Of a DNA stretch of 64,000 nt, positions 1 through 64,000 are shown piece by piece. The stretch is from positions 757-64,756 of the forward strand of contig JAFTLT010000045.1 of assembly GCA_017452785.1 (NCBI GenBank), given 5' to 3'. The stretch is from Clostridia bacterium (lineage in GTDB: Bacteria; Bacillota; Clostridia; Oscillospirales; Acutalibacteraceae). The notes under the pieces were generated by a model. That model had not been told where the DNA came from, ran no database searches, and saw only the letters and a program-made list of their open reading frames with translations. How positions within the stretch are numbered: the first letter of the stretch is position 1; every line of letters begins with the position of its first letter. Made by a program: the position numbers and the translations under genes.

Positions 1-2267
1 GCTGAAACTGATGAATCTGCATTGTCAATTATGATATTGGCAATTTCATCTTCAATTTCCTTGCGGATAAGGTTGCGAAGATCTCTTGCTCCCCTTGCGC
101 CGCCGTGACCCTTTTTGGCAAGGTACACGGGAACATCGTCAGTGTATTTAAAGGTGATATCTTTCTCTTTAAGCGAAGCCACAAGTTCGTCAAGTAGCAG
201 GGCTGAAATCTTTTCATAGTCCTCAACAGTGAGGTTATTAAACACAGCAATTTCATCGACTCTGCCGAGGAATTCCGGTCTGAGGAAATCGGAAAGTGCT
301 TTCATAACCTTTTCTTTCGTTGCGTCGCCCTTTTCCTTACCAAAGCCCAGTGCTCCACCCTTGCGCTCACTGCCTGCATTTGAGGTCATAACAATAACAG
401 TGTTTTCAAAATTGACTGTTCTGCCCTGAGCGTCGGTTATTCTGCCTTCGTCAAGAATCTGAAGAAGAATATTCATAACATCAGGATGTGCCTTTTCAAT
501 CTCGTCAAAAAGTATAACACTGTAAGGCTTTCTTCTCACCTTTTCAGTGAGCTGACCTGCCTCGTCATAGCCAACATATCCCGGAGGTGAACCGATAATT
601 CTTGACACGCTGTGCTTTTCCATAAACTCACTCATATCAAGTCTTATAAGTGTTTCAGGGGTGGAGAACAGCTCAGTTGAAAGCAGCTTTACAAGCTCTG
701 TTTTTCCCACACCTGTTGGGCCGACAAATATGAATGAAGCAGGACGTCTTCTGGGGCTGACCTGCACACGGCTGCGCTTAATAGCACCTGCAATTGCATG
801 GATAGCCTCATCCTGACCGATAACCTTCTTTTTAAGTGACTCTTCAAGTCCTGCAAGCTTTTTGAGGTCGCTTTCAATTATTTTGCTTGAGGGAATTCCT
901 GTCCACAGCTCTATAACCTTGGCAATGTCCGCCTCAGTAACGCCGTTATCAAGAGCCGCCTGAGTGAGAGACTCAACATCAGCCTCAACCTTGACAATAT
1001 CACTCTTAAGCTTTGCAATAGCCTCATAGTCCATATTGTCAGTTGCGTTCATAAGAGCCTCTTCCTCAGCCTTAAGCTCGCTGAGCTTTCTCTCTGCAAT
1101 TTCAAGGTCACTTATTGCCTTGTTGCGAAGATTTGCGCAGGTGCAGGCTTCGTCAAGCAGGTCAATTGCCTTGTCTGGCAGAAAACGGTCTGTGATATAT
1201 CTCTCTGAAAGCACAACAGTCTTTTTAACAAGGTCATCACTGATTCTGACTCTGTGATAGGTTTCATAGTACCCCTTGATTCCGAGAAGAATTTCAGTTG
1301 CATCTTCGATTGATGGCTCCTCAATTTTAACAGGCTGGAAACGTCTCTCAAGAGCCGCATCCTTTTCTATGTGCTTACGGTACTCGGTGAATGTGGTGGC
1401 ACCGACAACCTGAATTTCACCACGTGAAAGAGCAGGCTTAAGGATATTCGCCGCATTCATTGAGCCTTCGGCATCGCCTGTGCCAACGAGATTATGAACT
1501 TCATCGATAAACAGGATGATGTTGCCGTTGTCCTTTACCTCATCAATAAGAGTTTTTATTCTTGACTCAAACTGGCCTCTGAACTGAGTTCCGGCAACAA
1601 GAGCTGTCAGGTCGAGAAGGTGAATTTCCTTATCTGCAAGCTTTGCGGGCACCTCACCTCTGACAATTTTAAGGGCAAGACCCTCAGCAATTGCTGTTTT
1701 ACCTACACCGGGCTCACCGATAAGGCACGGGTTATTCTTTGAGCGTCTGCAGAGAATCTGAATTGTGCGTGCAAGCTCCTTATCTCTGCCTATAATATTG
1801 TCTATTTTGCCTTCACGGGCCTTTGCTGTCAGGTCGTTGCAGTAAAGAGTGAGGAACTTTCTTTTCTTTTCAGGCTTTTTAGGCTGCTGAGAACGCTTTG
1901 CGCCCTGTGATGAAGAAGATGTCTGCTGCATAGGTGAAGGCATATTTTCCGGCTTTTCAGCCTTAATAAGTCCATTTCTCAGGTCACCCATAAGGCCCTG
2001 CAAAAACGGCAGAGTTGGTGAGCCTCCGCTCTCAAATGAGCCTTCCTCATCGTCATCGGGGAACATCTGTGTGAACTGCTCGCTGAGAGCCTCCACATCG
2101 TCCTCTGTTATGCCCATACTGTCCATCATCTGCTTAATAGGGCCAATATTCATTTCCATAGCGCAGTTAAGACATAAACCCTCCGGCACGGTTTTGCCGT
2201 CGATAATCTTAGAGATAAATATAACCGCCGGACGCTGTTTACATCTGCTGCAAATTACTTTTTTCAT
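1..2267 (-). CDS. ClpC/ClpB-type double AAA+ Clp ATPase, C-terminus cut by the window edge. It is missing from the ORF track because the frame runs off the left edge.
   Basis: Manual minus-strand translation from the ATG at 2265-2267 gives [15 protein letters not shown]...CLNC. Motifs seen: Walker [16 protein letters not shown], a short coiled middle domain, a second Walker [25 protein letters not shown] and [10 protein letters not shown]. No stop codon down to position 1. Confidence 0.85.
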
Positions 2268-2288
2268 TGTCTACTCCTTGGGGATAAT

Positions 2289-2924
2289 TTATTTGCTCTG
2301 AGCCTTTTTCTTATTGTCAAAATATTCCTTGAACTGTCTGAAGGTTTCTGGCATATAGCTCAGGAATGCTGCAATTGTCATAATAGCTGAAACAGCAACA
2401 ATAATACCTGTCACCACTGCGGGAAGTTCAAAGCCAACCACTGCATTAAGTGCACCGACTTCGGGGCCGAAAGCGATGATAAGCACCATGCCCACATAGA
2501 AAACAAGGGTTGCTGCCTTGCCCCAGAATTCAGCTGCACCGGGACGGATATTCAAAAGAAGCATAATAAGTCCACCGATAATCATAATAGCTTCTTTGAT
2601 GAGGAAAACAAGGAAAACCCAGCTGAAAGCCTGAATCAATGCGTTTTCAGCACTTCTGAAATCGATTAAAAGCATAATAGCAATTGTTATCTGTGTCAGC
2701 TTATCTGCAACAGGGTCAAGTATCTTGCCAAGGGCGCTGACTTGATTAAACCTTCTGGCAATCTGGCCGTCGAAGGTGTCTGAAAGGCCTGAAAGAGCAA
2801 GCACAAAAACTGCCCAGATTTTTTCATCATTATAAAAGAGAACTGCAAAAACGGGTATGAGTAAAATTCTGATAAGTGATAATAAGTTGGGAATTGTCCA
2901 ACAACCTTTAAATAAATCTTTCAT
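2289..2924 (-). CDS. pgsA: CDP-alcohol phosphatidyltransferase (CDP-diacylglycerol-glycerol-3-phosphate 3-phosphatidyltransferase-like)
   Basis: Family motif DGQIARRFNQVSALGKILDPVADK (D-G-x2-A-R...G-x3-D-x3-D) and a multi-TM profile. Confidence 0.8.
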   Translation of the reverse strand: MKDLFKGCWTIPNLLSLIRILLIPVFAVLFYNDEKIWAVFVLALSGLSDTFDGQIARRFNQVSALGKILDPVADKLTQITIAIMLLIDFRSAENALIQAFSWVFLVFLIKEAIMIIGGLIMLLLNIRPGAAEFWGKAATLVFYVGMVLIIAFGPEVGALNAVVGFELPAVVTGIIVAVSAIMTIAAFLSYMPETFRQFKEYFDNKKKAQSK

Positions 2925-2965
2925 AAGTATATTCCTTTCTTTATTGAACGATTATCATATAGTTT

Positions 2966-3676
2966 TTAAACTGTAGCAGCTCCGCTGACAACAGAAACAA
3001 TATTTTCTGCTGTGGCAATAATAACTGAATTGCTGACTGCTTCGTTGAAGGCTTCATTGCCGATGAATGATGCCACAATGCCGATAAGTGTTGAAATAAT
3101 AACAACAACTATCAGACCTTCGATTGCGCCTAAAACTGCACCGAGAACACTGTTGAACTGCTTGAATGCAGGCAGCTTCTTGATGATTTTGTCAAGGAAT
3201 TTGACAACTATCTTGAGCACAAAACCAAAGGCGATTGCCATGAGCACAAAGAGAATGAACTGCACCACAGCAGTACCCACAGGCTCAACAACATTTGTCA
3301 TTATAGTCTCAAGCAGATTATCTCCGCCGAGGTTAACTTCACTGACCTTGTCAATAATTGCCTGCTTGTCAATGCCCATAAGGTTCATAAGTCCGCCAAG
3401 AGCATCGGGAATAGAGTTTATGATTTCCTCAGCCTGCAAGGCATAGTCCTTTGTGCCGACCTCACCGAGAGCTGAGCCGAGATATGCCTCAGCTGCTTTT
3501 TTAACAAAAATGTTATAGCCCTGAGTTGCGAAGCCCTCTGAAAGGAATCTTGCAAGAATAACCGAAACAATAGTTCCGCATAAATCAAACAAGCTCTTGA
3601 AAAAGCCTTTTTTCATTGAGGTGATTATAACTGTTCCGAAAATAAGTATTAAAAATATATCAACTATATATTCCAT
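2966..3676 (-). CDS. cvpA: CvpA-family integral membrane protein
   Basis: Polytopic membrane protein with a CvpA-like N-terminus MEYIVDIFLILIFGTVIITSMKKGFFKSL. Confidence 0.6.
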   Translation of the reverse strand: MEYIVDIFLILIFGTVIITSMKKGFFKSLFDLCGTIVSVILARFLSEGFATQGYNIFVKKAAEAYLGSALGEVGTKDYALQAEEIINSIPDALGGLMNLMGIDKQAIIDKVSEVNLGGDNLLETIMTNVVEPVGTAVVQFILFVLMAIAFGFVLKIVVKFLDKIIKKLPAFKQFNSVLGAVLGAIEGLIVVVIISTLIGIVASFIGNEAFNEAVSNSVIIATAENIVSVVSGAATV

Positions 3677-3753
3677 GAATTACCTCCTGTAAAAAATATG
3701 CTATGTATTATATCACATATTTTTTTATTATACAAGTTCAATTTGTTATAGAC

Positions 3754-4935
3754 TTATTCACTCTGCGCTTTTTCAACACCTCCCAGACTGTAACAGTAAA
3801 TTTTTTTGCCGGCTGTGACAACACCTTTGCATTTGCCGGTGAAGGACAGCTGCTGACCCGCCTTTCCGCCTGAAGTAACGGTTTTTATGCCGTCATCATA
3901 AAGCAGAAAGACTTCTTTTCCCTCAAGGGAAAGGTCAATTATATTTTCATCGACACTGATACTGTAAAAGACGTCAGCATCGGTGCTATACACGCTTAAA
4001 AGATCTTTTGCAAAGTTTTCTTTGTCATCAAAAACCACAGCAGTGTTGCCCTGAGAGTCTGCAGCATAAAAAAGCATTTTAGAGTCAAAAGTAATCTTTT
4101 TGCTGACAGTTTCATCTTTTTTGGCATTGCAGATATAAAGAGCATCGTCGCAAAGCACACTGAATTTATCTGAAGATATATGCCTTAATTTTATGCAGGC
4201 TGAGCCGTGAAGAGTATATTCGCAAACAGGTTCCTCCTGACCTATTTCCAGAACATACAGCTTTGTGTATGCTTCACCGCCATAGGCGCCTATAGCTGCA
4301 CAGTAAACCCTGTCACCTGACATATCAAATGAAACTATATATTCGTTTGCGCAAGACCATATGAGCAGATCCTCACCTTTTTTATCCATGATGTGAAGGA
4401 TGCTTGAAGATGAAGTGCTGCTCAGTGAAAGCATAACTTCACCCTTTTCGGTTATAACTGCATCAAAAATACGGCTGCCGTTTTCATCCTGTCTTGCCTG
4501 AGCATTGCCCTTTTTGTCAATAACTGTATATTTATTTGAAAGTCTGTCGAAAACTATAGCATAATTGTCATTTGTTTTTATGGCAGGTTCAGCATAGGTA
4601 ATCTGCTGAGCCTGACCGATTTCACCCTTTTTATTTATGGGAGTTATAAATTTTTCTGTTAAAACATAAAGCTCACTGCCTTTTGCCTTAACATCCTTTA
4701 TATCATTAGTAGAAAAAGAAACGGGAAAACCTGCCTGTTCAATTTCAGTGCCTATAAATTCGGCAAATTCCTTTGAAAGATTTTCTGTGTCTGTCATCCT
4801 TTCAACTGCTCCCGTTGCTATGAGAACAACAACGAGCACAAGAAGCAGAATAAGTGTGACGGCGGAATATCTGACTTTTTTTCGTCTGTTTTCTTCACGT
4901 ACCGTATTGCCAACATATTTTTCCTTTTCTTTCAT
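3754..4935 (-). CDS. Membrane-anchored hypothetical protein with one N-terminal TM and a beta-rich extracytoplasmic domain (possibly DUF5711-like)
   Basis: 393-aa ORF with a basic N-terminus followed by the TM segment VTLILLLVLVVVLIATGAV. No catalytic motif recognised. Confidence 0.5.
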   Translation of the reverse strand: MKEKEKYVGNTVREENRRKKVRYSAVTLILLLVLVVVLIATGAVERMTDTENLSKEFAEFIGTEIEQAGFPVSFSTNDIKDVKAKGSELYVLTEKFITPINKKGEIGQAQQITYAEPAIKTNDNYAIVFDRLSNKYTVIDKKGNAQARQDENGSRIFDAVITEKGEVMLSLSSTSSSSILHIMDKKGEDLLIWSCANEYIVSFDMSGDRVYCAAIGAYGGEAYTKLYVLEIGQEEPVCEYTLHGSACIKLRHISSDKFSVLCDDALYICNAKKDETVSKKITFDSKMLFYAADSQGNTAVVFDDKENFAKDLLSVYSTDADVFYSISVDENIIDLSLEGKEVFLLYDDGIKTVTSGGKAGQQLSFTGKCKGVVTAGKKIYCYSLGGVEKAQSE

Positions 4936-4954
4936 CTTTCCGCCTTCTTTCTTT

Positions 4955-5689
4955 TTAATAATAAACTTCGTTGAGATAAAGACCCTGAGCCTTGGCAGTT
5001 ATGCCTGCACGAAGGCGGTCTTTGCTTTCGATTATATCGGGGATTGTGTTTTTTTCGATTTTGCCTGAATTAATATCAAGCAGTGTGCCAACCATTATGC
5101 GCACCATATTATAGAGAAAGCCGTCACCTTTGACTCTGAAGGTAACAAGTTCGCCTTCTCGTTCAACACTGCAATCAAAAATAGTTCTCACATTTGTTTT
5201 TGTTGTGCCGCCTGCTGCACAGAAGGCGGAAAAATCGTGAGTACCGATATAGTCCTTTGCCTGAATATTCAGCATTTCACTGTCTATGGGCACGGGATGA
5301 TGCAGAGCCTTGTCAATGAGAAAGGGATTTCTCCGTCTGCTGTTCCATATTTTATAGATATACTCCTTGCCCTTTGCATCAAAACGGGCATTGAAGCTTT
5401 CAGACGCAATCTCGCAGGAAAGCACGCATATCGTTTCAGGCAAAACAGCATTGAGCCCATAAGCTATTTTTTCGCAGTCACGCTCTTTTTCACTTTTGAA
5501 GTTACAGCAAAAGCCCATTGCGTGAACTCCTTTATCAGTTCTGCTGCTGCCGTAAATTGTACACTTTTCGCCGAAAATTCTTTCTATTGCCTCACTCAGA
5601 CACTGCTGAACACTCATGGCATTTTCCTGCATCTGCCAGCCGTGATAAGGTGTGCCGTCATAGCTCATAATAAGCTTATAGTTAAACAT
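4955..5689 (-). CDS. truA: tRNA pseudouridine(38-40) synthase
   Basis: Motifs YDGTPYHGWQ and SSRTDKGVHA (catalytic Asp). Sits directly downstream of the ecf genes, as is usual in Firmicutes. Confidence 0.9.
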   Translation of the reverse strand: MFNYKLIMSYDGTPYHGWQMQENAMSVQQCLSEAIERIFGEKCTIYGSSRTDKGVHAMGFCCNFKSEKERDCEKIAYGLNAVLPETICVLSCEIASESFNARFDAKGKEYIYKIWNSRRRNPFLIDKALHHPVPIDSEMLNIQAKDYIGTHDFSAFCAAGGTTKTNVRTIFDCSVEREGELVTFRVKGDGFLYNMVRIMVGTLLDINSGKIEKNTIPDIIESKDRLRAGITAKAQGLYLNEVYY

Positions 5690-5691
5690 AA

Positions 5692-6513
5692 TTAAATAAT
5701 CGCTCCGAAATAATGGTTGAGAAGCACTACACCTGTGATGCCGAGAGCAAATATTACAAATGCAGCTCCGTCTTTAAAGCTGTATTTCATCTGCTTCATT
5801 CTTGTTCTGCCCTCTCCGCCAGTGTAACAGCGGCAGCTCATAGCAAAAGCAAGCTCATAGGCACGCCTGAAAGCCGAAACAAAAAGAGGGATAAGAATAG
5901 GTATGAGTGCCTTTATTTTTTCAATAAAACTGCCACTTTCAAAATCTGCACCTCTTGCCTTTTGTGCATTGGTGATGCGCTCAATTTCTTCAATTAGTGT
6001 GGGAATAAAACGAAGAGCAAGAGTCATCATCATGGCAAGTGTATGCACGGGTATATGAAAAATCTTAAGAGGTGACAGCAGTCTTTCAATAGCATCTGTC
6101 AGCTGAGTGGGCACTGTAGTATAGGTAAGAATTGAGCTGCTGATTATAAGGCACACAATTCTTATTGACATGAACCCTGCCGTTATAAGACCCTTTGAAG
6201 TTATCTTTAAAGGTCCCATAGCAAGAAGCTCTGTGCCGCCACTGATATAAAAAATATTGATAACTGATGTAAAAAGCACAATGGGGATAATAGGCTTAAG
6301 AGATTTGAGGAACATCTTAAGGGGCACCTGTGACATCAGTACGCAAAAAAGAACAAACAAAAACATAAAGCCCAATGAAAGAAAGTTTTTGCAAATAAAA
6401 ATCATAACAATAAACAAAACAGTAAGTATGATTTTCATTCTTGCGTCAAGGCGATGCACAAGGGAATCGCCCTTATAATACTGACCTATGGTAATATCGC
6501 TTATCATTGACAT
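5692..6513 (-). CDS. ecfT: Energy-coupling factor transporter transmembrane component
   Basis: 273-aa polytopic protein with the ARGAD-type coupling-helix motif (AQKARGADFESG). Its start overlaps the ecfA2 stop. Confidence 0.85.
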   Translation of the reverse strand: MSMISDITIGQYYKGDSLVHRLDARMKIILTVLFIVMIFICKNFLSLGFMFLFVLFCVLMSQVPLKMFLKSLKPIIPIVLFTSVINIFYISGGTELLAMGPLKITSKGLITAGFMSIRIVCLIISSSILTYTTVPTQLTDAIERLLSPLKIFHIPVHTLAMMMTLALRFIPTLIEEIERITNAQKARGADFESGSFIEKIKALIPILIPLFVSAFRRAYELAFAMSCRCYTGGEGRTRMKQMKYSFKDGAAFVIFALGITGVVLLNHYFGAII

Positions 6514-7376
6514 TATGCCCTGCCCCCTTTCAGCAGCTTGATAATTTCACTCTTAGCTTTTTCAAGGGTATAAACATTTGTGGGCACATTGCAGCCTTTT
6601 TTTCTGAGCTTTATAAAAAGCTCTGTCAACTGAGGAATGTTAAGCCCCATACTTTTAAGCTCATCTGCATGAGAAAAAACATTATCAACACTATCATAAA
6701 AAGCAAGATGTGCTTCATTCATAACAAGCACCTTAGTGGCAATTTTTGATATATCCTCCATAGAGTGAGAAACCACTAAAAGAGTGCTGCCTGTTTTTTT
6801 CTGATATTCTCTGATTAAATTTAAAATAGTGTCTCTGCCCTTAGGGTCAAGACCTGCGCAGGGCTCATCGAGAATAAGCACCTCAGGCTCCATTGCCATA
6901 ACGCCTGCAATGGCAACTCGTCTTTTTTCACCGCCCGAAAGCTCGAATGGTGACTTATCAAAATAGCTTTCATCAAGACCTACAAACTTAATTACATTTC
7001 TGACTCTCTTGTCGATTTCTTCATCTGAGAGCTTCATATTTTTAGGCCCGTAGGCTATATCCTTATAAACCGTCTCTTCAAAAAGCTGATATTCGGGGTA
7101 CTGAAAACAGATACCCACTCTGAAACGGACATTTTTGATTTCTTTTTTATTTTCCCATATATCCTTGCCCTCAAGCAGCACAGTGCCGCTCGTACCCTTT
7201 AAAAGGCCGTTAAAATGCTGGATAAGGGTGCTTTTACCTGAGCCTGTGTGACCGATAATGCCAACAAGCTCACCTTTTTCTATTTTGAGACACACATCTT
7301 TAATGGCATCAACCTGAGATGATGTGCCTTTGGAATAAATATAGCTTAAGTCTTTTGTTTCAAGTACTATGCTCAA
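6513..7376 (-). CDS. ecfA2: ECF transporter ATPase subunit 2
   Basis: Walker A GHTGSGKST, signature LSGGEKRRVAIAG and Walker B LILDEP. I prefer the TTG start at 7376, preceded by GGAGGA and overlapping the ecfA1 stop (TTGA), over the longer track ORF. Confidence 0.85.
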   Translation of the reverse strand: MSIVLETKDLSYIYSKGTSSQVDAIKDVCLKIEKGELVGIIGHTGSGKSTLIQHFNGLLKGTSGTVLLEGKDIWENKKEIKNVRFRVGICFQYPEYQLFEETVYKDIAYGPKNMKLSDEEIDKRVRNVIKFVGLDESYFDKSPFELSGGEKRRVAIAGVMAMEPEVLILDEPCAGLDPKGRDTILNLIREYQKKTGSTLLVVSHSMEDISKIATKVLVMNEAHLAFYDSVDNVFSHADELKSMGLNIPQLTELFIKLRKKGCNVPTNVYTLEKAKSEIIKLLKGGRA

Positions 7377-8239
7377 TTTAAATCCTCCACAGTGCGGCAT
7401 ATTTCCGCACAAAGTTCGTCAATTGTGAGTATGTCTTTCGGAAGGTCAACGCCCTCTTTAATAAGCTCGTGGCTGAGAAGCGTTGCTTCAGGCACATCAA
7501 GACCTACTCTTTTTAATGTGTCAATATGCTGAAAAACCTCTTTAGGTTTGCCGTCAAGTATTATTCTGCCCTCATCCATAACTATAACTCTGTTTGCCTT
7601 TGCGGCTTCATCCATATAGTGTGTGATGAAAACTACTGTTATGCCGAAATCCCTGTTAAGCATCTTAACAGTTTCCATAACTTCACGTCTGCCTCTTGGG
7701 TCAAGCATTGAGGTGGGCTCATCAAGAACAATGCACTGAGGCTTCATTGCAATTATGCCTGCAATTGCCACTCTCTGCTTCTGTCCGCCTGAGAGCTTAT
7801 GAGGCTCAGAAAGTCTGAAATCGTACATGCCAACATTTTTCAGAGCTTCATCAACTCTTTTTCTGATTTCAGTTGGCTCAACACCTAAATTTTCAGGTCC
7901 GAAAGCCACATCATCTTCAACTATTGTTGCAACTATCTGATTGTCGGGATTCTGAAATACCATTCCCACCCTCTGACGGATGTCGTTAATTTTCTCCTCA
8001 TCCTTAGTGTCAATTCCGTCAACAAGTACACTGCCGTATTTCGGTATGTTAATGCCGTTACACAGCTTTGCAAGAGTGCTCTTGCCACAGCCGTTGTGAC
8101 CGAGAACGGCAACAAAATCGCCCTTTTCAATTGTAAGATTCAGATTTTCGAGAACATATTCTTCTTTTTTTATATTTTCGTCATCTTCACCGTAACCGAA
8201 GGTGACATCTTTAAATTCAATATAATTCATTAAAGTCAA
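7373..8239 (-). CDS. ecfA1: ECF transporter ATPase subunit 1
   Basis: Walker A GHNGCGKST, signature LSGGQKQRVAIAG and Walker B IVLDEPTSMLD. Confidence 0.88.
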   Translation of the reverse strand: MTLMNYIEFKDVTFGYGEDDENIKKEEYVLENLNLTIEKGDFVAVLGHNGCGKSTLAKLCNGINIPKYGSVLVDGIDTKDEEKINDIRQRVGMVFQNPDNQIVATIVEDDVAFGPENLGVEPTEIRKRVDEALKNVGMYDFRLSEPHKLSGGQKQRVAIAGIIAMKPQCIVLDEPTSMLDPRGRREVMETVKMLNRDFGITVVFITHYMDEAAKANRVIVMDEGRIILDGKPKEVFQHIDTLKRVGLDVPEATLLSHELIKEGVDLPKDILTIDELCAEICRTVEDLN

Positions 8240-8269
8240 CTACCCTTTATAAGTTTATTGCTTTATTTA

Positions 8270-9136
8270 TTATTCCTTTTCCCATATTGCACTTGCACCG
8301 CAGGGAAGAATCATTCCGCTGTCGGTAACGGGAAGTCCTATTTCAGAGGAGCTTACCTTACCGCCTAATTTCTTTTTAACAACAGCACCTAAGATATATT
8401 CCATAACTGAAGAGGAAAGTCCTGTTGTATAAGAATTAATAAGCATCATAAGTGAATCTTCATATAAAAGCTCACTGCAAAGCTCAACAAAGGAATAAAC
8501 CTCATCTTCGAGCTTCCACACTTCGCCGCCGGGGCCTCTGCCGTATGAGGGCGGGTCCATAATGATAATGTCATATTTATTTCCTCTGCGGATTTCTCTT
8601 TGCACAAACTTTATGCAGTCATCAACTATCCAGCGTACACTTCTGTCGGCAACACCTGATGAAACTGCATTTTCCTTTGCCCAAGCTGTCATACCCTTTG
8701 AAGCATCAACGTGAACAACTTGAGCATTTTCCATAAGAGGCGCAACACTTGCTCCGCCTGTGTATGCAAAAAGGTTAAGCACCTTGACGGGTCTGCCGGC
8801 TTTTCTGATGACTTCTCTTGTATAGTCCCAGTTGACAGCCTGTTCAGGAAAAAGTCCCGTATGCTTGAAGCCCATTGTCTTTATGTTGAAGGTCATATCC
8901 TTATAGTTAATACTCCAGAAAGGCGGCATTTTGCTTCGGACTTCCCACTCACCGCCACCTGATTTTGAACGGTGATAATAAGCATCAGCCTTTCTCCACA
9001 AAGGATTTTTCTTCGGAGTCTTCCATATAACCTGAGGGTCGGGGCGCACAAGAATAATGTTGCCCCAACGCTCTAACTTTTCACCGTCTGAGCAGTCTAT
9101 AAGCTCATAGTCTTTCCAATCTTTAGTATATCGCAT
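8270..9136 (-). CDS. Class I SAM-dependent (rRNA-type) methyltransferase
   Basis: Motifs VLNLFAYTGGASV (SAM motif I) and IIIMDPPSYGRG (the DPP-type motif of RlmI/RlmK-like enzymes). Confidence 0.7.
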   Translation of the reverse strand: MRYTKDWKDYELIDCSDGEKLERWGNIILVRPDPQVIWKTPKKNPLWRKADAYYHRSKSGGGEWEVRSKMPPFWSINYKDMTFNIKTMGFKHTGLFPEQAVNWDYTREVIRKAGRPVKVLNLFAYTGGASVAPLMENAQVVHVDASKGMTAWAKENAVSSGVADRSVRWIVDDCIKFVQREIRRGNKYDIIIMDPPSYGRGPGGEVWKLEDEVYSFVELCSELLYEDSLMMLINSYTTGLSSSVMEYILGAVVKKKLGGKVSSSEIGLPVTDSGMILPCGASAIWEKE

Positions 9137-9162
9137 AAACTTACCTCTTAAATCAATCTGAC

Positions 9163-10182
9163 TTAAAACAGTTGCTGCTGACCGGGCATTGCAATACCAA
9201 GGTGTTCGTACCCTGCCGCAGTAACCACTCTTCCTCTGGGCGTTCTGCCAAGGAAGCCTATCTGCATAAGATAAGGCTCATAAACATCTTCAATTGTGAC
9301 AGCCTCCTCACCTATTGCAGCTGCAATGGTTTCAAGGCCAACAGGACCGCCGCCGTAGGATTTAATCATAGTTGACAGCAGAAGTCTGTCAATCGAGTCA
9401 AGACCCATATTATCTATTTCCATTCTCTCAAGAGCGTGGTCAGCACTGTCTTCATCAATAACACCGTTGCCGATGACCTGAGCGAAGTCTCTTGCTCTTT
9501 TAAGAAGTCTGTTTGCAATTCGGGGGGTACCTCTTGAGCGTGATGCAATTTCGAGAGCACCGTATTTTTCAATATCAATGCCGAGAATTCCTGCGCTTCG
9601 TGTTACAATCTTGGCTAACTCCTCAGGAGTATAAAGCTCAAGACGAAGTATAACACCGAAACGGTCACGAAGAGGGGCTGACAGCTGACCTGCTCTTGTG
9701 GTTGCACCAACAAGGGTAAACTTAGGAAGATCAAGTCTTATAGACCTTGCCGAAGGGCCTTTGCCAATGATAATATCAAGGGCATTGTCTTCCATTGCAG
9801 GATAAAGAACTTCTTCAACGCTTCTGTTGAGACGGTGAATTTCGTCAATGAAAAGCACGTCGCCTTCATTGAGGTTTGTCAGCAGTGCAGCTAAATCGCC
9901 TTGCTTTTCAATTGCAGGGCCTGAGGTAACACGGAAGTTAACATTCATCTCATTGGCTATAATGCCTGCCAGTGTTGTTTTGCCAAGACCCGGAGGGCCA
10001 TAGAGCAGCACATGGTCAAGACTTTCGCCTCTGTCTTTTGCTGCCTTAATATAAACCTCAAGGTTTTCCTTCGCCTTTTCCTGACCGATATAGTCTGTGA
10101 GCACCTTAGGTCGAAGCGAGGTTTCTATGTCTGAGTCAAAGCTCGTTAAATCGGGAGCTATTATTCTTTCTTCAAAATCCAT
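9163..10182 (-). CDS. ruvB: Holliday junction branch migration helicase RuvB
   Basis: Motifs [22 protein letters not shown] and the RuvB C-terminal winged helix. The ATG at 10182 follows AAAGGTG; the track start at 10191 is a GTG inside that SD. Confidence 0.93.
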
Positions 10183-10194
10183 ATATTTCACCTT

Positions 10195-10800
10195 TTACAT
10201 ACTGCTTAAATATTTGAGAGCCTGCTTGATAATCGCCTGCGTTGAAAGAGAGGGATCAATTTTACTTACTGCCGTGGCAGCATCACTCTGTGAATAGCCC
10301 AGCATTGTCAGTGCAGCAACAGCCTCTGATGTGTGAGGCATTTCAATAGCAGCACTAACCCTGTCACTATCGGCAAAAAAGTCACCGTCAGGCACTATAC
10401 TCTTAACCTTATCTTTAAGCTCTATGATAATTCGCTGAGCAATCTTCGGGCCTACTCCGTTGGCTCTTGTTATTGCCTTGACATCCTTTGCTGATATTGC
10501 AAGAGCTATTTCATCAACAGTCAGTTCCGAAAGTATGGCAAGTGCCGCCTTAGGACCCACACCGTTAACGGTTATAAGCATTTTGAACCACTCAAGCTCA
10601 TACTCAGTTGAAAATGCGAAAAGATCAAGAGCATCCTCACGCACATTCAGATGAGTGTAAACTGTTGCCACAGATTTGTCGTCGGGCAAATCGGAAAGAG
10701 TGAAGCGTGATGTAAAGCACAAAAAACCGACTCCCCCACACTCAACAACTGCATGGTTAATTCCTTTATTTATTACTTTGCCTGTTAGTGAATAAAACAT
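10195..10800 (-). CDS. ruvA: Holliday junction DNA-binding protein RuvA
   Basis: HhH motifs VNGVGPKAALAIL and ANGVGPKIAQRII. Lies in the ruvC-ruvA-ruvB order. Confidence 0.92.
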   Translation of the reverse strand: MFYSLTGKVINKGINHAVVECGGVGFLCFTSRFTLSDLPDDKSVATVYTHLNVREDALDLFAFSTEYELEWFKMLITVNGVGPKAALAILSELTVDEIALAISAKDVKAITRANGVGPKIAQRIIIELKDKVKSIVPDGDFFADSDRVSAAIEMPHTSEAVAALTMLGYSQSDAATAVSKIDPSLSTQAIIKQALKYLSSM

Positions 10801-10803
10801 AGC

Positions 10804-11313
10804 TTATATTCCCTGCCTTATACGAAGATTGTTTGTCATAAGAGAGCCGCTTGCATGTGCGTGACATATTGCCATTGCAAGAGCATCGGCTGTGTCGTCA
10901 GGCTTTGGTACCTTTTCGAGAGCTAAAATTCGTCTTGTCATTTCCTGCACCTGCTTCTTTTCTGCCCTGCCATAGCCAACAACACTTTGCTTTACCTGCA
11001 AGGGTGTGTATTCAAAGGCCTTAACGCCGTTTTTCTGTGCTGCAAGCATAATGACGCCTCTTGCCTGACTGACATCTATAACAGTCTTTGCATTGTTGTT
11101 ATAGAAAAGCTTTTCAATTGCCATTGCTTCGGGGTGATGAAGCTCAATTATACGGCAGAGTCCGTCATAAATTTTTTCAAGTCTTATGTTAAAAGGTGTG
11201 CCCGCATCGGTCAGAATTGCGCCGTAGTCAATGACGGTGAAGTGATTATTTTTATATTCGAGCACTCCGTAACCAACAATTGCATAACCGGGGTCGATAC
11301 CTAAGATAATCAT
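10804..11313 (-). CDS. ruvC: Crossover junction endodeoxyribonuclease RuvC
   Basis: N-terminus MIILGIDPGYAIVGYG and C-terminal motif DAADALAMAICH. Confidence 0.92.
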   Translation of the reverse strand: MIILGIDPGYAIVGYGVLEYKNNHFTVIDYGAILTDAGTPFNIRLEKIYDGLCRIIELHHPEAMAIEKLFYNNNAKTVIDVSQARGVIMLAAQKNGVKAFEYTPLQVKQSVVGYGRAEKKQVQEMTRRILALEKVPKPDDTADALAMAICHAHASGSLMTNNLRIRQGI

Positions 11314-11489
11314 GGCATACTACCTCACTGTAATAATTAATATATTATAGCATAAATTAAGGTTTTGAGCAATAGAAAAGCATAGAAAATTATGAAATGA
11401 GCTGATATTTTATATGTTTTGTGTCTGCGGAAAGTACCGTGACGAGAAAACCAAACAAAAAAGAGGCAGCTTCAAGCCACCTCTGTGAA

Positions 11490-11948
11490 TCATTTTTTCT
11501 TTTTGAAGACAACAAACTTTGAAAAGAAATAGTTTAGCACCACCACAATAACGGCCAGAAGCACCTTGGAAATCATATTTCCGCTGACAGTGAAGCCTGC
11601 TACATCCACGGCAAAAGCCTTCATATTGCAGATGTCAACCAACAGAAAAAGTCCTGCCTCTTCAATGAGGAATGAGAATATTCTTGCTGTGAAAAATGAT
11701 GAAACCTCTTTTGCCACAAGTTTCAGGTTCCAGCTTTTGCTTTCAAAAACGAAAAGCTTATTGGTCACATAGGCAAAAATCACACTGACAAGCCAAGCAA
11801 TAATATTTGACAGCAGATAATACTTCACGCCGAAAAGCATATTGCAAAGCTTATAGGTGACGAAATTCACCAATGTGGTGCCCACACCGAAAACTCCGTA
11901 AACTATCAGCTCTTTATATTTAATTATGAGGTTCTTGATTGTCTTCAT
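11490..11948 (-). CDS. GtrA-family membrane protein
   Basis: 152 aa with 4 TM segments. Overlaps the 3' end of the upstream GT2 gene, the usual GtrA/GtrB arrangement. Confidence 0.7.
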   Translation of the reverse strand: MKTIKNLIIKYKELIVYGVFGVGTTLVNFVTYKLCNMLFGVKYYLLSNIIAWLVSVIFAYVTNKLFVFESKSWNLKLVAKEVSSFFTARIFSFLIEEAGLFLLVDICNMKAFAVDVAGFTVSGNMISKVLLAVIVVVLNYFFSKFVVFKKKK

Positions 11949-12855
11949 AAGTTAAAATCTCTTTTGCAATAAATATTGGTCTGTCTTTAACCTGAGTGTG
12001 CACCTTGCCGAGATATGCACCTATTATACCCTGACTTATGAGTATAAGTCCGCCCACAAAAAGCACTGTTGTGCTCACCTGATAAAAATAGTCGAAGAGG
12101 TTTATGAAGCCTAAAACAACAGATACGGCGAGCATCACCAAGCCAAGATATAAAGGAAATTTGAGAGGCTTATCGGTATAAGCTATAATGCCCTCAAATG
12201 CATAGGCAAGGAGCTTTTTGAAATTCCACTTTGTTTCACCGCTTTCACGCTCTCTGACTTCATAGGGAATTGAAACGGTGTTATACCCTACCCATGAGAA
12301 TATGCCCTTTGAAAAGCGGTGATATTCGGGAAGTGCCACGATTGTGTCAGCAACACACCTTCTCATTGTGCGGAAGTCGCTTGCATCGCTGACAAAGTCT
12401 ATGCCTGACATTTTGCTTATAAGCCCATAAAATTTGCTTTTGCAAAGAGAGATTAGCTTGCCTTCTTTCCTCTCGCTCTGATAGGCGGCAACCATATCGC
12501 AGTCAGGGTCACTGTCAAGTATTTTAGCCATTTCTACGGCGTACTTCGGGTCCTGCTGCAAATCGGCATCAATTATAGTGATATATTCACCCTTAGCCTG
12601 AGTGAAGCCTGCATACATTGCAGCCTCCTTGCCGAAATTGCGTGAGAAGTTAATGACCTTGATATTCATATCCTTGTTTTCACTGAAAATTTCTCTGAGC
12701 TTTTTCGGCGTGCCGTCTTTGCTGCCGTCATTGACAAAGATAATTTCATAGCTATCCGTATAGCTCATCATTGCCTGCTTTGTCTCTTTGAGAAAATTTT
12801 CAACATTGCCCTCTTCATTATAGCAGGGCACAATCAGACTGTGCTTAACTGACAT
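11920..12855 (-). CDS. Family 2 glycosyltransferase (polyprenol-phosphate sugar transferase, GtrB/CsbB-like)
   Basis: Motifs LIVPCYNEEGNV, VNDGSKDGT and IDADLQ (DxD), plus two C-terminal TM segments. Confidence 0.8.
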   Translation of the reverse strand: MSVKHSLIVPCYNEEGNVENFLKETKQAMMSYTDSYEIIFVNDGSKDGTPKKLREIFSENKDMNIKVINFSRNFGKEAAMYAGFTQAKGEYITIIDADLQQDPKYAVEMAKILDSDPDCDMVAAYQSERKEGKLISLCKSKFYGLISKMSGIDFVSDASDFRTMRRCVADTIVALPEYHRFSKGIFSWVGYNTVSIPYEVRERESGETKWNFKKLLAYAFEGIIAYTDKPLKFPLYLGLVMLAVSVVLGFINLFDYFYQVSTTVLFVGGLILISQGIIGAYLGKVHTQVKDRPIFIAKEILTYEDNQEPHN

Positions 12856-12867
12856 AGGAAATCTCCT

Positions 12868-14190
12868 TTATTTACCGTCACGTTCTCTTATAACAAACTT
12901 TGTTGGGGTACCCTCAAGACCGAAAACCTCTCTTATCTGATTGTCAAGATAACGCTGATAGCTGTAATGGAACAGCTCTTTGCTGTTGACAAAGCAAACA
13001 AATGTAGGCGGTCTTGTTGATGCCTGAGTCATATAGTAAATTTTCAGTCTCTTTCCCTTATCTGTCGGCGGCTGTACTCGTGCCGTAGCAGCAGCTAAAA
13101 CATCGTTAAGCTTACCTGTTGAAATACGCATGGAGTTTTGCTCGTCAACATATTTGATAAGCTCAAAAAGTCTGTCGAGTCTCTGACCTGTTTTGGCAGA
13201 AATAAAGATAATGGGAGCATATGACATAAATGAGAAGTCATTCATCAGCTTCTTTCTGTAGCTGTCCATTGTCTTGCCGTCTTTTTCGAGGGCATCCCAT
13301 TTATTGACAGCTATAATGCAAGCCTTGCCCATTTCGTGAGCTATGCCCGCAACCTTGCTGTCCTGCTCAGTGAAGCCTTCAACAGCGTCTATCATAATAA
13401 CGCAGACGCTTGCTCTTTCAACAGCCATTTTTGCTCTGATAACTGAATATTTTTCAATCTGGTCCTCAACCTTGCTTTTTCTTCTGAGACCTGCAGTGTC
13501 AATAAACATAAAATCGCCGTGCTCATTGGAAATGAAGGTATCGGTTGCATCTCTTGTGGTGCCTGCAATATTTGAAACAATTGCTCTTTCCTCACCTGAA
13601 ATTGCGTTTATAAGTGAGGATTTGCCCACATTAGGCTTGCCGATAACGGCAACCTTGATTGTGGTGTCATCCTCTTGTTCCTCTTCTTCCTCAGGCAGAT
13701 ACTGCAAAACAGCATCAAGCAAATCACCTGTGCCGTGACCGTGAACAGACGAAACAGCTATGGGGTCGCCAAGACCTAAGTTATAAAACTCATAAAATTC
13801 CATTTCGGGCTCGCCGACCTTATCGCACTTGTTAACACAAAGCACAATAGGCTTATTGCTTTTAAGCAGCATAGCAGCCACATCCTCGTCAGTTGCAACA
13901 ACGCCTGTGCGGAGGTCTGTAACGAGAATGATAACATCGGCAGAGTCTATAGCAAGCTGAGCCTGACGGCGCATCTGCTTTAAAATTATATCGTCTGAGT
14001 GGGGTTCAATACCACCCGTATCTATTAAGAGAAAATGTCTTGACAGCCATTCACAGTCACCGTAAATTCTGTCTCTTGTAACACCGGGGGTATCATCAAC
14101 TATTGACAGACGCTGACCGATAAGCTTGTTAAAAAGTGTAGACTTACCTACATTGGGTCTGCCTACAATTGCAACAATTGGTCTTGCCAT
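12868..14190 (-). CDS. der: Ribosome biogenesis GTPase Der (EngA)
   Basis: Two G domains (GRPNVGKST and GKPNVGKSS) followed by a KH-like C-terminus. ATG at 14190 follows GAAGGTG. Confidence 0.93.
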   Translation of the reverse strand: MARPIVAIVGRPNVGKSTLFNKLIGQRLSIVDDTPGVTRDRIYGDCEWLSRHFLLIDTGGIEPHSDDIILKQMRRQAQLAIDSADVIILVTDLRTGVVATDEDVAAMLLKSNKPIVLCVNKCDKVGEPEMEFYEFYNLGLGDPIAVSSVHGHGTGDLLDAVLQYLPEEEEEQEDDTTIKVAVIGKPNVGKSSLINAISGEERAIVSNIAGTTRDATDTFISNEHGDFMFIDTAGLRRKSKVEDQIEKYSVIRAKMAVERASVCVIMIDAVEGFTEQDSKVAGIAHEMGKACIIAVNKWDALEKDGKTMDSYRKKLMNDFSFMSYAPIIFISAKTGQRLDRLFELIKYVDEQNSMRISTGKLNDVLAAATARVQPPTDKGKRLKIYYMTQASTRPPTFVCFVNSKELFHYSYQRYLDNQIREVFGLEGTPTKFVIRERDGK

Positions 14191-14211
14191 TTCTTTCACC
14201 TTCTTTTTTTA

Positions 14212-15513
14212 TTATTTCCCCATCATGGAGTAAAATAAATCCTGACCTGTGCAGTCATTGACCTTTAAATGCACACCCAGTGCCCTTTCCACATCAGCAG
14301 TGCTGACATTGTCAAGAAAAAGGTCGCCTTCGCTTCTTAGCATAACGCAGGGAATTGCAAGACTGTCAGCTAAATCCTTATCCTTGAGCTGATTGATAAG
14401 GTCTTTACCCGTAATAAGGCCTGCAACGGTTATGCTGTGACCAAAAAAGTCATTTTTTATTTCATAAACATCTATTTTACTTTTATTATACTTTTTTTCA
14501 AAAACTTCTGCAAGCTCTTTTATAAGAGGATATGCGGCAACTCCCGTTGCAGCACTCACATGACTTTCAGGGTCATTTTCCTTGCAGTTTTCAATTTCAC
14601 AAAGGAACTCATCCTTAAGAGAAGTCCACATTCCTACACCGTTTTCAATCTGGCAGTAGGTTTCGTAATATTCGCCCTCAGGCATTTTCCTTTGAGCTTT
14701 TAAGTAAAACTCATCGGCAGCGTACACAAGCCTTGTGCCGTATTGCTCTTTGAATTTTTCACCGCATTCGTCGATTATGTCAATGACTTCTCCTGCTGTT
14801 TCTTTATCGTACTGAGGCATATCAAAAAGACCTTCACGGTATTTTGTGACACCCACGGGTACACAGGCAATGCTCTGAAGACAAGGGCAAAGCTCAGAGA
14901 GCTTATCAAGAGAATAACGAAGCTCATCCCCATCATTTATGCCGGGACACAGCACAAGCTGAGTGTTTATGGCAATGCCGTTTTGCGCAAGGCGATGAAG
15001 GATGTCAAGACTGCTGCCTGCGTTTTTATTTTTCATCATTCTCACACGAAGCTCTTTATTCATAGTGTGAACGCTGACATTAACAGGACTAATGTGCATT
15101 TCGATAATTTTTTCAATATCACGCTCACTGAGATTAGTCAGTGTGATATAGTTGCCGAAAAGGAAGGACAGACGGGAATCGTCATCCTTGAAATAAATCG
15201 ACTCACGAAGCCCTTTGGGATTTTGATCAATAAAGCAGAAAATGCATTTGTTTTTGCAGTGTCTTTCCTTATCCATAAGATAAGTTTCAAAGGTGAGTCC
15301 CAAATCCTCATCCTCATCTTTATTTACCCAAGTTGCCTTAGTTTTTCCGTCTCTTTCATAAACAACACTTATACGGCTGCTTTTAGTGTAAAACTGATAA
15401 TCAAGAAAGTCTGTTATCTCATGTCCTGATATTTTAACAAGACAGTCCCCTGCTTTCAAGCCTTTCTTGTCAGCAGGTGAAAACTTTATAACATCTTTAA
15501 TTAAAACAGACAT
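14212..15513 (-). CDS. PDZ plus radical-SAM-like DUF512 protein
   Basis: N-terminal PDZ-like segment (KKGLKAGDCLVKISG) and Cys triad CKNKCIFC (Cx3Cx2C). Sits next to der. Confidence 0.7.
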   Translation of the reverse strand: MSVLIKDVIKFSPADKKGLKAGDCLVKISGHEITDFLDYQFYTKSSRISVVYERDGKTKATWVNKDEDEDLGLTFETYLMDKERHCKNKCIFCFIDQNPKGLRESIYFKDDDSRLSFLFGNYITLTNLSERDIEKIIEMHISPVNVSVHTMNKELRVRMMKNKNAGSSLDILHRLAQNGIAINTQLVLCPGINDGDELRYSLDKLSELCPCLQSIACVPVGVTKYREGLFDMPQYDKETAGEVIDIIDECGEKFKEQYGTRLVYAADEFYLKAQRKMPEGEYYETYCQIENGVGMWTSLKDEFLCEIENCKENDPESHVSAATGVAAYPLIKELAEVFEKKYNKSKIDVYEIKNDFFGHSITVAGLITGKDLINQLKDKDLADSLAIPCVMLRSEGDLFLDNVSTADVERALGVHLKVNDCTGQDLFYSMMGK

Positions 15514-15591
15514 AAAATAACTCTCCTTTCTTTTTCATAAGTAAAAAAGGCAGAAAAGCATGCCGCTTCTCCACCTCTCAAGTTCAAAGGC

Positions 15592-15777
15592 TTAGTCTTC
15601 GTCCTTAACAACAACCTGCTTGCCCTTGTAATAGCCGCATTCACCGCAAACCTTGTGGGGTACAGTGTATGCACCACACTGCTTGCATCTTACAAGTGTG
15701 GGAGCTTCAAGCTTCCATACATTTGAACGTCTCTTGTCTCTTCTTGCCTTTGATACTCTTCTCTTTGGTACTGCCAT
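15592..15777 (-). CDS. rpmF: 50S ribosomal protein L32
   Basis: N-terminus MAVPKRRVSKARRDKRR and the CxxC...CxxC zinc knuckle. Confidence 0.95.
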   Translation of the reverse strand: MAVPKRRVSKARRDKRRSNVWKLEAPTLVRCKQCGAYTVPHKVCGECGYYKGKQVVVKDED

Positions 15778-15817
15778 CTTCCAGCACCTCCTTTTATAAT
15801 ATTCGTCTTAAACTTAC

Positions 15818-16312
15818 TTATTCGTCCAAAAGACCTAACAGAACCTCGAAACGGGGATCTATGTCTTTTTTGCATGAGCACGGACCTTCATTTAAGTTTG
15901 CACCGCACTTTGAGCAAAGCCCCTTGCAATCATCGTCACAAAGAATTTTACTCGGCAGAGCAAAGTAAATGTCTTCTAAAGTGAGTCTCTCAATATCCAG
16001 CTTCATATCCTCAACTATGATATATTCATCAGTCTCGTCATTCTGAAGCTCAGTTACGAGAATATGCTCTATGGGAACTTCCATATCAAGTTCAAGCTCC
16101 TCAGCGCATCTGCTGCAATCAACATCCATGCTGAAAGTAGCCACAGCTTTAACCGTTACAATCTCGGCAACATTTTCGATTTTTCCCTGAAGCTTAACAG
16201 GTGTCGTGAATGGAAACACACCATCAATTTCTTCTTTAGAAAAGTCGAAATCAAACTCAAGAGGTATTTCGGTTATACCGCCGTTAAACAGATTTTCAAG
16301 TTCAATAAACAT
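15818..16312 (-). CDS. yceD: YceD/DUF177 family protein
   Basis: Acidic 164-aa protein with a C-terminal Cys cluster (CDDDCKGLCSKCGANLNEGPCSC), immediately upstream of rpmF. Confidence 0.85.
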   Translation of the reverse strand: MFIELENLFNGGITEIPLEFDFDFSKEEIDGVFPFTTPVKLQGKIENVAEIVTVKAVATFSMDVDCSRCAEELELDMEVPIEHILVTELQNDETDEYIIVEDMKLDIERLTLEDIYFALPSKILCDDDCKGLCSKCGANLNEGPCSCKKDIDPRFEVLLGLLDE

Positions 16313-16400
16313 AACTCACCTCATATTAACGAATAACATTATATAGATATCACTTCAATTTGTCAATAAAAAACCATAAAATTACTTTAAAATTTTTTCT

Positions 16401-19400
16401 TTACTTGGTTTTAACACTGATTACCGAAGAATTATAACCCGTATAATCCTTGTCGTTCACCGTTCTAATGGCTCTGACCTTAAATTTATACTGAGTTTTT
16501 TTGGAAAGTCCCGTTACTGTGAAGCTGTTCTTTTCAGATGTTCCTGCTAAAATGTATGAGCCGTTTTCACCCGAATAATATGAAATCTCATAGTATGTGG
16601 CACCGCTGACCTTATTCCACGAAAGAGCAACCTTTGACGATGTTGCAGAGGTGCTTTTCAGCCCCGTTACCTTTGCAGGGTCAGTGCTGAATTTATAAAC
16701 CGAGGAATAACTGCCCTTGGAGAGCACCTTGGAATCCTTTAACACTGCGCTCATTATTTTATAAGCATAGGTTTTGCCTGCAGTAAGATTTTTAAATGTG
16801 TAGCTTCTGTCAGCAGTTTTAGCCACTTGCACATATTTTTTTGAAGCGGAATCATAACGGTAGATATAGTAGTAGTTTGCACCCACTGCAGCAGGCCATG
16901 AAAGCTTCTGGGTTTTATCCGTTACGCTTGACAGAGTAATCTTACTGACCTTGGCAGGCTTGAGGGTTGCAGTGACAGAAGCCATACTACCCTTTCTTGT
17001 GCCGGTGCTGAGTTTGATATATGCTCTGACAGTGAACTTATATGTTGCACCCTGACGAAGACCTGTCAGCTTATATGAAGTGCCTGTGACTGTCTTCTGA
17101 AGATCATATTTTCCGTCTTCATAGATATAAACATTATAGCAGTCAGCGTTTTTGACTTCATCCCACTTAAGAGTGACGGATGTGGTAGAAGGTGAAGCGG
17201 TAAAGTTTCTGACTTTATCGGGCAGTGTTGTTGCACCTACTTCAGCTGAAAGAGAACTTTCCACTGTCTTTTTGCCAACCTTATAAACTGCACTGACCTT
17301 ATAATAAGCAACATCGCCATATGTCAGACCGCTGACACTGTAATAGTTATTTTTTGTTGAAAGTATCTTTTCGTAGCTGCTGCCGTTTTTGCGATAAACA
17401 TTATAGCTTGCTGCCCCTGAGATTTTTGCCCATATGAGCTTATATGAGGTTGCCTTGACACTGCTGAGAGTGAAATCCTTAGGCACACCGTAGGCTGTTG
17501 TAACATTGACGGTATCCGACAGTTCTGAGTGATAGACTTCACCGTAAATTTCACCGTAACACGAAACAGCAAACTTATATTTCGTTGCCATTGTGAGAGA
17601 TTTTACAGTAGCTTCGTTTTTCTCGGACTCTGCCGCCTTCACATAGTCTTTCTTTTCCCTGTCATAGACATAAACTATATAGCCTGATGCCTTTTTATTT
17701 TCTGCCCATTTAAGAGTAACCTCATCATCTTTAATTGTAGCCGCTCTTAAATCTTCAGCCTTTTCTGGCAATGTCACAACACTGATTTCATCGCTCAATG
17801 CACCCACAATAGTGTTGTTATCACTTTTTGCCACAGCAGCAACCTTGAATTTATACTGTGTGAACTGACTGAGTGACTCAAATGAGCATGACACGGCAGT
17901 GTACTCATCATAGAGCTTATATTCACCGTCTTCATAAAGATAAAGATTATATAAATCGGCTCCGCCTGCCTTATTCCAGCTGAGCTTAGCCTGAGAGCTT
18001 GTGATGTTTTCAGCCTTAAGACCCTTTACGGTTTCAGGTGAGGTCATTGCATATATTTCCTTTGTGTAATCTGAAACATCTGCACCGCAGACTGCAGCCA
18101 CCTTATAGGCATTTTCTGCACCGGGTGAAAGAGATGAAATAATATAGCTTGTGCCTTTAACGGTTGCCAGCTTCTGCCACTTTCCGTCTTTTAATGTCAG
18201 CACATTGTATTCCTTAGCATCCTTTACGCTCTCCCAAGAAAGAGTATATCCGTCTGTTTTTATGCCGGAAACGGTGAATTCCTCAGGCACGGTAAGTCTT
18301 GATTTAGGTGTAACCTTATCTGAATATGCACCGTAAACTGACTTGCTGCCGTTTTTAATATATGCCCTGACACAGTAGGAGTCATACTTCAGGTCTTCAA
18401 AGACCACTTCATATTTACTTTCTTCACTGCTTATTTTTGCAAGCTTTGTGTATTTTTTGCTTTCGCTGTCATAGCCATAAACAAGGTACCCTTCACATTT
18501 TGACACCTTAGTCCATGAAATTTCAGCACCGCCACCCGAATACATCATTTCCGCCTTCTCAATGGCATAGGGCTTCGTTGCAGTTATTACCGATGTGCTT
18601 TGCGAGTGTGCACCGCTTTCTGTTACAATTTTCATTGCAACGGTAAAGATTTCTGCATTTGCAACATTCTTGAAGCTGTAAGAGGTTTTCGTCGTATTTA
18701 CAGATGTTATATTTCCTTTTGAGTCGCTGACAGAATAAATATATTCCTTGGCCTTGTCAGACGAGCCTGCTGTGACTTTGAGAGTTTCAGTATAGGCGGT
18801 AACTTCGGGAGTACCAACAGCAGGATCACTGTCTGTAACAGTGTATTTAACAACATCCACCCTGCCAACGGAATCGTATGTAGTAAGATAAACAGTGCCT
18901 TTTTTAAGGAACTTGACCTCACTGTCTGATTTTACCTTTGCGACAGAAGAATCGGATGAAATTATGCCGAGATTAGTGTTTGCACCCTTGTGATAGGTAA
19001 GCTTATATGTTCCTGTGGGCACACTTGTTGAGCTTGTGTAACTGACAAAGCTCTCAGGCACGTAGCCCTCGTAGGCCTTGCCGTCTCTTGTGAAGCCGAT
19101 CTTGACCCAATGAGGATATTTCAGTATGTTAGCATAATAGTCACTGTCTGTGAAGGTTTTGGATATTACTTTGACCGAAGCGCCCTTTGACAGCTGAACA
19201 GCGTTGCCCGAAGCATCTGTAAGTTTAGCATTACCTGTGGAGGGACCTGTGCGCACATTGCAGTTTGATGTGGTTGCAATTTCGGCTGTCTGCGCCACGC
19301 TGTCGGCATTGGCAGCAAATTCAGTGTTAATATCCGAAGACGGCATATTATTAAAAACAGGAATCGAAAAAACATACTTCTCATAAAGTTTGCCTGTTTT

Positions 19401-20390
19401 TGCATAGGCAGTGTAGCTTGTATAACCCTGAGAAAGTGCACCTGTAACATTTGTCATATACTGATGCAGATAAAGTGAACCTGTTGCCTTATTGACATTG
19501 AATTTTTGCAGATAGCCTGTAAACTGGCCACGGTCAATGTAGCCCTCGGTTATATATTTTGCACCGCCGACAATTGACTTTTCAGGTGTGTCCCAAGGTC
19601 TGCCGTAGGTTGTTGCCGTGCCGTTTTCACCGCCGTTTGCCCATGCAAGGCCTCTTGTTATGGCACCGGCACCGTCTGTGGCACCTATGTTATAAAAATT
19701 ATAAATACCGGGATAAACCGAATGTGTGCCCGAAACACTTGCACTGCCTTCCGAACCCACTTCATTCCTTATTTTGGACGCAAGATAGCAGGGATTGACA
19801 TTATTCTGTCTTCCCGCCTCTAAAATCACTTCACTGTATTTTTTGTCGGTTTCAACGAGCTCTCCCTCAGCATTATAGTATGTAATTATTTTGTCAGCCA
19901 TAAAGGTGCCTTTGATAACACTCTCAACATCCTCAGCGGTGAAAGCATCGCTGAAGGTAAGCTGCTCAAACTGAAAAATACCTTCTTCATTGAGAAAGTT
20001 TCTCGGATCCATAAAATATTCAACAGCAAGACGGTTTGCCGTAACAAAGCCGCCATCTTTATAGATGAACTTATCCTCAGCGGCATTATAGTGCCCCGGC
20101 TCTCTGCTTTTAAGGCTGTTGTTTGAAGCACTGTTATCAACGAGGTTTTTTGTTCCGTATTCGTTGTCAATAACAGTTTTCCAGTCAAGCTCAGTCTCAA
20201 AGGGTACAAAGACCCATGTGGGATATTTTTCGTGCAGCTGTCTGAGATATGGCTTATAGCTCTCAGGGAAAGAGGCTATGCTGCTCTCAAAGGGGTCATC
20301 TGCACTAAGAGCACAAAAACACAGAGCTGTGCTCAAAATAAGAGTCAGCAGTGCCGTCAATATAAACTTTTTGTTTTTCATGTTGTTCAT
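16401..20390 (-). CDS. Secreted cell-wall hydrolase: GH73 N-acetylglucosaminidase domain, SH3b-like domain, and about nine fibronectin type III repeats
   Basis: Signal peptide and a glucosaminidase-like block (NVNPCYLASKIRNEVGSEG...YNFYNIGA...FTGYLQKFNV). This is followed by iterated ~88-aa W..V.GA.GY.VY-type Fn3 modules. Confidence 0.75.
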   Translation of the reverse strand: MNNMKNKKFILTALLTLILSTALCFCALSADDPFESSIASFPESYKPYLRQLHEKYPTWVFVPFETELDWKTVIDNEYGTKNLVDNSASNNSLKSREPGHYNAAEDKFIYKDGGFVTANRLAVEYFMDPRNFLNEEGIFQFEQLTFSDAFTAEDVESVIKGTFMADKIITYYNAEGELVETDKKYSEVILEAGRQNNVNPCYLASKIRNEVGSEGSASVSGTHSVYPGIYNFYNIGATDGAGAITRGLAWANGGENGTATTYGRPWDTPEKSIVGGAKYITEGYIDRGQFTGYLQKFNVNKATGSLYLHQYMTNVTGALSQGYTSYTAYAKTGKLYEKYVFSIPVFNNMPSSDINTEFAANADSVAQTAEIATTSNCNVRTGPSTGNAKLTDASGNAVQLSKGASVKVISKTFTDSDYYANILKYPHWVKIGFTRDGKAYEGYVPESFVSYTSSTSVPTGTYKLTYHKGANTNLGIISSDSSVAKVKSDSEVKFLKKGTVYLTTYDSVGRVDVVKYTVTDSDPAVGTPEVTAYTETLKVTAGSSDKAKEYIYSVSDSKGNITSVNTTKTSYSFKNVANAEIFTVAMKIVTESGAHSQSTSVITATKPYAIEKAEMMYSGGGAEISWTKVSKCEGYLVYGYDSESKKYTKLAKISSEESKYEVVFEDLKYDSYCVRAYIKNGSKSVYGAYSDKVTPKSRLTVPEEFTVSGIKTDGYTLSWESVKDAKEYNVLTLKDGKWQKLATVKGTSYIISSLSPGAENAYKVAAVCGADVSDYTKEIYAMTSPETVKGLKAENITSSQAKLSWNKAGGADLYNLYLYEDGEYKLYDEYTAVSCSFESLSQFTQYKFKVAAVAKSDNNTIVGALSDEISVVTLPEKAEDLRAATIKDDEVTLKWAENKKASGYIVYVYDREKKDYVKAAESEKNEATVKSLTMATKYKFAVSCYGEIYGEVYHSELSDTVNVTTAYGVPKDFTLSSVKATSYKLIWAKISGAASYNVYRKNGSSYEKILSTKNNYYSVSGLTYGDVAYYKVSAVYKVGKKTVESSLSAEVGATTLPDKVRNFTASPSTTSVTLKWDEVKNADCYNVYIYEDGKYDLQKTVTGTSYKLTGLRQGATYKFTVRAYIKLSTGTRKGSMASVTATLKPAKVSKITLSSVTDKTQKLSWPAAVGANYYYIYRYDSASKKYVQVAKTADRSYTFKNLTAGKTYAYKIMSAVLKDSKVLSKGSYSSVYKFSTDPAKVTGLKSTSATSSKVALSWNKVSGATYYEISYYSGENGSYILAGTSEKNSFTVTGLSKKTQYKFKVRAIRTVNDKDYTGYNSSVISVKTK

Positions 20391-20394
20391 AATA

Positions 20395-20745
20395 TTAATC
20401 CTTTATTTCCGGGTTTTGAGCTTCCTCCTCTTTATCAAGAAGCTCCTCTATTTTATTTAAGATTCCTTCAAGCCTGTCTGCCGTCATAGCAAGCTTTTCT
20501 GCATCCGCATTATTCAAGTCATCCAAAATCTCTGCATGTTCAGCACCGAAAACAGTTTCCTGCTGTTTCTCTGCGGTATTCTCAAACTCATCTATTTTCC
20601 TAATAAGGTCATAGATTTCTTTTTCGCTTTGCTGTCTGTAAGCATAAAACTCATTGTGAAGCATTGCAATATATTCCATAACATCTTTTGTGTTAAAGCC
20701 AAAAAGTGCTTTTCTGAAATTTCCTGTGTTTTCCATATTTCTCAC
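20395..20745 (-). CDS. DivIVA-domain protein (short)
   Basis: N-terminal FRKALFGFNTKDVMEYI resembles the DivIVA lipid-binding domain motif. The remainder looks like a coiled coil. Confidence 0.55.
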   Translation of the reverse strand: MRNMENTGNFRKALFGFNTKDVMEYIAMLHNEFYAYRQQSEKEIYDLIRKIDEFENTAEKQQETVFGAEHAEILDDLNNADAEKLAMTADRLEGILNKIEELLDKEEEAQNPEIKD

Positions 20746-20868
20746 ATTCCTTTAAATACAATCTCAAAATATACCATTTTAATTTTACCAAAAAAAACAG
20801 ATAATTGCAACCATATTGAAAAATTAGAGCATAATGTGTATAATTTGTAATAAGTGAGGTGACTATTT

Positions 20869-22194
20869 ATGTTACAGATTCCCTCTTATGCCCTTGAGGT
20901 TATAAAAGCTCTGGAAGAGGCAGGCTTTGAGGCCTATGTTGTGGGCGGCTGTGTCAGAGATATGCTCATGGGCAAAGAAATTAACGATATTGATATAACA
21001 ACAAGTGCCCTGCCCGAAGAAACAAAGGCTATCTTTAAAAGAACAATTGACACAGGAATAAAGCACGGAACTGTTACTGTGCTGACTGACAAAGCCCCTG
21101 TTGAGATAACAACATACAGAATAGACAAGGGCTACTCTGACTCAAGGCACCCAGACAGCGTCGCCTTCACAAGAAGCCTGACACAGGATCTTGCAAGAAG
21201 AGATTTCACTGTCAATGCAATGGCGTATAACCCTAAAACAGGTATCATAGACCCCTTCGACGGCGAAAGTGACATCAAAAATATGGTTATACGCTGTGTG
21301 GGTCAGGCAGAAAAACGCTTTAAAGAGGATGCTCTTCGCATATTAAGGGCACTTCGGTTTTCGTCTGTGCTCGGCTTCACCTTAGAAGCCGAAACGGCAA
21401 ATGCTGTCATAAATTGCAGAAATTTGCTTAAAAATATCAGTGCCGAAAGAATTTATTCCGAGCTGTCAAAAATGCTTTGCGGAAAAGATATAAAGCGTGT
21501 GTTGCTCACTTATGCTGAAGTTTTTGAGGAAATAATTCCCGAACTTTGCGGTATGAGAGGCTTCGACCAACGAAATTTTCATCACATATACGATGTGCTC
21601 ACCCACACGGCAGCTGTTACAGCAAGCATAGAGCCTATACCGCACCTTCGCTTTGCGGCACTGTTTCACGATTGCGGCAAACCCGACTGCTTCACTGTCG
21701 GTGAAGACGGTATAGGTCACTTTTATGCACATGCCAGAAGAAGTACAGACAAAGCAGAACAAGCACTGACAAGGCTCAAAAGTGATAACTTTACAAAAAA
21801 CAGAGTTATGCAGCTTGTGAAGCTCCACGACACACCCATTGAACCAAAAGAAAATGTGATAAAAAAGAAACTCGGAAAATATGGTGAAGCGCTGTTTTTT
21901 GACCTTATAAAATTGCAAAGAGCCGATAATATGGGAATGTCCCCTGATTTTCGTTACAGGCAGGAAATCTATACTGAAATCGAAAATATCGCACGGGAAA
22001 TTCTGGAAAGTCAGCAGTGCTTTTCTCTTAAAGACTTAGCTGTCAACGGCAATGATTTAATAGCCTTGGGCCTCAGCGGCACTGAAATAGGTTCAACGCT
22101 TAAAATGCTTCTCGGTGCAGTTATAGACGGAAAAGTGCAAAACATCAAAGATGCACTGATTGAATATTACCACAGCAATGTGAAATCTGTATGA
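20869..22194 (+). CDS. cca: CCA-adding tRNA nucleotidyltransferase
   Basis: Motifs GGCVRDMLMGKEINDIDITT and RRDFTVNAM, plus an HD domain (FHDCGKP). Confidence 0.88.
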   Translation: MLQIPSYALEVIKALEEAGFEAYVVGGCVRDMLMGKEINDIDITTSALPEETKAIFKRTIDTGIKHGTVTVLTDKAPVEITTYRIDKGYSDSRHPDSVAFTRSLTQDLARRDFTVNAMAYNPKTGIIDPFDGESDIKNMVIRCVGQAEKRFKEDALRILRALRFSSVLGFTLEAETANAVINCRNLLKNISAERIYSELSKMLCGKDIKRVLLTYAEVFEEIIPELCGMRGFDQRNFHHIYDVLTHTAAVTASIEPIPHLRFAALFHDCGKPDCFTVGEDGIGHFYAHARRSTDKAEQALTRLKSDNFTKNRVMQLVKLHDTPIEPKENVIKKKLGKYGEALFFDLIKLQRADNMGMSPDFRYRQEIYTEIENIAREILESQQCFSLKDLAVNGNDLIALGLSGTEIGSTLKMLLGAVIDGKVQNIKDALIEYYHSNVKSV

Positions 22195-22195
22195 A

Positions 22196-22546
22196 AATTA
22201 GCAATTGTGGTCGCAAATTCACCGAGAACTGATAAGAAAGTTTATATCCGCAAAGAGAGCCGGCAGAAAATACCGACTCTCTTGATTTTTAATTCTCATC
22301 CGTCACTTCGTGACACCTTTCCCTTTTTGAAAGGGGAAGGCTCAATGCAGGAAGTTGTCGGGTGGCATGCGGCTCCACACAGCCTAACAAAGTTCGCCGT
22401 AAAATCGTTTTGGCGATTTTAGTGGAGCCGCCAAAACTGCAAACAGGCACAGATAAAATAAGAGAGTCGGTAACAAATACCAACTCTCTTTGCGAGAAAA
22501 TCTTATTTATCAGCAAAAGGTTAATCTGCGACCGCAATTGCTAATT
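22196..22546. mobile_element. 351-bp MITE-like or structured element with 24-nt imperfect terminal inverted repeats and ~95-nt related arms. It fills a convergent intergenic region.
   Basis: The left end AATTAGCAATTGTGGTCGCAAATT (22196-22219) pairs with the right end AATCTGCGACCGCAATTGCTAATT (22523-22546) at 22/24 positions. The arms also share CTGATAA, CGCAAAGAGAG and TACCGACTCTCTT in inverted order. Nested internal hairpins are present, and no credible ORF. Confidence 0.55.
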
Positions 22547-22553
22547 ACTAATT

Positions 22554-24032
22554 TTAATTAACAGCCAAGGGCTGAAGATTAAGCTCTTTATCTGCCACCA
22601 TAAACTGCGGGTACTGAGGGAAGGCTGCGAGTGAAGGCTGCTTCTCTGCCATAAGAAGTGAGAAAACAAAGTCACTGTATTGTGTGCCGTAATCGCAGGC
22701 AACATGATTTGCATTTTTAACGAACCATGTGCAGTCCTTATAAAGTGCTGTTGAAGCATCAATATCCTTTTCAGGTGAAACATATCTGCTGTCAGCATTT
22801 TTGAGATAGTCTTCACTGAGTGTTTCACCCTGATTTGCAAAAGTAGCAAAGTTCGATGTCAGCTCAGCCTCAAGAACCATATCACCCTGAAGCACACTTT
22901 CAGGATAAACGGGAACAAGACCCATATTGTAGTTTGTGATAAATGCGAGCTTTACACCGTCTTTTTCTGCCTTGGCAAGAGTTTTTTCGGTACTCTTGAC
23001 AAATCTTTCGCATTCTTCAAGTTTTTCAAGCAGCACAGGGTATTCCTCTTCATAGCCACTGAACATATAGTCAACAGCAGAATCAAAATATTCATCGGGA
23101 CAAAGTGCCCAAAGACCTACTGAGGTTGCAAAAGCACCACGCAAAAATTCATCATAGACCTTTTCGATATTGTTATCTATAAACTTATTGAGAAGGAAAG
23201 CAAGGAGCTTATAAACGCCTATTTTATCAAGTGCCTTCATAAGGAAATCAACCACAGCACCGTTGCCGCTTGCAAGTGAGGAAAAAATATTATTCATAGC
23301 CTCAGGCATAATTTCAATGTTACCGCTTAAGGCTGAGCCTGCAACATAGGTGCCGTTATGAGCAGCACAAAGATATGTGCAGCTATCCACACTGTCGTTG
23401 CCGTAATAGTAAAGATAAGCAGTTGCTACCATACCGCCCATGCTTGCGCAGACTATTTTTACTTTGTCTTTTCCTGCATCCTTCTTTGCTGTTTCAACGA
23501 GCTCACTGAGCTGAGCTGCAAGCTCTTCTGGTGAAAGTCTCCAATCATAGTTAAAGAAATATGCATGCTCGTCACCTGCAATTTCAGCAGCCGTGTGTGC
23601 CATACCGTTTTCTGTTGCATAATCAAATTTATCTGCAAGATTATAGTTTGCAAGAGACTTTGTGAAATATTCTGCAGTGATGTCTTCATTAAGGCTTGTG
23701 CCGTCCTTATCACTTGCAAGATTGCCCATAAGTCCCCACACAAAATCAATAACACTATCAATGAAGAAGTCTTCGTTTTTGTCTATAACTGCACCTTTAA
23801 GCATATTGCTAAGCAGTGAGAAGATATCCTCAGCCTTAAACTGCATAGCCAGGGAGCCGTCTTTTTCATTTATGAGACCGCCAAAATTAATGCCTCTGAC
23901 AACTATAATGGGATAGCCGTCATAGTCCGGCTTATAATAATTGTCACTGTTGACTCTCTCAGCTGCAAAAGCAGGCACAGCAAGAGTGAAGACCATAACA
24001 AGTGTAAGCAATAAACTGATAATCTTTTTCAC
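22554..24032 (-). CDS. Secreted alpha/beta-hydrolase, lipase/esterase-like
   Basis: Signal peptide MKKIISLLLTLVMVFTLAVPAFA and a nucleophile elbow KIVCASMGGMV (A-x-S-x-G lipase-type). Confidence 0.65.
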   Translation of the reverse strand: MKKIISLLLTLVMVFTLAVPAFAAERVNSDNYYKPDYDGYPIIVVRGINFGGLINEKDGSLAMQFKAEDIFSLLSNMLKGAVIDKNEDFFIDSVIDFVWGLMGNLASDKDGTSLNEDITAEYFTKSLANYNLADKFDYATENGMAHTAAEIAGDEHAYFFNYDWRLSPEELAAQLSELVETAKKDAGKDKVKIVCASMGGMVATAYLYYYGNDSVDSCTYLCAAHNGTYVAGSALSGNIEIMPEAMNNIFSSLASGNGAVVDFLMKALDKIGVYKLLAFLLNKFIDNNIEKVYDEFLRGAFATSVGLWALCPDEYFDSAVDYMFSGYEEEYPVLLEKLEECERFVKSTEKTLAKAEKDGVKLAFITNYNMGLVPVYPESVLQGDMVLEAELTSNFATFANQGETLSEDYLKNADSRYVSPEKDIDASTALYKDCTWFVKNANHVACDYGTQYSDFVFSLLMAEKQPSLAAFPQYPQFMVADKELNLQPLAVN

Positions 24033-24048
24033 GGTTGTACTCCCCTTT

Positions 24049-24963
24049 TTAATAGTTATAAATTATATTGTCTTTATATTTTTCTGCCATTTCAAGCAGT
24101 TCTTTTTCAGTGAAGTATGCTGTAGTGCAGCCCACAGCCGTAACACATTTGCCACCTGTGATATTGCCGTAAAGCACACATTTTTCTATCGGCTCATCCT
24201 TCATTATGCCGTACATGAAGCCTGCAAAGAAGGCATCGCCTGCACCTGTTGAGTCAACTCTTATAAACTCATCGATGCTTCTGACATAGGTGTAGCTTTT
24301 GCCATCATATATGAGACAACCGTCAGCATCTAATTTGACTATGGCAGTTTCAAGATAGTTTTTCAGTACTGCTGCCGCTTTTTTCGGGTCTGTCTCCCCC
24401 GTGAGCCTGACTGCTTCATTTCTGTTTGGCAGATAATAGTCAGCAATTTCAAGATGTGACTTAAAGCCATCAAGGCTCATTCCTTCAATAAATCCGGTGT
24501 CAAGAATGATAACCGTACCCTCAGCTTTAAGCTTGCGATAAACCTCAGGGAAGCCCTCATGCATAGCAGCCGCTTTTGCACCCTTGAGTGCCTCATAGAC
24601 CTTGTTTTCGTCAACCTCGTTTTCACTGTTGCCGTATGACCAGAAGGTTCTGTCATTTTTTGTTATTGCCGCTGCAGTGATGTTGACAGCTACCTTATTT
24701 CCCTCATAAACATTTATAGGCTCACAGCCTGCTTTTCTGAATTCCTTAAGAGCAAAATCTGAAAACATATCATCTGAAAGCTCCGTGACATTCTTAACCT
24801 CCACACCAAGACGTGAAAGAGTCACCATGGACCCGGGCACACCACCGCCGAGGCACAGTGAAAATTTATCGGTAAAAATCTCCTCACCTTCCTGAGGAAG
24901 ACGAGGCATATCGGCAAAAAGCATATCTACGTTGGTTTTTCCGTAACCTGCTGCAAAGCTCAT
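24049..24963 (-). CDS. PfkB-family carbohydrate kinase
   Basis: PfkB signature DSTGAGDAFFAGFMYG. I prefer the ATG at 24963 (MSFAAGYGK), preceded by GAAGGAG. Confidence 0.8.
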   Translation of the reverse strand: MSFAAGYGKTNVDMLFADMPRLPQEGEEIFTDKFSLCLGGGVPGSMVTLSRLGVEVKNVTELSDDMFSDFALKEFRKAGCEPINVYEGNKVAVNITAAAITKNDRTFWSYGNSENEVDENKVYEALKGAKAAAMHEGFPEVYRKLKAEGTVIILDTGFIEGMSLDGFKSHLEIADYYLPNRNEAVRLTGETDPKKAAAVLKNYLETAIVKLDADGCLIYDGKSYTYVRSIDEFIRVDSTGAGDAFFAGFMYGIMKDEPIEKCVLYGNITGGKCVTAVGCTTAYFTEKELLEMAEKYKDNIIYNY

Positions 24964-25048
24964 TGTTATTTCTCCTTCTAACAAATTTATCCATATAATT
25001 CTATACCAGCAGCCAAAGATTGTCAAGTTAATAATTCATTGAAAGTCG

Positions 25049-25166
25049 CTTCAGGGAACGGCTTTGCAGCGGCTCCATTCAAAGCTCCGTTTTTGCGGAG
25101 CTTTGTGAGGCATTGCCGTGCCGAATTTATTCGGCTATGGAGCCGCCGCAGAGCTGTTTCCTGAAG
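25049..25166 (+). ncRNA. Candidate structured RNA or repeat: a 118-nt three-way junction upstream of spoIIGA
   Basis: A 30-nt closing stem (25049-25078 with 25137-25166) in which 3 of 4 mismatches are G-U compatible only on the + strand. Inner hairpins are 25080-25105 (10 bp) and 25120-25135 (6 bp). Confidence 0.45.
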
Positions 25167-25234
25167 GGATTTTGTTATTCTCCACTGTTTTCCGACATAA
25201 AACCTGCCCTATCCCGATTATAATATTAAAGGTG

Positions 25235-26143
25235 ATGCATTTGACTCAGGTTATATATGCCGATGTGCTGTTTTTACTTAACACTTACATAACTTACGCT
25301 CTTATACTTCTCACAGCCCTTATTTCAGGCCGTTCTTCCTCAAGGCTCAGAATGGCACTGGCTTCTTTAGCAGGCGGCTTATACAGTCTCATAATCCTCA
25401 TACCGTGCATAAGTGACTCTATTTTAACATTTTCAAGGCTGCCTGCCGCTTTTATTTTTATCGCCATAGGTTTCGGCAGAGTACCGCCAAAAACCTTTGC
25501 CAGACTTTTTTGCAGCTTTTTTCTTGTCAACTTTATTTTTGCCGGGCTTATGACAGCCTTATGGTACCTTGCAGCCCCTACAAACATATATATGGGCGGT
25601 TTTGTGGTTTACTTTGACATTAAACCGCTGACTCTCATTATGCTCACAGCAATCTGCTACTTCATTATAAAAGGCATCAACCTTGCAGTTAAAATAAGAC
25701 AGCCAAAAAACACAATTTTTGATATGGAATTGCATATAAATGATAAAGTGACAGCTCTTAAAGCCTTTTATGACACAGGTAACAGTCTGACTGACCCATT
25801 CACAGGCAAAGCCGTTATAATAGTCAGCCGCTATGTTTTAAAGAATATTTTTCCTGAGGATAAGGAGCTTTTCGCCTCAGCACAAAAAGAAAATATCACA
25901 CTTCGCTTTTTGCCCTGCTCAGGGGTTACGGGCTCAAGGCTTCTGCCGTGCTTCAAGGCAGACAAGGTGTGCCTGAAAAGTATATCTCACCGTGTAACCA
26001 TAGACGAACCTGTCATTGCACTGACACAGGAAGCTATTAACGGCGGCAGCTTCGGTGCAATACTTCCGAAAGACATATTTATAAACGAAAAGGGAGAAAT
26101 TTATTATGAAGATAAACAGCTTGTTTTTACTGATAAGAAATAA
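25235..26143 (+). CDS. spoIIGA: Sigma-E processing aspartic peptidase SpoIIGA
   Basis: Five N-terminal TM segments, the catalytic [11 protein letters not shown] motif, and a 3' end overlapping sigE. The start is ATG 25235 or TTG 25241; the track's upstream extension covers the structured element. Confidence 0.85.
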
Positions 26144-26813
26144 GATAATAAGCTTCTTTACGGACAGTGAGGTTTATTATGTCAACGGTGCACAAAACCT
26201 TCCTGCGCCACTGACAAAGGATGAGGAGGATAAAATTCTTTGCGAAATAGATGAGGAAAACTTTGAGCACAGGGAACTGCTTGTTATACATAATCTTCGT
26301 CTTGTTGTTTATATAGCAAGAAAATTTGAAAACACAGGTGTCGGTATAGAAGACCTTGTTTCTATCGGCACTATAGGTCTTATAAAAGCAGTCAACACCT
26401 TTCGTCCGTCAAAAAAAATTAAGCTGGCAACCTATGCTTCCCGCTGCATTGAAAATGAAATTCTTATGTATCTGAGAAAAACGGCAAAAAGCAAAAACGA
26501 GCTTTCCTTTGACGAGCCTCTCAATGTTGACTGGGACGGAAACGAACTTCTTTTAAGCGATGTTCTCGGTTCTGACAGTGACAGCGTTAACCGTAATATC
26601 GAATATCAGGATGAAAAAAAACAGCTGCTTCGCTGTGTAAAAAATCTTTCTGACAGAGAAAGACAGATTATGACCATGCGCTTCGGTCTTTTCGGGTCTA
26701 AAGAGTACACTCAGAAGCAAGTTGCCGATATTCTCGGCATTTCTCAGAGCTACATATCACGCCTTGAAAAACGCATTGTTGAAAAGCTGAAAAGAGAAAT
26801 TGAAAAAGCCTGA
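26106..26813 (+). CDS. sigE: Sporulation sigma factor SigE (pro-sigma-E)
   Basis: The pro-sequence plus [20 protein letters not shown] matches the B. subtilis pro-SigE junction. Sigma-70 regions 2 and 4 are present ([15 protein letters not shown]). Confidence 0.92.
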
Positions 26814-26820
26814 CAAGCAC

Positions 26821-26851
26821 TAAGGGTTCTGCAAAAAACTGCAGAACCCTT
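26821..26851. terminator. Bidirectional intrinsic terminator between sigE and the convergent gene
   Basis: Perfect 12-bp stem TAAGGGTTCTGC-aaaaaac-GCAGAACCCTTA, with an A/T run on the right side and little on the left. Confidence 0.75.
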
Positions 26852-26861
26852 AAAAATTATT

Positions 26862-28013
26862 TTACAGTATAAACAGGAATACAAGTGAACCGAGTCCCAT
26901 TGAGAAAAGTGTGCCGATAATGAAACCGAGAAGGTTAATTGCAAAAACTGAACCTGCAGCAATTTTTATGCCCATTGTCGATTCAGCCTCAGAGATATTC
27001 TGCCACTGCAGATAAACGTCTCTGCCCTGATGATAATACTGATCAAGACCGACTGTATCTTTGCTGCTTGCCTGAGTGAAATTACAATCCTTAAGTCCGT
27101 TTGCAAAAAGTGTTGCCATTTCTTTATCGTTGAAGGTAATTCTTGCAACAATTCTTAACTCATCGGCAGGCTCAACCTGTCTTAAATGACCGGGCTTAAA
27201 GCCTGTGCACCACCAATAGTAGTCATATTCACGAGTAAACTCTCTTGTCCATTCACCGTTGATCTGCTGATGATAAAGAGTCAACTCCATCTTCGGCCAA
27301 TATTTCTGATCAGCTGTTTTAAAGAATGTGAAGTAGCCTGTTTCTCTGTCGTCAGCCTTCTTATGATATATGCCTATTTCGCCGCCGTAGAAAATATATC
27401 CGTACTGACCCTTCCAAAGCTGCACCATAAATTCCTGATTATCGTATTCAAAGAAAACTCTTGCATAGTCATATTCAAGGGCAATATAAGGTGAAGCTAT
27501 ATCATAAATTCTTGCAAAACCCAGTGCATCCTGCCAGCAGTCTTTATCGTTGGTGTAATAATAGTCATCTTGATAGCTATACTGATAACTGAGCACCTGA
27601 TTTTTCATAAGGAAGTTTTTGATAACATTATCGCTTGTAACAACGTTGACAGCATACACCGCCTCAAGCTGTTTGCCGGCAACGGTAGCTTTGGCTGTAA
27701 TAAAAGATCTTCCTACACTTACACCTTTGACCTTGCCGTCACTGCTGACTGTTGCAACGTCCTCATTTGATGATGACCATGTGATTGAGGGCTGCACCTC
27801 TACGCCTGTTACCTCTGCCTCAAGCTGCAGCTTTCCACGCACCTTAACATTAAAGTCCTCTGCGGATATAACTATTTTGTACTTCTGTGCATTGATGAAA
27901 TCTTCAGGTATGCCTGTTGTGATGCCTGCTGCGGAAGCTGAAACCGTTAAACTCAGCACTGCAAGCATTAAAACAATAAAAAATAAACCCAACTTTTTAA
28001 GAGTATTTTTCAT
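26862..28013 (-). CDS. Secreted, C-terminally membrane-anchored protein: Big_2 Ig-like domain plus an aromatic-rich domain (possibly DUF4474)
   Basis: Signal peptide, a Big_2 block (ITWSSSNEDVATVSSDGKVKGVSVG), then MVQLWKGQYG...GGEIGIYH...YWWCTGF, and a hydrophobic C-terminus. Confidence 0.6.
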   Translation of the reverse strand: MKNTLKKLGLFFIVLMLAVLSLTVSASAAGITTGIPEDFINAQKYKIVISAEDFNVKVRGKLQLEAEVTGVEVQPSITWSSSNEDVATVSSDGKVKGVSVGRSFITAKATVAGKQLEAVYAVNVVTSDNVIKNFLMKNQVLSYQYSYQDDYYYTNDKDCWQDALGFARIYDIASPYIALEYDYARVFFEYDNQEFMVQLWKGQYGYIFYGGEIGIYHKKADDRETGYFTFFKTADQKYWPKMELTLYHQQINGEWTREFTREYDYYWWCTGFKPGHLRQVEPADELRIVARITFNDKEMATLFANGLKDCNFTQASSKDTVGLDQYYHQGRDVYLQWQNISEAESTMGIKIAAGSVFAINLLGFIIGTLFSMGLGSLVFLFIL

Positions 28014-28138
28014 AAAATTCCTCTCCTGTTAATTTTTTCTAACTTTGCTATAATATCACATTATTAATTTTTTTGCAATAGCGAAACTATAGAAATTACC
28101 CTGTACAGCTAATACTGCACAGGGTAACGAACTGTTTT

Positions 28139-29272
28139 TTAAAAAATTATGAAGAGAGCAAGACGAACAAGACCAATCTTGAGCAGGAAATTAACAAGGC
28201 TGAGAAGGAATGTTGCACCGATACCTGCTTTGATTCCCATTGTGTTTTCTGCCTCTGAAATGCCCTGCCATGAAACAGAAACATCATTGCCGCCACCGTA
28301 GTAATATGAGTCAATGCCCATATACTGCTTTTCAGCTGCCTTTGTGAAGCCGCAATCACGGATACCGTTTGCAAAGAGAGTAGCCATTTCAGCATCTCTA
28401 AAGGTAATTGTTGCTTCAATTCTCAGTTCATCAGCAGGCTCATACTGTCTGAGTGTGCCCATAACAAAACCTGTGCACCACCAATATTTATCAACGGGAC
28501 GCTTGAAAAGAAGCTCATATTCATCAGGAGTGTCGCCCTCTTCTTCCTGATGATAAACTGACATATCCATTACGGGCCAGTATTTTTCACTTGCAGCTGC
28601 ATAGAAGGTGAAGGGGCTTGACTTCTGACCGTCTTCATCTCTGTTATAAATACCGATTTCACCGCCGTAAAGCACGCCGTACTGACCTTTCCAGAGCTGA
28701 ACCATAAAGTCTTCTTCATCATATGTAAAGAACACACGGATATAGTCATACTCCATGCCTACATAAGGAGCAACATAGTCATAAACTCTTGCAAAGCCGA
28801 AGTTTTTCTGCCATGATTCCTTGTCGTTTGCATAGTAGTAACCGTAGTCATAGTCGTACTGATAAGAAAGAACATTGTTGGTTTCAAGATAAGAATGGAT
28901 AATGTTTTCGTTCTTGACAACCTGAATAGGATAGCTCGCTGTGAGATTTTCTCCTGCAACCACTGCAGAAGCAGTAATTGTTGCATAGCCTTCCTTTTTG
29001 CCCTTGACTGCACCTGATGCACTGACTGTTGCAATGCTTTCATCAGAGGATTTCCATGTAATAGCAGGCTGAACCTCCACACCTGAAACAGTTGCCTCAA
29101 ACTGAGCAGTTTTGTTAACACCGACAAACATATAGTCTGCACTTATTGTCAGTTCATAGCCCTCAGCAAAGGTTGCAATGCCGTCATCTGCTGCACTTAC
29201 ACCCATAACACAAAGGCACATAAGCACTGCAGTAAACAAAATGAAAGCTGATTTCTTAAGTAAGTTTTTCAT
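28139..29272 (-). CDS. Paralog of 26862-28013 (Big_2 plus aromatic-rich domain, C-terminal anchor)
   Basis: Same architecture and conserved blocks (ITWKSSDESIATVSASGAVKG, MVQLWKGQYG, YWWCTGF). Confidence 0.6.
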   Translation of the reverse strand: MKNLLKKSAFILFTAVLMCLCVMGVSAADDGIATFAEGYELTISADYMFVGVNKTAQFEATVSGVEVQPAITWKSSDESIATVSASGAVKGKKEGYATITASAVVAGENLTASYPIQVVKNENIIHSYLETNNVLSYQYDYDYGYYYANDKESWQKNFGFARVYDYVAPYVGMEYDYIRVFFTYDEEDFMVQLWKGQYGVLYGGEIGIYNRDEDGQKSSPFTFYAAASEKYWPVMDMSVYHQEEEGDTPDEYELLFKRPVDKYWWCTGFVMGTLRQYEPADELRIEATITFRDAEMATLFANGIRDCGFTKAAEKQYMGIDSYYYGGGNDVSVSWQGISEAENTMGIKAGIGATFLLSLVNFLLKIGLVRLALFIIF

Positions 29273-29505
29273 AAGTAACCTCCAACTTGTTAATTTTCAC
29301 TAAGCAAGATAATACTATCATAAACGCAAAATTAATTCAATAGTTTTTTACTAATTTATAAACATTTTTAACTTTTATGTTGCAATAATAACATTTTTCT
29401 TGTCCTACCTGTAAAAATTGTTTTTTAATCATAATGATTTATTGACAAATTCAGCATAAAGATATAAAATAGAATGGCTATATTATTGTATGAAAGGGTG
29501 TTTTA

Positions 29506-30414
29506 ATGGCAAGTAAATGTCCAAACTGCGGCAGGGTACTCAAATGGTATAATATTAAAGCTGATTGCCCCGACTGCGGTATAAGTATTCCCAATTTCAA
29601 TTGGGAGGCACGTCTTGAAGAAGACAACAAAAAAGCTGAAGAAAAATTCGGCAAATTTTACAGAACGCTGAATATGCTCAAATATTCAGTTGCAGGCACA
29701 AAGCTCAGAATAGCAAGAATAGTTTTGTCTTTCCTGCCTGCAATCGGTTTTATCCTGCCTTGGGCAAGCATCGGCAGTGATAAGGATACTCTGAGTCTCG
29801 ACCTCTTAGGTCTTTTTACCGACGGCACAATCACAATTGATTTCTTCGGCATATTATTTAAAAATATCGGCGATATTTTTTCAGCAATATCCGGCGAAGG
29901 CTTCAGCGGTCCCGTTACATATTTTATGGCAGGTCTTCTTATGATGCTGCTTGGCATTATTACAATAGTAGTTGCCTTTTTCCTTATTTTTATCAAATTC
30001 AGAAAGCCAAAAACAAATGCTGTGTGGATAGCTGATGCCTTGAGCATTGCAATTACATTCGTCGCCGCTGTACTCTTTACAGTCTGCGGAAAGAGTATAT
30101 CAGGCACTTTCTCTATCGGTACTCTCACTTTCGACAACGCTCATTCAGGCATACTGTGGGGTATTTTCGTTTATGTTGCCCTGCTGGCTGTTGCGCTCAT
30201 AGCCAATATACTCGTCAGCAAGGCTGATATTACAAGCGAAGATGACCTTGAAGCTGCAAGACTTGAAAAAGTACGCCTTAAGGAAGAAAAAGCAGAGGCT
30301 GACCGCATCAGAAAAGAAGCTGAAAGAGCAGAGGCAAAAAAGAGAGCCGAAGCAGAAGAAGCTGAAAAAATAAGAAAAGCAAAAGAGTCTCTTGCAAGCA
30401 AGAAAAACAAATAA
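29506..30414 (+). CDS. Membrane protein with an N-terminal double zinc ribbon and a K/E/A-rich C-terminal tail
   Basis: CPNCG...CPDCG at the N-terminus, about 5 TM segments, and the C-terminal tail EKAEADRIRKEAERAEAKKRAEAEEAEKIRKAKE. Confidence 0.55.
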   Translation: MASKCPNCGRVLKWYNIKADCPDCGISIPNFNWEARLEEDNKKAEEKFGKFYRTLNMLKYSVAGTKLRIARIVLSFLPAIGFILPWASIGSDKDTLSLDLLGLFTDGTITIDFFGILFKNIGDIFSAISGEGFSGPVTYFMAGLLMMLLGIITIVVAFFLIFIKFRKPKTNAVWIADALSIAITFVAAVLFTVCGKSISGTFSIGTLTFDNAHSGILWGIFVYVALLAVALIANILVSKADITSEDDLEAARLEKVRLKEEKAEADRIRKEAERAEAKKRAEAEEAEKIRKAKESLASKKNK

Positions 30415-30448
30415 GAGAAAATATAAAAACATTTGAAAGAGTGATATA

Positions 30449-31966
30449 ATGTCAGATACAGTTAACACCACTTCTCTGCAGGAAGAAAACACTTCCGAGG
30501 CAGAGGTACTGGATAAATTAGCCTATACCAAAAAGAGATACCTGACTCCAAAAGAAATTGCAGCCTATGTGCTTGTTAACTTCGGTCAGAAAAACCTCTC
30601 TCAGTTTATCACAAACAGCAGACAGGTTTTCCTCATGCAGTATGCAGGTCTCAGTGGCGGTGCCTATGCGGCAATCACATCATTTGCAACCATTTATGAT
30701 GCACTTGATGACACCATTTCAGGTCTTATCATCGACCGCACAAGAACCCGTTGGGGCCGTGTACGTCCCTTCTTTATCCTCCCCCTTCCTTTGTGGATTC
30801 TCGGCGGCTTTATGCTTTATTCAACACCTAATCTTTCACAGACAGGTCTTAGCATTTACTTCGCCATTGCAACAATCATTTACGGTCTTGGCATGAGCTA
30901 TTTCAACGCCTGGAACCTTATGATTTATAACATCACACCTAATATCAACGAGAGAAACAGTCTTATTACAACCACTAAGTTCTTTGAGCTTTTCGGTGTG
31001 TGGCTCCCCTCTCTTCTCCCCTTCATTCTCACAGCACTTCCAAAAATTACACCCAGCATTTCACAAACAGGCATATATAAGGGCTTCGCAGGCTTTATGC
31101 TTATTTTCTCAGCCTTCTTTGCAGTTTACGGTTTCTTCAATATGAGAGAAAGAATTCCTCTGCAGAGCCGTGAGGAAATGAAGAAAACCTCTGTCTGGGG
31201 TTCACTTAAGAATATTTTCACCAACAGACCCCTTCTTGCAATTATCCTTTCTGACTTCTTCAACAACTTCAAAGCAGTCGGCGGTGCAACAGAAAGCTTC
31301 TTCTGGCTTAACAACACAGGTTCCTACGCAAACGGCGGTATCTGCGGTCTGTTCACAGGCATTCCCAACTACTTTATGGTACCCATAGCCTCTAAGCTCG
31401 TTAAGAAGTTTGGTGCAAGAACAACAGCTATTGCTGCAGGCCTTTTCGGCTTCGGTGCATATATGCTTCTTTTCGCACTCGGCTTCCCCTTCGGTAATAT
31501 CTTCGGTGACAGCTTCGGCAGCCATCACGTACTCAACCTTGCTTGTGTTGTTTTCCTTCTCACAGTCGCAGGTCTTCCCAATAAGATAATCACTGTTTGT
31601 AACCCCATCCTTACAGCAGATGCTCTTGACTATATGGAATGGAAGCACGGTCTTCGTAACGAAGCACTTGTAACAACAGTTCAGGGCTATTTCACAAAGC
31701 TTGCAGGCACAATCACAGGTGCTCTCTCAGGTCTTGTTTTTGAATGGATTGACTATGAAGCTCTCACTGATGCAGCAGGCAACGCAATTCCCAACACCGA
31801 CCCCGGCATCCTTCGTGGCATCTGGACAGTTTTCTGCATACTCCCCGCCCTTGCAAGAGGACTTTACGGTTTATCCTTTATCCTCTATCCCATTCACGGT
31901 GAGCTTCAGCAGAGAATGATAGTTGAGCTTGCTGACAAGCGTGCAGCCGTTCTTGAAGAAATGTAA
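30449..31966 (+). CDS. GPH-family (MelB-like) glycoside/pentoside/hexuronide:cation symporter
   Basis: 12-TM profile and the GPH loop motif LDDTISGLIIDRTRTRWGRVRPF. Confidence 0.8.
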   Translation: MSDTVNTTSLQEENTSEAEVLDKLAYTKKRYLTPKEIAAYVLVNFGQKNLSQFITNSRQVFLMQYAGLSGGAYAAITSFATIYDALDDTISGLIIDRTRTRWGRVRPFFILPLPLWILGGFMLYSTPNLSQTGLSIYFAIATIIYGLGMSYFNAWNLMIYNITPNINERNSLITTTKFFELFGVWLPSLLPFILTALPKITPSISQTGIYKGFAGFMLIFSAFFAVYGFFNMRERIPLQSREEMKKTSVWGSLKNIFTNRPLLAIILSDFFNNFKAVGGATESFFWLNNTGSYANGGICGLFTGIPNYFMVPIASKLVKKFGARTTAIAAGLFGFGAYMLLFALGFPFGNIFGDSFGSHHVLNLACVVFLLTVAGLPNKIITVCNPILTADALDYMEWKHGLRNEALVTTVQGYFTKLAGTITGALSGLVFEWIDYEALTDAAGNAIPNTDPGILRGIWTVFCILPALARGLYGLSFILYPIHGELQQRMIVELADKRAAVLEEM

Positions 31967-31978
31967 GACTATATACAT

Positions 31979-32010
31979 AAAAGCACTCACAAAATGTGGG
32001 TGCTTTCGTC
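31979..32010 (+). terminator. Intrinsic terminator after the symporter gene
   Basis: Hairpin GCACTCACA-aaa-TGTGGGTGC followed by TTTCGTCTT. Confidence 0.6.
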
Positions 32011-32038
32011 TTGACAAGAGGATATTTTATGATATAAT
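32011..32038 (+). promoter_or_regulatory. Sigma-A promoter driving the tRNA-Leu region
   Basis: TTGACA (32011-32016), a 16-nt spacer, then TG-n-TATAAT (32033-32038). It lies 11 nt upstream of the first GCGGATG. Confidence 0.7.
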
Positions 32039-32049
32039 TACTTAAGCAT

Positions 32050-32071
32050 GCGGATGTGGTGGAATTGGCAG
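32050..32071 (+). pseudogene. 22-nt duplicate of the 5' end of tRNA-Leu (acceptor 5' strand plus D-arm/loop). This is a truncated tRNA fragment.
   Basis: GCGGATGTGGTGGAATTGGCAG is identical to 32217-32238. The sequences diverge completely after position 22. Confidence 0.8.
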
Positions 32072-32216
32072 CTTTGAGCCCGACCGCCGCCGGTGACGGA
32101 TAAAGGAAGGGCGAAATGGCGCAGCGGTCAAAGTTTTTGTGCCACCGGCACAAAAAAACTTTGGGTACCGCAAGAGTCACACGCTCACCATATAAATAAA
32201 GCAAACAACCGAATAC

Positions 32217-32301
32217 GCGGATGTGGTGGAATTGGCAGACACGCAAGATTTAGGTTCTTGTACCGTAAGGTGTGCAGGTTCAAGTCCTGTTATCCGCACC
32301 A
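32217..32301 (+). tRNA. tRNA-Leu (anticodon UAG), type II with a long variable arm and encoded CCA
   Basis: Manual cloverleaf: acceptor GCGGATG/TATCCGC, anticodon stem CAAGA/TCTTG with loop TTTAGGT, variable arm TACCGTAAGGTGT, T-arm GCAGG-TTCAAGT-CCTGT, then ACCA. Confidence 0.92.
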
Positions 32302-32302
32302 A

Positions 32303-32337
32303 AACTCAGTAGTCAGAAGACTGCTGAGTTGTTTTTT
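32303..32337 (+). terminator. Intrinsic terminator after tRNA-Leu
   Basis: Hairpin AACTCAGTAGTC-agaa-GACTGCTGAGTT followed by GTTTTTT. Confidence 0.85.
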
Positions 32338-32476
32338 ATCCACTTTATATGACTGCAAAAAACAAAAATCAGTTGCCATTTTCAAAAAAATGTAATACAA
32401 TGGTAGGCACAGTAATATAAAAAAGATGATGTCTTTAAACATTCCGGCTCATCTGAAAAAAGAAAGGATTTTAATT

Positions 32477-33277
32477 ATGGTTTTCACTCTTGAACTCTTA
32501 TGGCTGTTTTTAGCAGCTATGCTTATCAGCGCAATCGGTTTCAAAAATTATGTGTGGTTTATTTCACTCGGCTATGGATTTTCCATTGCAGGCGAAGGTG
32601 CATTAATGATGATGCTTTACGGAAAACAGCTGAGCATAGGCTCAATTATCTGCTGCGTTTTATTTGTTGTTTACGGTTTCCGTTTAGGAGGCTATCTGGC
32701 TGTTCGTGAATTAGGCAGCAGCTCATATAAAAAGAATATGCAAGGCGAAATCAAAGACGGAAAATCAGTGCCCTTCGGTGTGAAAATTGCAATATGGGTA
32801 ACTTGTGCATTACTTTATGTAACTCAGGTTTCAGGCGTATTCTATCGTCTGAATAACAATAGCAGTGATAACATTTTTGTTTATATAGGTGCTGCTGTCA
32901 TGGTACTTGGTCTTATCCTTGAATCAGTTGCAGACATTCAGAAAAACAATGCCAAAAAGATTAATCCTCGCCGCTTTGTTGACACCGGACTTTATCGTCT
33001 CGTGCGTTGCCCGAACTATCTTGGTGAAATGATATTCTGGACAGGTGCTCTCATTTCAGGCATCGGCGCTGTTTCAGGTTGGCAGTGGATTATTGTTGCC
33101 ATCGGTTATATAGGCATTATATTTGTTATGTTCAGCGGTGCCCGCCGTCTTGAAATCAGACAGAATAAAAACTACGGCAACGATCCCGAATACCAGAAAT
33201 ATGTAAAAACTGTGCCTATAATGGTACCATTTATCCCCTTGTACAGCGTAGAAAAGTACAAGTGGCTGGTTGCTTAA
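32477..33277 (+). CDS. DUF1295 / steroid-5-alpha-reductase-like membrane protein
   Basis: Polytopic protein with the C-terminal motif YRLVRCPNYLGEMIFWTG. ATG at 32477 follows GAAAGGA. Confidence 0.7.
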   Translation: MVFTLELLWLFLAAMLISAIGFKNYVWFISLGYGFSIAGEGALMMMLYGKQLSIGSIICCVLFVVYGFRLGGYLAVRELGSSSYKKNMQGEIKDGKSVPFGVKIAIWVTCALLYVTQVSGVFYRLNNNSSDNIFVYIGAAVMVLGLILESVADIQKNNAKKINPRRFVDTGLYRLVRCPNYLGEMIFWTGALISGIGAVSGWQWIIVAIGYIGIIFVMFSGARRLEIRQNKNYGNDPEYQKYVKTVPIMVPFIPLYSVEKYKWLVA

Positions 33278-33346
33278 TTTAATAACACACAGATCGCTGT
33301 TGAGCTGCAATGGCGGTCTTTTTTTGCAGCAAGCGTTTATTCTGAT

Positions 33347-33375
33347 TTGACAATCACTCCCCTCGGTGATATAAT
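33347..33375 (+). promoter_or_regulatory. Sigma-A promoter of the riboswitch-controlled operon
   Basis: TTGACA (33347-33352), a 17-nt spacer, then TG-n-TATAAT (33370-33375). Confidence 0.75.
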
Positions 33376-33395
33376 ATTCAGCAAGTGAATAGAAA

Positions 33396-33677
33396 CATTT
33401 AAGGTGTCGGGTGATTTTTCTCTCCCGGTGAAAATGGGAAGCAGGGTGCAAGTCCCTCACGAACTCGTCGCTGTAATGAAGAAGTCTTATTCCACGCATT
33501 AAGCTGCAGTCATTGGTGAAGGCCGAGAAGACGGAACAAGGTGATGATAGCTAAGTCAGAAGACCTGCCTTAAATGATTTGTGGGACCGCGAGTAATCGG
33601 TTTAAGCAAACGACATCCTTCTTTTAGTCGTAAGTGCCACGAGGTTTTTATGCACTTAAGACTAAAAGAAAGGATGT
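33396..33677 (+). promoter_or_regulatory. Cobalamin (B12) riboswitch with an SD-sequestering expression platform
   Basis: P1 stem CATTTAAGG (33396-33404) pairs with CCTTAAATG (33568-33576). The core is GGTGAAAATGGGAAGCAGGGTGCAAGTCCCT and the B12 box is AGTCAGAAGACCTGCC. A long hairpin at 33613-33677 pairs ACATCCTTCTTTTAGTC with GACTAAAAGAAAGGATGT, which covers the SD. Confidence 0.85.
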
Positions 33678-34083
33678 GAAAAGTGTGAAAAGCAAGAAAA
33701 TTTTAGGCGTAGTCATTCTGGCGGTGCTTATAGTTGCTATGGCGTTTACTTTCAATGCGTTCAAAGAAAAGCCCGTTGAGGGTGAAAAGAACATAACAAT
33801 TGAAGTTGTTGCCGAAGATAAAACCTCCACTGTCTATGAGGTTGACACCGATGCCGAATATCTGCTTGGTGCTATGGAAGATGCTGACGGTCTCACCTTT
33901 GAGGGTGAAGACGGTCCTTACGGAATGTCTGTCAGCACTGTTAACGGTGTGCGTGCAGATTATACTCTTGACGGTGCATATTGGGCATTTTTCGTTGGTG
34001 AAGAATACTGCAACTACGGTGTATCACAGCAGCCCGTTGAAGACGGTGACAGCTTTAAGATTGTTTACACATTAGCTGAATGA
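33676..34083 (+). CDS. DUF4430-domain (transcobalamin-like) secreted or lipid-anchored protein
   Basis: N-terminal TM/signal segment KKILGVVILAVLIVAMAF and a DUF4430-like C-terminus (YWAFFVGEEYCNYGVSQQPVEDGDSFKIVY). It is under the B12 riboswitch. The start is GTG 33676 or 33685; the track's longer start lies inside the riboswitch platform. Confidence 0.7.
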   Translation: MKSVKSKKILGVVILAVLIVAMAFTFNAFKEKPVEGEKNITIEVVAEDKTSTVYEVDTDAEYLLGAMEDADGLTFEGEDGPYGMSVSTVNGVRADYTLDGAYWAFFVGEEYCNYGVSQQPVEDGDSFKIVYTLAE

Positions 34084-34610
34084 TAAGCCAAAAAGGCAAA
34101 AACGCTGCCTTTGACGTAGCTTTGGTTGCGCTTATGGTGGCTGTTATTGAGGTTTGCAAATTCGCAATGATAGGTCTTCCGAATATAAGCCTGACAGCTT
34201 TCTGGCTCGTGCTTTTTTCAAAGCATTTCGGGAATAAGGTATATTATGTTGTGCCTGTTTTTACCCTGCTGGAAGGCATTGTTTTCGGGTTTAACCTGTG
34301 GTGGATAAGCTATCTTTATGCGTGGCCGGTGCTCGTGCTTATAACAAGAATTTTCAGGCATAATGACAGCGCAGTTATATGGGCAGTCATTTCAGGAATT
34401 TTTGGCCTATCCTTCGGTGCACTGTGCGCTATCCCCTACATTTTTACGGCAGTGGATTTAAAAAGCGGCCTTGCCTACGCTGTAAGCTGGTGGATTTCGG
34501 GAATACCTTGGGACATCACACACTGCGTCGGTAACTTCGTTTTAATGATGCTGCTTTATAAGCCCTTGGGAAGCGTAATGCAGAATTTGCAAAAACAAAT
34601 CAAACATTGA
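34080..34610 (+). CDS. ECF transporter S (substrate-capture) component. The riboswitch context suggests a corrinoid substrate.
   Basis: 176 aa with about 5-6 TM segments. Has an ATGA overlap with the upstream gene. A shared ecfA1A2T module lies at 5.7-8.2 kb. Confidence 0.6.
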   Translation: MISQKGKNAAFDVALVALMVAVIEVCKFAMIGLPNISLTAFWLVLFSKHFGNKVYYVVPVFTLLEGIVFGFNLWWISYLYAWPVLVLITRIFRHNDSAVIWAVISGIFGLSFGALCAIPYIFTAVDLKSGLAYAVSWWISGIPWDITHCVGNFVLMMLLYKPLGSVMQNLQKQIKH

Positions 34611-34612
34611 AA

Positions 34613-34652
34613 AAAGCGAATCACTCTCAACGGGTGGTTCGCTTCTTTTTTT
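34613..34652 (+). terminator. Intrinsic terminator after the B12-regulated operon
   Basis: AGCGAA...TTCGCT stem followed by TCTTTTTTT. Confidence 0.7.
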
Positions 34653-34664
34653 ATTCACCTTCAA

Positions 34665-34699
34665 ACAAAAGTAAAATGCACACCGCAAAGGGTGTGCAG
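34665..34699 (-). terminator. Intrinsic terminator after ptsH
   Basis: Minus-strand hairpin TGCACACCC-tttg-CGGTGTGCA followed by TTTTACTTTTG. Confidence 0.7.
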
Positions 34700-34711
34700 A
34701 ATTAGGTTTTC

Positions 34712-34975
34712 TTATTCTGTGAAGCCTGACTCAACAAGTCTTACAAGCTCTTCAACAGCCTGCTCTTCATCGGGACCGCCGGCAATGATGCGAATATCTG
34801 TGCCACCCATGATGCCGAGTGAAAGAACACCAAGTAAGCTCTTAGCGTTTACTCTTCTTTCTTCCTTCTCAACCCAGATTGATGACTTGAATTCATTTGC
34901 CTTCTGAATGAAGAATGTTGCAGGACGGGCATGAAGTCCAACCTGATTCTGAACTTTTACATCTTTAACAAACAT
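34712..34975 (-). CDS. ptsH: Phosphocarrier protein HPr
   Basis: GLHARPA (His15 site) and KSLLGVLSLG (Ser46 site). ATG at 34975 follows GGGAGA. A TTGACG-17-TATAAT promoter lies upstream. Confidence 0.92.
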   Translation of the reverse strand: MFVKDVKVQNQVGLHARPATFFIQKANEFKSSIWVEKEERRVNAKSLLGVLSLGIMGGTDIRIIAGGPDEEQAVEELVRLVESGFTE

Positions 34976-35203
34976 ATCAATATCTCCCACACATATAAAT
35001 TTGGTTGTTCTCAATTAATTGCTAATATATTATAACCGTAAAAACAATCTTCGTCAATGGTTAAAAACGACTTTAAAACTTTTTGGTTGCAAGCCTAAAC
35101 ATCAACAAAAAACCGAGGTTAAATTTGTGCATTTTCACTATATTTTTTTTCACATTCAAGTCACTATGCACAACCAAAAATCTTTTTATGCGACAAGTGC
35201 TTA

Positions 35204-35977
35204 TTAACTGTCAGCGTTCTCGGTACCCTGCCGATCAAGAGCCTTTTGCTGAGCTTTTAACTCTCTTAAAAATTCAATATCCTTTTTGTCAAGCTTTGCT
35301 TTTGAGAGCATATCAGGTCTGCGGAGATAAGTTCTCATAAGACTCTGCTGACGCTTCCACTTATTTATATTTGCATGGTGCCCCGATAACAGTATATCCG
35401 GAACAGTTTGTCCGTGCCACTCATAGGGTCTTGTATACTGGGGATGCTCCAAAAGTGAGCTATAATGGCTTTCGTCGCTGAAGGCTTCTTCATTTGGTAG
35501 CACACCGGGAAGCATGCGTGAAATGCTGTCAGCAAGCACAAGAGCAGGAAGCTCACCGCCTGTGAGCACATAGTCACCAATCGATATTTCTTCATCGACT
35601 ATTTCCTCAATAACTCTCTCATCAATGCCCTCATAGTGACCGCAGAGAATTGCAATATTTTCCATCTGTGCAAGCTCACGCACACGGTTTTGTGTCAATG
35701 TTTTTCCCTGAGGGGACATATAGATGAGATGAGGCTTTTTGCCAACCTCTTCACAAAGACTCATATAGCAGTCATATATTGGCTGAACCTGCATAATCAT
35801 GCCCATGCCGCCGCCGTAAGGTGTATCATCAACTCTTTTATGCTTATCGAGAGTATAGTCTCTTATCTGACGGCAGTTTATCTCAACGAGCCCTGCCTGT
35901 CTGCTTCTGCCTATAATACTCTCACTGAGAACTGCCTCGCACATTTCAGGGAAAAGAGTAAGTATATCAATTCTCAT
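35204..35977 (-). CDS. trmD: tRNA (guanine37-N1)-methyltransferase
   Basis: N-terminus MRIDILTLFPEM, then DDTPYGGGMGM and GHYEGIDERV. Confidence 0.93.
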   Translation of the reverse strand: MRIDILTLFPEMCEAVLSESIIGRSRQAGLVEINCRQIRDYTLDKHKRVDDTPYGGGMGMIMQVQPIYDCYMSLCEEVGKKPHLIYMSPQGKTLTQNRVRELAQMENIAILCGHYEGIDERVIEEIVDEEISIGDYVLTGGELPALVLADSISRMLPGVLPNEEAFSDESHYSSLLEHPQYTRPYEWHGQTVPDILLSGHHANINKWKRQQSLMRTYLRRPDMLSKAKLDKKDIEFLRELKAQQKALDRQGTENADS

Positions 35978-36482
35978 CGTCAAAAATTCCTTTCAAGGGG
36001 CGGATTTTAATTATGCCCTCTATAACATCTGTGCTGATAACAACGCTTGGAATAGCAGGAATAAGATATTCCTTATCCCCTTTCATAATATGCCAGACAT
36101 CGTTTGCCCCCGTCTGAGACACATCGCTTATTATGCCGTAGGTTATGCTTTCATCATCTGCATCAATAACAGTGCAGTCAATGAGCTCCTGAATAAACCA
36201 AGTGCCCTCAGGAAGCTTTGCGTCACTTCTTTTCATATAGAGGATTTTATCACGATACTTTGAGGCTTCTTCCACAGTGTCAATGCCCTGCACCTTCATA
36301 ATGACCATATTACCGTTGGGTCTCGATGAAACCTTCAGAGGCTTCTCACCTTTTTTATCAAGATACAATGTCTTGAATCTCTTCATATACTCAGGGCTGT
36401 CACACCATGGCTGAACACGCATTTCGCCCTTGATACCGTGAGTGGAGGTTATTTTGCCTATTTCGAGATAGTCTTTTATCAT
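35967..36482 (-). CDS. rimM: 16S rRNA processing protein RimM
   Basis: GKITSTHGIKGEMRV (the N-terminal RimM motif) and a PRC barrel. Lies immediately upstream of trmD. Confidence 0.9.
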   Translation of the reverse strand: MIKDYLEIGKITSTHGIKGEMRVQPWCDSPEYMKRFKTLYLDKKGEKPLKVSSRPNGNMVIMKVQGIDTVEEASKYRDKILYMKRSDAKLPEGTWFIQELIDCTVIDADDESITYGIISDVSQTGANDVWHIMKGDKEYLIPAIPSVVISTDVIEGIIKIRPLKGIFDDEN

Positions 36483-36492
36483 AATGTGCTCC

Positions 36493-36522
36493 TTAAAATC
36501 AAAAGGCTGCCTGACGACAGCC
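36493..36522 (-). terminator. Hairpin plus T-run between the 43-aa mini-gene and rimM (terminator or attenuator)
   Basis: Minus-strand GGCTGTC-gtca-GGCAGCC followed by TTTTGATTTT. It ends 10 nt before the rimM start. Confidence 0.55.
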
Positions 36523-36536
36523 GTTTGCTTGCTTGA

Positions 36537-36668
36537 TTATTCGTCTTCGGGAAGGGGTGCCATCCAGTCAGGATTAACTTCACCGCCCATAAGCTCGCAA
36601 AGGTATTCATAGAGCTTATTCCATAAATCCCAGAAAATTTCTTCAAATGTTGCAAATAATTTTTCCAT
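36537..36668 (-). CDS. Unannotated 43-aa aromatic, acidic helical peptide (a member of the small-peptide family)
   Basis: Sequence MEKLFATFEEIFWDLWNKLYEYLCELMGGEVNPDWMAPLPEDE. GGAGGA lies 8 nt before the ATG, a promoter is at 36699-36727, and a terminator follows the stop. Below the track's 60-aa cutoff. Confidence 0.6.
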   Translation of the reverse strand: MEKLFATFEEIFWDLWNKLYEYLCELMGGEVNPDWMAPLPEDE

Positions 36669-36698
36669 TATAATTTCCTCCTATATAAGATTAAATAC

Positions 36699-36727
36699 AT
36701 TATATACCATATCACATATAATTTCAA
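36699..36727 (-). promoter_or_regulatory. Sigma-A promoter of the 43-aa mini-gene (and possibly rimM-trmD)
   Basis: Minus strand: TTGAAA, 17-nt spacer, TATAAT. Confidence 0.6.
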
Positions 36728-36736
36728 GAATTTCAG

Positions 36737-37219
36737 CTAAAAAATTATATCGTGAGTTTCTGCGCCCACACATTCAATAAGACCTTTTGGTGAAATAAAC
36801 AGCTGAACGCCAAGAGCTCCGCCGCTGATAATAATTTCAGGGAACTGCAATATACTCTCGTGAATCACTGTTCTGAACTGCTTTTTCATGCCAATGGGAG
36901 TGCAACCGCCTCTTATATAGCCTGTGACCTGTTTGATATCCTTGACATGAAGCAGCTCCACGCTTTTTTCACCCACGGATTTTGCTGCTTTTTTAAGGTC
37001 AACTTCCTTATCTATGGGCAGCACAAAAACATAATTTTCACCGCTTTTGCCCACAGCAACAAGGGTCTTGAAGGTCATATCATAGCTCTGTGAGAGCATA
37101 TCCGCAATATGTATGCCGTCAATAAATTCCACGCACTCATAATAATTGACCTTATAGGGAATTTTCTTTTTATCGAGTATTCGCATTGCATTGGTCTTAA
37201 TACCCTTATCTTTTGCCAT
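36737..37219 (-). CDS. ybaK: Cys-tRNA(Pro)/Cys-tRNA(Cys) deacylase YbaK/EbsC
   Basis: 160 aa with a YbaK-like N-terminus (KTNAMRILDKKKIPY) and GYIRGGCTPIG. Confidence 0.8.
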   Translation of the reverse strand: MAKDKGIKTNAMRILDKKKIPYKVNYYECVEFIDGIHIADMLSQSYDMTFKTLVAVGKSGENYVFVLPIDKEVDLKKAAKSVGEKSVELLHVKDIKQVTGYIRGGCTPIGMKKQFRTVIHESILQFPEIIISGGALGVQLFISPKGLIECVGAETHDIIF

Positions 37220-37301
37220 AATAACCTCACAATTGACTAAAAGTTAAATTTTATATATAATATCACACAGATAGAAATTTTTCAATAAAGAGGTAGGATA
37301 A

Positions 37302-38105
37302 ATGGCTGAAATAATCTGCCCTGTCTGCGGTGAATTGCTGACAGCAACAAACAGAACATATAAATGCAAAAACAACCACTGCTTTGATATGGCTAAGGAG
37401 GGCTATGTTAATCTGCTCACAGGCAAGCATAAGCCGGGCAGTGAAATGGGTGATAACAGAGATATGGCTCTTAATCGTCGTGAGTTTCTTTGTGAGGGCT
37501 ATTTTGATGCTCTTGTACACGGTATAATTGAGCTTATAAAGGAGCAGGCTCTCCCCCGCCCCGTAATTGCCGATATATGCTGCGGTGAAGGCTACTATGG
37601 TGACAGAATCAAAAACGAAATCGAATGTGATGTTTTCGGCTTTGACCTGTCTAAAGAGATGGTGCGCCTTGCATCCAAGCGAAAAAATGGCATAACCTAT
37701 TTTGTGGGTAATCTCTCTCATATTCCTGTCAGGGACAGCAGTGTAGACATTGCACTTCACCTGTTTGCACCCTTTCACGAAAAGGAATTCAGCCGTATAA
37801 TAAAGGATAACGGATATATCATCAGTGTGGTTGCAGGTGAAAATCACCTTTTTGAGCTTAAGGAGCTGCTTTATGACACACCCTATAAAAATGACGAGAA
37901 GCCACCTGAAACGGCAAATCTCACCCTTTTAGAGAAGCGTAAAATCACGGCACGGGTACACCTGAAAAGCAACAAAGATATAATGGCTCTTTTTAAGATG
38001 ACACCCTATTATTATCACACTAAGGATGAAGACAAAGCCAAGCTCACCGATATAAACGGTATGGATATAACAACCGAGTTTGTGTTGTTTGTTTACAGCA
38101 AATAA
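37302..38105 (+). CDS. rlmA: 23S rRNA (guanine745-N1)-methyltransferase RlmA-like
   Basis: N-terminal zinc motif CPVCGE...YKCKNNHCFDMAKEGYVNLL and SAM motif DICCGEGYY. Confidence 0.85.
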   Translation: MAEIICPVCGELLTATNRTYKCKNNHCFDMAKEGYVNLLTGKHKPGSEMGDNRDMALNRREFLCEGYFDALVHGIIELIKEQALPRPVIADICCGEGYYGDRIKNEIECDVFGFDLSKEMVRLASKRKNGITYFVGNLSHIPVRDSSVDIALHLFAPFHEKEFSRIIKDNGYIISVVAGENHLFELKELLYDTPYKNDEKPPETANLTLLEKRKITARVHLKSNKDIMALFKMTPYYYHTKDEDKAKLTDINGMDITTEFVLFVYSK

Positions 38106-38111
38106 ATATGA

Positions 38112-38160
38112 AGGGACAGGTTTCAACCGTGCGAAGCACACGGCGAACCTGTCCTCTTTT
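38112..38160 (+). terminator. Intrinsic terminator after rlmA
   Basis: GGGACAGGTT...AACCTGTCC stem followed by TCTTTT. Confidence 0.65.
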
Positions 38161-38172
38161 GCTTGTGAAATT

Positions 38173-38334
38173 TTATTTCATCTTCTTCTGATAGCTCTTG
38201 CAGAAATGGGGAATTGCAATAGCATCTGCGCTTGTCTTTTCGTGTGACACCTCAATCTTGTCAAGGCTGCACTTGTCGCAATCAACATGATATTCACATT
38301 CATTAACTGAACACTTAACGCCTTCGTTATGCAT
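38173..38334 (-). CDS. DUF1540 family small Cys-rich protein (53 aa)
   Basis: Sequence MHNEGVKCSVNECEYHVDCDKCSLDKIEVSHEKTSADAIAIPHFCKSYQKKMK. The C-x-V-x-x-C-x-Y/H pattern is typical of DUF1540. SD is GAGGTG. Below the track cutoff. Confidence 0.75.
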   Translation of the reverse strand: MHNEGVKCSVNECEYHVDCDKCSLDKIEVSHEKTSADAIAIPHFCKSYQKKMK

Positions 38335-38432
38335 AAATTTCACCTCACTTTTTTATGACGAGTAAACTCATCATGTAATGATAGTTTAACTCAAAAAGTG
38401 AGGTGTTATTCTTATAATTTTATTTTTTCAGA

Positions 38433-40385
38433 TCAGCGAAAAAAATCCATTACAAAATCAATGAGCTTAACTGCAATGTTATAAATTGTTGCAGCTGTGT
38501 TTCTGATGCCAAGCTTTTTAAGCAGGCTGCTTGCCTTTTCGCCAATAACCTCGTCGAGCTCCTTAGGCATATCAGCGTTAACATATGGCTCGCTTTCGTT
38601 GTACTCTGCCGCTTTACCGTTCATAAGAGTGAAATCAAAAGTTCTGTCACTGACAGGAGTGATTGTCTTATTCATAAATGAAATATTTATTTCAAAATTC
38701 TTTTTGCTTATTTCAGGAATTTCGCCTTCAAATGAAACTTCCTTGCTTTCACCGGGTGCAAGTGTGAAGGGTTCAAAGATGAAATCAAGACCGAGACCTC
38801 TTGCATTGATTGACATAACAGTTATATCATTTATAGCTGAGCAGTTGGTCACAACAAGAGTCTTATCAGCTGATGAGAGATAACCCTCTGTGCTCTTATT
38901 AAAGGCAGCATGCACACCGTGTGAGGGGTTCGTTGTCTCGTGGAACTGAGGATAACCTGCCATTGTGTGAGCGTCAAAGCTCTTGCTGCTGAGAAGCAGT
39001 GTGAACATAAGATTTTTTGTGAAGGGATCACTGATGGTCATTCCGTGATAATAGTTTTCAATAAACCATGTGTGGTGAGGAATATATGCAGTTGAGGCAT
39101 CCACTGTCATGCAGGGTGACACCTGATAATAGCCTGTGTCAACCTTCTGAGTATAGCCGTCAGCAAAACGCTTGCCAAATGGTGCTACAACTGCACCCGT
39201 TGCACCTGCTGTGGGGATAATAGCATCACTTGTTACTTCACCGCCACTGACGCTCTTTGCGTTATAGCCTGCCATAATATAGATGTTTGTGCCGATATCC
39301 TGAGCCTTTTTGAAGCCCTTGCCGTAGTAGTTTTCACCGTCAGGTGACATAATCTCATAGTGCATATAGTCGCTTTTTGCTATAAGATCTGCACTTTCAA
39401 CCGGGTCAAGAAGCTCAGCCTTAAGCTCTTCATAATGCTCAAGGGGAATGAAATCCCAAAGACTCTGCCAATACTGCACCACGCCGATAATCTGAGGCAC
39501 AAGCTCACCCACAATTGCATCAACAAAGCCTAACTGTTCAGCTTCAAGAAGGATATGATAGTCCTCCTCCCACTTCATGCCGTGCTCTATATATGTGAGC
39601 AGACCGTATTCGTCAAGCTTGCCGTTATTGCTCATAAGGTCATAAGCAAGGCTTGCACCGCCAAGAGCAGGAACTGTAAGCACTGCGTTATTTACTTTGC
39701 CCTCGTGACCATAAAGTGTGAGATATGTGCCTGTTGTCTGTCCGCCGTGTGAAACAGCAAGAAGATTAACCTTATCAACCTTATCCTTTTCAGCCTTGCC
39801 TTCGTTATGATGAGCAATTACATCATCAATAAATGCTCTCATTCTTCCGGCAATTTCAACGGGACCCTTACGGAAATCGCAGGTGAAAAGATAAAGGTTT
39901 TCGGCACCGATTTCTTCAGAGAGAATTGTCATCATTTCTGTTTCTTCGTTATGCTCACCATTCGGATAATTCTTTTGAATGTTTGCCCAGTTTGTTTCTT
40001 CGGCAGTGTTCAGATAGGTTGACAGCTCTTTTATACTTGAACCATCGGGATTGCAGCGAAGATTATCAAACAGCCAGTTAAAAGCTATGCCTACAACCTC
40101 AACTGCCGGTGAAATATCACCTGTTGCCACAAACTTTGCAGCGGCAGCAATAAGCTCTTCTTTGTATTCCTCAAGAGCCATCATAATCTGATCGCCTGTG
40201 TTGCCCCATGCGTGAATTTCCTCACCTGTTTCTTCATCAAAAAGACGGAGTGATGACGAGCTGTAGCCTGAAATCATGATAACAGGATATTTGTTGCCCT
40301 CATCTGCATAAACACCTGCAAAAGCAGCTGTGCTAAGTGAGAAGCACATAATAATTACAAGTAAAAGTGAAATAAGCTTTTTCAA
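38433..40385 (-). CDS. Secreted alpha/beta-hydrolase (lipase-like) with a C-terminal beta-rich extension. Downstream copy (2 of 2) of the tandem pair.
   Basis: Signal peptide, nucleophile elbow LLAVSHGGQTTG, and 650 aa collinear with the upstream paralog. Confidence 0.65.
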   Translation of the reverse strand: MKKLISLLLVIIMCFSLSTAAFAGVYADEGNKYPVIMISGYSSSSLRLFDEETGEEIHAWGNTGDQIMMALEEYKEELIAAAAKFVATGDISPAVEVVGIAFNWLFDNLRCNPDGSSIKELSTYLNTAEETNWANIQKNYPNGEHNEETEMMTILSEEIGAENLYLFTCDFRKGPVEIAGRMRAFIDDVIAHHNEGKAEKDKVDKVNLLAVSHGGQTTGTYLTLYGHEGKVNNAVLTVPALGGASLAYDLMSNNGKLDEYGLLTYIEHGMKWEEDYHILLEAEQLGFVDAIVGELVPQIIGVVQYWQSLWDFIPLEHYEELKAELLDPVESADLIAKSDYMHYEIMSPDGENYYGKGFKKAQDIGTNIYIMAGYNAKSVSGGEVTSDAIIPTAGATGAVVAPFGKRFADGYTQKVDTGYYQVSPCMTVDASTAYIPHHTWFIENYYHGMTISDPFTKNLMFTLLLSSKSFDAHTMAGYPQFHETTNPSHGVHAAFNKSTEGYLSSADKTLVVTNCSAINDITVMSINARGLGLDFIFEPFTLAPGESKEVSFEGEIPEISKKNFEINISFMNKTITPVSDRTFDFTLMNGKAAEYNESEPYVNADMPKELDEVIGEKASSLLKKLGIRNTAATIYNIAVKLIDFVMDFFR

Positions 40386-40397
40386 TTTGTTCTCTCC

Positions 40398-42362
40398 TTA
40401 TCTGTAAACAATCTTTGTCATCAGGTGAAGCACCTGAGCAAAAACATTGAATATATTTGAAGCAATTGCCTTTACACCTGTTTTTTCAAGCAGCGTGTTA
40501 GCTTCCTTCGGCAAAACATTGTCTATGTTTTTAGGATAATCTGCACCCACAAGCGGTTCATTTTCGTTGTACTGTGCCGCTTTGCCGTTCATCACAGTGA
40601 AGTCGAAGGTTCTTTCGCACACGGGAGTAACCTTGTTATTGAGATAGCTCACGGCAAGCTCAATATTTTTAAGGCTAACCTCAGGAATATCACCTTTGAT
40701 TTCAACTGACTTGCTCTCACCCGGTTTCAGGATAAAAGGCAGGAAGAAGAAATCAAAATCTGCACCGTAAACGCTGACTGAGCTGACAGTGATAACCGAA
40801 TCACAAGAGATATTTGTTATCACAAGCTCTTTATCCTGTGAGGAAACGAAGCCCTCTTTGCTACTATCAAATGCAGCAAAAACAACATGAGCAGGGTTTG
40901 TTGTGGCGTGGAACTGAGGATATTCTTTGAAAGAATTGACCGTGTAGCCCTCACCGTCTGTCAGAAGAAGCTTGCAGGCAAGTGAGAATGTGAAATCATC
41001 CTTATAGGTCATTCCGTGGTGGAAGTTTTCAATATACCATGTGCGCTCAGGCAGATATCCTGTTGATGCGTCAACTGTCATTGAGGGTGACACCTGATAA
41101 AAGCCTGTGTCAACCTTCTGAGTATATCCGTCACTAAAACGCTTGCCGTAAGGTGCAGCAACTGCCCCTGTGGCGCCCTCTATAGGTATAATAGAGTCAG
41201 AGCTTACAGGCATACCTGAAACAATCTGCACATCATATCCTGCTAAAATATAGATGTTTGTGCCGACTTCTTCAGCCTTTTTAAAGCCCTTGGCATAATA
41301 ATGTTCGCCTTCAGGTGACATAATTTCATAGTGAACGAAATCGCTTTGTGCAATAAGACCTGCATTCTTCACCGGGTCAAGGTTTTTCTCTTTCATTGCC
41401 TCATAGTATTCAATCGGCACAAAATCCCAAAGACTGCCCCAACAACCTAATATAGGCATACATTCCGGCAATAAAGCTTCTACCAATTCATCAAGGAAGC
41501 CTAACTGATTAGCCTGAAAGAAAAGATCAAGATCTTCTTCAATAATAAAGCCATGCTGCAAAAACTGCAGAAGCTCCGCATCATTAAAGTCGGCGTCACC
41601 GTTAAAAGCATCATAAGCTATGCCTGCACCACCAAGGGCAGGAACAGTGAGAATAGCATTATTTACCTTACCCTCATGGCCGTAAAGTGTAAGATAAGTG
41701 CCTGTAACCTGACCACCGTGGGAAAGGGCATAGATGTTAACTTTGTCAATCTTGTCCTTTTGTGCTCTGCCCTCGTTATGATATTCAATTACATCATCGA
41801 TATATGCTCTGAGAGAATTTGCAATTTCAACAGCACCCATACGGAAGTCACATGTAAAAACATAGGTGTTTTCCTTGCCTATTCTTGCACCGATGTCATC
41901 CATTATCTCTTTTTCTGCCTGATAGTCGCCTTCGGGGTACTTCTCGGCAAGATTTGCATAGTTGGTCTCTTCGGGAGTATGTACGTAATTATATACAGGT
42001 ACCGAAGGTGTGCCGTCATCATTACACTTCATATCAGCAAAAATTCTTCTGAAGCCGGCACCAAGTGTTGCTGCAAGCTCTGTTGCGTCACCTGTTGCAA
42101 AGAACCTTGCAGCTTGGGCAAGTATCTTTTCCAGCATACCGTCCTGAGCGCCTGCGGAAATCTGTCCGACGGCATCGCCCCAGACCATAACCTTTTCGCC
42201 CGTTACCTCGTCAATTTTATAATATGACGATGAAGTATAACCCGGCACCATAATTACGGGATACTTTGTCAGCTCTGCGTTTTCCTTTTCAGCAGCAAAA
42301 GCTATGGGGAAAGCACTGAAAACCAACAATAAGCAAAGTAACAACACTGTTAGTTTTTTCAT
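40398..42362 (-). CDS. Secreted alpha/beta-hydrolase (lipase-like). Upstream copy (1 of 2) of the tandem pair.
   Basis: Signal peptide, IYALSHGGQVTG, and long blocks identical to 38433-40385 (LTLYGHEGKVNNA.LTVPALGGA, YTQKVDTG.YQVSP.MTVDAST). Only a 12-nt gap separates it from the next gene. Confidence 0.65.
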   Translation of the reverse strand: MKKLTVLLLCLLLVFSAFPIAFAAEKENAELTKYPVIMVPGYTSSSYYKIDEVTGEKVMVWGDAVGQISAGAQDGMLEKILAQAARFFATGDATELAATLGAGFRRIFADMKCNDDGTPSVPVYNYVHTPEETNYANLAEKYPEGDYQAEKEIMDDIGARIGKENTYVFTCDFRMGAVEIANSLRAYIDDVIEYHNEGRAQKDKIDKVNIYALSHGGQVTGTYLTLYGHEGKVNNAILTVPALGGAGIAYDAFNGDADFNDAELLQFLQHGFIIEEDLDLFFQANQLGFLDELVEALLPECMPILGCWGSLWDFVPIEYYEAMKEKNLDPVKNAGLIAQSDFVHYEIMSPEGEHYYAKGFKKAEEVGTNIYILAGYDVQIVSGMPVSSDSIIPIEGATGAVAAPYGKRFSDGYTQKVDTGFYQVSPSMTVDASTGYLPERTWYIENFHHGMTYKDDFTFSLACKLLLTDGEGYTVNSFKEYPQFHATTNPAHVVFAAFDSSKEGFVSSQDKELVITNISCDSVITVSSVSVYGADFDFFFLPFILKPGESKSVEIKGDIPEVSLKNIELAVSYLNNKVTPVCERTFDFTVMNGKAAQYNENEPLVGADYPKNIDNVLPKEANTLLEKTGVKAIASNIFNVFAQVLHLMTKIVYR

Positions 42363-42509
42363 AGTTTTCTCTCCTTTTTTGGTTTACACTATATTTTACC
42401 ACTATAATAAAATTATTACAATAAAAAAATTTTAGCCACTCTCACAAAAATAAAAGGTCGGTTTTGTACAAATAGAACAAAACCGACTCAAATGTTGCAA
42501 AAACGAATT

Positions 42510-42746
42510 TTATTTCTTTTTCATTTTGGGGAGCACAAGGCAAATTGCCACTGCAAGTATTGCCAGAACACCTATTCCCGCAGGAATGAGATAGTCACCG
42601 TCATTGTCGCCTGTTGCCGGAACAGCAAGATGCATTAAATCGGCAGAGTCCACAGCAATAACCTGCAGAATAACTGCACCAACGCTGAGAATCATAAGAG
42701 CTGCCATAATTATACATATAACTTTTATCACACTTTTAGGCATCAT
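42510..42746 (-). CDS. 78-aa protein made of an N-terminal signal/TM segment plus an LPXTG-like cell-wall sorting signal
   Basis: Sequence ...AVDSADLMHLAVPATGDNDGDYLIPAGIGVLAILAVAICLVLPKMKKK: a VPATG motif, then a hydrophobic stretch and a basic tail. It has its own promoter and terminator. Confidence 0.55.
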   Translation of the reverse strand: MMPKSVIKVICIIMAALMILSVGAVILQVIAVDSADLMHLAVPATGDNDGDYLIPAGIGVLAILAVAICLVLPKMKKK

Positions 42747-42901
42747 AGTTTTTTACCTCCGAAGATTTATCCTCGTTATTTTACCACTTTATATGCCTTT
42801 GTGTCAACCTTTTATTTTAGTCATATGTATTGAAATTAACTCGAATTAGGTATATAATGATGTGGTTAGAATAAAAATTAAGAAAATGAGGTTGAAACAC
42901 T

Positions 42902-44371
42902 ATGAAGAAACGTCATATCATTGGCGGTGCTATTGCAGCAGCAGCTGCTGCAAATGCAGTTCATGCAGCTCTTTACACCCCCAAAAAGACAGAAAGTGAA
43001 CCCCTCCCGCAGGAAGATGTTAACGTTCAGCGTTACCGTGAAAACCTTTCAAAGGCTATTCAGTGCAAAACTGTTTCCTATAGAGAGAGTGAAAGAGTTG
43101 ACTGGGCAGAGTTTGAGAAGTTCCACAAATTCCTTGACGAGGCTTATCCTCTCATTGCCAAGACTCTTGAAAAGGAAATCGTTCCCCCCGCAAACCTTAT
43201 CTATCGTTGGAAGGGCACAAGAAGCGACCTTGAGCCCATAGCTATGCTTGCTCATCAGGACGTTGTTCCTATTTCAGCAGGCACAGAAGAGGATTGGACA
43301 CACGATCCCTTCAGCGGTCATGATGACGGTGAATTTATCTGGGGTCGTGGCAGCGTGGATATGAAAAACCACCTCATCGCTGTTATGGAATCAGTTGAAG
43401 CACTTCTCGAAGACGGCTATGTGCCTGAAAGAGATGTTTATCTTCTTTTCGGTGATAACGAAGAGGTTGTTGCTAACTCCGACAACGGTGCAAAGGATAT
43501 TATGCTCACTCTCAAAGAGAGAGGCATCACTCTTGAAAGCATTGTTGACGAAGGCGGTGCAATGATTCCCATTCATGTTCCCGGTGTGCTTGAACATAAG
43601 TTCCTTGCAGGTGTGGGCGTTGCTGAAAAGGGTTATTCAGATATCGAAATCGTTGTGAATGCTAAGGGCGGTCACTCATCACAGCCTCCCGTACACACAG
43701 CTTTAGGCAAAATTGCAGGAGTTATCAAAGACCTTGAGGATAATCAGTTCAAGGCATATCTCAACGAAAATATGAAGAGTCTTTTTGATGCTATCGGCAG
43801 AGAGTGCTCATATCCCGTGCGTCTTATCACATGCAATATGCCTCTGCTTCATCCTGCTATCATTGAGCTGTCAAAGCACATTCCTTTCCTTGCTTGCCTG
43901 ACACGCACAACAACAGCTGTAACAATGGCACAGGGCAGCCCTGCAGCAAATGTTCTTCCCCAGCGTGCAGCTATCACAGTTAACTTCCGTGCAATGCCCG
44001 GCACAACCAAGCAGGATCTTATCGACCATATCCGCAAAGTCTGCAAGAATAAGGATATTGAAATCAATGTGCTCAATTCAAAAGAGGCATCTTCATTCTC
44101 CCCCACCGATTCAAGAGCTTACGGCATCATCCGTGATGTTACCAAGTCGCTTCAGAGTGGCGCTATTGTTGCTCCCTATCTTGTTATGGGCGGCACCGAT
44201 GCATATAACTATGAGCCTATCTGCAAGAATATCTACCGTTACGCTCCCTTTGAGCTGACAACAGAGCTTCTTCGCTGCACACACGGCACAAACGAGAGAC
44301 TTCCCATCAACCTTATGGAAAACGCACTCCTCTTCTTCAAAAACTACATCAGAAGAGCAAGCGCAGAGTAA
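42902..44371 (+). CDS. M20/M25/M40-family metallopeptidase (carboxypeptidase-like)
   Basis: LAHQDVVP, GRGSVDMK and DEGG metal-ligand motifs; 489 aa. Confidence 0.8.
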   Translation: MKKRHIIGGAIAAAAAANAVHAALYTPKKTESEPLPQEDVNVQRYRENLSKAIQCKTVSYRESERVDWAEFEKFHKFLDEAYPLIAKTLEKEIVPPANLIYRWKGTRSDLEPIAMLAHQDVVPISAGTEEDWTHDPFSGHDDGEFIWGRGSVDMKNHLIAVMESVEALLEDGYVPERDVYLLFGDNEEVVANSDNGAKDIMLTLKERGITLESIVDEGGAMIPIHVPGVLEHKFLAGVGVAEKGYSDIEIVVNAKGGHSSQPPVHTALGKIAGVIKDLEDNQFKAYLNENMKSLFDAIGRECSYPVRLITCNMPLLHPAIIELSKHIPFLACLTRTTTAVTMAQGSPAANVLPQRAAITVNFRAMPGTTKQDLIDHIRKVCKNKDIEINVLNSKEASSFSPTDSRAYGIIRDVTKSLQSGAIVAPYLVMGGTDAYNYEPICKNIYRYAPFELTTELLRCTHGTNERLPINLMENALLFFKNYIRRASAE

Positions 44372-44448
44372 TTTCGTAATCGCGGGATAGTTTTGATAAA
44401 GCAAAAACTTTTTTCCCGCCGCTTGCAGCAAAGCAAAATTTAAACTAA

Positions 44449-44494
44449 GAATATCCATCTGTTCCTTTTGGGTTCAGGTGGATATTTTGTTTGT
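44449..44494 (+). terminator. Intrinsic terminator after the M20 peptidase gene
   Basis: GAATATCCATCTG...CAGGTGGATATT stem followed by TTTGTTTGTT. Confidence 0.7.
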
Positions 44495-44499
44495 TAACG

Positions 44500-44530
44500 A
44501 AAAAAGCAGCCATCTGCAGGTGCAGACGGC
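44500..44530 (-). terminator. Intrinsic terminator after the 26-aa mini-gene
   Basis: Minus-strand GCCGTCTGCA..TGCAGATGGC followed by TGCTTTTTT. Confidence 0.65.
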
Positions 44531-44573
44531 CGAAATTATTATCCTTTATTATAAATATCCGAGCATAAATCAG

Positions 44574-44654
44574 ATTAAGCAAAGAGAGCCTTAATCCACT
44601 CGATGAGCTGCATAAGATGGTCGAGACCAAACATTGTAACTATTTTTTCCCACA
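44574..44654 (-). CDS. Unannotated 26-aa leaderless amphipathic peptide
   Basis: Sequence MWEKIVTMFGLDHLMQLIEWIKALFA. GGAGGA lies 7 nt before the ATG, with a promoter at 44709-44737 and a terminator at 44500-44530. Confidence 0.55.
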
Positions 44655-44708
44655 TATTAATTTCCTCCTTTACTGCTTATTTAAGGGATGTTTTTCCTTA
44701 CAACTGAC

Positions 44709-44737
44709 ATTGTATATTAAACTTCACTATTTGTCAA
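44709..44737 (-). promoter_or_regulatory. Sigma-A promoter of the 26-aa mini-gene
   Basis: Minus strand: TTGACA, 17-nt spacer, TACAAT. Confidence 0.55.
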
Positions 44738-44850
44738 TAAAATATAAACATTTTTAATTATTTGTGCAAAATAACCTCACATTTATTACACCTTCGGTGT
44801 CTTAAACACAACATATTGCGTTATTTTGTTTTATTGATCACTGTATATAG

Positions 44851-44880
44851 AAAAAACAAAACCCGCCACTAGGGCAGGCT
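44851..44880 (-). terminator. Intrinsic terminator after the 36-aa mini-gene
   Basis: Minus-strand CCTGCC-ctagt-GGCGGG followed by TTTTGTTTTTT. Confidence 0.65.
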
Positions 44881-44913
44881 TTGTCTATTAAACAATTGTT
44901 TAATCGCGATAAA

Positions 44914-45024
44914 TTATTCAGCGTCTTTAAGGTTGCCGTTTTCATCCTTTTCGATGCCAAAGATTGCAAGAAGCTTGTAGATGAATTCCCAAAGCATTGC
45001 GTACATATCTTCAAATACCTGCAT
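44914..45024 (-). CDS. Unannotated 36-aa leaderless aromatic amphipathic peptide
   Basis: Sequence MQVFEDMYAMLWEFIYKLLAIFGIEKDENGNLKDAE. GGAGGA lies 8 nt before the ATG at 45024. An in-frame ATG at 45039 lies inside the SD region, so it is less likely. Confidence 0.6.
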   Translation of the reverse strand: MQVFEDMYAMLWEFIYKLLAIFGIEKDENGNLKDAE

Positions 45025-45077
45025 TATAGTTTCCTCCATATCAAGATTTGAAAGAGTATTACCTCTAACTTGATTAT

Positions 45078-45106
45078 ATTATATATCAGCCATAGATAAA
45101 TGTCAA
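45078..45106 (-). promoter_or_regulatory. Sigma-A promoter of the 36-aa mini-gene
   Basis: Minus strand: TTGACA, 17-nt spacer, TATAAT, with an AT-rich UP-like region shared with the next cassette. Confidence 0.65.
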
Positions 45107-45144
45107 TAGTTTATTCAAAAAATTTTAATATTTCACTTTAACAT

Positions 45145-45170
45145 GAAGAAAAAGCCACCCGAAGGCGGCC
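45145..45170 (-). terminator. Intrinsic terminator after the 30-aa mini-gene
   Basis: Minus-strand GGCCGCC-ttcg-GGTGGCT followed by TTTTCTTC. Confidence 0.65.
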
Positions 45171-45205
45171 TTTTCTTTTTAAACAATTGTTTAAACTAGT
45201 TAAAA

Positions 45206-45298
45206 TTATTCTGCATCCTTAAAGTATGCGAATGCCTTGTAAAGATATTCCCAGATTGCCTGCCATACTTCTTCAAACTTTGCGAAAAATTCAGCCAT
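45206..45298 (-). CDS. Unannotated 30-aa leaderless aromatic amphipathic peptide
   Basis: Sequence MAEFFAKFEEVWQAIWEYLYKAFAYFKDAE. GGAGGA lies 8 nt before the ATG, with a promoter at 45352-45380 and a terminator at 45145-45170. Confidence 0.6.
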   Translation of the reverse strand: MAEFFAKFEEVWQAIWEYLYKAFAYFKDAE

Positions 45299-45351
45299 TA
45301 TAGTATCCTCCATATTTAGATTTACTAAGAGACACCTCTTAATATGCTTAT

Positions 45352-45380
45352 ATTATATATCAGCATAATATAAAAGTCAA
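45352..45380 (-). promoter_or_regulatory. Sigma-A promoter of the 30-aa mini-gene
   Basis: Minus strand: TTGACT, 17-nt spacer, TATAAT. Confidence 0.65.
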
Positions 45381-45485
45381 TAGTTTATTCAAAAATATTT
45401 AATATTTATTACCTGTTTTCCTCTTGTACAAAGCACTACCCTTTTCGTCAGCCGTTCTGCACTCAGCACTCTGCGTTCTACACTT

Positions 45486-45510
45486 AAAAAGGCTACCCTT
45501 GCGGATAGCC
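45486..45510 (-). terminator. Intrinsic terminator after the Cys-rich protein gene
   Basis: Minus-strand GGCTATCC-gcaa-GGGTAGCC followed by TTTTT. Confidence 0.7.
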
Positions 45511-45524
45511 TTTTAGCTTTTCAA

Positions 45525-46010
45525 TTACTGGATTGAACCGAGAACCTCGTCAAGTCTGAGGAATTCGAAGATGCTGTTGAAGAAATTATCAAATACATCT
45601 GAAATTCTCTTAAGAATCTTCTGGAAGCCACTGATGAAATCATCCTGTGCGTCTTCTACTGCATCCTCATCAACAGGTCCGAAAATGGAACCGCTGCCAG
45701 TGTTTTCATTGTTGGGGTCACAGCAATCGCAACCACAGCCGCAGGGGAAAATGCCTGTGCAATATGCGCAGCAGAGTGAACCGTCATATGTACCGTCTGC
45801 ATTGCCGTCTTTAGCACATGATGTGAGATAAGACTTATCAATGTTGGGGCAAAGAACACAGCAGTGACATGAACCTAAAGGTGCAGCTTTGTGATCGTCA
45901 CATGTGCATTTGTCAGTAACAACAGGCTCCTCAACTACAACTGCAAAAGCCATTGTGCCCATTGCAAAAACCATAGCAACCGCTAAAAGAATTGAAATTA
46001 CTTTTTTCAT
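45525..46010 (-). CDS. Secreted Cys-rich protein (15 Cys in 63 aa) with an acidic linker and a C-terminal aromatic amphipathic helix
   Basis: Signal peptide MKKVISILLAVAMVFAMGTMAFA. The core is CTCDDHKAAPLGSCHCCVLCP...LCCAYCTGIFPCGCGCDCC and the tail is FISGFQKILKRISDVFDNFFNSIFEFLRLDEVLGSIQ. It has its own TTGACT-17-TATAAT promoter. Confidence 0.7.
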   Translation of the reverse strand: MKKVISILLAVAMVFAMGTMAFAVVVEEPVVTDKCTCDDHKAAPLGSCHCCVLCPNIDKSYLTSCAKDGNADGTYDGSLCCAYCTGIFPCGCGCDCCDPNNENTGSGSIFGPVDEDAVEDAQDDFISGFQKILKRISDVFDNFFNSIFEFLRLDEVLGSIQ

Positions 46011-46097
46011 TGGAATCTCCTCCTAAATTTTGGCGGAAAGTATAAGCCGCCTTTATAGATACATTATAGTAAATAAAACAGCAAAAGTCAAGACGCA

Positions 46098-46137
46098 ATA
46101 AAAAAAATCAGGAATTCCAAAAAAGAATTCCTGATTT
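46098..46137 (-). terminator. Intrinsic terminator after the 637-aa gene
   Basis: Minus-strand AATCAGGAATTC-tttttt-GGAATTCCTGATT followed by TTTTTTT. Confidence 0.8.
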
Positions 46138-46140
46138 ATA

Positions 46141-48054
46141 TTAAACTCTAACCGTATTACTGTATCCGCCATAGCCGGTTACACCGTCATCCTTACGGAG
46201 TGTTCTTATTCTGAAGCGATATGTACCGTCAGCTTTTAGACCCTCAACTGTGTATGAAAGAGTATCACTGTCAACAGTCTGAACCTTGATAAGCTCATCG
46301 CCTGAAACTCTGTAGATAACATAATGGGTTGCACCGCTTACTTTATCCCATGACAGCTTGACCTTGCTGCCTGTCTGCTTTGCTGTCAGTTCTGCCGCCT
46401 TAGGGCCTGCAACACCTGTTATATATGAAGGCTCACTGCTATAATATTCCGAGCCTACCTTTGCAGTGGCATGAACCTTGAATTTATAGCTTCTGCCTGC
46501 CGTGAGCTTGAAGGTATATGAGGTTTCATCTGTAACGGCAACCTTTTTATAGCTTTCGCTCTCACTGTCATATCTGTAAATAGAGTACTGTGTTGCTCCG
46601 CTGACCTTTTTCCACGCAAGACCCAATTTGCCGGAGGTGGAATAATTCTGCTTAAGAGCTGTAACCTTATCGGGTACAACAGTAATTGTCACACTGCTTT
46701 TAACTTCACCCTTATCGGCAGCCGTGCAGGTGATTTTAACTGTGCCGTACTTTTTAGCTGTCACCTTACCCTTTGAGTTGACCACTGCAACAGAGGTGTC
46801 GGAGCTTTTCCATGTGAGAGTGCCGTCGGTTACATCGGCAGGCTCAACAGCAGCCTTGATCACCGCACTGTCACCCTTGGCAATTTTTGCAGGAGCATCA
46901 AGCTCAACGGCTTTTGCGAAAACAATTTCCTCAGCCTCAAGAACCTCAAAGTGATAGTCTTCACTTGCTATTTTCCAACCTGAAACCAATGAATTTGCAG
47001 CATATACTCTTGCAGAATATCTGCCTGCTTCATCGATTGTAATTGTCTTTGCTCTTTTATTTTTGCTGACGGTATATTTCTGAACTATGTCGCCGTCTTC
47101 ATTATAAATATAAAGCCAATATTTGCCTGCGCCGCAGTATTCACGCCATGAAAGAGGAATTTCTTCGCCCACAGTGTATATCTCAGTTTTATTTTCAAAG
47201 TCAGGCTCTTCAATTTTTCCGCCTAAATATTCAGCGTAGTTGAGAGCACACCAGCCAACAGTGTTTCCAAAAAGGATTTTGCCCCAAAGGTATTCACCGT
47301 CATCATATTTGTCATAAACCTTAAACTTGGTTCCGTCATATATTTTATCAACAACATTTGAATCTGTTGTGTGCTCTGCTCTGACATTGAGAGTTGCACC
47401 AACCATTTTCCAATCCTCGTGAGGATCGTTTTTTGCTATGTCGGTTTCTTCCGTGTCTTCAGGCTTAATTGAATCAGTGTTTTTATAGAAATAAAGGTCT
47501 GTGTTTTTTCTGTTGTTGCCCTCAAGTCTGTAAACATAGCTGAAGCCCTGAATATCTGATATATCCATAACGCCCCAACGAATCTGACATCTGCCGACCC
47601 AGTTGCAGTCCGTGAAAGAAATCTTATTGCCGCTGACACCTGTAACACAAAGTGAGTGACCGTTCCAGCGGTAGCGGATAATATCACCGACACGCAGTGA
47701 AGAAGCCTTAAGGCTTGTCACCTTTACGAAATTATTTCTGGGCATTATGCCGGTGATTTCATAAGCTATTTTATGGGCGTACCCCATACACTGAATTGCA
47801 TTGTCGAAATTATTGCAGTCACACGATTTATTCCATGCACAGCTGCCATGACTTGCGCAGGGTGTGGATGTTACACCGTCAGGGTTGTTTTTGCCTTTAT
47901 CAACGTTATTCCAATATTTGCCGTTCGGGAATTTTTCAACTAATGAAGCTAATATAGTGAGAGTGTCGTCAGCAGCATTACCGACAAAGCTGACACTCAT
48001 CGCAGGCATAATAACCAAAAGGGCAAGAAGCAGGCATAAAAGTTTTTTAAACAT
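46141..48054 (-). CDS. Secreted multidomain protein: N-terminal papain-fold Cys/His hydrolase-like domain (CHAP/NlpC-P60-like), SH3b, Big_2 and two Fn3 domains
   Basis: Signal peptide. Candidate nucleophile context AIQCMGYAHKIA with a downstream NGHSLCV. An SH3b-like block (LNVRAEHTTDSNVVDKIYDGTKFKV...GWCALNY), a Big_2 block (LTWKSSDTSVAVVNSKGKVTAKKYG), and two W.KVSGAT.Y.IYR Fn3 modules. Confidence 0.6.
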   Translation of the reverse strand: MFKKLLCLLLALLVIMPAMSVSFVGNAADDTLTILASLVEKFPNGKYWNNVDKGKNNPDGVTSTPCASHGSCAWNKSCDCNNFDNAIQCMGYAHKIAYEITGIMPRNNFVKVTSLKASSLRVGDIIRYRWNGHSLCVTGVSGNKISFTDCNWVGRCQIRWGVMDISDIQGFSYVYRLEGNNRKNTDLYFYKNTDSIKPEDTEETDIAKNDPHEDWKMVGATLNVRAEHTTDSNVVDKIYDGTKFKVYDKYDDGEYLWGKILFGNTVGWCALNYAEYLGGKIEEPDFENKTEIYTVGEEIPLSWREYCGAGKYWLYIYNEDGDIVQKYTVSKNKRAKTITIDEAGRYSARVYAANSLVSGWKIASEDYHFEVLEAEEIVFAKAVELDAPAKIAKGDSAVIKAAVEPADVTDGTLTWKSSDTSVAVVNSKGKVTAKKYGTVKITCTAADKGEVKSSVTITVVPDKVTALKQNYSTSGKLGLAWKKVSGATQYSIYRYDSESESYKKVAVTDETSYTFKLTAGRSYKFKVHATAKVGSEYYSSEPSYITGVAGPKAAELTAKQTGSKVKLSWDKVSGATHYVIYRVSGDELIKVQTVDSDTLSYTVEGLKADGTYRFRIRTLRKDDGVTGYGGYSNTVRV

Positions 48055-48203
48055 CTTGTTTCTCCTTAGTGTCCGTTGTTTACTGTAATATTTATTACAA
48101 CTTTGTAATTTTTCTTTTCATATAATAGCACATCTTGACAGAAAAAGCAACCCCGGTGCTAAATATAGTTGTTGCCTATTTGTTAAGTAGCTGTTAAATC
48201 TCA

Positions 48204-48725
48204 TTAAACAGTGAGTCTGACAAAAAAAGCAGACAGCACAAGGCTGAGGAAATCAGCTGTGAGCCCTGCCATTAGAGTGTGACGAGTATTTTTTATGCCG
48301 ATTGCAGAATAATAAACCGTAACCGCATAAAGTGTTGTGTCTGTTGAGCCCATAACAACACTTGCAACCTGACCTATAAAGGAATCCGGCCCATGAGTTT
48401 TCAGCACACTTTCAAAAAGCGTAAGTGAACCGCCGCCTGAAATGGGACTTAGCAGTGCCATAGGTGTTATTTCATCGGGTACACCAAAAAGAGATGTAAC
48501 AGGAGCAAATAATGCCGACACAATTTCCATTGCTCCGCTTTCTTTAAGCATTGTCACTGCAACCACAAGTCCCGTTATGCTCGGAAGCAGCTCATAAACA
48601 GTGTGAAGTCCCTTTCTAGCCCCCGACATAAAGCAGTCAAAAACTTTAACCTTCTTCACAAGACCGAAAAGAACGATGCCCACCACCATAACGGGCAATA
48701 TGTAGCTGCCGAAATTATCAGGCAT
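48204..48725 (-). CDS. spmB: Spore maturation protein B (nucleoside-recognition-domain membrane protein)
   Basis: Polytopic ~173 aa protein paired with and overlapping spmA. ATG at 48725 follows AAAGGAG. Confidence 0.75.
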   Translation of the reverse strand: MPDNFGSYILPVMVVGIVLFGLVKKVKVFDCFMSGARKGLHTVYELLPSITGLVVAVTMLKESGAMEIVSALFAPVTSLFGVPDEITPMALLSPISGGGSLTLFESVLKTHGPDSFIGQVASVVMGSTDTTLYAVTVYYSAIGIKNTRHTLMAGLTADFLSLVLSAFFVRLTV

Positions 48726-48726
48726 A

Positions 48727-49332
48727 TTATGCACTCCTTTGTTTGCAGTCTTGACTGCTTTTTACCCTGTTGCCGATTTTTGCCACGGCAATTGCTGCTG
48801 CAAGCGCACAAAATGAGGTTAGAAAAGCTGCAGGCATTATTTCCATTGGCTTTGCACTGCCGTATTGACCTCTCATTGTGGCAACGGTTGTGGGGATAAT
48901 ATGCATTGCCGCCGTATTCATAACAACAAAAACAACCATCTCATTGCTTGCCACTGTTTTGTTTTCATTTATATCCTGAAGCCGTCTCATAGCCTCAAGA
49001 CCCAGTGGTGTTGCCGCATTACCGAGGCCGAGAATATTTGCCGTTATGTTCATGGAAATTGCTTCAAGGGCATATTTTTCTTTTCTCAGGCGTGGAAAAA
49101 TCATACCAACAATCGGTGACATAAGCCTTGAAAATACCTTTGTCATGCCCGACTGCTCAGCTATTTCCATAACACCCCCCCAAAGGCAAAGCATAGAGAC
49201 AAGTCTTAAAAGCAGCTGCACTGCACTTTCAGCTCCGTCAATTACAGCAGAAGACAGTGCATCAATTCTGCCCGTGGCAACTGCTGAGATAAAAGACAAT
49301 AGCAACAAAACCGGAAAAACATAGTTCATCAT
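48727..49332 (-). CDS. spmA: Spore maturation protein A
   Basis: Polytopic protein with the Gate-domain motif ANILGLGNAATPLGLEAM, immediately upstream of spmB. Confidence 0.75.
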   Translation of the reverse strand: MMNYVFPVLLLLSFISAVATGRIDALSSAVIDGAESAVQLLLRLVSMLCLWGGVMEIAEQSGMTKVFSRLMSPIVGMIFPRLRKEKYALEAISMNITANILGLGNAATPLGLEAMRRLQDINENKTVASNEMVVFVVMNTAAMHIIPTTVATMRGQYGSAKPMEIMPAAFLTSFCALAAAIAVAKIGNRVKSSQDCKQRSA

Positions 49333-49389
49333 AAAAATCACCTGAAATAATATATGTTATTTCCCCTTTATAAATGACAAGACCGCCCT

Positions 49390-51072
49390 TTAATCAAGGC
49401 GGTCAATGCTTACATATTCAATTTTCCATTGCCCTTTCACGGGGTCTTTTTCTTTGCTGTAATCACAGTAAACAGCAGTGTTTTCGCTATAGAGTATACC
49501 TACGCTTCTCAATTCACCCTTTTTAAGAGGTACTGCTTGACTGAGATGCTGTTTTAACCTTCTGAGTCTTTCATCTTTAATCTTAAGGCAAGAGGGCAGA
49601 ATATCAGAATTATTTGTAGAAAGTCTGTCGAGCAGCATAAGGTCACGAAGTCTGATTTTGTCAACTCCCCTGATAAGAGAGAAGTACTCATAAGCAAGGC
49701 AGGTGTATTTATCCAGAGCAATGCTCCCCTTTTCGTCTTTGCTTATAAGAAATTCACCAAAACCGAGAAACAGCTCATAAGGCGGCATAAATCTTGTCAC
49801 ATAGCTGAGGGTACGTGGAAACCTTGCGCTGTTATATAAGCGTTCAAGCTCATTTTCACATATATGCAAAAGAGAAAGCTCATCTTTAGTTATATAAGGT
49901 GTTGATACAACCTCATAGGGCGGCTCACTGCTATAGGTACAGGGGAACTCCTCTTTGTTTTCGGCCATAGGTGAACCGTGAAGCACCTTAAGAAAGCCCA
50001 GCTGAAGCATATGGGCTCCTATTTTATAGGCTCTGTCAAAACCTGCAACAAAGCTGTCATAGCCCTCTTCGGGAAGGCCTGCAATAAGGTCGATATGCAC
50101 ATGGCAATTGCCGTATGAAAGAAGTCTCTTGACATTTTTTTCGACTAAATCTGTGTTGGTCTTTCGGTTTATTTTTTTGAGAGTGTTTTCATTAAAGGAC
50201 TGAATTCCCACCTCAAACTGCACTGCCCCATTCGGCAGAGTAGCAATAACCTCAAAGAGCTCCTCAGTGAGAATATCAGCAGCAATTTCAAAATGGAAAC
50301 AGACTCCCGACGGGATTTTTCTGCCGTATTCTTCTTTTATAAAAGATAGTATTTCACCGGCACGCTTGCTGTTGCAGTTAAAGGTTCTGTCAACAAACTT
50401 GATTGTTTTTGCGCCCTTTGAAGCCAGAATAAGCATTTCATTTTTAACTCTGTCAAGAGGCAGAAATCTCACCTTACCACACCTGCCCGAAAGACAAAAG
50501 GCGCAGCTGAAAGGGCAACCTCTGCTGCTTTCAATATAGGCAATTCTTGTGCCGAGGCTCTCAAAATATTCCTCACAGTAAGGCGACACTGTTTTTTCAA
50601 AATCGGCAGGCTCACCGTCTGAGATAACCAAAGTGTCACCCTCACGAAAGGAAACACCACTGATTAAAGGCTTATTATCATTTAAAAGTGCCTTAAGCAG
50701 TAACGGCATTGTCATTTCACCCTCACCGCTGAGCACATAGTCGACAAAGGAATTTTCTTTAAGTATTTTTTTCTGACAGTAAGATACCTCAGGACCTCCA
50801 AGAGCAATTACAACTCCCTTACTTTTGAGCATGTTGCAAAGCTCAAGGGTCTTTTTAATATTCCATATATAGCAGGAAAAGGAAACAAAATCAGGTTTTT
50901 CCCTTATAATTCTGTCATAAACTGCCTTTATATCTTCATTCACCGTACCCTCAAGCACCTTGATTTCACAAGGCAGCTTTTCATTTTTGCAGGCTGTGAA
51001 AAGGCAGCAAGGCGCAAGGGATGCGTGTATGTATTTTGAATTGAGAGTGCAGAAAAGAGCTTTGCTTATCAT
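49390..51072 (-). CDS. B12-binding-domain radical SAM protein (DUF4080 C-terminal type)
   Basis: An N-terminal Rossmann-like cobalamin-binding region and the rSAM triad SSRGCPFSCAFCLS; 560 aa. Confidence 0.8.
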   Translation of the reverse strand: MISKALFCTLNSKYIHASLAPCCLFTACKNEKLPCEIKVLEGTVNEDIKAVYDRIIREKPDFVSFSCYIWNIKKTLELCNMLKSKGVVIALGGPEVSYCQKKILKENSFVDYVLSGEGEMTMPLLLKALLNDNKPLISGVSFREGDTLVISDGEPADFEKTVSPYCEEYFESLGTRIAYIESSRGCPFSCAFCLSGRCGKVRFLPLDRVKNEMLILASKGAKTIKFVDRTFNCNSKRAGEILSFIKEEYGRKIPSGVCFHFEIAADILTEELFEVIATLPNGAVQFEVGIQSFNENTLKKINRKTNTDLVEKNVKRLLSYGNCHVHIDLIAGLPEEGYDSFVAGFDRAYKIGAHMLQLGFLKVLHGSPMAENKEEFPCTYSSEPPYEVVSTPYITKDELSLLHICENELERLYNSARFPRTLSYVTRFMPPYELFLGFGEFLISKDEKGSIALDKYTCLAYEYFSLIRGVDKIRLRDLMLLDRLSTNNSDILPSCLKIKDERLRRLKQHLSQAVPLKKGELRSVGILYSENTAVYCDYSKEKDPVKGQWKIEYVSIDRLD

Positions 51073-52193
51073 ACAGGTGTCACCATTTCTTTTGTTGTCA
51101 GACCCGGATTAAGACTTTCAAACAGCTCAACTGCCAAAGGATAGTCATCAAAGCTTTTCTTTTCCATAAAGCGTTTTTTCAGGTGAAGCATAAGTCCGTC
51201 TTTTTCCTGCTGGAGAGCTTCTTCTCGCTCCTTCTGCAGAATAAGCTCTTTTTCATATTCTGCCTTGACAGCAGAAACAAACTCATTTTCATCATATATC
51301 TTCGCTTTCTCAACACCGAGAATATGTGCAACCTGTTCAATCTGCAACACCGTGTCGGCAGAGTACCTTTTAACCATAACCCTGAAAGTGTCAGGCTCGA
51401 AATAGAAAATGTTGCCAAGCAGATATGAAAAAGCCTTCCTCGTGTCGAGATAACCCAGCTTTATGCGTCTGTCAATAACCTCCTCGTCAAAATCAAATGC
51501 AGCGCCAAGATCGTCCATATCATAGGGTCTTATATGCACAACCTCACTGTTAAGATAGTTAAGATTATGAGCCACACCCTTTATATTTGAAATATCAACA
51601 ATAATCAGGCGGTTATATCCTCTCTTTTTAAGTGTCATAAGAGGCGTATTATCATAGGCTCCGCCGTCAAGGAACTTTTCACCCTCAGGGCCTATGTTTG
51701 TTGCAAGAGGAATATTTGCCGAGGCAAGCAGATAGTCAACAAGCTGTCCGTCGGGAATTTCGTGAATGAATATTTCTCTCGGCACAACACCCTGTGTCAT
51801 CTGCACTGCAATTATTCCGAGAGCAACTCCACTGTCCCTTACCTTTTTTTCGTCTATATATCCTGCAACAAATTCCTCAGCAGGTGAAGCATCAATACCC
51901 TTGTTTTTTATTACCTCTTTGAAGATTACTCCCCAATTTTTTCTTGAGAAGAGATTTTCTGTATCGGGCAGATTTTTTGCAAACTTAACGCCCTTATCAA
52001 CAGATATATTGTGCCAGAATTTATTGGCTTTGTCATAATCATCACTTGCAATAAGTGCACCGTTAATTGCACCTATTGATGCACCTGCAACAGCCTCAAA
52101 GGTTATGCCCATCTCTTTCATGGCCTTCCATGCGCCAATCTGATAAGCTCCCTTGCCGCCGCCACCGGCTAAAACAAGACCGTAAGGTTTCAT
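51069..52193 (-). CDS. Patatin-like phospholipase family protein
   Basis: GLVLAGGGGKGAYQIG oxyanion motif, GASIG nucleophile elbow, and DGG(A) Asp motif (FLDGGAYDN). Confidence 0.85.
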   Translation of the reverse strand: MKPYGLVLAGGGGKGAYQIGAWKAMKEMGITFEAVAGASIGAINGALIASDDYDKANKFWHNISVDKGVKFAKNLPDTENLFSRKNWGVIFKEVIKNKGIDASPAEEFVAGYIDEKKVRDSGVALGIIAVQMTQGVVPREIFIHEIPDGQLVDYLLASANIPLATNIGPEGEKFLDGGAYDNTPLMTLKKRGYNRLIIVDISNIKGVAHNLNYLNSEVVHIRPYDMDDLGAAFDFDEEVIDRRIKLGYLDTRKAFSYLLGNIFYFEPDTFRVMVKRYSADTVLQIEQVAHILGVEKAKIYDENEFVSAVKAEYEKELILQKEREEALQQEKDGLMLHLKKRFMEKKSFDDYPLAVELFESLNPGLTTKEMVTPV

Positions 52194-53287
52194 AATATCA
52201 GTTCTCCTATAATAGTGTTTGAAAGCAGAAAGCCTTCTGCCGTCAGAGCAATGCCCTCATCTGTTGCGGTGAGAAGCCCCGTCGGCTCAAATTTTTCTGC
52301 TTTTTTTATTATTCTTTCGTCAATTTCTTTACCGAATTTTCTTTTATATTCACCGAATTTCAGTCCCTCACTGAGACGAAGAGCAAGCATAATATATTCC
52401 TCTTCACTGCCACCGTCACAGTCATAAATCATATCCTCACCTTTTATGAACGCATCAAAATCTCTGCTGTAATAATATCTTTTGCCGCCAAGGAAAGAAT
52501 GTGCCGATGGGCCAATGCCTAAATATTCTTCGCAGTGCCAATATTTTAAATTGTGTCTGCTTTCATAGCCAGAAAGAGCAAAGTTCGATATTTCATAATG
52601 TGAAAATCCACTCTCACAAAGCCTTTCAGCGGTGTGAAGATACATATCACAAACTGTGTCTTCGTCAGGCAGATTAAGGCTGCCTGCAGCCTTATGAAAG
52701 GGAGTGCCCTCCTCAATTTTCAGCATATAGGCACTGATGTGCTTTATCTCTGATGAAATAAGAAAATCTATACTCTCATCAAGGCTTTCCATAGTCTGTG
52801 AAGGCACACCGAGCATAATATCAAGTGAAATATTGTCAATGCCTGCCTTTTTAGCAAAGCTGACAGCTTTTGCGACCTGCTCTTTGCCCGAAAGCCTGCC
52901 GAGAGCTTTTCTTTCATTTTCCACAGCCGATTGCATACCCATTGACACCCGGTTAACTCCTGATGCTTTAATCAGGTGCATAAAATCCTCAGTTACACTA
53001 GACGGGTTGCACTCCACTGTTATTTCAGCTGAAGGAGTCAGCCTATAATTATCTTTTATGCACCTTATGACCTCGCTTATTCTCTCAGCGCCGAAAACAC
53101 TTGGTGTTCCACCGCCGAAATAGATTGTATCTACTTCGTCACTAACAAGATAAGCCTTGTTTTTTAAGCAAAGAAGGACAGCCTTTAAATAGCTGTCCTT
53201 ATCTTTTTCTTGGGCACTAAAGGAATAGAAATCACAGTAAGGACATTTTCTGATGCAAAAGGGTATGTGTATATATATTCCTGTCAT
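52190..53287 (-). CDS. hemW: Radical SAM heme chaperone HemW (oxygen-independent coproporphyrinogen-III-oxidase-like)
   Basis: IYIHIPFCIRKCPYCDFYS and YFGGGTP motifs. ATG at 53287. The track's 442-aa version extends into lepA and is rejected. Confidence 0.88.
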   Translation of the reverse strand: MTGIYIHIPFCIRKCPYCDFYSFSAQEKDKDSYLKAVLLCLKNKAYLVSDEVDTIYFGGGTPSVFGAERISEVIRCIKDNYRLTPSAEITVECNPSSVTEDFMHLIKASGVNRVSMGMQSAVENERKALGRLSGKEQVAKAVSFAKKAGIDNISLDIMLGVPSQTMESLDESIDFLISSEIKHISAYMLKIEEGTPFHKAAGSLNLPDEDTVCDMYLHTAERLCESGFSHYEISNFALSGYESRHNLKYWHCEEYLGIGPSAHSFLGGKRYYYSRDFDAFIKGEDMIYDCDGGSEEEYIMLALRLSEGLKFGEYKRKFGKEIDERIIKKAEKFEPTGLLTATDEGIALTAEGFLLSNTIIGELIL

Positions 53288-53291
53288 ATTA

Positions 53292-55109
53292 TCAGTTATC
53301 GTCGTCAAGCTTGAGCACTGCCATAAATGCCTCCTGAGGCACTTCAACACTGCCGAACTGGCGCATACGTTTTTTACCTTCCTTCTGTTTTTCAAGAAGC
53401 TTTTTCTTTCTTGTGATGTCACCGCCGTAGCACTTGGCAAGAACGTCTTTGCGCATTGCTTTGACAGTTTCACGGGCAATAACCTTTGAGCCGATTGCCA
53501 CCTGAATGGGAATTTCAAACATCTGTCTCGGAATATGCATCTTCAGCTTTTCTGCAATTTTTCTTGCTCTTGACTGAGCCTTTTCAGAGTGGATAATAAA
53601 GCTGAGTGCGTCGATTATATCACCGTTAAGAAGCACATCAACCTTCTGAAGGCTTGAGCGTCTGTATTCGGAAATCTCATAGTCAAAGGAAGCATAACCT
53701 CTTGTGCGTGACTTGAGTGCATCAAAGAAGTCATAGATAATTTCATTAAGAGGCATCTCATAATGAATATCAACTCTGTCAGTAGTGATATACTTCATAT
53801 CCTTAAAGGTGCCTCGTCTGTCCTGACAAAGATCCATAATTGCACCAACATAGTCTGCAGGGGCATAAATGTGAGCGTTTGTTATAGGCTCCTCACAAAA
53901 ATCAATATGAGCAGGGTCGGGATAGTGTGTGGGGTTATCAATCTCAACAACACTGCCGTCATTCATGTGAATTTTATAAACAACTGAAGGAACTGTTGTA
54001 ACGAGATCAAGATTATATTCTCTTTCGAGTCTTTCCTGAATAATCTCAAGGTGAAGCAGTCCGAGGAAACCGCATCGGAAGCCAAAGCCGAGGGCACCTG
54101 AAGTTTCGGGCTCATAAGACAGTGAAGCGTCATTAAGCTGCAGCTTTTCAAGTGACTCTCTGAGTGCTTCATAATCCGCACCGTCGGCAGGGTACACGCC
54201 GCAGTAAACCATAGGGTTAACCTTTCTGTAACCGGGAAGAGGCTCAGAAGCAGGGTTTTGCAGTTTTGTTACGGTGTCACCCACCTTTGCATCACGCACC
54301 GTTTTTATGGAAGCTGTGATATAGCCAACCTCGCCTGCGCTGAGCTCTTTGCATGGCTCAAGACCTGTGGCTCTCATATAGCCAACCTCAACAACATTAA
54401 ACTCAGCACCCGTTGCCATCATCTTCATTGTTTCACCTGCTTTGAGGGTGCCCTGCATAACACGCACATAGACAATAACACCCTTATAATTGTCATAAAC
54501 CGAGTCAAAAATAAGAGCTTTGAGGGGTGCATTATCCTCAGCTTCAGAGGGAGCAGGAATGTCGGCAACAATTCTTTCAAGCACCTCGGCGACGTTTTCG
54601 CCTGTCTTTGCCGATACTCTGGGAGCCATGCTGCAATCAAGACCGATAATTTCTTCAACCTCAGCAGCAACTCTGTCAGGCTCTGCAGCAGGCAGGTCAA
54701 TTTTATTTATAACGGGCACAAGCTCAAGATCGTGGTCAAGGGCAAGATATGTGTTTGCCAGAGTCTGTGCCTCAATGCCCTGAGAAGCGTCAATAATAAG
54801 AATTGCACCCTCACAAGCAGCAAGAGAACGGGAAACCTCATAGTTGAAGTCCACGTGTCCCGGAGTATCAATAAGGTTAAGCTCATAGGTTTCACCGTCT
54901 TTGGCTTTATAGTCCAATTTAACGGCATGAGCCTTTATAGTGATGCCTCTTTCTCTTTCAAGGTCCATATCGTCAAGAATCTGAGCCGACATATCACGCT
55001 TGGCAACAGAATCGGTTATTTCGAGCAATCGGTCAGCAAGAGTAGACTTGCCATGGTCGATATGTGCAATGATAGAAAAGTTTCTTATATTTTCTTTTTT
55101 CTTAGCCAT
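53292..55109 (-). CDS. lepA: Translation elongation factor 4 (LepA)
   Basis: [30 protein letters not shown] and the LepA C-terminal domain. Confidence 0.95.
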
Positions 55110-55251
55110 AGTTCACCTCTATAAAACGGGAGTGAAAATTAATCAATATATTATAGCATAAAAGAGATGTTTGAGCAATAGAAAAATGAGAAGAAATTAA
55201 AATATAAAAAAATAAAAGCTCCCGCAAGAGAGCTTCTTAAGAAAATCGGTT

Positions 55252-55614
55252 TCAGGCAGCTGCAGGAGCTGTTGCTGCATCGGGAGCTGTTGTTTCTTCC
55301 TCAGCGGAAGAATCGGAATTTGCAATCATTTCGGCAATCTGATGAATAATTTCATCTGTGTCAATAACACCAAGTGCCATTGCAATTTTAACAATAACTT
55401 TAACGAGCTTGAGAGCAATTTTTGCAATCTTTGACGCAGGGCCTAACGTCCACACGGGAAGGTCAAGAAGCCAATCAAGTGCACCTGCTTCTTCGTCACT
55501 TTCCAAAACAGCTGTTGTTTCTTCGGGTGCTGCTGTTTCTTCAGCGGCAAAAGCAACTGTTGCAACTGAGAATGTCATAATCACTGCGAGAATTAATGCT
55601 AAAAACTTTTTCAT
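55252..55614 (-). CDS. Small secreted protein: signal peptide, acidic stretch, Lys-rich amphipathic helix, and a T/A/P/E tail. Downstream copy (2 of 2) of the pair.
   Basis: MKKFLALILAVIMTFSVATVAFAAE...ALDWLLDLPVWTLGPASKIAKIALKLVKVIVKIAMALGVIDTDE...EEETTAPDAATAPAAA. ATG at 55614 follows GGAGGT. Confidence 0.6.
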   Translation of the reverse strand: MKKFLALILAVIMTFSVATVAFAAEETAAPEETTAVLESDEEAGALDWLLDLPVWTLGPASKIAKIALKLVKVIVKIAMALGVIDTDEIIHQIAEMIANSDSSAEEETTAPDAATAPAAA

Positions 55615-55714
55615 TGTCACATACCTCCTGTAAATTAGTTAGCAGATATAACACCTAAAAAATCCCCAAGGCAACACCTCAAAGGATATTGCCTAAGGGG
55701 AAGACTTTGCAAAC

Positions 55715-56125
55715 TTATGCAGCAGCTGCGGCTGTTGTTGCTTCGGGAGCTGTTGTTTCTTCTTCAGCAGCATCATTATTGCCAACGCCAAGGCCGTCAA
55801 CGAAATCAAGGATGATAGCGATGCCGTCTGCAGGATCAATGCCGAAAGCACTACAGATCTTGAAATAAACCTTTACGAGCTTAAGAGCAATCTTTGCAAT
55901 TTTGAATGCAGGCTTAAGGCTCTCAGCGGGGAGATCAAGAATCCATGCATAGTCGCCAAGCATTTCGTCTAATTCATCAGTAACGCTGCCCTCTTCTTCG
56001 CCTTCAGCGGGAGCTGTTGTTGTTCCCTCTTCAGGAGCAACTGTTGTGTCCTCTGCAGCAAAAGCAACTGTAGCAACTGAGAAAGTCATGATAAGTGCAA
56101 GAACTAATGCTAAAAACTTTTTCAT
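55715..56125 (-). CDS. Small secreted protein, paralog of 55252-55614. Upstream copy (1 of 2) of the pair.
   Basis: A near-identical signal peptide, then YAWILDLPAESLKPAFKIAKIALKLVKVYFKICSAFGIDPADG...EEETTAPEATTAAAAA. It has its own TTGACA-17-TATACT promoter. Confidence 0.6.
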   Translation of the reverse strand: MKKFLALVLALIMTFSVATVAFAAEDTTVAPEEGTTTAPAEGEEEGSVTDELDEMLGDYAWILDLPAESLKPAFKIAKIALKLVKVYFKICSAFGIDPADGIAIILDFVDGLGVGNNDAAEEETTAPEATTAAAAA

Positions 56126-56224
56126 TTGAAATTACCTCCTTATTTTGGTAATTCAAGTATATAATTTATGCTTTATTTTGTCAAGTAAAATTTGCAATTA
56201 ATTACACCTGCTGCCGATTTGCCT

Positions 56225-56596
56225 TTATTCTTCTTTCAGAGCCTCAGCTATCTGCTGTCTGAGCTGTTCCTTCTTCTGCTCTGATAAAACTCTGTAAGAA
56301 AGCAGCAGTCTTCTTTCATCCTTTGAAAGGTAAGCAATCGGGTCAACATTATCCTCTGCAACCATATCTGCTTTGCCCAACCTTTCAGGGTGATTGTTTT
56401 CCTCTGTGCCGAGAATGTATCCGATAGTTGCATTATACATATTAGAGAGTTTTTCAAGAGTTTCAATAGGCGGATTTGTTGAACCGGTTTCGTATAATGT
56501 GTAGGTTGTTCTGTCAACACCAAGCACATTTGCAATATCCTGCTGTGTGAGCTTGTGGGCTTTTCTGATTCTTCTGAGACTTTCGGGTACTGTCAT
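56225..56596 (-). CDS. XRE-family helix-turn-helix transcriptional regulator
   Basis: HTH_3 motif LRRIRKAHKLTQQDIANVLGVDRTTYTLYETG. ATG at 56596 follows AAGGAAGTG. Confidence 0.85.
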   Translation of the reverse strand: MTVPESLRRIRKAHKLTQQDIANVLGVDRTTYTLYETGSTNPPIETLEKLSNMYNATIGYILGTEENNHPERLGKADMVAEDNVDPIAYLSKDERRLLLSYRVLSEQKKEQLRQQIAEALKEE

Positions 56597-56611
56597 TATA
56601 ACCACTTCCTT

Positions 56612-58447
56612 TTATTTATTAAAATGTTCATATATATTCTGAGCATCTTTTTTTGTTATGCCTTTAACTGCAAGCAGCTCTTCCGGGGTGGCATTTTTGA
56701 TTTTTGCCAGAGTTTTAAAGTTAAGAAGCAGTGCTGCAGCTTTTTTTTCACCTATGCCCTCAATCTTTGTGAGGCTTGTATGAAGGGAGCTTTTGGTATG
56801 CTTTTGCTTGTGATAAGATATGGCAAAACGGTGAACCTCCTCTTGAATGGTTGACACAAGAGTGAACACTCCCCTGCCGGAATTTATGCTTATTTCCTCA
56901 CCGCCTGAGGCTATTGCCCTTGTGCGGTGCTTAGAATCCTTAACCATGCCGAAAACGGGAATATCAAGACCGAAGGCTTCGATAATAGGCTTGACCGCAT
57001 TAACCTGCCCCTGACCGCCGTCAAGCAATATCAGGTCAGGCAATTTTCCGAAGCCCTCACCTGTTTCCTGCTGCTCGGTATATCGGTTGAGCCTTCTTGA
57101 AATGACTTCACGCATTGAACCGTAATCATCCTGACCGTCAAAGCCCTTTATGGCAAAGCGTCTGTAAGCACTGCGAAGGGGCTGTGCATTTTTGAAAACA
57201 ACCATACCTGCAACATTATCACTGCCGGCTGTATGGGAAATATCATACGACTCAATATATTCAGGAGTTTTATTAAGCCCCAGAATTTTTGCAAGTTCAT
57301 CGAGAATGGCAGTTTCTTTTCCTTTTCTGCCGATATTTTCGCCAAGCTTCTGGGCGGCGTTCTGAAGGCACATCTCCATAACGCGTACCTTTTCACCACG
57401 CTGAGGTTTTAAGATAACAGCCTTTTTTCCTCGTGCATTTGTCAGGTACTCCTCAACGAGCTCTTTATCTGAGACATCGCCGTCAACAACAACGAGCGGC
57501 GGTATCTGTCTGCCGGTAGAGTAATAAGATGTAATGAGCTCATAACGTGTGTCCGCAAGATTTTCGGAATAATCTATAATGAAATGCTCTGTGTTGGCAA
57601 GAAGTCCCTCTCTGAAGCAAAGAACAGCAAGACACGCCTTATTGCCACGCTGAGCAATAGCGAAAACATCTTCATCAACACTGCCCTCCACCACAACCTT
57701 TTGCCTTGCGGCAATGCGGTCAATTGCCTTTATTTTATCACGGAGCTTTGCAGCTTTTTCAAATTCTAAATTTTCAGCCGCTGCTTCCATTTCACTTTGC
57801 AGCTTTTTAACGGTTTCTGCGCTGCCGCCTTTTATAAAATCGACTGCGCCCTTAAGGTTTTCCTCATAATCCTGCTGACTGATTTTGCCTGCACAGGGTG
57901 CTGAGCATTTATGAATGAAATAATTAAGGCACGGGCGTGAGTTGCGGTTAATCTGTTTCGGAAAAACCTTATTGCACGTGGGCAGCATAAAAATCTCTGA
58001 AGCCTGCTCGACAACATTTGTGACACTGAAGTTTCCCATATAAGGTCCGAGGTACTCTGCCGTATCATCGTCTTTTCTGAAGCAGGCAGAAATTCTGCCC
58101 CAAGGCCCCGGCGTAATTTTAATATAGCTATATCCTTTATCGTCCTTGAGCAGAATATTATATTTTGGCATATTCTGCTTTATGAGGCTGCATTCAAGCA
58201 CAAGAGCCTCAAATTCACTGTCAGTGAGAATATAGTCAAAATTACTCACATTTTCAACCATTTTGCGCACCTTTGCGGAGTGCTTGTTCTGCGAGCCGAA
58301 ATATTGACTGACTCTGTTTTTGAGCTTTTTTGCTTTGCCGATGTAAATAATTTTATTTGATTTATCCTTCATTATATACACACCGGGAGTCAGAGGAAGC
58401 TGCATAGCCTTTTGTCTGAGATAATGAAGCTTCTCATTTTCAGCCAT
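56612..58447 (-). CDS. uvrC: Excinuclease ABC subunit C
   Basis: GIY-YIG motifs (PGVYIMKD...IIYIGKAKKLKNRV), a UVR domain, an RNase H-like endonuclease domain and a C-terminal (HhH)2. ATG at 58447 follows GGGAGGTG. Confidence 0.93.
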   Translation of the reverse strand: MAENEKLHYLRQKAMQLPLTPGVYIMKDKSNKIIYIGKAKKLKNRVSQYFGSQNKHSAKVRKMVENVSNFDYILTDSEFEALVLECSLIKQNMPKYNILLKDDKGYSYIKITPGPWGRISACFRKDDDTAEYLGPYMGNFSVTNVVEQASEIFMLPTCNKVFPKQINRNSRPCLNYFIHKCSAPCAGKISQQDYEENLKGAVDFIKGGSAETVKKLQSEMEAAAENLEFEKAAKLRDKIKAIDRIAARQKVVVEGSVDEDVFAIAQRGNKACLAVLCFREGLLANTEHFIIDYSENLADTRYELITSYYSTGRQIPPLVVVDGDVSDKELVEEYLTNARGKKAVILKPQRGEKVRVMEMCLQNAAQKLGENIGRKGKETAILDELAKILGLNKTPEYIESYDISHTAGSDNVAGMVVFKNAQPLRSAYRRFAIKGFDGQDDYGSMREVISRRLNRYTEQQETGEGFGKLPDLILLDGGQGQVNAVKPIIEAFGLDIPVFGMVKDSKHRTRAIASGGEEISINSGRGVFTLVSTIQEEVHRFAISYHKQKHTKSSLHTSLTKIEGIGEKKAAALLLNFKTLAKIKNATPEELLAVKGITKKDAQNIYEHFNK

Positions 58448-58557
58448 ATAAACACCTCCCACGCTATATGTTATATTTTATCACATTTTGGCGAACTTGA
58501 CAATAGCTTTTAATATAAAAGGTCGCATCATCTTTATAAAATGATACGACCTATATT

Positions 58558-59742
58558 TTATTTGAATTTATCAAAGAAAGAAGACTTCTTTTTTTCTTCG
58601 CCGACAACATTGCCGTCAGGAATATTATTTTTGGGCTTGTTTGTCAGAGTTGAATCAAATTCCTTAAGGAGATCCTTCTGCTTTTGTGAAAGATTCTTCG
58701 GTACCTCAACAACGATCTTGACAAACTGATCACCCTTATTGCGTGATGAAAGCTGCTGAATACCTCTGCCTCTGAAGCGGAAAACCTCACCGGGCTGTGT
58801 GCCTGCAGGAAGCTCATATTTCACCTTGCCGTCAAGAGTGGGTATATAAAGTGTATCACCCATAGCAGCCTGAGCATAAGTTACGGCAACCTCACACCAG
58901 ACATCAAAGCCGTCACGCTCAAAGAAGGGATGGGGTCTGACATTGACGTTGACACGAAGGTCACCCTTCGGGCCACCGTTTATGCCGGGATTTCCGCCGC
59001 CTCTGACATTGAGAGTCTGTCTGTCATCAATACCTGCAGGTATATCAATTTCTGCTGTTTGTCTTTTTCTGACAAAGCCTGTTCCTCTACAGTTACCGCA
59101 GGGATTTTTAATAGTCTTGCCCTTACCGCCACAGTCTGTGCACTGCCTTGATGTGCTCATTACACCAAAAGGAGTTCTCTGCTGAACATTGACCTGACCT
59201 CTGCCGCCGCAGGTTTTGCAGGTTTCAGGTGAAGTACCCTTTGCACAGCCGTTGCCACCGCACTCAGAGCAGATCTCACTTCTTTCAACATTAACTGTTT
59301 TTTTGCAGCCCTTTGCAGCCTCTTCAAAAGAAATGGTAACATTGGTCTGAATAGTTGCGCCCTTTCTCGGAGCATTGGGATTCTGCTGTCTGCCGCCGCC
59401 AAAGCCGCCACCGAAGCCACCGCCGAACATACTGCCTAAAATGTCGCCAAGATCAAATGCATCACCAAAACCGCCGAAACCGCCGCCGAAGCCGCCTGCG
59501 CCGAAGTTGGGGTCTACACCTGCATGACCGTACTGGTCATAACGAGCCTTTTTATCAGCATCCGAAAGTACCTCATAAGCCTCATTTGCCTCTTTGAACT
59601 TAGCTTCGGCTGTGGCATCACCCGGATTAAGGTCGGGATGATACTGCTTTGCCATTTTGCGGTAGGCCTTTTTTATTTCATCGTCTGAAGCGCCTTTGCT
59701 GACACCTAAGACTTCATAATAATCACGTTTATTTTCTGCCAT
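58558..59742 (-). CDS. dnaJ: Molecular chaperone DnaJ
   Basis: J domain (DYYEVLGV...HPD), a G/F-rich linker and four CxxCxGxG zinc motifs. Confidence 0.95.
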
Positions 59743-59781
59743 TTGAATATGTTCCTCTCATGGAGTTTAAAACCACAATAT

Positions 59782-59807
59782 GGAGCCATCCGAAATCGGA
59801 CAGCTCC
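59782..59807 (-). other. Intercistronic mRNA hairpin between dnaK and dnaJ
   Basis: A 12-bp stem in which the two non-Watson-Crick positions are G-U pairs only on the transcribed (minus) strand. No T-run follows. Confidence 0.5.
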
Positions 59808-59817
59808 GAAAGATTAT

Positions 59818-62283
<2,466 letters not shown>

Positions 62284-62284
<1 letters not shown>

Positions 62285-63312
62285 TATTCATCCTCCAAAG
62301 TGTCTGTAAGCATTTCACCGACAAGACCTGTCAGGTATTCAATGCTTGGGATTAGTTTTGCATAATTAAGTCTTGTGGGGCCGATGATGCCTATTGCACC
62401 GCCGTCGTGACCGCCCACGTTATATCTTGCGATAATCATACTTGAATTTTCAAGCTGACGGTATTTATTTTCTTTACCGATAATTACCTGAAGTCCCGTG
62501 TCAACATCGGAAATCGCCCTTTCGAGCTTATCCTTTTCGTCAAAGAACTGCATCATATCATAAATATCGCTGCCGAATTCTCTGTGGTGAAGAAGGTTCT
62601 GCTCGCCCTCAAGCCTTATTTCAGCCTGCAGTGCCTGTGAAGCTATGTCTGCCAGCACCACAAACAGCGGTGACATTGCAAGAGCGTTTATGCCAAGTGA
62701 AGCAACAAGAGTCTGAATCATAACCGTGCCCACATCGCTGACGGGTCTGCCTATAAAGCACTCTTTTACTATATCATAGAAAGTGTCTATCATATCCCGT
62801 GTCAGCTCAGTTTCGGTTTTGCATATACCGTTTTTGATGATACCGTTTGAGGTCATCATAACAACCATTGCAATTCTTGTGCCCACGGGAACAAGCTCGA
62901 TATGCTTTATCACTGCCCCCTCATCTGTGGGAGTGGTGGAAAGTGCAGCACATCCTGTCATCTTTGCAAGTATTTCGCCTGCTTTTTCAAGGAGCTTATC
63001 CGGGTTACCCATTGACCGTGAAAGCTCACTTTTGATGAGCCGTCTTTCGTCATCGCTTAGAGTGTCTTCACTCATAAGGTGGTCTATATAATATCTGTAG
63101 CCCTTTTGTGAGGGTACTCTGCCGGCTGAGGTGTGTGGCTGCTCTAACAGTCCCATTTCAGACAACTCTGACATTTCATTTCTTATAGTTGCCGAAGACA
63201 CTGAAATCGGCAGAGTCTGCATAAGCATCTTTGAGCCGATAGGCTCGCCTGTTTTTATATAATGCTCAACAACAGCACACAGTATAAGTTCTTTGCGCTT
63301 GCCGAGTTCCAT
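62284..63312 (-). CDS. hrcA: Heat-inducible transcription repressor HrcA
   Basis: N-terminal winged HTH (RKELILCAVVEHYIKTGEPIGSK), located just downstream of CIRCE. I prefer the ATG at 63312 (MELGKRKE). Confidence 0.9.
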
Positions 63313-63345
63313 ATCTTCACCGTCCTTACTTTTGAGTATCAATTT

Positions 63346-63372
63346 TTAGCACTCGCACTATTTGAGTGCTAA
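63346..63372. promoter_or_regulatory. CIRCE operator (HrcA binding site) of the hrcA-grpE-dnaK-dnaJ operon
   Basis: TTAGCACTC-gcactattt-GAGTGCTAA is a perfect match to TTAGCACTC-N9-GAGTGCTAA. It lies just downstream of a TTGACT-17-TATATT promoter on the minus strand. Confidence 0.93.
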
Positions 63373-63420
63373 TCACTATCACAAATATACTACTCCTGCT
63401 AAAAAAAGTCAATAGAAAAA

Positions 63421-63462
63421 AGCAACTTTTTTCAAAAATTTTCTAAAAAAGTTGCTTTAAAC
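63421..63462 (-). terminator. Intrinsic terminator after the MBL-fold gene
   Basis: AAAGCAACTTTTTT...AAAAAAGTTGCTTT stem, with a T-run on the minus strand. Confidence 0.7.
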
Positions 63463-63475
63463 ATTATATATTATT

Positions 63476-64000
63476 TCAGTTTCTGTGATAAATAAGCCTT
63501 GTGTCCTCATCTATCTTTGCATAAATTGCCTTATCGTCAACAAGACTCTGCAGGAAATTGCGAAGCATAACAGCATACATGGGATATTTTGATGTAACAA
63601 GATTGATATTCAGCTTCTCTATCATCAGAGCAAACATGTCGTCAAAAGAAAGTCCCTCACATATATCATAAACAAGCTCTTTTCTTTCCTTCATCCTCAT
63701 TATGTTGTACTCGGCAAGCTCCCCTATATTTTCAGTGGGCACATTGTGGGCAGGCACAAAAATCTTACCCTTCATATTTTTTATTTCTTCAAGAGTTTCA
63801 AGAGCAGCATTTATATTATAAAAGAAAGGCAGCTTGTGCTCATCCCATGTTCTTTTTGAAAGAATTGCATCAGCAAGAAAAACCACATCGTCCTGAGTTC
63901 TCACACCTACCATATCAAAAGAGTGACCGGGCAGCGAAATTATCTCAAGACCTTCGGGAGTGTTTTCAGGTGTGATAACCTTTGCCACTGAGGGTTCAAC
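63476..64000 (-). CDS. MBL-fold metallo-hydrolase, N-terminus beyond the window edge
   Basis: SLPGHSFDMVGV and FVPAH motifs, typical of the C-terminal half of the beta-lactamase fold. The frame stays open upstream of the track's Met up to position 64000. Confidence 0.6.
   Translation of the reverse strand, partial: VEPSVAKVITPENTPEGLEIISLPGHSFDMVGVRTQDDVVFLADAILSKRTWDEHKLPFFYNINAALETLEEIKNMKGKIFVPAHNVPTENIGELAEYNIMRMKERKELVYDICEGLSFDDMFALMIEKLNINLVTSKYPMYAVMLRNFLQSLVDDKAIYAKIDEDTRLIYHRN

Follow-up and report, generated by a model that had tools for sequence, protein, structure and literature searches.

What do three very short reading frames, lying one behind another on the minus strand of a clostridial contig, encode, and where would their products act? 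The frames belong to a 64,000-nucleotide stretch of Acutalibacteraceae DNA, here called the window. Their coding sequences are P30 (MAEFFAKFEEVWQAIWEYLYKAFAYFKDAE, 45206..45298), P36 (MQVFEDMYAMLWEFIYKLLAIFGIEKDENGNLKDAE, 44914..45024) and P26 (MWEKIVTMFGLDHLMQLIEWIKALFA, 44575..44655). All three ORFs are present with the translations given in the initial annotation, whose coordinates are exact for P36 and P30 and one base off for P26, placed there at 44574-44654. A dispersed paralogue, P43, occupies a minus-strand cassette of its own at 36505..36727, with promoter (36699-36727), coding sequence (36537-36668) and terminator (36505-36522). An HMM scan of all six-frame ORFs in the window detects no family members beyond these four. 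Judging from consecutive protein accession numbers, the four peptides appear to be missing from the GenBank record of this genome, in agreement with their description as unannotated. The family had not been recognised at first reading, and no peptide matches an entry in Pfam or NCBIfam. Searches of the four peptides and of the 161-aa protein encoded upstream against Pfam, NCBIfam, PADLOC and PHROGs returned nothing meaningful, and P30, P36 and a profile of the ~160-aa protein found no match among PDB sequences. A literature search for the peptide motifs and for the palindrome described below retrieved zero papers. A phage origin was rejected, as a search of IMG/VR contigs turned up no relative.

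By comparative criteria, P30, P36 and P26 are genuine coding genes. This follows from reading frames that are intact in ~20 orthologous loci and from pN/pS values of 0.2-0.7 at pS 0.3-1.0, where synonymous sites are saturated; P30 shows purifying selection. A search of 5.8 billion proteins retrieved three subfamilies of the peptides. The exact P30 protein occurs on 5 contigs, and both P36 and P26 have orthologues. An alternative is that the cassettes specify small RNAs and that the ORFs are incidental and untranslated. Strong promoters and terminators do bracket transcripts of ~190-240 nt, and the non-coding elements are highly conserved. The idea is nevertheless scarcely credible, given that every orthologue retains an intact frame with a consensus SD, that amino-acid motifs are conserved at saturated synonymous sites, that amphipathic periodicity lies far above that of shuffled sequences, and that homology links one peptide subtype to part of a bona fide protein.

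Each gene has its own signals for transcription and translation, much as first described. A consensus scan scores the promoters as sigma-A type, with 11 or 12 of the 12 positions matched; each has a -35 element, a 17-nt spacer and a -10 element. P30 is preceded by TTGACT-17-TATAAT (45380..45352, minus strand, 11/12) and P36 by TTGACA-17-TATAAT (45106..45078, minus strand, 12/12). P26 has TTGACA-17-TACAAT (44737..44709, minus strand, 11/12) in an architecture unlike that of the other two. The P30 promoter region (45352..45393, minus strand) contains the -10 element TATATAAT and an upstream block, TTTGAATAAACTATTGACT, that does not vary between species. In the P36 promoter region (45078..45119, minus strand), the -10 element TATAAT is accompanied by the block TTTGAATAAACTATTGACA, which occurs in both the P30 and the P36 cassettes of the window. 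Cross-species comparison shows this 19-nt promoter block to be invariant. A GGAGGA SD lies 7 nt before the ATG in all three genes. The claimed hairpin and T-run behind each stop codon were also found. Scanning and folding both identify the intrinsic terminators of P36 (44854..44886) and P26 (44507..44532); that of P30 (45146..45177; a 14-bp stem followed by a U-run) was overlooked by the scan and recovered by folding (z = -6). All three are on the minus strand. The terminators of the peptide genes look bidirectional. Consensus promoters, GGAGGA and a terminator for each gene together predict that P30, P36, P26 and P43 are very strongly expressed.

The hairpins proposed for the leaders fared less evenly. 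They fold weakly in the window itself (z -1.7, -0.07 and +0.3), but those of the P30 and P36 types are modestly backed by compensatory changes in 38 orthologous leaders. The P30 hairpin, near the 5' end of the leader (45323..45344, minus strand; -9.8 kcal/mol), shows some compensatory pairs. The arrangement recalls the 5' stabiliser stem-loops of highly expressed Firmicute mRNAs, of which the aprE leader is an example: a hairpin near the 5' end is combined with a strong SD and consensus promoters. In contrast to these, the window leaders fold weakly, and an effect on mRNA stability is putative here. An Rfam search of 44300-46200 at E <= 1 yielded just sub-threshold, terminator-like chance matches. 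A further element lies in the 3' UTRs. The perfect palindrome TTAAACAATTGTTTAA is present in the cassettes of both P30 (45179..45194, abutting the terminator) and P36 (44888..44903), and a family-wide motif count places it, in perfect form, behind 38 of 43 P36-type genes.

Each peptide forms one acidic, aromatic-rich amphipathic alpha-helix. AF2 models P30 as a single helix over residues 2-29 (pLDDT 92.6). The hydrophobic moment (muH) is 0.46-0.51 for P36, P30 and P43 and 0.35 for P26; among 132 family members it averages 0.51, compared with 0.33 after shuffling. The net negative charge noted at the outset extends to the whole family (132/132; mean -4, range -1 to -9). Sequences, separate promoters and terminators, charge and muH thus bear out the picture of leaderless, aromatic, anionic, individually expressed mini-genes. 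None of the 132 peptides contains a transmembrane stretch. The longest stretch free of charges spans 7 residues in the median peptide and never more than 17; charges are spread along the helix. These properties bear on the idea that the genes encode membrane peptides resembling type I toxins, controlled by an antisense RNA or by the palindrome in the 3'-UTR RNA. Strong promoters, structured UTRs, a conserved 3'-UTR element and terminators of bidirectional appearance, all around small monocistronic ORFs, would suit such a system. Type I toxins such as Fst, TxpA and BsrG have a hydrophobic transmembrane segment, however, and the peptides here have none: they are acidic rather than hydrophobic or basic. 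Promoter-like sites on the plus strand are weak (<=9/12) and make unconvincing antisense promoters. We consider this explanation very improbable.

The motif reported to be shared by P30, P36 and P43 is substantiated by cross-matches between their HMMs at E 1e-6 to 1e-2; nothing else scores among all six-frame ORFs of the window. P26 had been regarded as similar in character only. It is instead a conserved third member of the array with orthologues of its own, an 'FGLDHL' subtype that joins the other peptides in the same phmmer single-linkage superfamily.

Nor do the peptide genes stand alone, as first supposed: they are members of a conserved module headed by a gene for a secreted, Cys-rich protein of ~160 aa. 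The initial annotation was right that the peptides have no adjacent gene for export, immunity or modification, but overlooked this partner directly upstream. In the window it encodes 161 aa (45525..46010, minus strand) and comprises a Sec-type signal peptide, a Cys domain, an acidic linker and a C-terminal helix. Its promoter, TTGACT-17-TATAAT (46063..46091, minus strand), matches at 11/12 positions and is followed by a 5'-UTR hairpin whose stem covaries between species in orthologous upstream regions. A terminator hairpin and T-run, read from the sequence (45486..45514, minus strand), indicates that the gene is monocistronic. The protein is predicted to be exported by Sec. It is represented by 58 clusters among 1.84 billion proteins, and the orthologue alignment contains ~16 invariant Cys. 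The C-terminal amphipathic helix (residues ~116-158) is conserved. The AF2 model is poor (pLDDT 50), with just the terminal helices predicted.

Of 62 Acutalibacteraceae genomes, 42 have the ~160-aa gene directly followed by genes for one to ten peptides, usually three. The count per locus is 1-7 by family membership (mode 3) and up to 10 by a less strict ORF listing; peptide length is 26-54 aa in the family and 22-54 aa in the less strict ORF scan. Both in the window and in the 42 genomes, the array ORFs have an SD and ATG and share the strand of the ~160-aa gene. The genes flanking the module differ between genomes. Clustering of neighbours at 63 loci yields, apart from syntenic housekeeping genes, just the ~160-aa protein and a secreted protein of ~120 aa. 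Across 62 species, the module is syntenic within a core chromosomal region and is not on viral contigs; it is vertically inherited and specific to Acutalibacteraceae. At 16 of the 62 loci the ~160-aa gene is kept without adjacent peptides, so any partnership is not obligatory in cis. A link to radical-SAM chemistry and RiPPs was rejected, because the B12-radical-SAM gene (49390-51072) keeps its place beside the module in close relatives but not beyond them. RiPP precursors have a leader-core or core-follower layout and a modifying enzyme next to them; no enzyme is conserved near the module at the 63 loci. ABC genes among the window ORFs scanned are of the ECF type only, with no exporter adjacent to the peptides or elsewhere in the window.

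One kind of free peptide is related to the partner by way of its helix. An HMM of the C-terminal helix matches P34-type free peptides, a subtype without a copy in this window, at E 2e-7 to 1e-3, compared with 4.5e-3 for the best of five shuffled sets. This significant similarity argues that the C-terminal helix of the ~160-aa protein is homologous to P34-type peptides. Direct homology of the P30, P36 and P26 types to the tag is weak and not significant (E 0.02-0.3, no better than shuffled controls). With hhalign, the P30/P36/P43 profile aligns weakly (P = 0.0011, probability 20%) to residues 130-152 of the 161-aa protein. The same helix also ends an unrelated pectate-lyase-like protein, P0127, and the Cys domain also heads BspA-LRR proteins. 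C-terminal amphipathic helices of these BspA-LRR proteins and of two 650-aa secreted proteins showed no significant match to the peptide family. Occurrence of one helix on exported proteins with unrelated passengers suggests that the helix module acts outside the cytoplasm. A role in regulating sporulation, proposed earlier, gains no support from the sigma-A consensus promoters or from the homologous and analogous helices on Sec-exported proteins. SpoVM-type micropeptides combine a mother-cell sigma-E/K promoter with a cationic helix, whereas here a sigma-A consensus precedes an anionic one.

The reading that we favour, tentatively and at less than even confidence, is that these peptides resemble PSMs, act at the envelope and co-assemble there with secreted proteins that carry the helix tag. 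Three stages may be envisaged. (i) The peptides would reach the cell envelope via a transporter encoded elsewhere, as PSMs do. (ii) There they would self-assemble, or co-assemble helix-to-helix with the C-terminal tags of secreted proteins. (iii) The result would be a layer with surface activity or a retaining function, in the manner of LspU, which traps lipases. This reading is favoured by the similarity of the tag to P34-type peptides, by the presence of the tag on exported proteins with unrelated domains, P0127 included, and by gene linkage in 42 of 62 genomes despite differing flanks. The precedent of PSMs and LspU supports it as well. Against it, binding of anionic peptides to anionic bacterial membranes is disfavoured, no exporter is found nearby, and P43 lies at a separate housekeeping locus, rimM-trmD. 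The weak tag homology of the P30, P36 and P26 types, the 16 loci without adjacent peptides and the poor model of the 161-aa protein likewise count against it.

Several of the same observations would suit small cytoplasmic proteins whose target is another protein or the inner face of the membrane. These may be regulators or chaperones for the pre-secretory tail of the 161-aa protein, or, in the case of P43, linked to ribosome maturation. Neither a signal peptide nor a neighbouring exporter is found for the peptides, P43 is invariably the gene directly upstream of rimM-trmD, the ~160-aa gene lacks adjacent peptides at 16 loci, and acidic small helices commonly bind proteins. An intracellular function is possible but on balance unlikely: Sec-exported proteins whose passenger domains are unrelated end in the homologous helix, every gene has extreme-expression signals, and a copy number of 1 to 10 with swapping of alleles would be unusual for a dedicated regulator.

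The swapping of alleles is seen in the near-identical strains L007 and L008, in which pS reaches 0.41 in the P30 gene and 0.01 in a neighbour gene. Synonymous divergence is equally high there, which indicates allele exchange; in-situ hypermutation of the DGR type was rejected as the cause. Diversification of this kind, with variable copy number, could reflect antagonism if the peptides formed a leaderless multi-peptide bacteriocin or interference toxin set. Aureocin A70, enterocin L50A/B and garvicin KS are multi-peptide leaderless bacteriocins of class IId; they likewise consist of several short helical peptides encoded side by side, without leader or modification. Known leaderless bacteriocins are strongly cationic, however, and usually plasmid-borne or accessory, and genes for an ABC transporter and for immunity accompany them. 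The present peptides are anionic without exception and lack homology to those bacteriocins, with no Pfam or NCBIfam match. The genes belong to a chromosomal, syntenic module that is inherited vertically across 62 species and is neither accessory nor viral, and linked ABC-transporter and immunity genes are absent from the conserved neighbours at 63 loci. We therefore regard a bacteriocin function as improbable.

The envelope reading can be extended, more speculatively and with low probability, to a helix-tag system not described before. Free anionic micropeptides, typically three per locus, and the homologous C-terminal tags of Sec-exported proteins would form heteromeric bundles or a polymeric envelope scaffold, with a palindromic operator or RNA element in control and exchangeable alleles providing diversification. 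The locus is an unannotated gene module of an unrecognised family in uncultured gut Acutalibacteraceae, conserved in dozens of species of this abundant family. Micropeptides below 50 aa are systematically missed, and these four have near-optimal expression signals. If they act at the envelope, PSM-like peptides would exist outside Staphylococcus, and in anionic form; if docking of helix-tagged secreted proteins is true, it would constitute a new principle of surface retention for enzymes and Cys-rich proteins in Clostridia. The invariant palindrome and promoter block are concrete handles for finding a regulator, and the peptides are short enough for synthesis and direct testing.

Two groups of known systems offer parallels to the favoured envelope reading. 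Helix anchors, such as those of E. coli PBP5/6, and dockerin-cohesin pairs share the principle of a short, portable C-terminal module on different secreted passengers, which here are the Cys-rich and the pectate-lyase-like proteins. The helix anchors known so far contact lipid themselves and are of basic or hydrophobic character; docking is the hypothesis here. We know of no system that also encodes its tag alongside in the form of free micropeptides. The PSMs are a parallel in architecture. A leaderless peptide with a single amphipathic helix of ~20-45 aa, as initially compared with PSMs, is borne out by sequences, muH and AF2 and is common to PSMs and LspU. PSM genes likewise belong to the core genome, are often arranged in tandem and are very highly expressed. 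Membership in PSM-alpha, PSM-beta or delta-lysin is not indicated, as no peptide gives a Pfam or NCBIfam match even at E <= 10. The likeness rests on architecture in a different taxon, Acutalibacteraceae within the Clostridia, and export, formylation and the surfactant, cytolytic or amyloid-forming activity of PSMs are putative for these peptides. Compared with alpha-PSMs, the peptides are of opposite charge, all anionic, and unusually aromatic; PSM-beta is acidic and ~44 aa long. The genes here are monocistronic, each between its own promoter and terminator, whereas PSM genes form operons. PSMs are exported with their N-formyl-Met retained by Pmt/AbcA (PMC12607899), which is encoded elsewhere in the genome; no transporter adjoins the peptides here. 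[quoted passage not shown] The neighbour of LspU is thus a secreted lipase, and that of the present peptides a secreted Cys-rich protein, which, in distinction to the PSM systems, carries a fused helix similar to a P34-type peptide.

The three short open reading frames that the initial annotation described near 45 kb are real genes. P30 (45206-45298), P36 (44914-45024) and P26 (44575-44655) lie on the minus strand, and direct translation of that strand across 44500-45400 returns the peptides claimed for them; only the position of P26 had to be moved, by one base. In a consensus scan of 44300-46200, four promoters match the consensus at 11-12 of 12 positions, all on the minus strand. One stands ahead of each peptide gene, and the fourth ahead of a 161-aa open reading frame (45525-46010, minus strand). 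The expression signals proposed earlier are present: a GGAGGA Shine-Dalgarno sequence 7 nt ahead of each ATG, terminators of P36 and P26 picked up by a terminator scan and, for P30, a 14-bp hairpin with a U-run on RNA folding. In-frame ATGs further upstream (MEDTIM..., MEETIM...) overlap the Shine-Dalgarno sequence, and proteins starting from them are not the forms seen in the protein collection. The dispersed paralogue P43 (36537-36668), likewise equipped with a promoter (11/12) and a terminator of its own, lies within a cassette spanning 36505-36727. Exact P30, P36 and P43 sequences are found, unnamed, in a collection of 15 billion proteins; P26 is below the length at which a protein would have been called there. 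GenBank accessions run consecutively from RimM to the 161-aa protein with room for seven larger open reading frames only, so the peptides are presumably unannotated in that record.

Profile searches resolve three peptide subfamilies of 29-43 aa, with the consensus sequences MAEFFAKFE.VWQAIWEYLYK (P30-type), DMYAMLWEFIY..LAIFGIEKDENGNL (P36-type) and FW.LWNKLYEYLCE...NPDWYAPLPEEE (P43-type). Every copy in about 20 orthologous loci has an ATG behind a Shine-Dalgarno sequence and a single stop. Pairwise against the window copy, pN/pS is 0.2-0.7 at a near-saturated pS of 0.3-1.0. The products are single acidic amphipathic helices. AlphaFold2, given 25 homologues, models P30 as one continuous helix over residues 2-29 (mean pLDDT 92.6). 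The P30-, P36- and P26-types join with a further free-peptide subtype, the P34-type, into a single set (132 peptides, 51 loci) under phmmer single linkage (E < 1e-3), a grouping to be read cautiously for peptides that are short and compositionally biased. Net charge is negative in all 132 members (mean -4), aromatic content is 18% and the mean maximal hydrophobic moment is 0.51, versus 0.33 +/- 0.09 in shuffled sequences. Taking the longest uncharged run of each peptide, the median is 7 residues; the helices are amphipathic rather than transmembrane.

The setting of the mini-genes had been overlooked: they belong to a conserved module. A gene for a protein of about 156-161 aa with no Pfam domain sits directly upstream, on the same strand, on every P30-type contig. 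A word-indexed search finds 38 clusters of the protein, and a collection of 1.84 billion proteins yields 58 at 50% identity. It occurs in 63 species-level genomes, all of them metagenome-assembled, mostly from ruminant and other animal guts and labelled Acutalibacteraceae, Oscillospiraceae or 'Clostridia bacterium'. Peptide genes lie directly downstream in 42 of 62 full-length loci, exactly three of them in 25 of the 42; four further loci are truncated and 16 have no downstream peptides. The peptides number 1-7 per locus by family count and up to 10 by a less strict open reading frame scan. The order P30-type, P36-type, then P26-type or P34-type recurs while flanking genes vary. The ~160-aa protein consists of a Sec-type signal peptide, a domain with about 16 invariant cysteines and a nearly invariant histidine, an acidic linker and, at its C-terminus, a highly conserved amphipathic helix (consensus GFQxILKRISDVFDxIFDAIFEFLRLDEVLG). 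AlphaFold2 predicts only its two terminal helices with any confidence (overall pLDDT 50). The peptides and this secreted Cys-rich protein, which ends in an amphipathic helix of like kind, constitute a lineage-restricted module.

Several loci show variations on this plan. Behind the Cys-rich gene, L051 (4512-7365) and also L031 and L037 (4469-6390) carry expanded arrays: 6-10 peptides, 34-53 aa long, whose helices are richer in alanine and less aromatic. A second signal-peptide protein of ~120 aa with an amphipathic helix at its end adjoins the module in 22 of 63 loci. It lies just upstream of the Cys-rich gene (for example L009, 5494-5850; L062, 3422-3802) and combines an acidic linker with a lysine-rich amphipathic helix, after which the inspected L009 copy has a VIFGVVDKND motif. 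An XRE-type HTH gene is also found upstream in 19 loci, including the three inspected, L009, L062 and L031 (the last identical to L062). Among the example loci viewed, several without downstream peptides have these genes too. In one clade (L024, 3611-3772, and nine other loci) a conserved basic protein of 53 aa (MADKAKRERIMKKARSVIRVRSDDGRIKSD...) is encoded ~250 nt upstream of the Cys-rich gene.

The helix tag of the Cys-rich protein is, by sequence, significantly similar to one free-peptide subtype. An HMM built on the C-terminal 48 residues of the ~160-aa family matches ten P34-type peptides (consensus MLENxETYxxGIVDWFKRLFTIIxEFLGDIGV) with E-values of 2e-7 to 1e-3; the best match in five shuffled peptide sets is 4.5e-3. 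P30-type peptides reach only 0.02-0.1, and in profile-profile comparison the P30/P36/P43 profile aligns to residues 130-152 of the protein (P = 0.0011, probability 20%). A pectate-lyase-like protein (P0127) has the same helix as the ~160-aa proteins at its C-terminus, and the Cys-rich domain occurs as tandem copies in P0088 and P0092 and N-terminally in the BspA-type LRR proteins P0117 and P0123; helix and domain are therefore both portable modules of exported proteins. The two LRR surface proteins end in a second amphipathic helix bracketed by Cys/His motifs, CSCNCHK-(FxWKIINFFQKxF)-CxCGxxH. Most economically, the free peptides would share the helix tag's site of action outside the membrane and there self-assemble or co-assemble as amphipathic helices. 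This model of co-assembly at the envelope is put forward tentatively. An intracellular role, as also raised in the initial annotation for these leaderless products, is rather unlikely.

Conservation extends to the cis-elements. The P30-type and P36-type cassettes are paralogous in their entirety, and their promoter region is almost invariant between species. Exact copies of the block TTTGAATAAACTATTGACA are found at 19 of 30 P30-type and 16 of 43 P36-type genes; in the window it has only these two sites, one per cassette, against 0.06 chance matches expected. As TTTGAATAAACTATTGAC(A/T), the block lies at 45375-45393 and 45101-45119 and is conserved exactly in 35 loci, far beyond the needs of an UP element. 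The leader opens with a short hairpin, weakly folding in the window copies, whose stem shows AU-to-GC exchanges among 38 leaders. Past the stop codon, at 8-21 nt, stands a perfect 16-nt palindrome, TTAAACAATTGTTTAA, which in the window abuts the terminators of P30 (45179-45194) and P36 (44888-44903), its only two sites there (0.08 expected by chance). It is present in 40 of 75 fetched loci and follows 38/43 P36-type and 14/29 P30-type genes, and none of the P26-, P34- or P43-type. The palindrome is invariant among species whose ~160-aa proteins are only ~40% identical; the adjoining terminator stems vary freely and covary. Folded as RNA, it gives a hairpin of 7 bp that directly adjoins that of the terminator. 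Even the 'loop' is self-complementary, as would suit a dimer recognising duplex DNA, and the 3' UTR position is just as compatible with an RNA element; the palindrome could be either. TAAACtATTG in the promoter block resembles one half and the centre of the palindrome; a single factor might thus bind to both elements.

Strain comparison suggests that cassette alleles are exchanged between the conserved promoter and palindrome. In the nearly identical strains L007 and L008, 17 of 93 nt differ inside the P30-type coding sequence (6657-6749 and 1555-1647, respectively) and 1 of 483 nt in the gene homologous to that of the 161-aa protein. Identity is 82% in the former and 96.5-100% in flanking intergenic DNA; pS is 0.41, versus 0.01 in the neighbouring gene. 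So high a pS indicates that an old allele has been substituted, not that mutations arose locally. In a second strain pair the excess is milder, and in a third there is none. A scaffold gap within a duplicated P36-type cassette of L008 (~1700-1930) is best explained by the presence of two alleles in the sampled population.

The window covers a core region of the chromosome, with ECF transporter genes, truA, rimM-trmD, lepA and a hemN-like gene. Two adjacent genes with Pfam Gate matches (48204-49341, minus strand), which we take to be an spmA/spmB-like pair, suggest a spore-forming organism; the module promoters are nevertheless of the sigma-A type. P43-type genes, encoding a helix and a NPDWYAPLPEEE tail, always stand immediately upstream of rimM-trmD, even where the next gene further upstream differs (ybaK-like or CotH), and a terminator separates P43 from rimM. 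Directly after trmD, one genome carries a DGR accessory-like gene with a bAvd/23S_rRNA_IVP domain (L075, 5499-5855), which probably has no link with the peptides. The stretch separating the module from P43 includes two small genes on the minus strand, one for a Cys-rich DUF1540-like protein of 53/56 aa (38173-38343), syntenic in L006, L007 and L073, and one for a two-TM protein of 78 aa (42510-42746). A pair of paralogous genes on the same strand (38433-40385 and 40398-42362) encodes signal-peptide proteins of 650 and 654 aa that lack matches in Pfam and the PDB and show no detectable homology to the peptide family. Both proteins contain what may be a hydrolase motif, 'SHGG', and have an amphipathic helix (muH ~0.6) at the C-terminal end. 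A related family adjoins the module in 11 of 63 genome loci, and ~650-aa genes without a Pfam domain flank it in the metagenome loci L006, L007 and L073. As the initial annotation had noted locally, no dedicated exporter, immunity or modification gene is linked to the module, and no viral relative was found. An antagonistic toxin role for the peptides is improbable, and the minor rivals, even jointly, are very improbable; the remaining probability falls to functions not considered.

Among known systems, the leaderless bacteriocins differ in charge and linked genes, type I toxins in having a transmembrane segment, and RiPP precursors and SpoVM-type peptides in their defining features. No description of the peptides, the Cys-rich protein or the palindrome was found in the libraries and literature searched. 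The closest analogues are the staphylococcal PSMs, which are leaderless, core-encoded and served by an exporter encoded elsewhere in the genome; membership of that family is ruled out by sequence. Nearest of all is LspU, a PSM-like peptide whose gene neighbours that of a lipase and which traps lipases at the cell surface (PMC12607899). The module is in kind one of leaderless amphipathic micropeptides, set apart by its fused-tag partner protein, anionic aromatic chemistry and invariant cis-elements.

Follow-up and report, generated by a model that had tools for sequence, protein, structure and literature searches.

A conserved gene module for a Cys-rich exoprotein and small acidic peptides, probably distinct from an adjoining hydrolase-like gene, in Acutalibacteraceae

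Known leaderless multi-peptide bacteriocins of the aureocin A70, enterocin L50 and garvicin KS type are strongly cationic, whereas the peptides of the family described here are all net-acidic. SpoVM-type peptides are cationic as well. In staphylococci, leaderless amphipathic peptides of the PSM/LspU type are encoded beside the genes of exoproteins, which they retain on the cell surface (PMC12607899).

The window analysed comprised 64,000 nt of Acutalibacteraceae DNA (GCA_017452785.1, contig JAFTLT010000045.1), with the locus of interest at positions 44574-48054. In the original prediction, a wall-hydrolase-like protein, a Cys-rich protein and three peptide cassettes formed one accessory island, possibly a lysis or antagonism module.

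Layout and expression signals of the locus

ORF calling returned the five co-oriented minus-strand genes that had been predicted, at 44575-48054: those for a 637-aa protein, a 161-aa Cys-rich protein and the peptides P30, P36 and P26 (Table 1). The predicted flanks were recovered as well, with a Gate-domain gene pair of SpmA/SpmB size (spmAB) upstream and a convergent M20 peptidase gene downstream, and phage, transporter and immunity genes were indeed absent from the locus. The description as an accessory island did not hold: no mobile-element signature was found at the locus, and comparative genomics parted the hydrolase gene from the others (see below). Plasmid and phage collections gave no match. 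The low GC content at 44.5-45.5 kb coincides with a stretch of largely AT-rich promoter and terminator DNA, not coding sequence.

Table 1. Coordinates of features in the window
Feature	Position	Strand	Evidence
637-aa secreted multidomain protein	46141..48054	-	ORF, Pfam, comparative linkage
Catalytic-type N-domain of 637-aa protein, residues ~28-185	47500..47973	-	alignment, AF2, Foldseek
161-aa Cys-rich secreted protein, 17 Cys	45525..46010	-	ORF, conservation
C-terminal amphipathic helix of Cys-rich protein, residues ~117-157, GFQKILKRISDVFDNFFNSIFEFLRLDEVLG	45540..45662	-	conservation, helix prediction
P30, class A, MAEFFAKFEEVWQAIWEYLYKAFAYFKDAE, begins MAEFF, net charge -3	45206..45298	-	class A HMM E = 9e-17; pN/pS = 0.28-0.35
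P36, class B, MQVFEDMYAMLWEFIYKLLAIFGIEKDENGNLKDAE, net charge -5	44914..45024	-	class B HMM E = 3e-21; pN/pS = 0.41-0.44
P26, class C1, MWEKIVTMFGLDHLMQLIEWIKALFA, net charge -1	44575..44655	-	class C1 HMM E = 2e-18; pN/pS = 0.2-0.29
Stand-alone 43-aa peptide, MEKLFATFEEIFWDLWNKLYEYLCELMGGEVNPDWMAPLPEDE, between ybaK and rimM	36537..36668	-	ORF; weak class A HMM match, E = 0.02
Palindrome TTAAACAATTGTTTAA, copy 1, 12 nt past P30 stop codon, directly before P30 terminator	45179..45194	.	
Palindrome TTAAACAATTGTTTAA, copy 2, 11 nt past P36 stop codon	44888..44903	.	
Cys-rich gene promoter, TTGACT-17-TATAAT, 11/12	46063..46091	-	promoter scan
P30 promoter, TTGACT-17-TATAAT	45352..45380	-	promoter scan
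P36 promoter, TTGACA-17-TATAAT, 12/12	45078..45106	-	promoter scan
P26 promoter, TTGACA-17-TACAAT	44709..44737	-	promoter scan
Terminator after 637-aa gene	46105..46137	-	-17.8 kcal/mol, z = -6.7
Terminator after Cys-rich gene	45482..45517	-	-18.6 kcal/mol, z = -4.0
Terminator after P30	45146..45177	-	-24.5 kcal/mol (palindrome hairpin + terminator), z = -6.2
Terminator after P36	44854..44886	-	hairpin scan/folding
Terminator after P26	44507..44532	-	hairpin scan/folding
Two tandem g120 genes, ~120-136-aa secreted proteins	55252..56125	-	synteny, reverse sampling
XRE-family HTH protein, 126 aa; conserved position upstream of g120 (uvrC-HTH-g120)	56225..56605	-	synteny

Promoters were scanned using a sigma-70-like consensus and scored out of 12. 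Near-consensus promoters (11-12 of 12) were detected upstream of the Cys-rich gene, P30, P36 and P26; for the 637-aa gene none reached the scan threshold. Folding placed terminator hairpins 3' of all five units in the window (z = -3.9 to -6.7), one of which lies between the 637-aa and Cys-rich genes. The claim that each unit carries its own promoter and terminator was thus confirmed for the five terminators and for four of the five promoters. Three divergent loci were scanned (the window, L011 and L020), and in each a promoter of 11-12 of 12 precedes every module gene, including an equivalent of the Cys-rich gene promoter in L011 and L020. In 36 further array loci, the class A and class B genes likewise end beside a terminator.

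Linkage of the components across relatives

Loci from 63 related species genomes (Acutalibacteraceae MAGs) were compared by means of synteny maps. Sampling started from the Cys-rich gene or from g120, and the survey covers arrays linked to these genes. Hydrolase adjacency was counted in those 43 related loci whose upstream flank reaches 5.5 kb or more, peptides in 55 loci with enough downstream sequence.

The hydrolase gene lies directly beside the module in 4/43 loci, with a fifth case (L010) on a shorter flank. Direct adjacency (L006, L007, L008, L010 and L021) is limited to the clade of the window. In 12/43 loci uvrC and an HTH gene intervene and the gene is found ~3 kb upstream; overall it is within 8 kb upstream in 16/43 and not within 8 kb in 27/43. 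A 637-like gene also lies upstream in the g120-sampled L069 and L072, and the hydrolase gene follows spmAB in 10 of 16 loci with upstream sequence. Where the module occupies other contexts (ECF sigma, MerR, dnaG-rpoD, DUF2804), the hydrolase gene is not carried along, and it adjoins Cys-rich genes that have no peptides in L050, L056-59, L069 and L072.

The Cys-rich gene and the peptide array remain linked in six or more different genomic contexts. Of the 55 loci, 41 encode one or more family peptides and 29 exactly three. Arrays hold 2-10 tandem peptides, with copy number differing between species; the order A-B-C is conserved and the usual array is three. In the remaining 14/55 loci the Cys-rich gene occurs without peptides, so this protein can presumably work alone. 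When g120 was used for reverse sampling, the Cys-rich gene was next in 4/4 loci, and the g120-sampled loci L069-L072 show the same gene order, with peptides present or absent.

The ancestral module order would be uvrC-HTH-g120-CysRich-peptideA-peptideB-peptideC-ybaK; L011 reads spmA-spmB-637like-uvrC-HTH-g120-Cys-3 peptides-ybaK. In the window (uvrC-HTH-g120a-g120b-[lepA...spmAB-637]-Cys-peptides), a ~9-kb block from lepA to spmAB-637 interrupts the usual HTH–g120–Cys-rich–peptide order. Most relatives carry one g120 gene directly upstream of the Cys-rich gene; the pair in the window is displaced ~9 kb upstream, together with the XRE HTH gene, to 55.2-56.6 kb. The predicted absence of a regulator gene therefore holds within 44574-48054 but not for the window, where this HTH gene was found at 56225-56605.

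On these comparisons the hydrolase gene is set apart: in relatives the Cys-rich gene travels with the peptide cassettes, and the hydrolase gene does not. Lack of linkage, named in the original prediction as evidence against a joint lysis or antagonism module, is what was found for the hydrolase gene. By sequence, the locus thus appears to hold five genuine genes but not a single unit, the 637-aa gene being a neighbour of the Cys-rich/peptide module and not a conserved part of it. We favour, at a probability of about 0.6, an interval of two unrelated units juxtaposed by lineage rearrangement: the 637-aa gene, and a lineage-specific Cys-rich/peptide/palindrome module.

Properties of the encoded proteins, peptides and palindrome

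The 637-aa protein comprises a signal peptide, a CHAP/NlpC-P60-like N-domain, SH3b, an Ig-like region, Big_2 and two fn3 domains. Pfam identified SH3_3 (residues 221-270), Big_2 (383-450) and fn3 twice; a Pfam HMM search gave no match for the N-terminal domain. This domain was modelled by AF2 at pLDDT 83.8, and a Foldseek search of the PDB returned CHAP/P60 peptidoglycan hydrolases as best matches (E 5e-4, prob 1.0, TM 0.38-0.52). Conserved alignment columns of the family include Gln-Cys89, His133 and Asp/Asn148-150; in the model, a helix begins at Cys89 and a strand at His133, and the following strand carries Asp148/Asn150. A peptidoglycan-hydrolase-like Cys/His fold, as originally predicted, is supported by this model and the conserved Cys and His. 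The product would be an enzyme of the cell wall exported via Sec, an amidase or endopeptidase of the CHAP/NlpC-P60 Cys/His type, with SH3b as wall-binding domain and Ig/fn3 as spacers. Because of its adjacency to spmA-spmB and by analogy with dacB-spmA-spmB of Bacillus, we infer that the gene may belong with this pair and act in wall or spore-cortex remodelling.

The Cys-rich protein consists of a signal peptide (...AFA|VV), a domain with ~15 conserved Cys plus His and, joined to it by an acidic linker, a conserved C-terminal helix. Its family counts only 61 representatives among 1.84 billion proteins, Pfam, NCBIfam and PDB gave no match, and the AF2 model (pLDDT 46) was uninformative. The Cys domain is also present on surface LRR proteins. 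A pectate-lyase-like protein (P0230) ends in the same helix, which would seem to be a portable C-terminal tag. In a search with an HMM of the helix alone, 9 peptides of class C2 outscored every one of 5,300 shuffles (E as low as 2e-6), showing this free-standing class to be homologous to the helix. For P30, P36 and P26 direct E-values were 0.8-3, and their tie to the helix appears only transitive. The g120 proteins carry a signal peptide, an acidic linker, a conserved cationic amphipathic segment and an acidic tail; their similarity to the peptides was not significant.

Orthologues in 41/55 related loci and pN/pS of 0.2-0.44 argue that the P30, P36 and P26 ORFs are real genes. The family is leaderless, 26-52 aa long, always net-acidic and ~18% aromatic. 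Neither transmembrane segments nor signal peptides were found in the peptides, and no transporter was linked to the array in any genomic context. Amphipathicity was assessed by hydrophobic moment and charge and counted in support of amphipathic helices. The P30 and P36 cassettes are tandem duplicates, promoter and 3' end included. The stand-alone 43-aa peptide is possibly, and tentatively, a fourth paralogue; its gene was called in L001, and L003 has a 40-aa ORF at the same position (position match only).

The class A and B genes carry a perfect 16-bp palindrome (TTAAACAATTGTTTAA) between stop codon and terminator. Just two copies occur in the 64-kb window (at most 2 mismatches; 0.08 expected by chance), and 775 kb gave 48 exact and 11 near copies, each lying no more than 1.5 kb downstream from the Cys-rich gene. 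The palindrome is confined to peptide arrays, absent where peptides are absent, and invariant across species with proteins only 35–45% identical. Its occurrence in peptide arrays is a new finding. It could be a sequence-specific cis element controlling the A and B cassettes; low-confidence candidates are an operator bound by a DNA-binding protein dimer and, at the RNA level, a site in the 3' UTR.

Alternative readings and proposed function

A single lysis, antagonism or mother-cell-lysis module, with peptides permeabilising the membrane and the hydrolase cutting the wall, would suit the co-oriented, adjacent genes of the window and the five loci named above, the hydrolase fold, and the 637-like genes within 8 kb upstream in 16/43 loci and in L069 and L072. 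However, outside one clade the hydrolase gene is behind uvrC and an HTH gene or absent, relocated modules never carry it, it sits beside peptide-less Cys-rich genes, and a strong terminator parts it from the Cys-rich gene. Its own Sec signal peptide makes a holin unnecessary, and the peptides, all net-anionic and free of transmembrane segments, fit neither holins nor typical membrane-active bacteriocins. This model is very improbable and already largely refuted by the comparative data. The net-acidic charge of 123/123 peptides (mean -4) likewise speaks against a multi-peptide leaderless bacteriocin with its transporter elsewhere and the Cys-rich protein as accessory or immunity factor, even though two to ten tandem leaderless peptides in distinct conserved classes, strong expression signals and variable copy number recall one. 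ABC transporter and immunity genes were found in none of the contexts, each peptide is monocistronic and not in an operon, the chromosomal locus keeps its synteny beside housekeeping genes in many species and is not patchy, plasmid and phage collections gave no match, and selection is moderately purifying, with no diversification seen. A bacteriocin is thus improbable, and a lysis or bacteriocin module of either kind unlikely.

The peptides might instead act inside the cell, as SpoVM/CmpA-like morphogenetic factors at the forespore or inner membrane face, as small acidic partners or chaperones masking amphipathic helices in proteins due for export, or as regulator antagonists. Signal peptides and linked transporters are lacking, spoIIGA and spmAB in the window mark the organism as a spore former, spmAB and DUF1540 are nearby, and the acidic charge complements the cationic g120 helix. 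Such roles are nevertheless unlikely: the promoters are of the vegetative sigma-70 type, not sigma-E/sigma-K, SpoVM-type peptides carry the opposite charge, and the module lacks a conserved association with the sporulation neighbours. Moreover, homology of one class to the helix of an exported protein, which also tags another extracytoplasmic enzyme, suggests a shared, probably extracellular, site of action. That the small ORFs are untranslated and the cassettes are small RNA genes (promoter, ~200 nt, terminator) with the palindrome as functional core is scarcely credible. Each cassette is short and monocistronic with a conserved 3' hairpin region, and conservation of the palindrome far exceeds that of the coding sequence; against this, strong Shine-Dalgarno sites stand at correct spacing, frames stay open across species despite saturated synonymous change, HMMs recognise the classes at the protein level, and Rfam gave no match. 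A dual function as mRNA and RNA element may apply.

For the Cys-rich/peptide module of the two-unit reading, an envelope-assembly mechanism is suggested tentatively and by analogy. P30/P36/P26-type peptides would be made in large amounts as amphipathic helices and would associate, at the membrane or wall surface, with homologous or complementary helices of exported proteins (the Cys-rich C-terminus, possibly g120), under cis control by the palindrome; a four-helix assembly would be consistent with three peptides, the usual number, and a single helix supplied by the protein. As staphylococcal PSM/LspU peptides build surface aggregates and retain exoproteins, the same role, not lysis or killing, is proposed here. 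A net negative charge is unusual for peptides binding anionic bacterial membranes and fits this mechanism poorly. With no signal peptide and no linked transporter, the peptides may also stay cytoplasmic while the Cys-rich protein is exported, which poses a topology problem for co-assembly. Judged from sequence comparison, the Cys-rich gene, the three acidic peptides and the 16-bp palindrome would together represent a conserved, undescribed module of a family of gut Clostridia, the Acutalibacteraceae.

Gene layout and the 637-aa protein

The five minus-strand units that the original prediction had placed at 44574-48054 were all present in the ORF list. The flanks were likewise as described, with two Gate-domain genes of SpmA/SpmB size upstream (named spmA and spmB following sequence inspection and by domain size) and a convergent M20 peptidase gene downstream.

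Coordinates of the features discussed in the window
Feature	Position	Strand	Remark
637-aa ORF (CHAP/SH3b protein)	46141-48054	-	ORF list
Cys-rich ORF	45525-46010	-	161 aa, 17 cysteines; ORF list
P30	45206-45298	-	Best start by Shine-Dalgarno spacing and orthologues
P36	44914-45024	-	Best start by Shine-Dalgarno spacing and orthologues
P26	44575-44655	-	Best start by Shine-Dalgarno spacing and orthologues
16-bp palindrome, copies	45179-45194, 44888-44903		Only two at up to two mismatches; 0.08 expected by chance
spmA-spmB	48204-49341
g120 pair	55252-55620, 55715-56125	-	Tandem genes for ~120-136-aa secreted proteins
XRE HTH gene	56225-56605	-	Before the g120 pair, with uvrC
Three paralogous secreted proteins	40398-42362, 38436-40385, 22554-24032	-	490-654 aa
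Stand-alone acidic, aromatic peptide	36537-36668	-	43 aa; between ybaK and rimM
1329-aa fn3-rich protein and two Big_2 + DUF4474 proteins	16401-20390, 26862-29272	-	Ig/fn3 repeats
spoIIGA	25118-26143

Promoters were sought in the window by a consensus scan. Sigma-70-type promoters scoring 11-12/12 preceded the Cys-rich gene and each of the peptide genes P30, P36 and P26, whereas none was found upstream of the 637-aa gene at this threshold, nor was a sporulation-type promoter recognisable by eye 5′ of it; the claim that each unit has its own promoter therefore holds for the Cys-rich gene and the peptides and was not confirmed for the 637-aa gene. Hairpins with U-runs, folding far better than shuffled controls, followed all five units, as had been predicted for their terminators. 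P30 and P36 lie in tandemly duplicated cassettes, the duplication taking in the promoter, the 5′ UTR and the 3′ end, and at two distant loci (L020 and L011) every peptide also had its own 11-12/12 promoter. Because a near-perfect promoter stands before every gene, the module genes are probably among the most strongly expressed of a common ruminant/animal-gut Clostridia group. Low GC content was rejected as a sign of horizontal transfer; the stretch concerned coincides with DNA made up mostly of AT-rich promoters and terminators, and no mobile-element genes were seen.

The 637-aa protein carries a Sec signal peptide, assigned by sequence inspection, as were the other signal peptides and the peptide helicity, and it matched the Pfam families SH3_3, Big_2 and, twice, fn3. 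Residues 1-210 gave no Pfam or NCBIfam match at E ≤ 0.1, including to NLPC_P60 and CHAP. Common to 17 homologues of this N-domain were an FPxGKYWN motif, a small Cys/His cluster, Gln-Cys89-x-Gly, Gly-Asp124, His133 and, on the next strand, a D-C/A-N motif; Q88, C89, G91 and D124 were invariant and H133 nearly so, giving the conserved Cys, His and third polar residue of NlpC/P60-CHAP enzymes. In an AF2 model built on the alignment of the 17 homologues (pLDDT 83.8), helix 88-101 begins with Gln88-Cys89 and strand 134-141 begins after His133, which places the Cys at a helix N-terminus and the His at a strand start, as in the papain-like alpha+beta fold. Using Foldseek against the PDB, the top 19 matches (E from 5e-4, probability up to 1.0, TM 0.38-0.52) were all CHAP or NlpC-P60 domains. 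Most belong to peptidoglycan hydrolases, the best being Ly7917, MAP1204 P60, PlyGRCS, LysIME-EF1, RipA and MepS, and the CHAP-type Gsp amidase is among the matches too. The description of the protein as wall-hydrolase-like is therefore supported at the level of fold and motif. Judged by the model, the N-domain is a divergent CHAP/NlpC-P60 branch that lies outside existing sequence profiles and is recognisable by fold alone. Ig/fn3 repeats as in the C-terminal half of the protein were also observed in a 1329-aa fn3-rich protein and in two Big_2 + DUF4474 proteins of the window, which also holds spoIIGA.

Hydrolase and module in related loci

The original prediction had taken the hydrolase, the Cys-rich protein and the peptides for one accessory island. 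A scan of one genome per species for the Cys-rich protein yielded 63 loci, for which a synteny map was drawn with the proteins of the window. The relatives are draft MAGs throughout, sampled via the Cys-rich gene or via g120, a family of ~120-136-aa secreted proteins. A homologue of the 637-aa gene (637-like) lay immediately 5′ of the Cys-rich gene only in the close relatives L006, L007, L008, L010 and L021, in which Cys-rich identity is at least 64%. It stood ~3 kb upstream of the Cys-rich gene in twelve loci that are more distantly related; the order in L011, for example, is spmA-spmB-637like-uvrC-HTH-g120-CysRich-three peptides-ybaK. It was not within reach in 27 of the 43 loci having at least 5.5 kb of upstream sequence, and L026 and L047 have kept spmAB-g120-CysRich without it. 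Elsewhere the Cys-rich gene and peptides stand beside a divergent ECF sigma factor, a MerR regulator or a DUF2804 gene, or behind dnaG-rpoD, and the hydrolase is never there. The Cys-rich gene stands without peptides or hydrolase behind a GtrA-like/glycosyltransferase pair, and hydrolase genes were found near peptide-less Cys-rich genes in L050, L056-59, L069 and L072.

The order in the window is uvrC-HTH-g120a-g120b-lepA-hemN-like-patatin-B12 radical SAM-spmA-spmB-637-CysRich-P30-P36-P26, in which a ~9-kb block ending in spmAB-637 separates g120 from the Cys-rich gene. The adjacency of hydrolase and Cys-rich gene is a rearrangement specific to this lineage, and the interval 44574-48054 is a composite. 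With the comparison of relatives separating the hydrolase from the Cys-rich/peptide genes, the data do not support a single island: adjacency in one genome was misleading, and the pairing of a hydrolase with membrane-active peptides dissolves once relatives are compared.

The steadier partner of the hydrolase is spmAB. The pair spmA-spmB followed by the CHAP/SH3b protein gene was adjacent in 10 of 16 related loci with upstream sequence, and was seen among L006-L016, L021 and L046. In Bacillus subtilis, the dacB-spmA-spmB operon likewise has the gene of a peptidoglycan-modifying enzyme beside spmA-spmB, the 637-like protein being the predicted enzyme here. The parallel is partial: the enzyme gene lies downstream, so that the order is reversed, the predicted class is that of a CHAP/NlpC-P60 Cys peptidase rather than the D,D-carboxypeptidase DacB, and inspection by eye identified no promoter of sporulation type before the 637-aa gene. 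Taken with the adjacency to spmAB, it suggests by analogy a role of the hydrolase in spore-cortex or wall maturation.

The Cys-rich protein, the peptide genes and the palindrome

The Cys-rich family comprises 38 clusters at 90% identity, with 61 representatives among 1.84 billion proteins; the named members are all from uncultured Clostridia or Acutalibacteraceae MAGs, mostly of ruminant or other animal guts. The protein consists of a signal peptide (MKK, a hydrophobic core and AFA followed by V, read from the sequence), a Cys domain with His and ~15 Cys that are invariant or nearly so, an acidic linker and a strongly conserved C-terminal helix. Its AF2 model (pLDDT 46) was unusable for a fold search. 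In the search of representative proteins, the Cys domain was also found in two or three tandem copies or N-terminal on BspA-type LRR surface proteins, and the helix as a C-terminal tag on a pectate-lyase-like protein. This modularity of domain and helix points to an extracytoplasmic site of action. Two of the LRR proteins with the N-terminal Cys-rich domain (P0223 and P0225) end in CxCNCHK-GF..F.WKIINFFQK.F-....C.CG..H, an aromatic helix flanked by Cys/His; this motif had no match among the NCBIfam sorting-domain models.

In most relatives, a gene pair coding for an XRE-family HTH protein and g120 was observed immediately upstream of the Cys-rich gene. Members of the g120 family (>166 clusters, Clostridia throughout) combine a signal peptide with acidic linkers and a cationic amphipathic core that is conserved. 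A g120 gene lies directly 5′ of the Cys-rich gene in ~25 loci, and in the loci sampled via g120 the Cys-rich gene was next in four out of four. The name 'acid shock protein', occasionally given by PGAP, was rejected, the signal peptide alone matching the Asr model. A peptide helix module in g120, considered for the common 'IFG-V/I-D' look, was also rejected, with no HMM match above shuffled controls.

Peptides were called per locus as small ORFs with a ribosome-binding site 3′ of the Cys-rich gene and subsequently clustered. A single similarity component holds 100 peptides from 43 loci, and the smaller components are the same in type. Of the non-duplicate loci, 55 extend at least 700 bp downstream; 41 of these carry at least one peptide and 32 at least three, with exactly three in 29. 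The 123 peptides are 26-52 aa long (median 37) and all acidic (none with net charge ≥ 0; mean -4), contain ~18% Phe/Trp/Tyr and nearly no Cys, and have a high helical hydrophobic moment of 0.3-0.7 over 18-residue windows. Sequence inspection revealed no signal peptide in them and no hydrophobic stretch of 18 or more residues, a charged residue occurring every 3-4 positions.

The peptides fall into classes A, B and C, which keep the same order across loci. Class A follows MAEFFxKFExxWxxxWxYxYKV... and class B ...F-K/E-DMYAMLWEFIYxxLxIFGIExD...; class C takes one of two alternative forms, C1 (MWxxIVxMFGLDHLxxLIxWIKxLFA) or C2 (MLENxETYxxGIVDWFKKLFTIIFEFLGDIGVDA). P30, P36 and P26 belong to A, B and C1 (class HMM E of 9e-17, 3e-21 and 2e-18). 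In codon comparisons, pN/pS of the peptides was 0.2-0.44 with synonymous change near saturation, similar to the 0.28 of the Cys-rich gene and the 0.21 of the 637-aa gene; spmB, at 0.11, is more constrained than the peptides. These values indicate that the peptide ORFs are translated genes under purifying, not diversifying, selection.

A profile of the C-terminal helix of the Cys-rich protein alone placed nine C2 peptides above all ~5,300 shuffled decoys (E down to 2e-6), so that at least one peptide class is a free-standing copy of that helix. Compared directly with the Cys-rich C-terminus, P30, P36 and P26 were not significant (E 0.8-3), significance being confined to class C2, and they are tied to the helix solely via a chain of similarity among the peptide classes.

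The peptides end in -Ala-Glu in 24 of 123 cases and in Glu in 43, far above the expectation from composition (~1% for AE); both P30 and P36 end ...KDAE. This C-terminus may be a recognition signal. A stand-alone 43-aa peptide in the window, MEKLFATFEEIFWDLWNKLYEYLCELMGGEVNPDWMAPLPEDE, is class A-like with a weak HMM match (E = 0.02), and a 40-aa ORF was called at the matching position in L003. It may be a relic of an ancestral site of the array beside ybaK.

Three further secreted proteins of 490-654 aa in the window are paralogous, and the 492-aa paralogue matches LCAT and alpha/beta-hydrolase profiles; from these profiles the three look lipase-like. The two large ones have amphipathic C-terminal segments (...IFNVFAQVLHLMTKIVYR and ...IYNIAVKLIDFVMDFFR), and in ~13 related loci homologues were observed no more than a few kb downstream of the Cys-rich/peptide module. 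Such exoenzyme C-terminal helices could be linked to the peptide system.

The duplicated P30/P36 cassettes share a perfect 16-bp palindrome, TTAAACAATTGTTTAA, shortly past the stop codon, a feature that the original prediction does not mention. The non-duplicate related loci (775 kb in total) contain 48 exact copies and 11 with two mismatches, every one within peptide arrays (L001-L071); they follow genes of class A or B, 11-22 nt past the stop codon, and stand 0-3 nt ahead of the terminator stem. Nine of the 11 variants are TAAAACAATTGTTTTA, a symmetric double change that keeps the dyad and is the only common variant. Information content is the full 2 bits at 14 of 16 positions, whereas the terminator stems beside it are free to vary, their changes being compensatory, and protein identity of the coding sequences has fallen to 35-45%. 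Peptide-less loci have no palindrome; Cys-rich gene, peptides and palindrome form a cohesive module. The promoters of the Cys-rich, g120 and HTH genes lack the palindrome, and two double-palindrome patterns, searched in metagenome contigs for arrays independent of the Cys-rich gene, gave no match. Such conservation reflects a sequence-specific constraint; the element could serve either as an operator bound by a dimeric DNA-binding protein or, in the 3′ UTR, as an RNA element recognised by its sequence.

Scans with Pfam, NCBIfam and PADLOC returned nothing for the Cys-rich protein, the peptides or g120, and a PDB sequence search nothing for the Cys-rich protein, P36 or the 654-aa neighbour. The Cys-rich protein had no tblastn match in plasmid and phage collections, and on the peptide array no Rfam family exceeded its gathering score. 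A reading of the 'DENGNL' tails as calcium loops of EF-hand or dockerin type was also dropped, the fit to the consensus being wanting. In the literature searched, no description of the Cys-rich, g120 or peptide families or of the palindrome was found. The module comprises a peptide family, a Cys-rich exoprotein family and a ~120-aa secreted family that match no library or paper searched.

Known systems and possible function

Multi-peptide leaderless bacteriocins such as aureocin A70, enterocin L50 and garvicin KS consist of cationic peptides that are transcribed together and encoded, often on plasmids, in clusters with genes for transport and immunity. The arrays resemble them in having two to four tandem leaderless peptides of 30-50 aa in distinct, non-redundant classes, and differ in that the peptides are anionic (none of the 123 reaches a net charge of zero), monocistronic and encoded at syntenic chromosomal sites. 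These differences argue against a classical leaderless bacteriocin, together with selection that is not diversifying and the lack of export or immunity genes within 5-10 kb of the module in any of at least six contexts. The holin/endolysin logic raised originally would call for a small holin with at least one TM segment beside a co-expressed leaderless or SAR endolysin in a phage context. The data argue against it too: the peptides have no TM segment, the hydrolase has a Sec signal, terminators separate the units, the two parts are not linked, and there were no phage genes in the locus and no match in the phage collection. Sporulation peptides of the SpoVM/CmpA kind, with a mother-cell sigma promoter and a cationic amphipathic helix, are likewise disfavoured, given promoters of vegetative consensus (11-12/12; sporulation promoters were judged by eye) and acidic peptides.

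E. coli PBP5 and other low-molecular-weight PBPs are exported enzymes with a C-terminal amphipathic-helix membrane anchor. Similarly, the Sec-exported Cys-rich protein ends in a conserved amphipathic helix, a putative anchor, that recurs as a tag on the pectate-lyase-like protein, and the neighbouring lipase-like proteins also end in amphipathic segments. To our knowledge, no anchor system has free-standing leaderless copies of its helix encoded next door. Streptomyces chaplins comprise long and short forms of one surface-active domain in several paralogues, and here too a short module occurs both stand-alone and C-terminal in larger secreted proteins, in several paralogues. Chaplins all have signal peptides and form amyloid from a hydrophobic beta-type domain, whereas the present peptides appear to be acidic helices and have no sequence relation to them.

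Phenol-soluble modulins (PSMs) offer a further comparison, some of them (beta type) being anionic as well. Judged by hydrophobic moment and absent signal peptide, the peptides answer to the description of leaderless amphipathic helical peptides of 20-45 aa, and they share several paralogous genes side by side and very strong expression signals. They match neither the Pfam PSM nor the delta-lysin family and have no sequence similarity to PSMs; an agr system was not seen, nor a Pmt-type ABC exporter in the locus. Unlike staphylococcal PSMs, they come from a lineage different at phylum level (an Acutalibacteraceae MAG), are each monocistronic, all acidic and unusually aromatic, and are accompanied by a Cys-rich exoprotein with a homologous helix and an invariant palindrome that have no PSM counterpart. 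LspU, a PSM-like peptide of S. aureus, is leaderless and has the gene of a secreted enzyme as its neighbour; it traps exoproteins in aggregates at the cell surface (PMC12607899). By analogy, the present peptides would be abundant amphipathic helices that associate at the cell envelope with the homologous protein-borne helix, perhaps also with the cationic g120 helix, and would act much as staphylococcal PSMs and LspU do. This functional reading is given a probability of about 0.3. The recurrent set of three peptides and one protein-borne helix would fit a four-helix assembly.

Topology is the main weakness of an action at the envelope. Because the peptides carry no signal for export and no exporter is linked to them, a role inside the cell is a serious rival, albeit an unlikely one in our estimate; the modularity of the Cys domain and helix points the other way. 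Returning to association at the envelope, a more elaborate version may be envisaged, which we regard as doubtful: an unrecognised Acutalibacteraceae envelope system in which the peptides would exit non-classically and assemble outside with the protein-borne helix (three plus one, possibly with the g120 helix) as a surface hetero-oligomer, serving as a new kind of anchor or matrix scaffold for exoproteins with the same C-terminal tag, the output being set by a dedicated factor recognising the palindrome.

In general form the module resembles known leaderless amphipathic peptide arrays, and it differs from them in charge, monocistronic layout, coupling to a helix-bearing exoprotein and the invariant 3′ palindrome. 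The palindrome, conserved base for base, is a clean handle on the factor controlling the system. Should the peptides prove to be surface-active or to form scaffolds, the concept of PSMs would be widened to include strict anaerobes, and a portable C-terminal tag for surface display would become available.

Follow-up and report, generated by a model that had tools for sequence, protein, structure and literature searches.

The reverse strand of the window, by which we mean the whole 64,000-nucleotide stretch analyzed here, carries a gene for a Cys-rich secreted protein (MBQ7296126.1, annotated as hypothetical). The protein consists of a Sec-type signal peptide, a core with 15 cysteines, an acidic linker, and an amphipathic helix of ~40 residues. 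Translation of the open reading frame on the minus strand gave exactly the 161-aa protein that had been quoted in the original prediction, and the claimed 15 Cys in 63 residues and the AxA-type signal peptide were found as described. A GGAGGAG ribosome-binding site lies 5' of the gene. Four mini-ORFs, each with a ribosome-binding site, a promoter, and a terminator, are present in the window, as are genes for further secreted proteins, here called c1a, c1b, and c4:

36537 to 36668, minus strand: detached fourth mini-gene, MEKLFATFEEIFWDLWNKLYEYLCELMGGEVNPDWMAPLPEDE, 43 aa, adjoining a tRNA_edit/YbaK gene; A-like by HMM
44507 to 44532, minus strand: terminator 3' of mini-gene C1
44575 to 44655, minus strand: mini-gene C1, MWEKIVTMFGLDHLMQLIEWIKALFA, 26 aa
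44709 to 44737, minus strand: promoter of mini-gene C1, TTGACA-17-TACAAT
44854 to 44886, minus strand: terminator 3' of mini-gene B
44914 to 45024, minus strand: mini-gene B, MQVFEDMYAMLWEFIYKLLAIFGIEKDENGNLKDAE, 36 aa
45078 to 45106, minus strand: promoter of mini-gene B, TTGACA-17-TATAAT, 12 of 12 consensus positions
45206 to 45298, minus strand: mini-gene A, MAEFFAKFEEVWQAIWEYLYKAFAYFKDAE, 30 aa
45352 to 45380, minus strand: promoter of mini-gene A, TTGACT-17-TATAAT
45486 to 45510, minus strand: terminator of the Cys-rich gene, a hairpin and T-run read from the sequence (ggctatcc-gcaa-gggtagcc-ttttt)
45525 to 46010, minus strand: Cys-rich secreted protein gene, 161 aa
45528 to 45644, minus strand: C-terminal amphipathic aromatic helix (tail), residues 123 to 161; AF2 helix at 121 to 151, hydrophobic moment 0.76
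45645 to 45719, minus strand: variable acidic linker, residues 98 to 122; variable alignment columns, pLDDT below 50
45720 to 45908, minus strand: Cys-rich core, residues 35 to 97; 63 aa with 15 Cys and a conserved His40
45942 to 46010, minus strand: signal peptide MKKVISILLAVAMVFAMGTMAFA, residues 1 to 23, assigned by inspection and conserved in the family; AF2 helix at residues 2 to 21
46063 to 46091, minus strand: promoter of the Cys-rich gene, TTGACT-17-TATAAT, sigma-70-type, 11 of 12 consensus positions
46141 to 48054, minus strand: c4, secreted, 637 aa, with SH3_3, Big_2, and fn3 domains and a Cys/His N-terminal domain
55252 to 55620, minus strand: c1b, a paralogue of c1a, 120 aa from the ATG at 55614
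55715 to 56125, minus strand: c1a, secreted, 136 aa, with a signal peptide, an acidic linker, and a basic amphipathic helix

By inspection, the N-terminus of the Cys-rich protein (MKKVISILLAVAMVFAMGTMAFA followed by VV) is arranged as n-h-c/AxA, as in a Sec signal peptide. The arrangement MKK-VISILLAVAMVFAMGTM-AFA/V, which lacks a lipobox and is conserved in all homologues, is that of an SPase I substrate, and the signal peptide is predicted to be cleaved. Directly before the helix the linker contains a semiconserved P-[IV]-[IL]-x-x-[DE]-x-Q motif, and the protein ends in ...LDEVLGSIQ, with no LPXTG motif.

Several other assignments were rejected on inspection of the sequence, namely a lipoprotein (no lipobox), a Tat substrate (no twin-arginine motif), a haem-binding protein (no CxxCH motif), and a sporulation-coat protein. 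A SCIFF/ranthipeptide-type RiPP precursor was also rejected, given the Sec signal peptide and a radical-SAM neighbor that is not conserved: the B12/radical-SAM gene at 49390 to 51072 is confined to the window-type context and is missing from other contexts.

Unannotated mini-genes with strong expression signals

The NCBI annotation of this metagenome-assembled genome (MAG) includes none of the mini-genes. Peptides A and B start at the second ATG (MAEFF... and MQVFED..., respectively), the preceding "MEDTIM" being an in-frame reading of the GGAGGA ribosome-binding site. In all four peptide families, differences at the third codon position exceed those at the first and second positions, which argues that the mini-genes are coding. 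Rfam and tRNA scans of the 44.3- to 46.2-kb region detected no RNA element; thus, this region is not a known noncoding RNA.

Across the related loci, the mini-peptides are 26 to 53 aa long (median, 37.5 aa) and leaderless, the sequence beginning directly with the helix. Of 128 peptides, 98% are net negative (median charge, −4), and their hydrophobic moment is 0.50 compared with 0.33 in shuffled sequences. The peptides are acidic, aromatic, and amphipathic and are predicted from their sequence to be helical. A match of at least 10 of 12 positions to TTGACA-N16-18-TATAAT precedes 111 of the 128 mini-genes, against 13% in shuffles, and a hairpin with a T-run follows 81 of them; among the Cys genes of the related loci, 62 of 63 have a promoter matching at 11 or more positions. 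Since each mini-gene appears to be its own strongly promoted monocistron, the peptides are probably made in large amounts. No mini-peptide matched Pfam or NCBIfam at an E value of ≤10, the PSM, delta-lysin, and bacteriocin families included, and a profile search of metagenome contigs with the type-B alignment gave no match.

Distribution of the family and synteny with the mini-genes

Among 1.84 billion proteins, the Cys-protein family comprises 58 representatives at 50% identity and is confined to Acutalibacteraceae-type gut MAGs, in which we found 63 species loci. Homologue clusters spanning the full length of the protein number 38 at 90% identity. All carriers of the family are uncultured MAGs.

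Considering these 63 species loci together with the window, between 1 and 11 same-strand mini-genes lie directly 3' of the Cys gene in 44 of 64 cases; the downstream sequence runs out in five more, so that approximately three quarters of the loci with downstream sequence carry mini-genes there. In the 63 related loci, genes of types A, B, C1, and C2 were found solely directly downstream of the Cys gene and on the same strand, and HMMs of the four types gave no other match within 20 kb around it. Conversely, when peptide matches were sampled independently, the Cys gene was directly upstream in five of seven. The Cys gene and the mini-genes stay together, with the A-B-C order conserved, across at least five arrangements in which the surrounding housekeeping genes (uvrC, pcrA, dnaK/J, ybaK, and spmAB) change. 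Mini-gene paralogues are expanded in some loci, to 11 in L042 and to 6 or 7 in L022 and L028.

The association has exceptions in both directions. In 13 loci the tail is fully conserved while no mini-gene occurs within 10 kb, which implies that the helix does not depend on adjacent free peptides, and at least two peptide arrays (L064 and L066) have no adjacent Cys gene. The link between the Cys gene and the mini-genes is therefore strong but not obligatory. The original prediction had tied the Cys module to the peptide family and regarded co-occurrence of the two across genomes as a check. The tie is supported by synteny in 63 loci, by the five of seven sampled peptide matches, and by the homology of the tail to type C2 (see below), whereas co-occurrence at the locus holds for the 44 loci with mini-genes but not for the 13 without them within 10 kb or for the L064 and L066 arrays, which lack an adjacent Cys gene.

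Two other gene families recur at the locus. In many genomes, a member of the c1 family immediately precedes the Cys gene. The c4 gene is a recurrent neighbor in 18 loci and is missing from most contexts; its N-terminal domain, as encoded in the window, had no significant Pfam or PDB sequence match. In L074, the protein that occupies the corresponding position combines Peptidase_C39_2 with SH3_3. No ABC transporter or other exporter is conserved within 10 kb across the 63 loci.

The cysteine core and the tail helix

In the homologue alignment all 15 cysteines of the core are invariant or nearly so. Family members have 15 cysteines in 39 of 63 cases and an odd number in 41 of 63. An odd count together with the conserved His40 fits metal sites better than a complete set of disulfides, and this putative 15-Cys/1-2-His domain would most likely contain several Zn-type metal sites in place of a full set of disulfide bonds. 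The core occurs in relatives as one, two, or three tandem copies ahead of the same tail and is also found N-terminally in BspA-type LRR surface proteins; this variation in copy number and setting supports an autonomous extracellular domain.

We found no known domain that corresponds to the core. Neither the full protein nor its core or tail in isolation had a Pfam or NCBIfam match, nor did any of the mini-peptides, and the isolated core remained without a Pfam match at an E value of ≤10, metallothionein families included. A sequence-profile search of the PDB with the Cys protein likewise gave no match. AF2 models based on 29 sequences (pLDDT 49.7) contained just two helices; with 70 sequences the pLDDT rose to 65.1, the core reaching 65 to 79, a medium confidence that is insufficient to infer Cys geometry. 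Foldseek comparison of the AF2 model with the PDB and BFVD gave no match, and a literature search found no description of the Cys-protein/mini-peptide family. The statement in the original prediction that no characterized family has such an architecture thus agrees with Pfam, NCBIfam, PDB sequences, and Foldseek, and the confident match to a known domain that would have contradicted it did not appear.

The labels "metallothionein-like" and "disulfide knot" that had been attached to the core express only a resemblance. Metallothioneins, zinc-ribbon proteins, and DnaJ-type knuckles share its very high Cys density and its CxC, CC, and CxxC clusters, and the CxxCxG motif of the core (C81-A-Y-C84-T-G) is similar to the DnaJ-type zinc knuckle. 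Metallothioneins, however, are cytosolic and have neither aromatic residues nor a signal peptide, while the Cys protein has both, the aromatic residues being part of its core. The domain is a candidate for a previously undescribed fold of anaerobic Firmicutes, extracellular and either metal binding or structural in role.

The tail is the most conserved part of the protein apart from the cysteines, polar positions included, which marks it as a functional module rather than noise, as had been proposed. F129, Q130, F140, F144, I147, F148, F150, and L151 are invariant or nearly so. The same is true of the polar residues Q130, D141, and E149, and such invariant polar positions suggest a specific partner over generic lipid binding.

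It had also been claimed that the tail shares a motif with the free peptides. When compared by hhalign with the C2 type, which is found in other genomes and is absent from the window, the tail gave a probability of 93%, an E value of 3.4e-7, and a score of 31.9, whereas 150 column shuffles scored no higher than 17.1 and the reversed alignment scored 19.0. As judged by this profile comparison, the tail is homologous to the C2 type. Within the window, the closest peptide is that of the detached mini-gene, with a Smith-Waterman score of 39, when the best of 2000 shuffles reached 37. For the adjoining peptides the shuffle P values were 0.04 (A), 0.06 (B), and 0.5 (C1), and profiles of these three types gave hhalign probabilities below 3%, that is, homology with the tail was undetectable. 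Thus, the claim stands convincingly for the C2 type and, by significant pairwise similarity, for the detached peptide but not for A, B, and C1. Type A is itself homologous to type B (hhalign, 96.8%). Comparisons of the tail with c1 and with the C-terminal "CxCxCHK-aromatic helix-CxCGxxH" motif of the LRR relatives were not significant.

A possible envelope module, its alternatives, and known systems

We tentatively propose, as one possibility that may well prove wrong, that the locus encodes a clade-specific cell-envelope module in which one amphipathic-helix superfamily occurs in a tethered and a free form that co-assemble. The tethered form would be the 161-aa protein, exported by Sec and relieved of its signal peptide, which outside the cell would present a compact 15-Cys domain, a flexible acidic linker, and the strongly amphipathic aromatic C-terminal helix. 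The free form would be the 26- to 53-aa leaderless acidic peptides encoded directly 3' of the Cys gene, which, like phenol-soluble modulins (PSMs), would need no signal peptide to leave the cell. On the outside of the membrane or wall, the free peptides might co-assemble with the tethered helix or be nucleated or anchored by it; c1, a second secreted helix protein, may take part. Such an arrangement would be akin to the wall-anchored long chaplins organizing the short ones, and both the export of the free peptides and the physical interaction among the parts are suggested by analogy. A version in which a multi-metal Cys-cluster protein, with its tethered helix nucleating or anchoring the hetero-assembly of abundant anionic A, B, and C peptides and together with c1, builds a helical surface layer or surfactant seems unlikely to us.

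Several observations weigh against co-assembly: a signal peptide is missing from the free peptides and a conserved exporter from the loci, tails are conserved in the 13 loci that lack mini-genes, the L064 and L066 arrays lack a Cys gene, and the tail has no detectable homology to the neighboring A, B, and C1 peptides. The first three of these, with the high hydrophobic moments, would be accommodated if the helix were a generic binder of membrane interfaces that the two forms used in parallel without interacting, the Cys protein on the outer leaflet and the peptides inside, where they would bind the inner leaflet or act as small intracellular regulators; adjacency would then stem from duplication of the tail-coding segment and shared regulation. 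We consider this parallel-use reading rather doubtful, because peptides with a net negative charge (median, −4) bind poorly to anionic bacterial membranes, the tail has more invariant polar residues than a generic lipid anchor would need, and the A-B-C order and same-strand adjacency in at least five contexts argue for a functional unit.

A multi-peptide leaderless bacteriocin or cytolysin locus, with the mini-peptides as secreted toxins that damage membranes and the Cys protein and c1 as accessory or immunity factors, is suggested by the sets of 2 to 11 leaderless, Trp/Phe-rich helical peptides of 26 to 53 aa, by the expansions in L042, L022, and L028, and by an apparent resemblance in style to the I/L-D/E-W-I/L motifs of leaderless bacteriocins. 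This is quite improbable, since 98% of the peptides are anionic, in contrast to the strong positive charge of known leaderless bacteriocins; the surroundings contain no conserved ABC transporter, immunity, or bPH-type genes; a housekeeping setting and fixed gene order in ~63 species contrast with the sporadic, strain-specific occurrence of bacteriocin loci; and no Pfam or NCBIfam bacteriocin family matched even at an E value of ≤10. We hold it to be very unlikely that the Cys protein is a pro-protein carrier, with extracellular cleavage, for example by c4, releasing the tail helix as a peptide of the mini-peptide family. The disordered, variable linker with its semiconserved motif directly before the helix would suit this role, as would the recurrence of c4 in 18 loci and the peptidase domain of the positional c4 equivalent in L074; however, the c4 N-terminal domain in the window has no significant Pfam or PDB match, c4 is missing from most contexts, and the cleavage site is putative. 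Least credible is a purely compositional resemblance between the tail and the peptides, with a Cys protein functionally unrelated to the mini-genes. The values for A, B, and C1 (below 3% in profile comparisons; pairwise P values of 0.04 to 0.5) are in its favor, but the tail-C2 score lies far above the 150 column shuffles and above the reversed control, the tail beats all 2000 shuffles against the fourth window peptide, and synteny is strict across changing contexts. The peptide-gene synteny and the tail-C2 profile score already largely refute this reading.

The mini-genes are conserved, under purifying selection, and equipped with near-consensus promoters in dozens of gut species, yet they are unannotated, and their peptides, which standard annotation overlooks, are probably abundant. 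It is unusual for a tethered helix to be homologous to leaderless peptides that occur free, and searches of Pfam, NCBIfam, and the PDB detected no relative of the Cys-rich domain, which is also present on LRR surface proteins. The system may bear on the surface chemistry, colonization, and interbacterial interactions of uncultured rumen and hindgut Acutalibacteraceae. The surface-layer version of envelope co-assembly, if true, would be a previously unrecognized system present throughout a family of gut Clostridia; it would mean that these organisms export peptides independently of a signal peptide, and it would add three protein families and one Cys-rich fold to those known.

Apart from the metal-binding proteins compared with the core, three known systems come closest to this locus. 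Aureocin A70, garvicin KS, and enterocin L50 are likewise encoded as side-by-side sets, of two to four leaderless, Trp-rich helical peptides of 30 to 44 aa; leaderless bacteriocins, however, are strongly cationic, are accompanied by transporter and immunity genes, and often come from plasmid-borne or sporadic loci, whereas the mini-peptides are anionic, core-genome encoded, and clade-wide, with no transporter nearby. The PSMs and delta-toxin of staphylococci are also short (20 to 45 aa), often aromatic-rich amphipathic helices without a signal peptide; several paralogues adjoin one another in the core genome and are apparently set for high expression. PSM-beta peptides are net negative like the mini-peptides, and the hydrophobic-face pattern of type A (MAEFFAKFEEVW...) resembles that of PSM-alpha3 (MEFVAKLFKFF...). 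In contrast to PSMs, with which they share no sequence homology, the mini-peptides are far more acidic and are encoded by monocistronic genes rather than an operon, with no Pmt-like ABC exporter near them, and the PSMs have no Sec-exported Cys-rich protein with a homologous helix.

The chaplins of Streptomyces (long ChpA-C and short ChpD-H) differ in being beta-rich amyloid formers that all carry signal peptides, the long ones being LPXTG/sortase anchored. In the system described here an alpha-helix is shared, a leader is missing from the free forms, and no wall anchor is recognizable in the larger form. There is no homology to chaplins; neither the mini-peptides nor the Cys protein has a Pfam match, the former being devoid of a signal peptide and the latter of an LPXTG motif. 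What the two systems have in common is one small domain that occurs both free and fused to a surface-tethered protein, and in chaplins the tethered form is thought to organize the free form into a surface-active layer.

The Cys-rich protein and its family

Features of the Cys gene, the mini-genes, and the c1 paralogs in the window
46091..46063 (-): sigma-70 promoter of the Cys gene, 11/12 match
45525..46010 (-): ORF of the Cys-rich protein, 161 aa
45510..45486 (-): terminator of the Cys gene, hairpin and T-run 3' of the ORF
45206..45298 (-): mini-gene A, 30 aa
44914..45024 (-): mini-gene B, 36 aa
44575..44655 (-): mini-gene C1, 26 aa
36537..36668 (-): fourth peptide gene, 43 aa
55715..56125 and 55252..55620 (-): tandem c1 paralogs, right after uvrC and an HTH gene

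Translation of the Cys ORF, which follows a GGAGGAG ribosome-binding site in the window sequence, was identical to the 161-aa secreted protein of the original prediction, and the count of 15 Cys in a 63-residue core (residues 35 to 97) was reproduced. By inspection, the N-terminus (MKKVISILLAVAMVFAMGTMAFA followed by VV) is organized like a Sec/SPase I signal peptide, as had been predicted, and contains neither a lipobox nor a twin-arginine motif. The protein is MBQ7296126.1, labeled by NCBI “hypothetical protein IJW86_10685 [Clostridia bacterium].”

Searching 5.8 billion proteins through a word index returned 38 related clusters. All are full length, and none has a functional name, “hypothetical protein” being the label of the few that are named; an exhaustive HMM search across 1.84 billion representative proteins matched only 58. 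Scanning GTDB species genomes yielded 63 loci, all from MAGs of ruminant and other animal guts labeled Acutalibacteraceae, Oscillospiraceae, or Clostridia. In alignments of the family, all 15 Cys and His40 are invariant or nearly so, as are F129, Q130, F140, D141, F144, I147, F148, E149, F150, and L151 of the C-terminal helix (the tail); the core-tail linker is variable. Exactly 15 Cys are present in 39 of the 63 members, and the count is odd in 41.

Neither Pfam and NCBIfam, nor a PDB sequence profile, nor Foldseek against PDB and BFVD gave a match for the Cys protein, its core, or its tail; therefore, no confident match of the core to a known domain counts against the original prediction. 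Literature searches found no description of the Cys protein family or of the mini-peptides, and neither belongs to a described family. AF2 with 70 sequences predicted a core with little regular secondary structure (pLDDT 65 to 79) and a long helix at residues 121 to 151.

Judged by sequence architecture, the core is an autonomous module. Two (P0056) or three (P0051) tandem cores precede the same tail, a signal peptide and one core are joined to a BspA-type LRR region (LRR_5) in P0080 and P0086, and the tail is missing from a few core-bearing relatives. P0080 and P0086 begin with the Cys-rich domain and end in CSCNCHK-GF..WKIINFFQKxF-..CxCGxxH, whose similarity to the tail is not significant. 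Similar helix-plus-CxC/CxFC..H units occur in P0091 and P0094, and the four may belong to a broader group of secreted Clostridial proteins that bear Cys-flanked aromatic helices. The tail helix (…KAVFDKFFDSIFEFLRIDDFFG) also seems to form in-frame fusions with an ABC-transporter ATPase (L063, 3114-3818) and with an unrelated, unannotated 267-aa N-terminally truncated fragment (P0090); probably neither architecture is real, and both stem from assembly chimeras, frameshifts, or truncations at the Cys gene.

Mini-genes and their relation to the tail

Apart from ribosomal protein L32, exactly four small ORFs preceded by a ribosome-binding site lie in the intergenic space of the window. The peptide prefixes “MEDTIM” and “MEETIM” read in the original prediction proved to be in-frame readings of GGAGGA ribosome-binding sites. 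The window mini-genes have one promoter apiece (matches 11/12, 12/12, and 11/12) and each its own terminator. All four (44575-45298 and 36537-36668) are absent from the NCBI protein set of the source MAG, and peptide B is on record solely in Logan and ENA gene calls; all four are typical of the small ORFs overlooked by annotation pipelines.

Linkage was counted over the 63 species loci plus the window. In 44 of these 64 loci, the Cys gene is followed directly, on its own strand, by 1 to 11 mini-ORFs; in 5 more, there is no sequence downstream. Their order is conserved (type A first, B second, C1 or C2 third), with additional types in some lineages, and HMMs of these families had no match elsewhere in the 20-kb loci. 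In all four families, codon position 3 differs more than positions 1 and 2, which marks the mini-genes as coding sequences subject to purifying selection. Promoters matching at 10/12 or better were found for 111 of 128 mini-genes, compared with 13% in shuffled upstream sequence, and for 81 a hairpin and T-run follow; among the 63 Cys genes, 62 reach 11/12 or better. These predicted signals mark each gene of the neighborhood as an independent, strongly promoted unit. The mini-peptides (26 to 53 aa) are net negative in 98% of cases (median charge -4), ~17% aromatic, more amphipathic than shuffles, and almost always devoid of Cys. In public data, the type-B profile matched 175 unnamed clusters of 31 to 46 aa.

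The tail had been proposed to carry the motif of the free peptides. It aligned with the C2 profile (hhalign probability 93%, E = 3.4e-7, 24 columns; FQ..ILKRISDVFDxFFxxIFEFLR against ETYxxGIVDWFKRLFTIIxEFL) with a score of 31.9, versus 19.0 when the alignment was reversed and at most 17.1 among 150 column shuffles, and the fourth peptide was the only window peptide to score above all 2000 shuffles against it. Types A and B are mutually homologous (hhalign 96.8%), whereas the tail did not match A, B, or C1 significantly at profile level (window pairwise shuffle p of 0.04, 0.06, and 0.5, respectively). The proposed link is therefore right. It rests mainly on C2, a type absent from the source genome, and on the detached fourth peptide; profile comparison places the tail in the mini-peptide superfamily.

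At L074, two 48- to 49-aa mini-genes of another type (2880-3026 and 3234-3383; MADVVTTAAVVEEEPAKDPITAWFEEFIAHIKAVITKLLLKLGIKVEL) adjoin the triple-core relative P0051, upstream of the Cys gene rather than downstream; the N-terminal extension of their peptides is acidic and the helix basic.

Neighborhood of the Cys gene

Flanking genes vary by lineage, and only the Cys gene and mini-genes stay together. Arrangements include uvrC-HTH-c1-CYS-minis-ybaK-pcrA, sigma/anti-sigma-CYS-minis-dnaJ-dnaK, and, in the window, spmA-spmB-c4-CYS-minis-M20 peptidase; no transporter is conserved near the locus. The gene for c1, another secreted protein family, immediately precedes the Cys gene in ~20 loci and lies no more than 10 kb from it in 28. 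Its product combines a signal peptide with an acidic linker and a basic amphipathic helix (GEYDWILDLPFWTVKPALKIAKIALKLVKVYVKL...) and has no detectable homology to the peptides or tail. Since the window c1 pair follows uvrC-HTH and the fourth peptide gene adjoins a ybaK-type tRNA_edit gene, the window resembles a uvrC-HTH-c1-CYS-minis-ybaK arrangement that has been split. The Cys protein, mini-peptides, and c1 are three unannotated or hypothetical families in a conserved neighborhood.

The predicted co-occurrence of Cys and peptide genes held in the 44 loci and in 5 of 7 independently sampled type-B matches, which have the Cys gene directly upstream. It failed in 13 loci with the Cys gene, a fully conserved tail, and zero mini-genes within 10 kb. 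Of the two remaining type-B matches, that of L064 has nothing comparable adjacent, and that of L066 adjoins a 72-aa protein with a signal peptide, acidic linker, and aromatic helix but no Cys core.

Other features were observed around these genes. The window c1 paralogs share a GDYAWILDLP motif and a basic amphipathic helix, KIAKIALKLVKVY; c1 comprises 184 clusters in public data, and the NCBI name of one, “acid shock protein,” looks like an artifact of signal-peptide-level similarity to Asr. The secreted c4 protein (46141-48054, -) has SH3_3, Big_2, and fn3 domains and an N-terminal Cys/His domain (~190 residues) without a Pfam or PDB match. In the equivalent position, L074 (1636-2616) has a Peptidase_C39_2 plus SH3_3 protein, hinting at a secreted cysteine peptidase. 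Tandem paralogous ~650-aa proteins (38433-40385 and 40398-42362, -) have no Pfam match and are met again on the downstream side of the locus in several genomes (cluster 11); a relative from another locus, L002, combines a signal-peptide-like N-terminus with a lipase-like GYTSS motif. The window also contains a cobalamin riboswitch (33385-33586, +; Rfam RF00174, 91.8 bits) upstream of ORFs at 33634-34610 and a tRNA-Leu (TAG) gene (32217-32301, +).

Possible function and relation to known systems

We tentatively favor a tethered-plus-free amphipathic-helix system at the envelope, in which the Cys protein would carry the tethered helix, the mini-peptides would be free copies of the same unit, and the core would be an extracellular metal-binding domain. 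Metal binding is suggested by the odd Cys count together with the conserved His, by the CxxC and CxxCxG knuckles, and by Sec-dependent export from a strict anaerobe. The main weaknesses of this reading are that export of the mini-peptides, which are leaderless, has to be assumed and that the tail stays conserved in loci without mini-genes. That one membrane-binding helix is used independently on both membrane sides seems to us somewhat doubtful.

An atypical anionic multi-peptide bacteriocin or cytolysin is improbable given the peptide charge, the core-genome location, and the lack of transporter or immunity genes, and we consider a pro-protein whose tail is freed by a secreted peptidase such as c4 quite improbable as well. 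A purely compositional resemblance between tail and peptides is very hard to credit, being largely refuted by the tail-C2 score above shuffles and by peptide HMMs that, within the 20-kb loci, match only next to the Cys gene.

The tethered-plus-free reading has parallels in PSMs, which are likewise leaderless, abundant, amphipathic peptides (the abundance of the mini-peptides being presumed), and in long and short chaplins, where one unit occurs both tethered and free. We judge it unlikely that the locus represents a truly new system of envelope assembly. The arrays of mini-peptides are similar in kind to leaderless amphipathic peptide systems already known; what is new here are the homologous helix on a Cys-rich, Sec-exported protein, the strong acidity of the mini-peptides, and the layout of one promoter per mini-gene, conserved over ~60 species.
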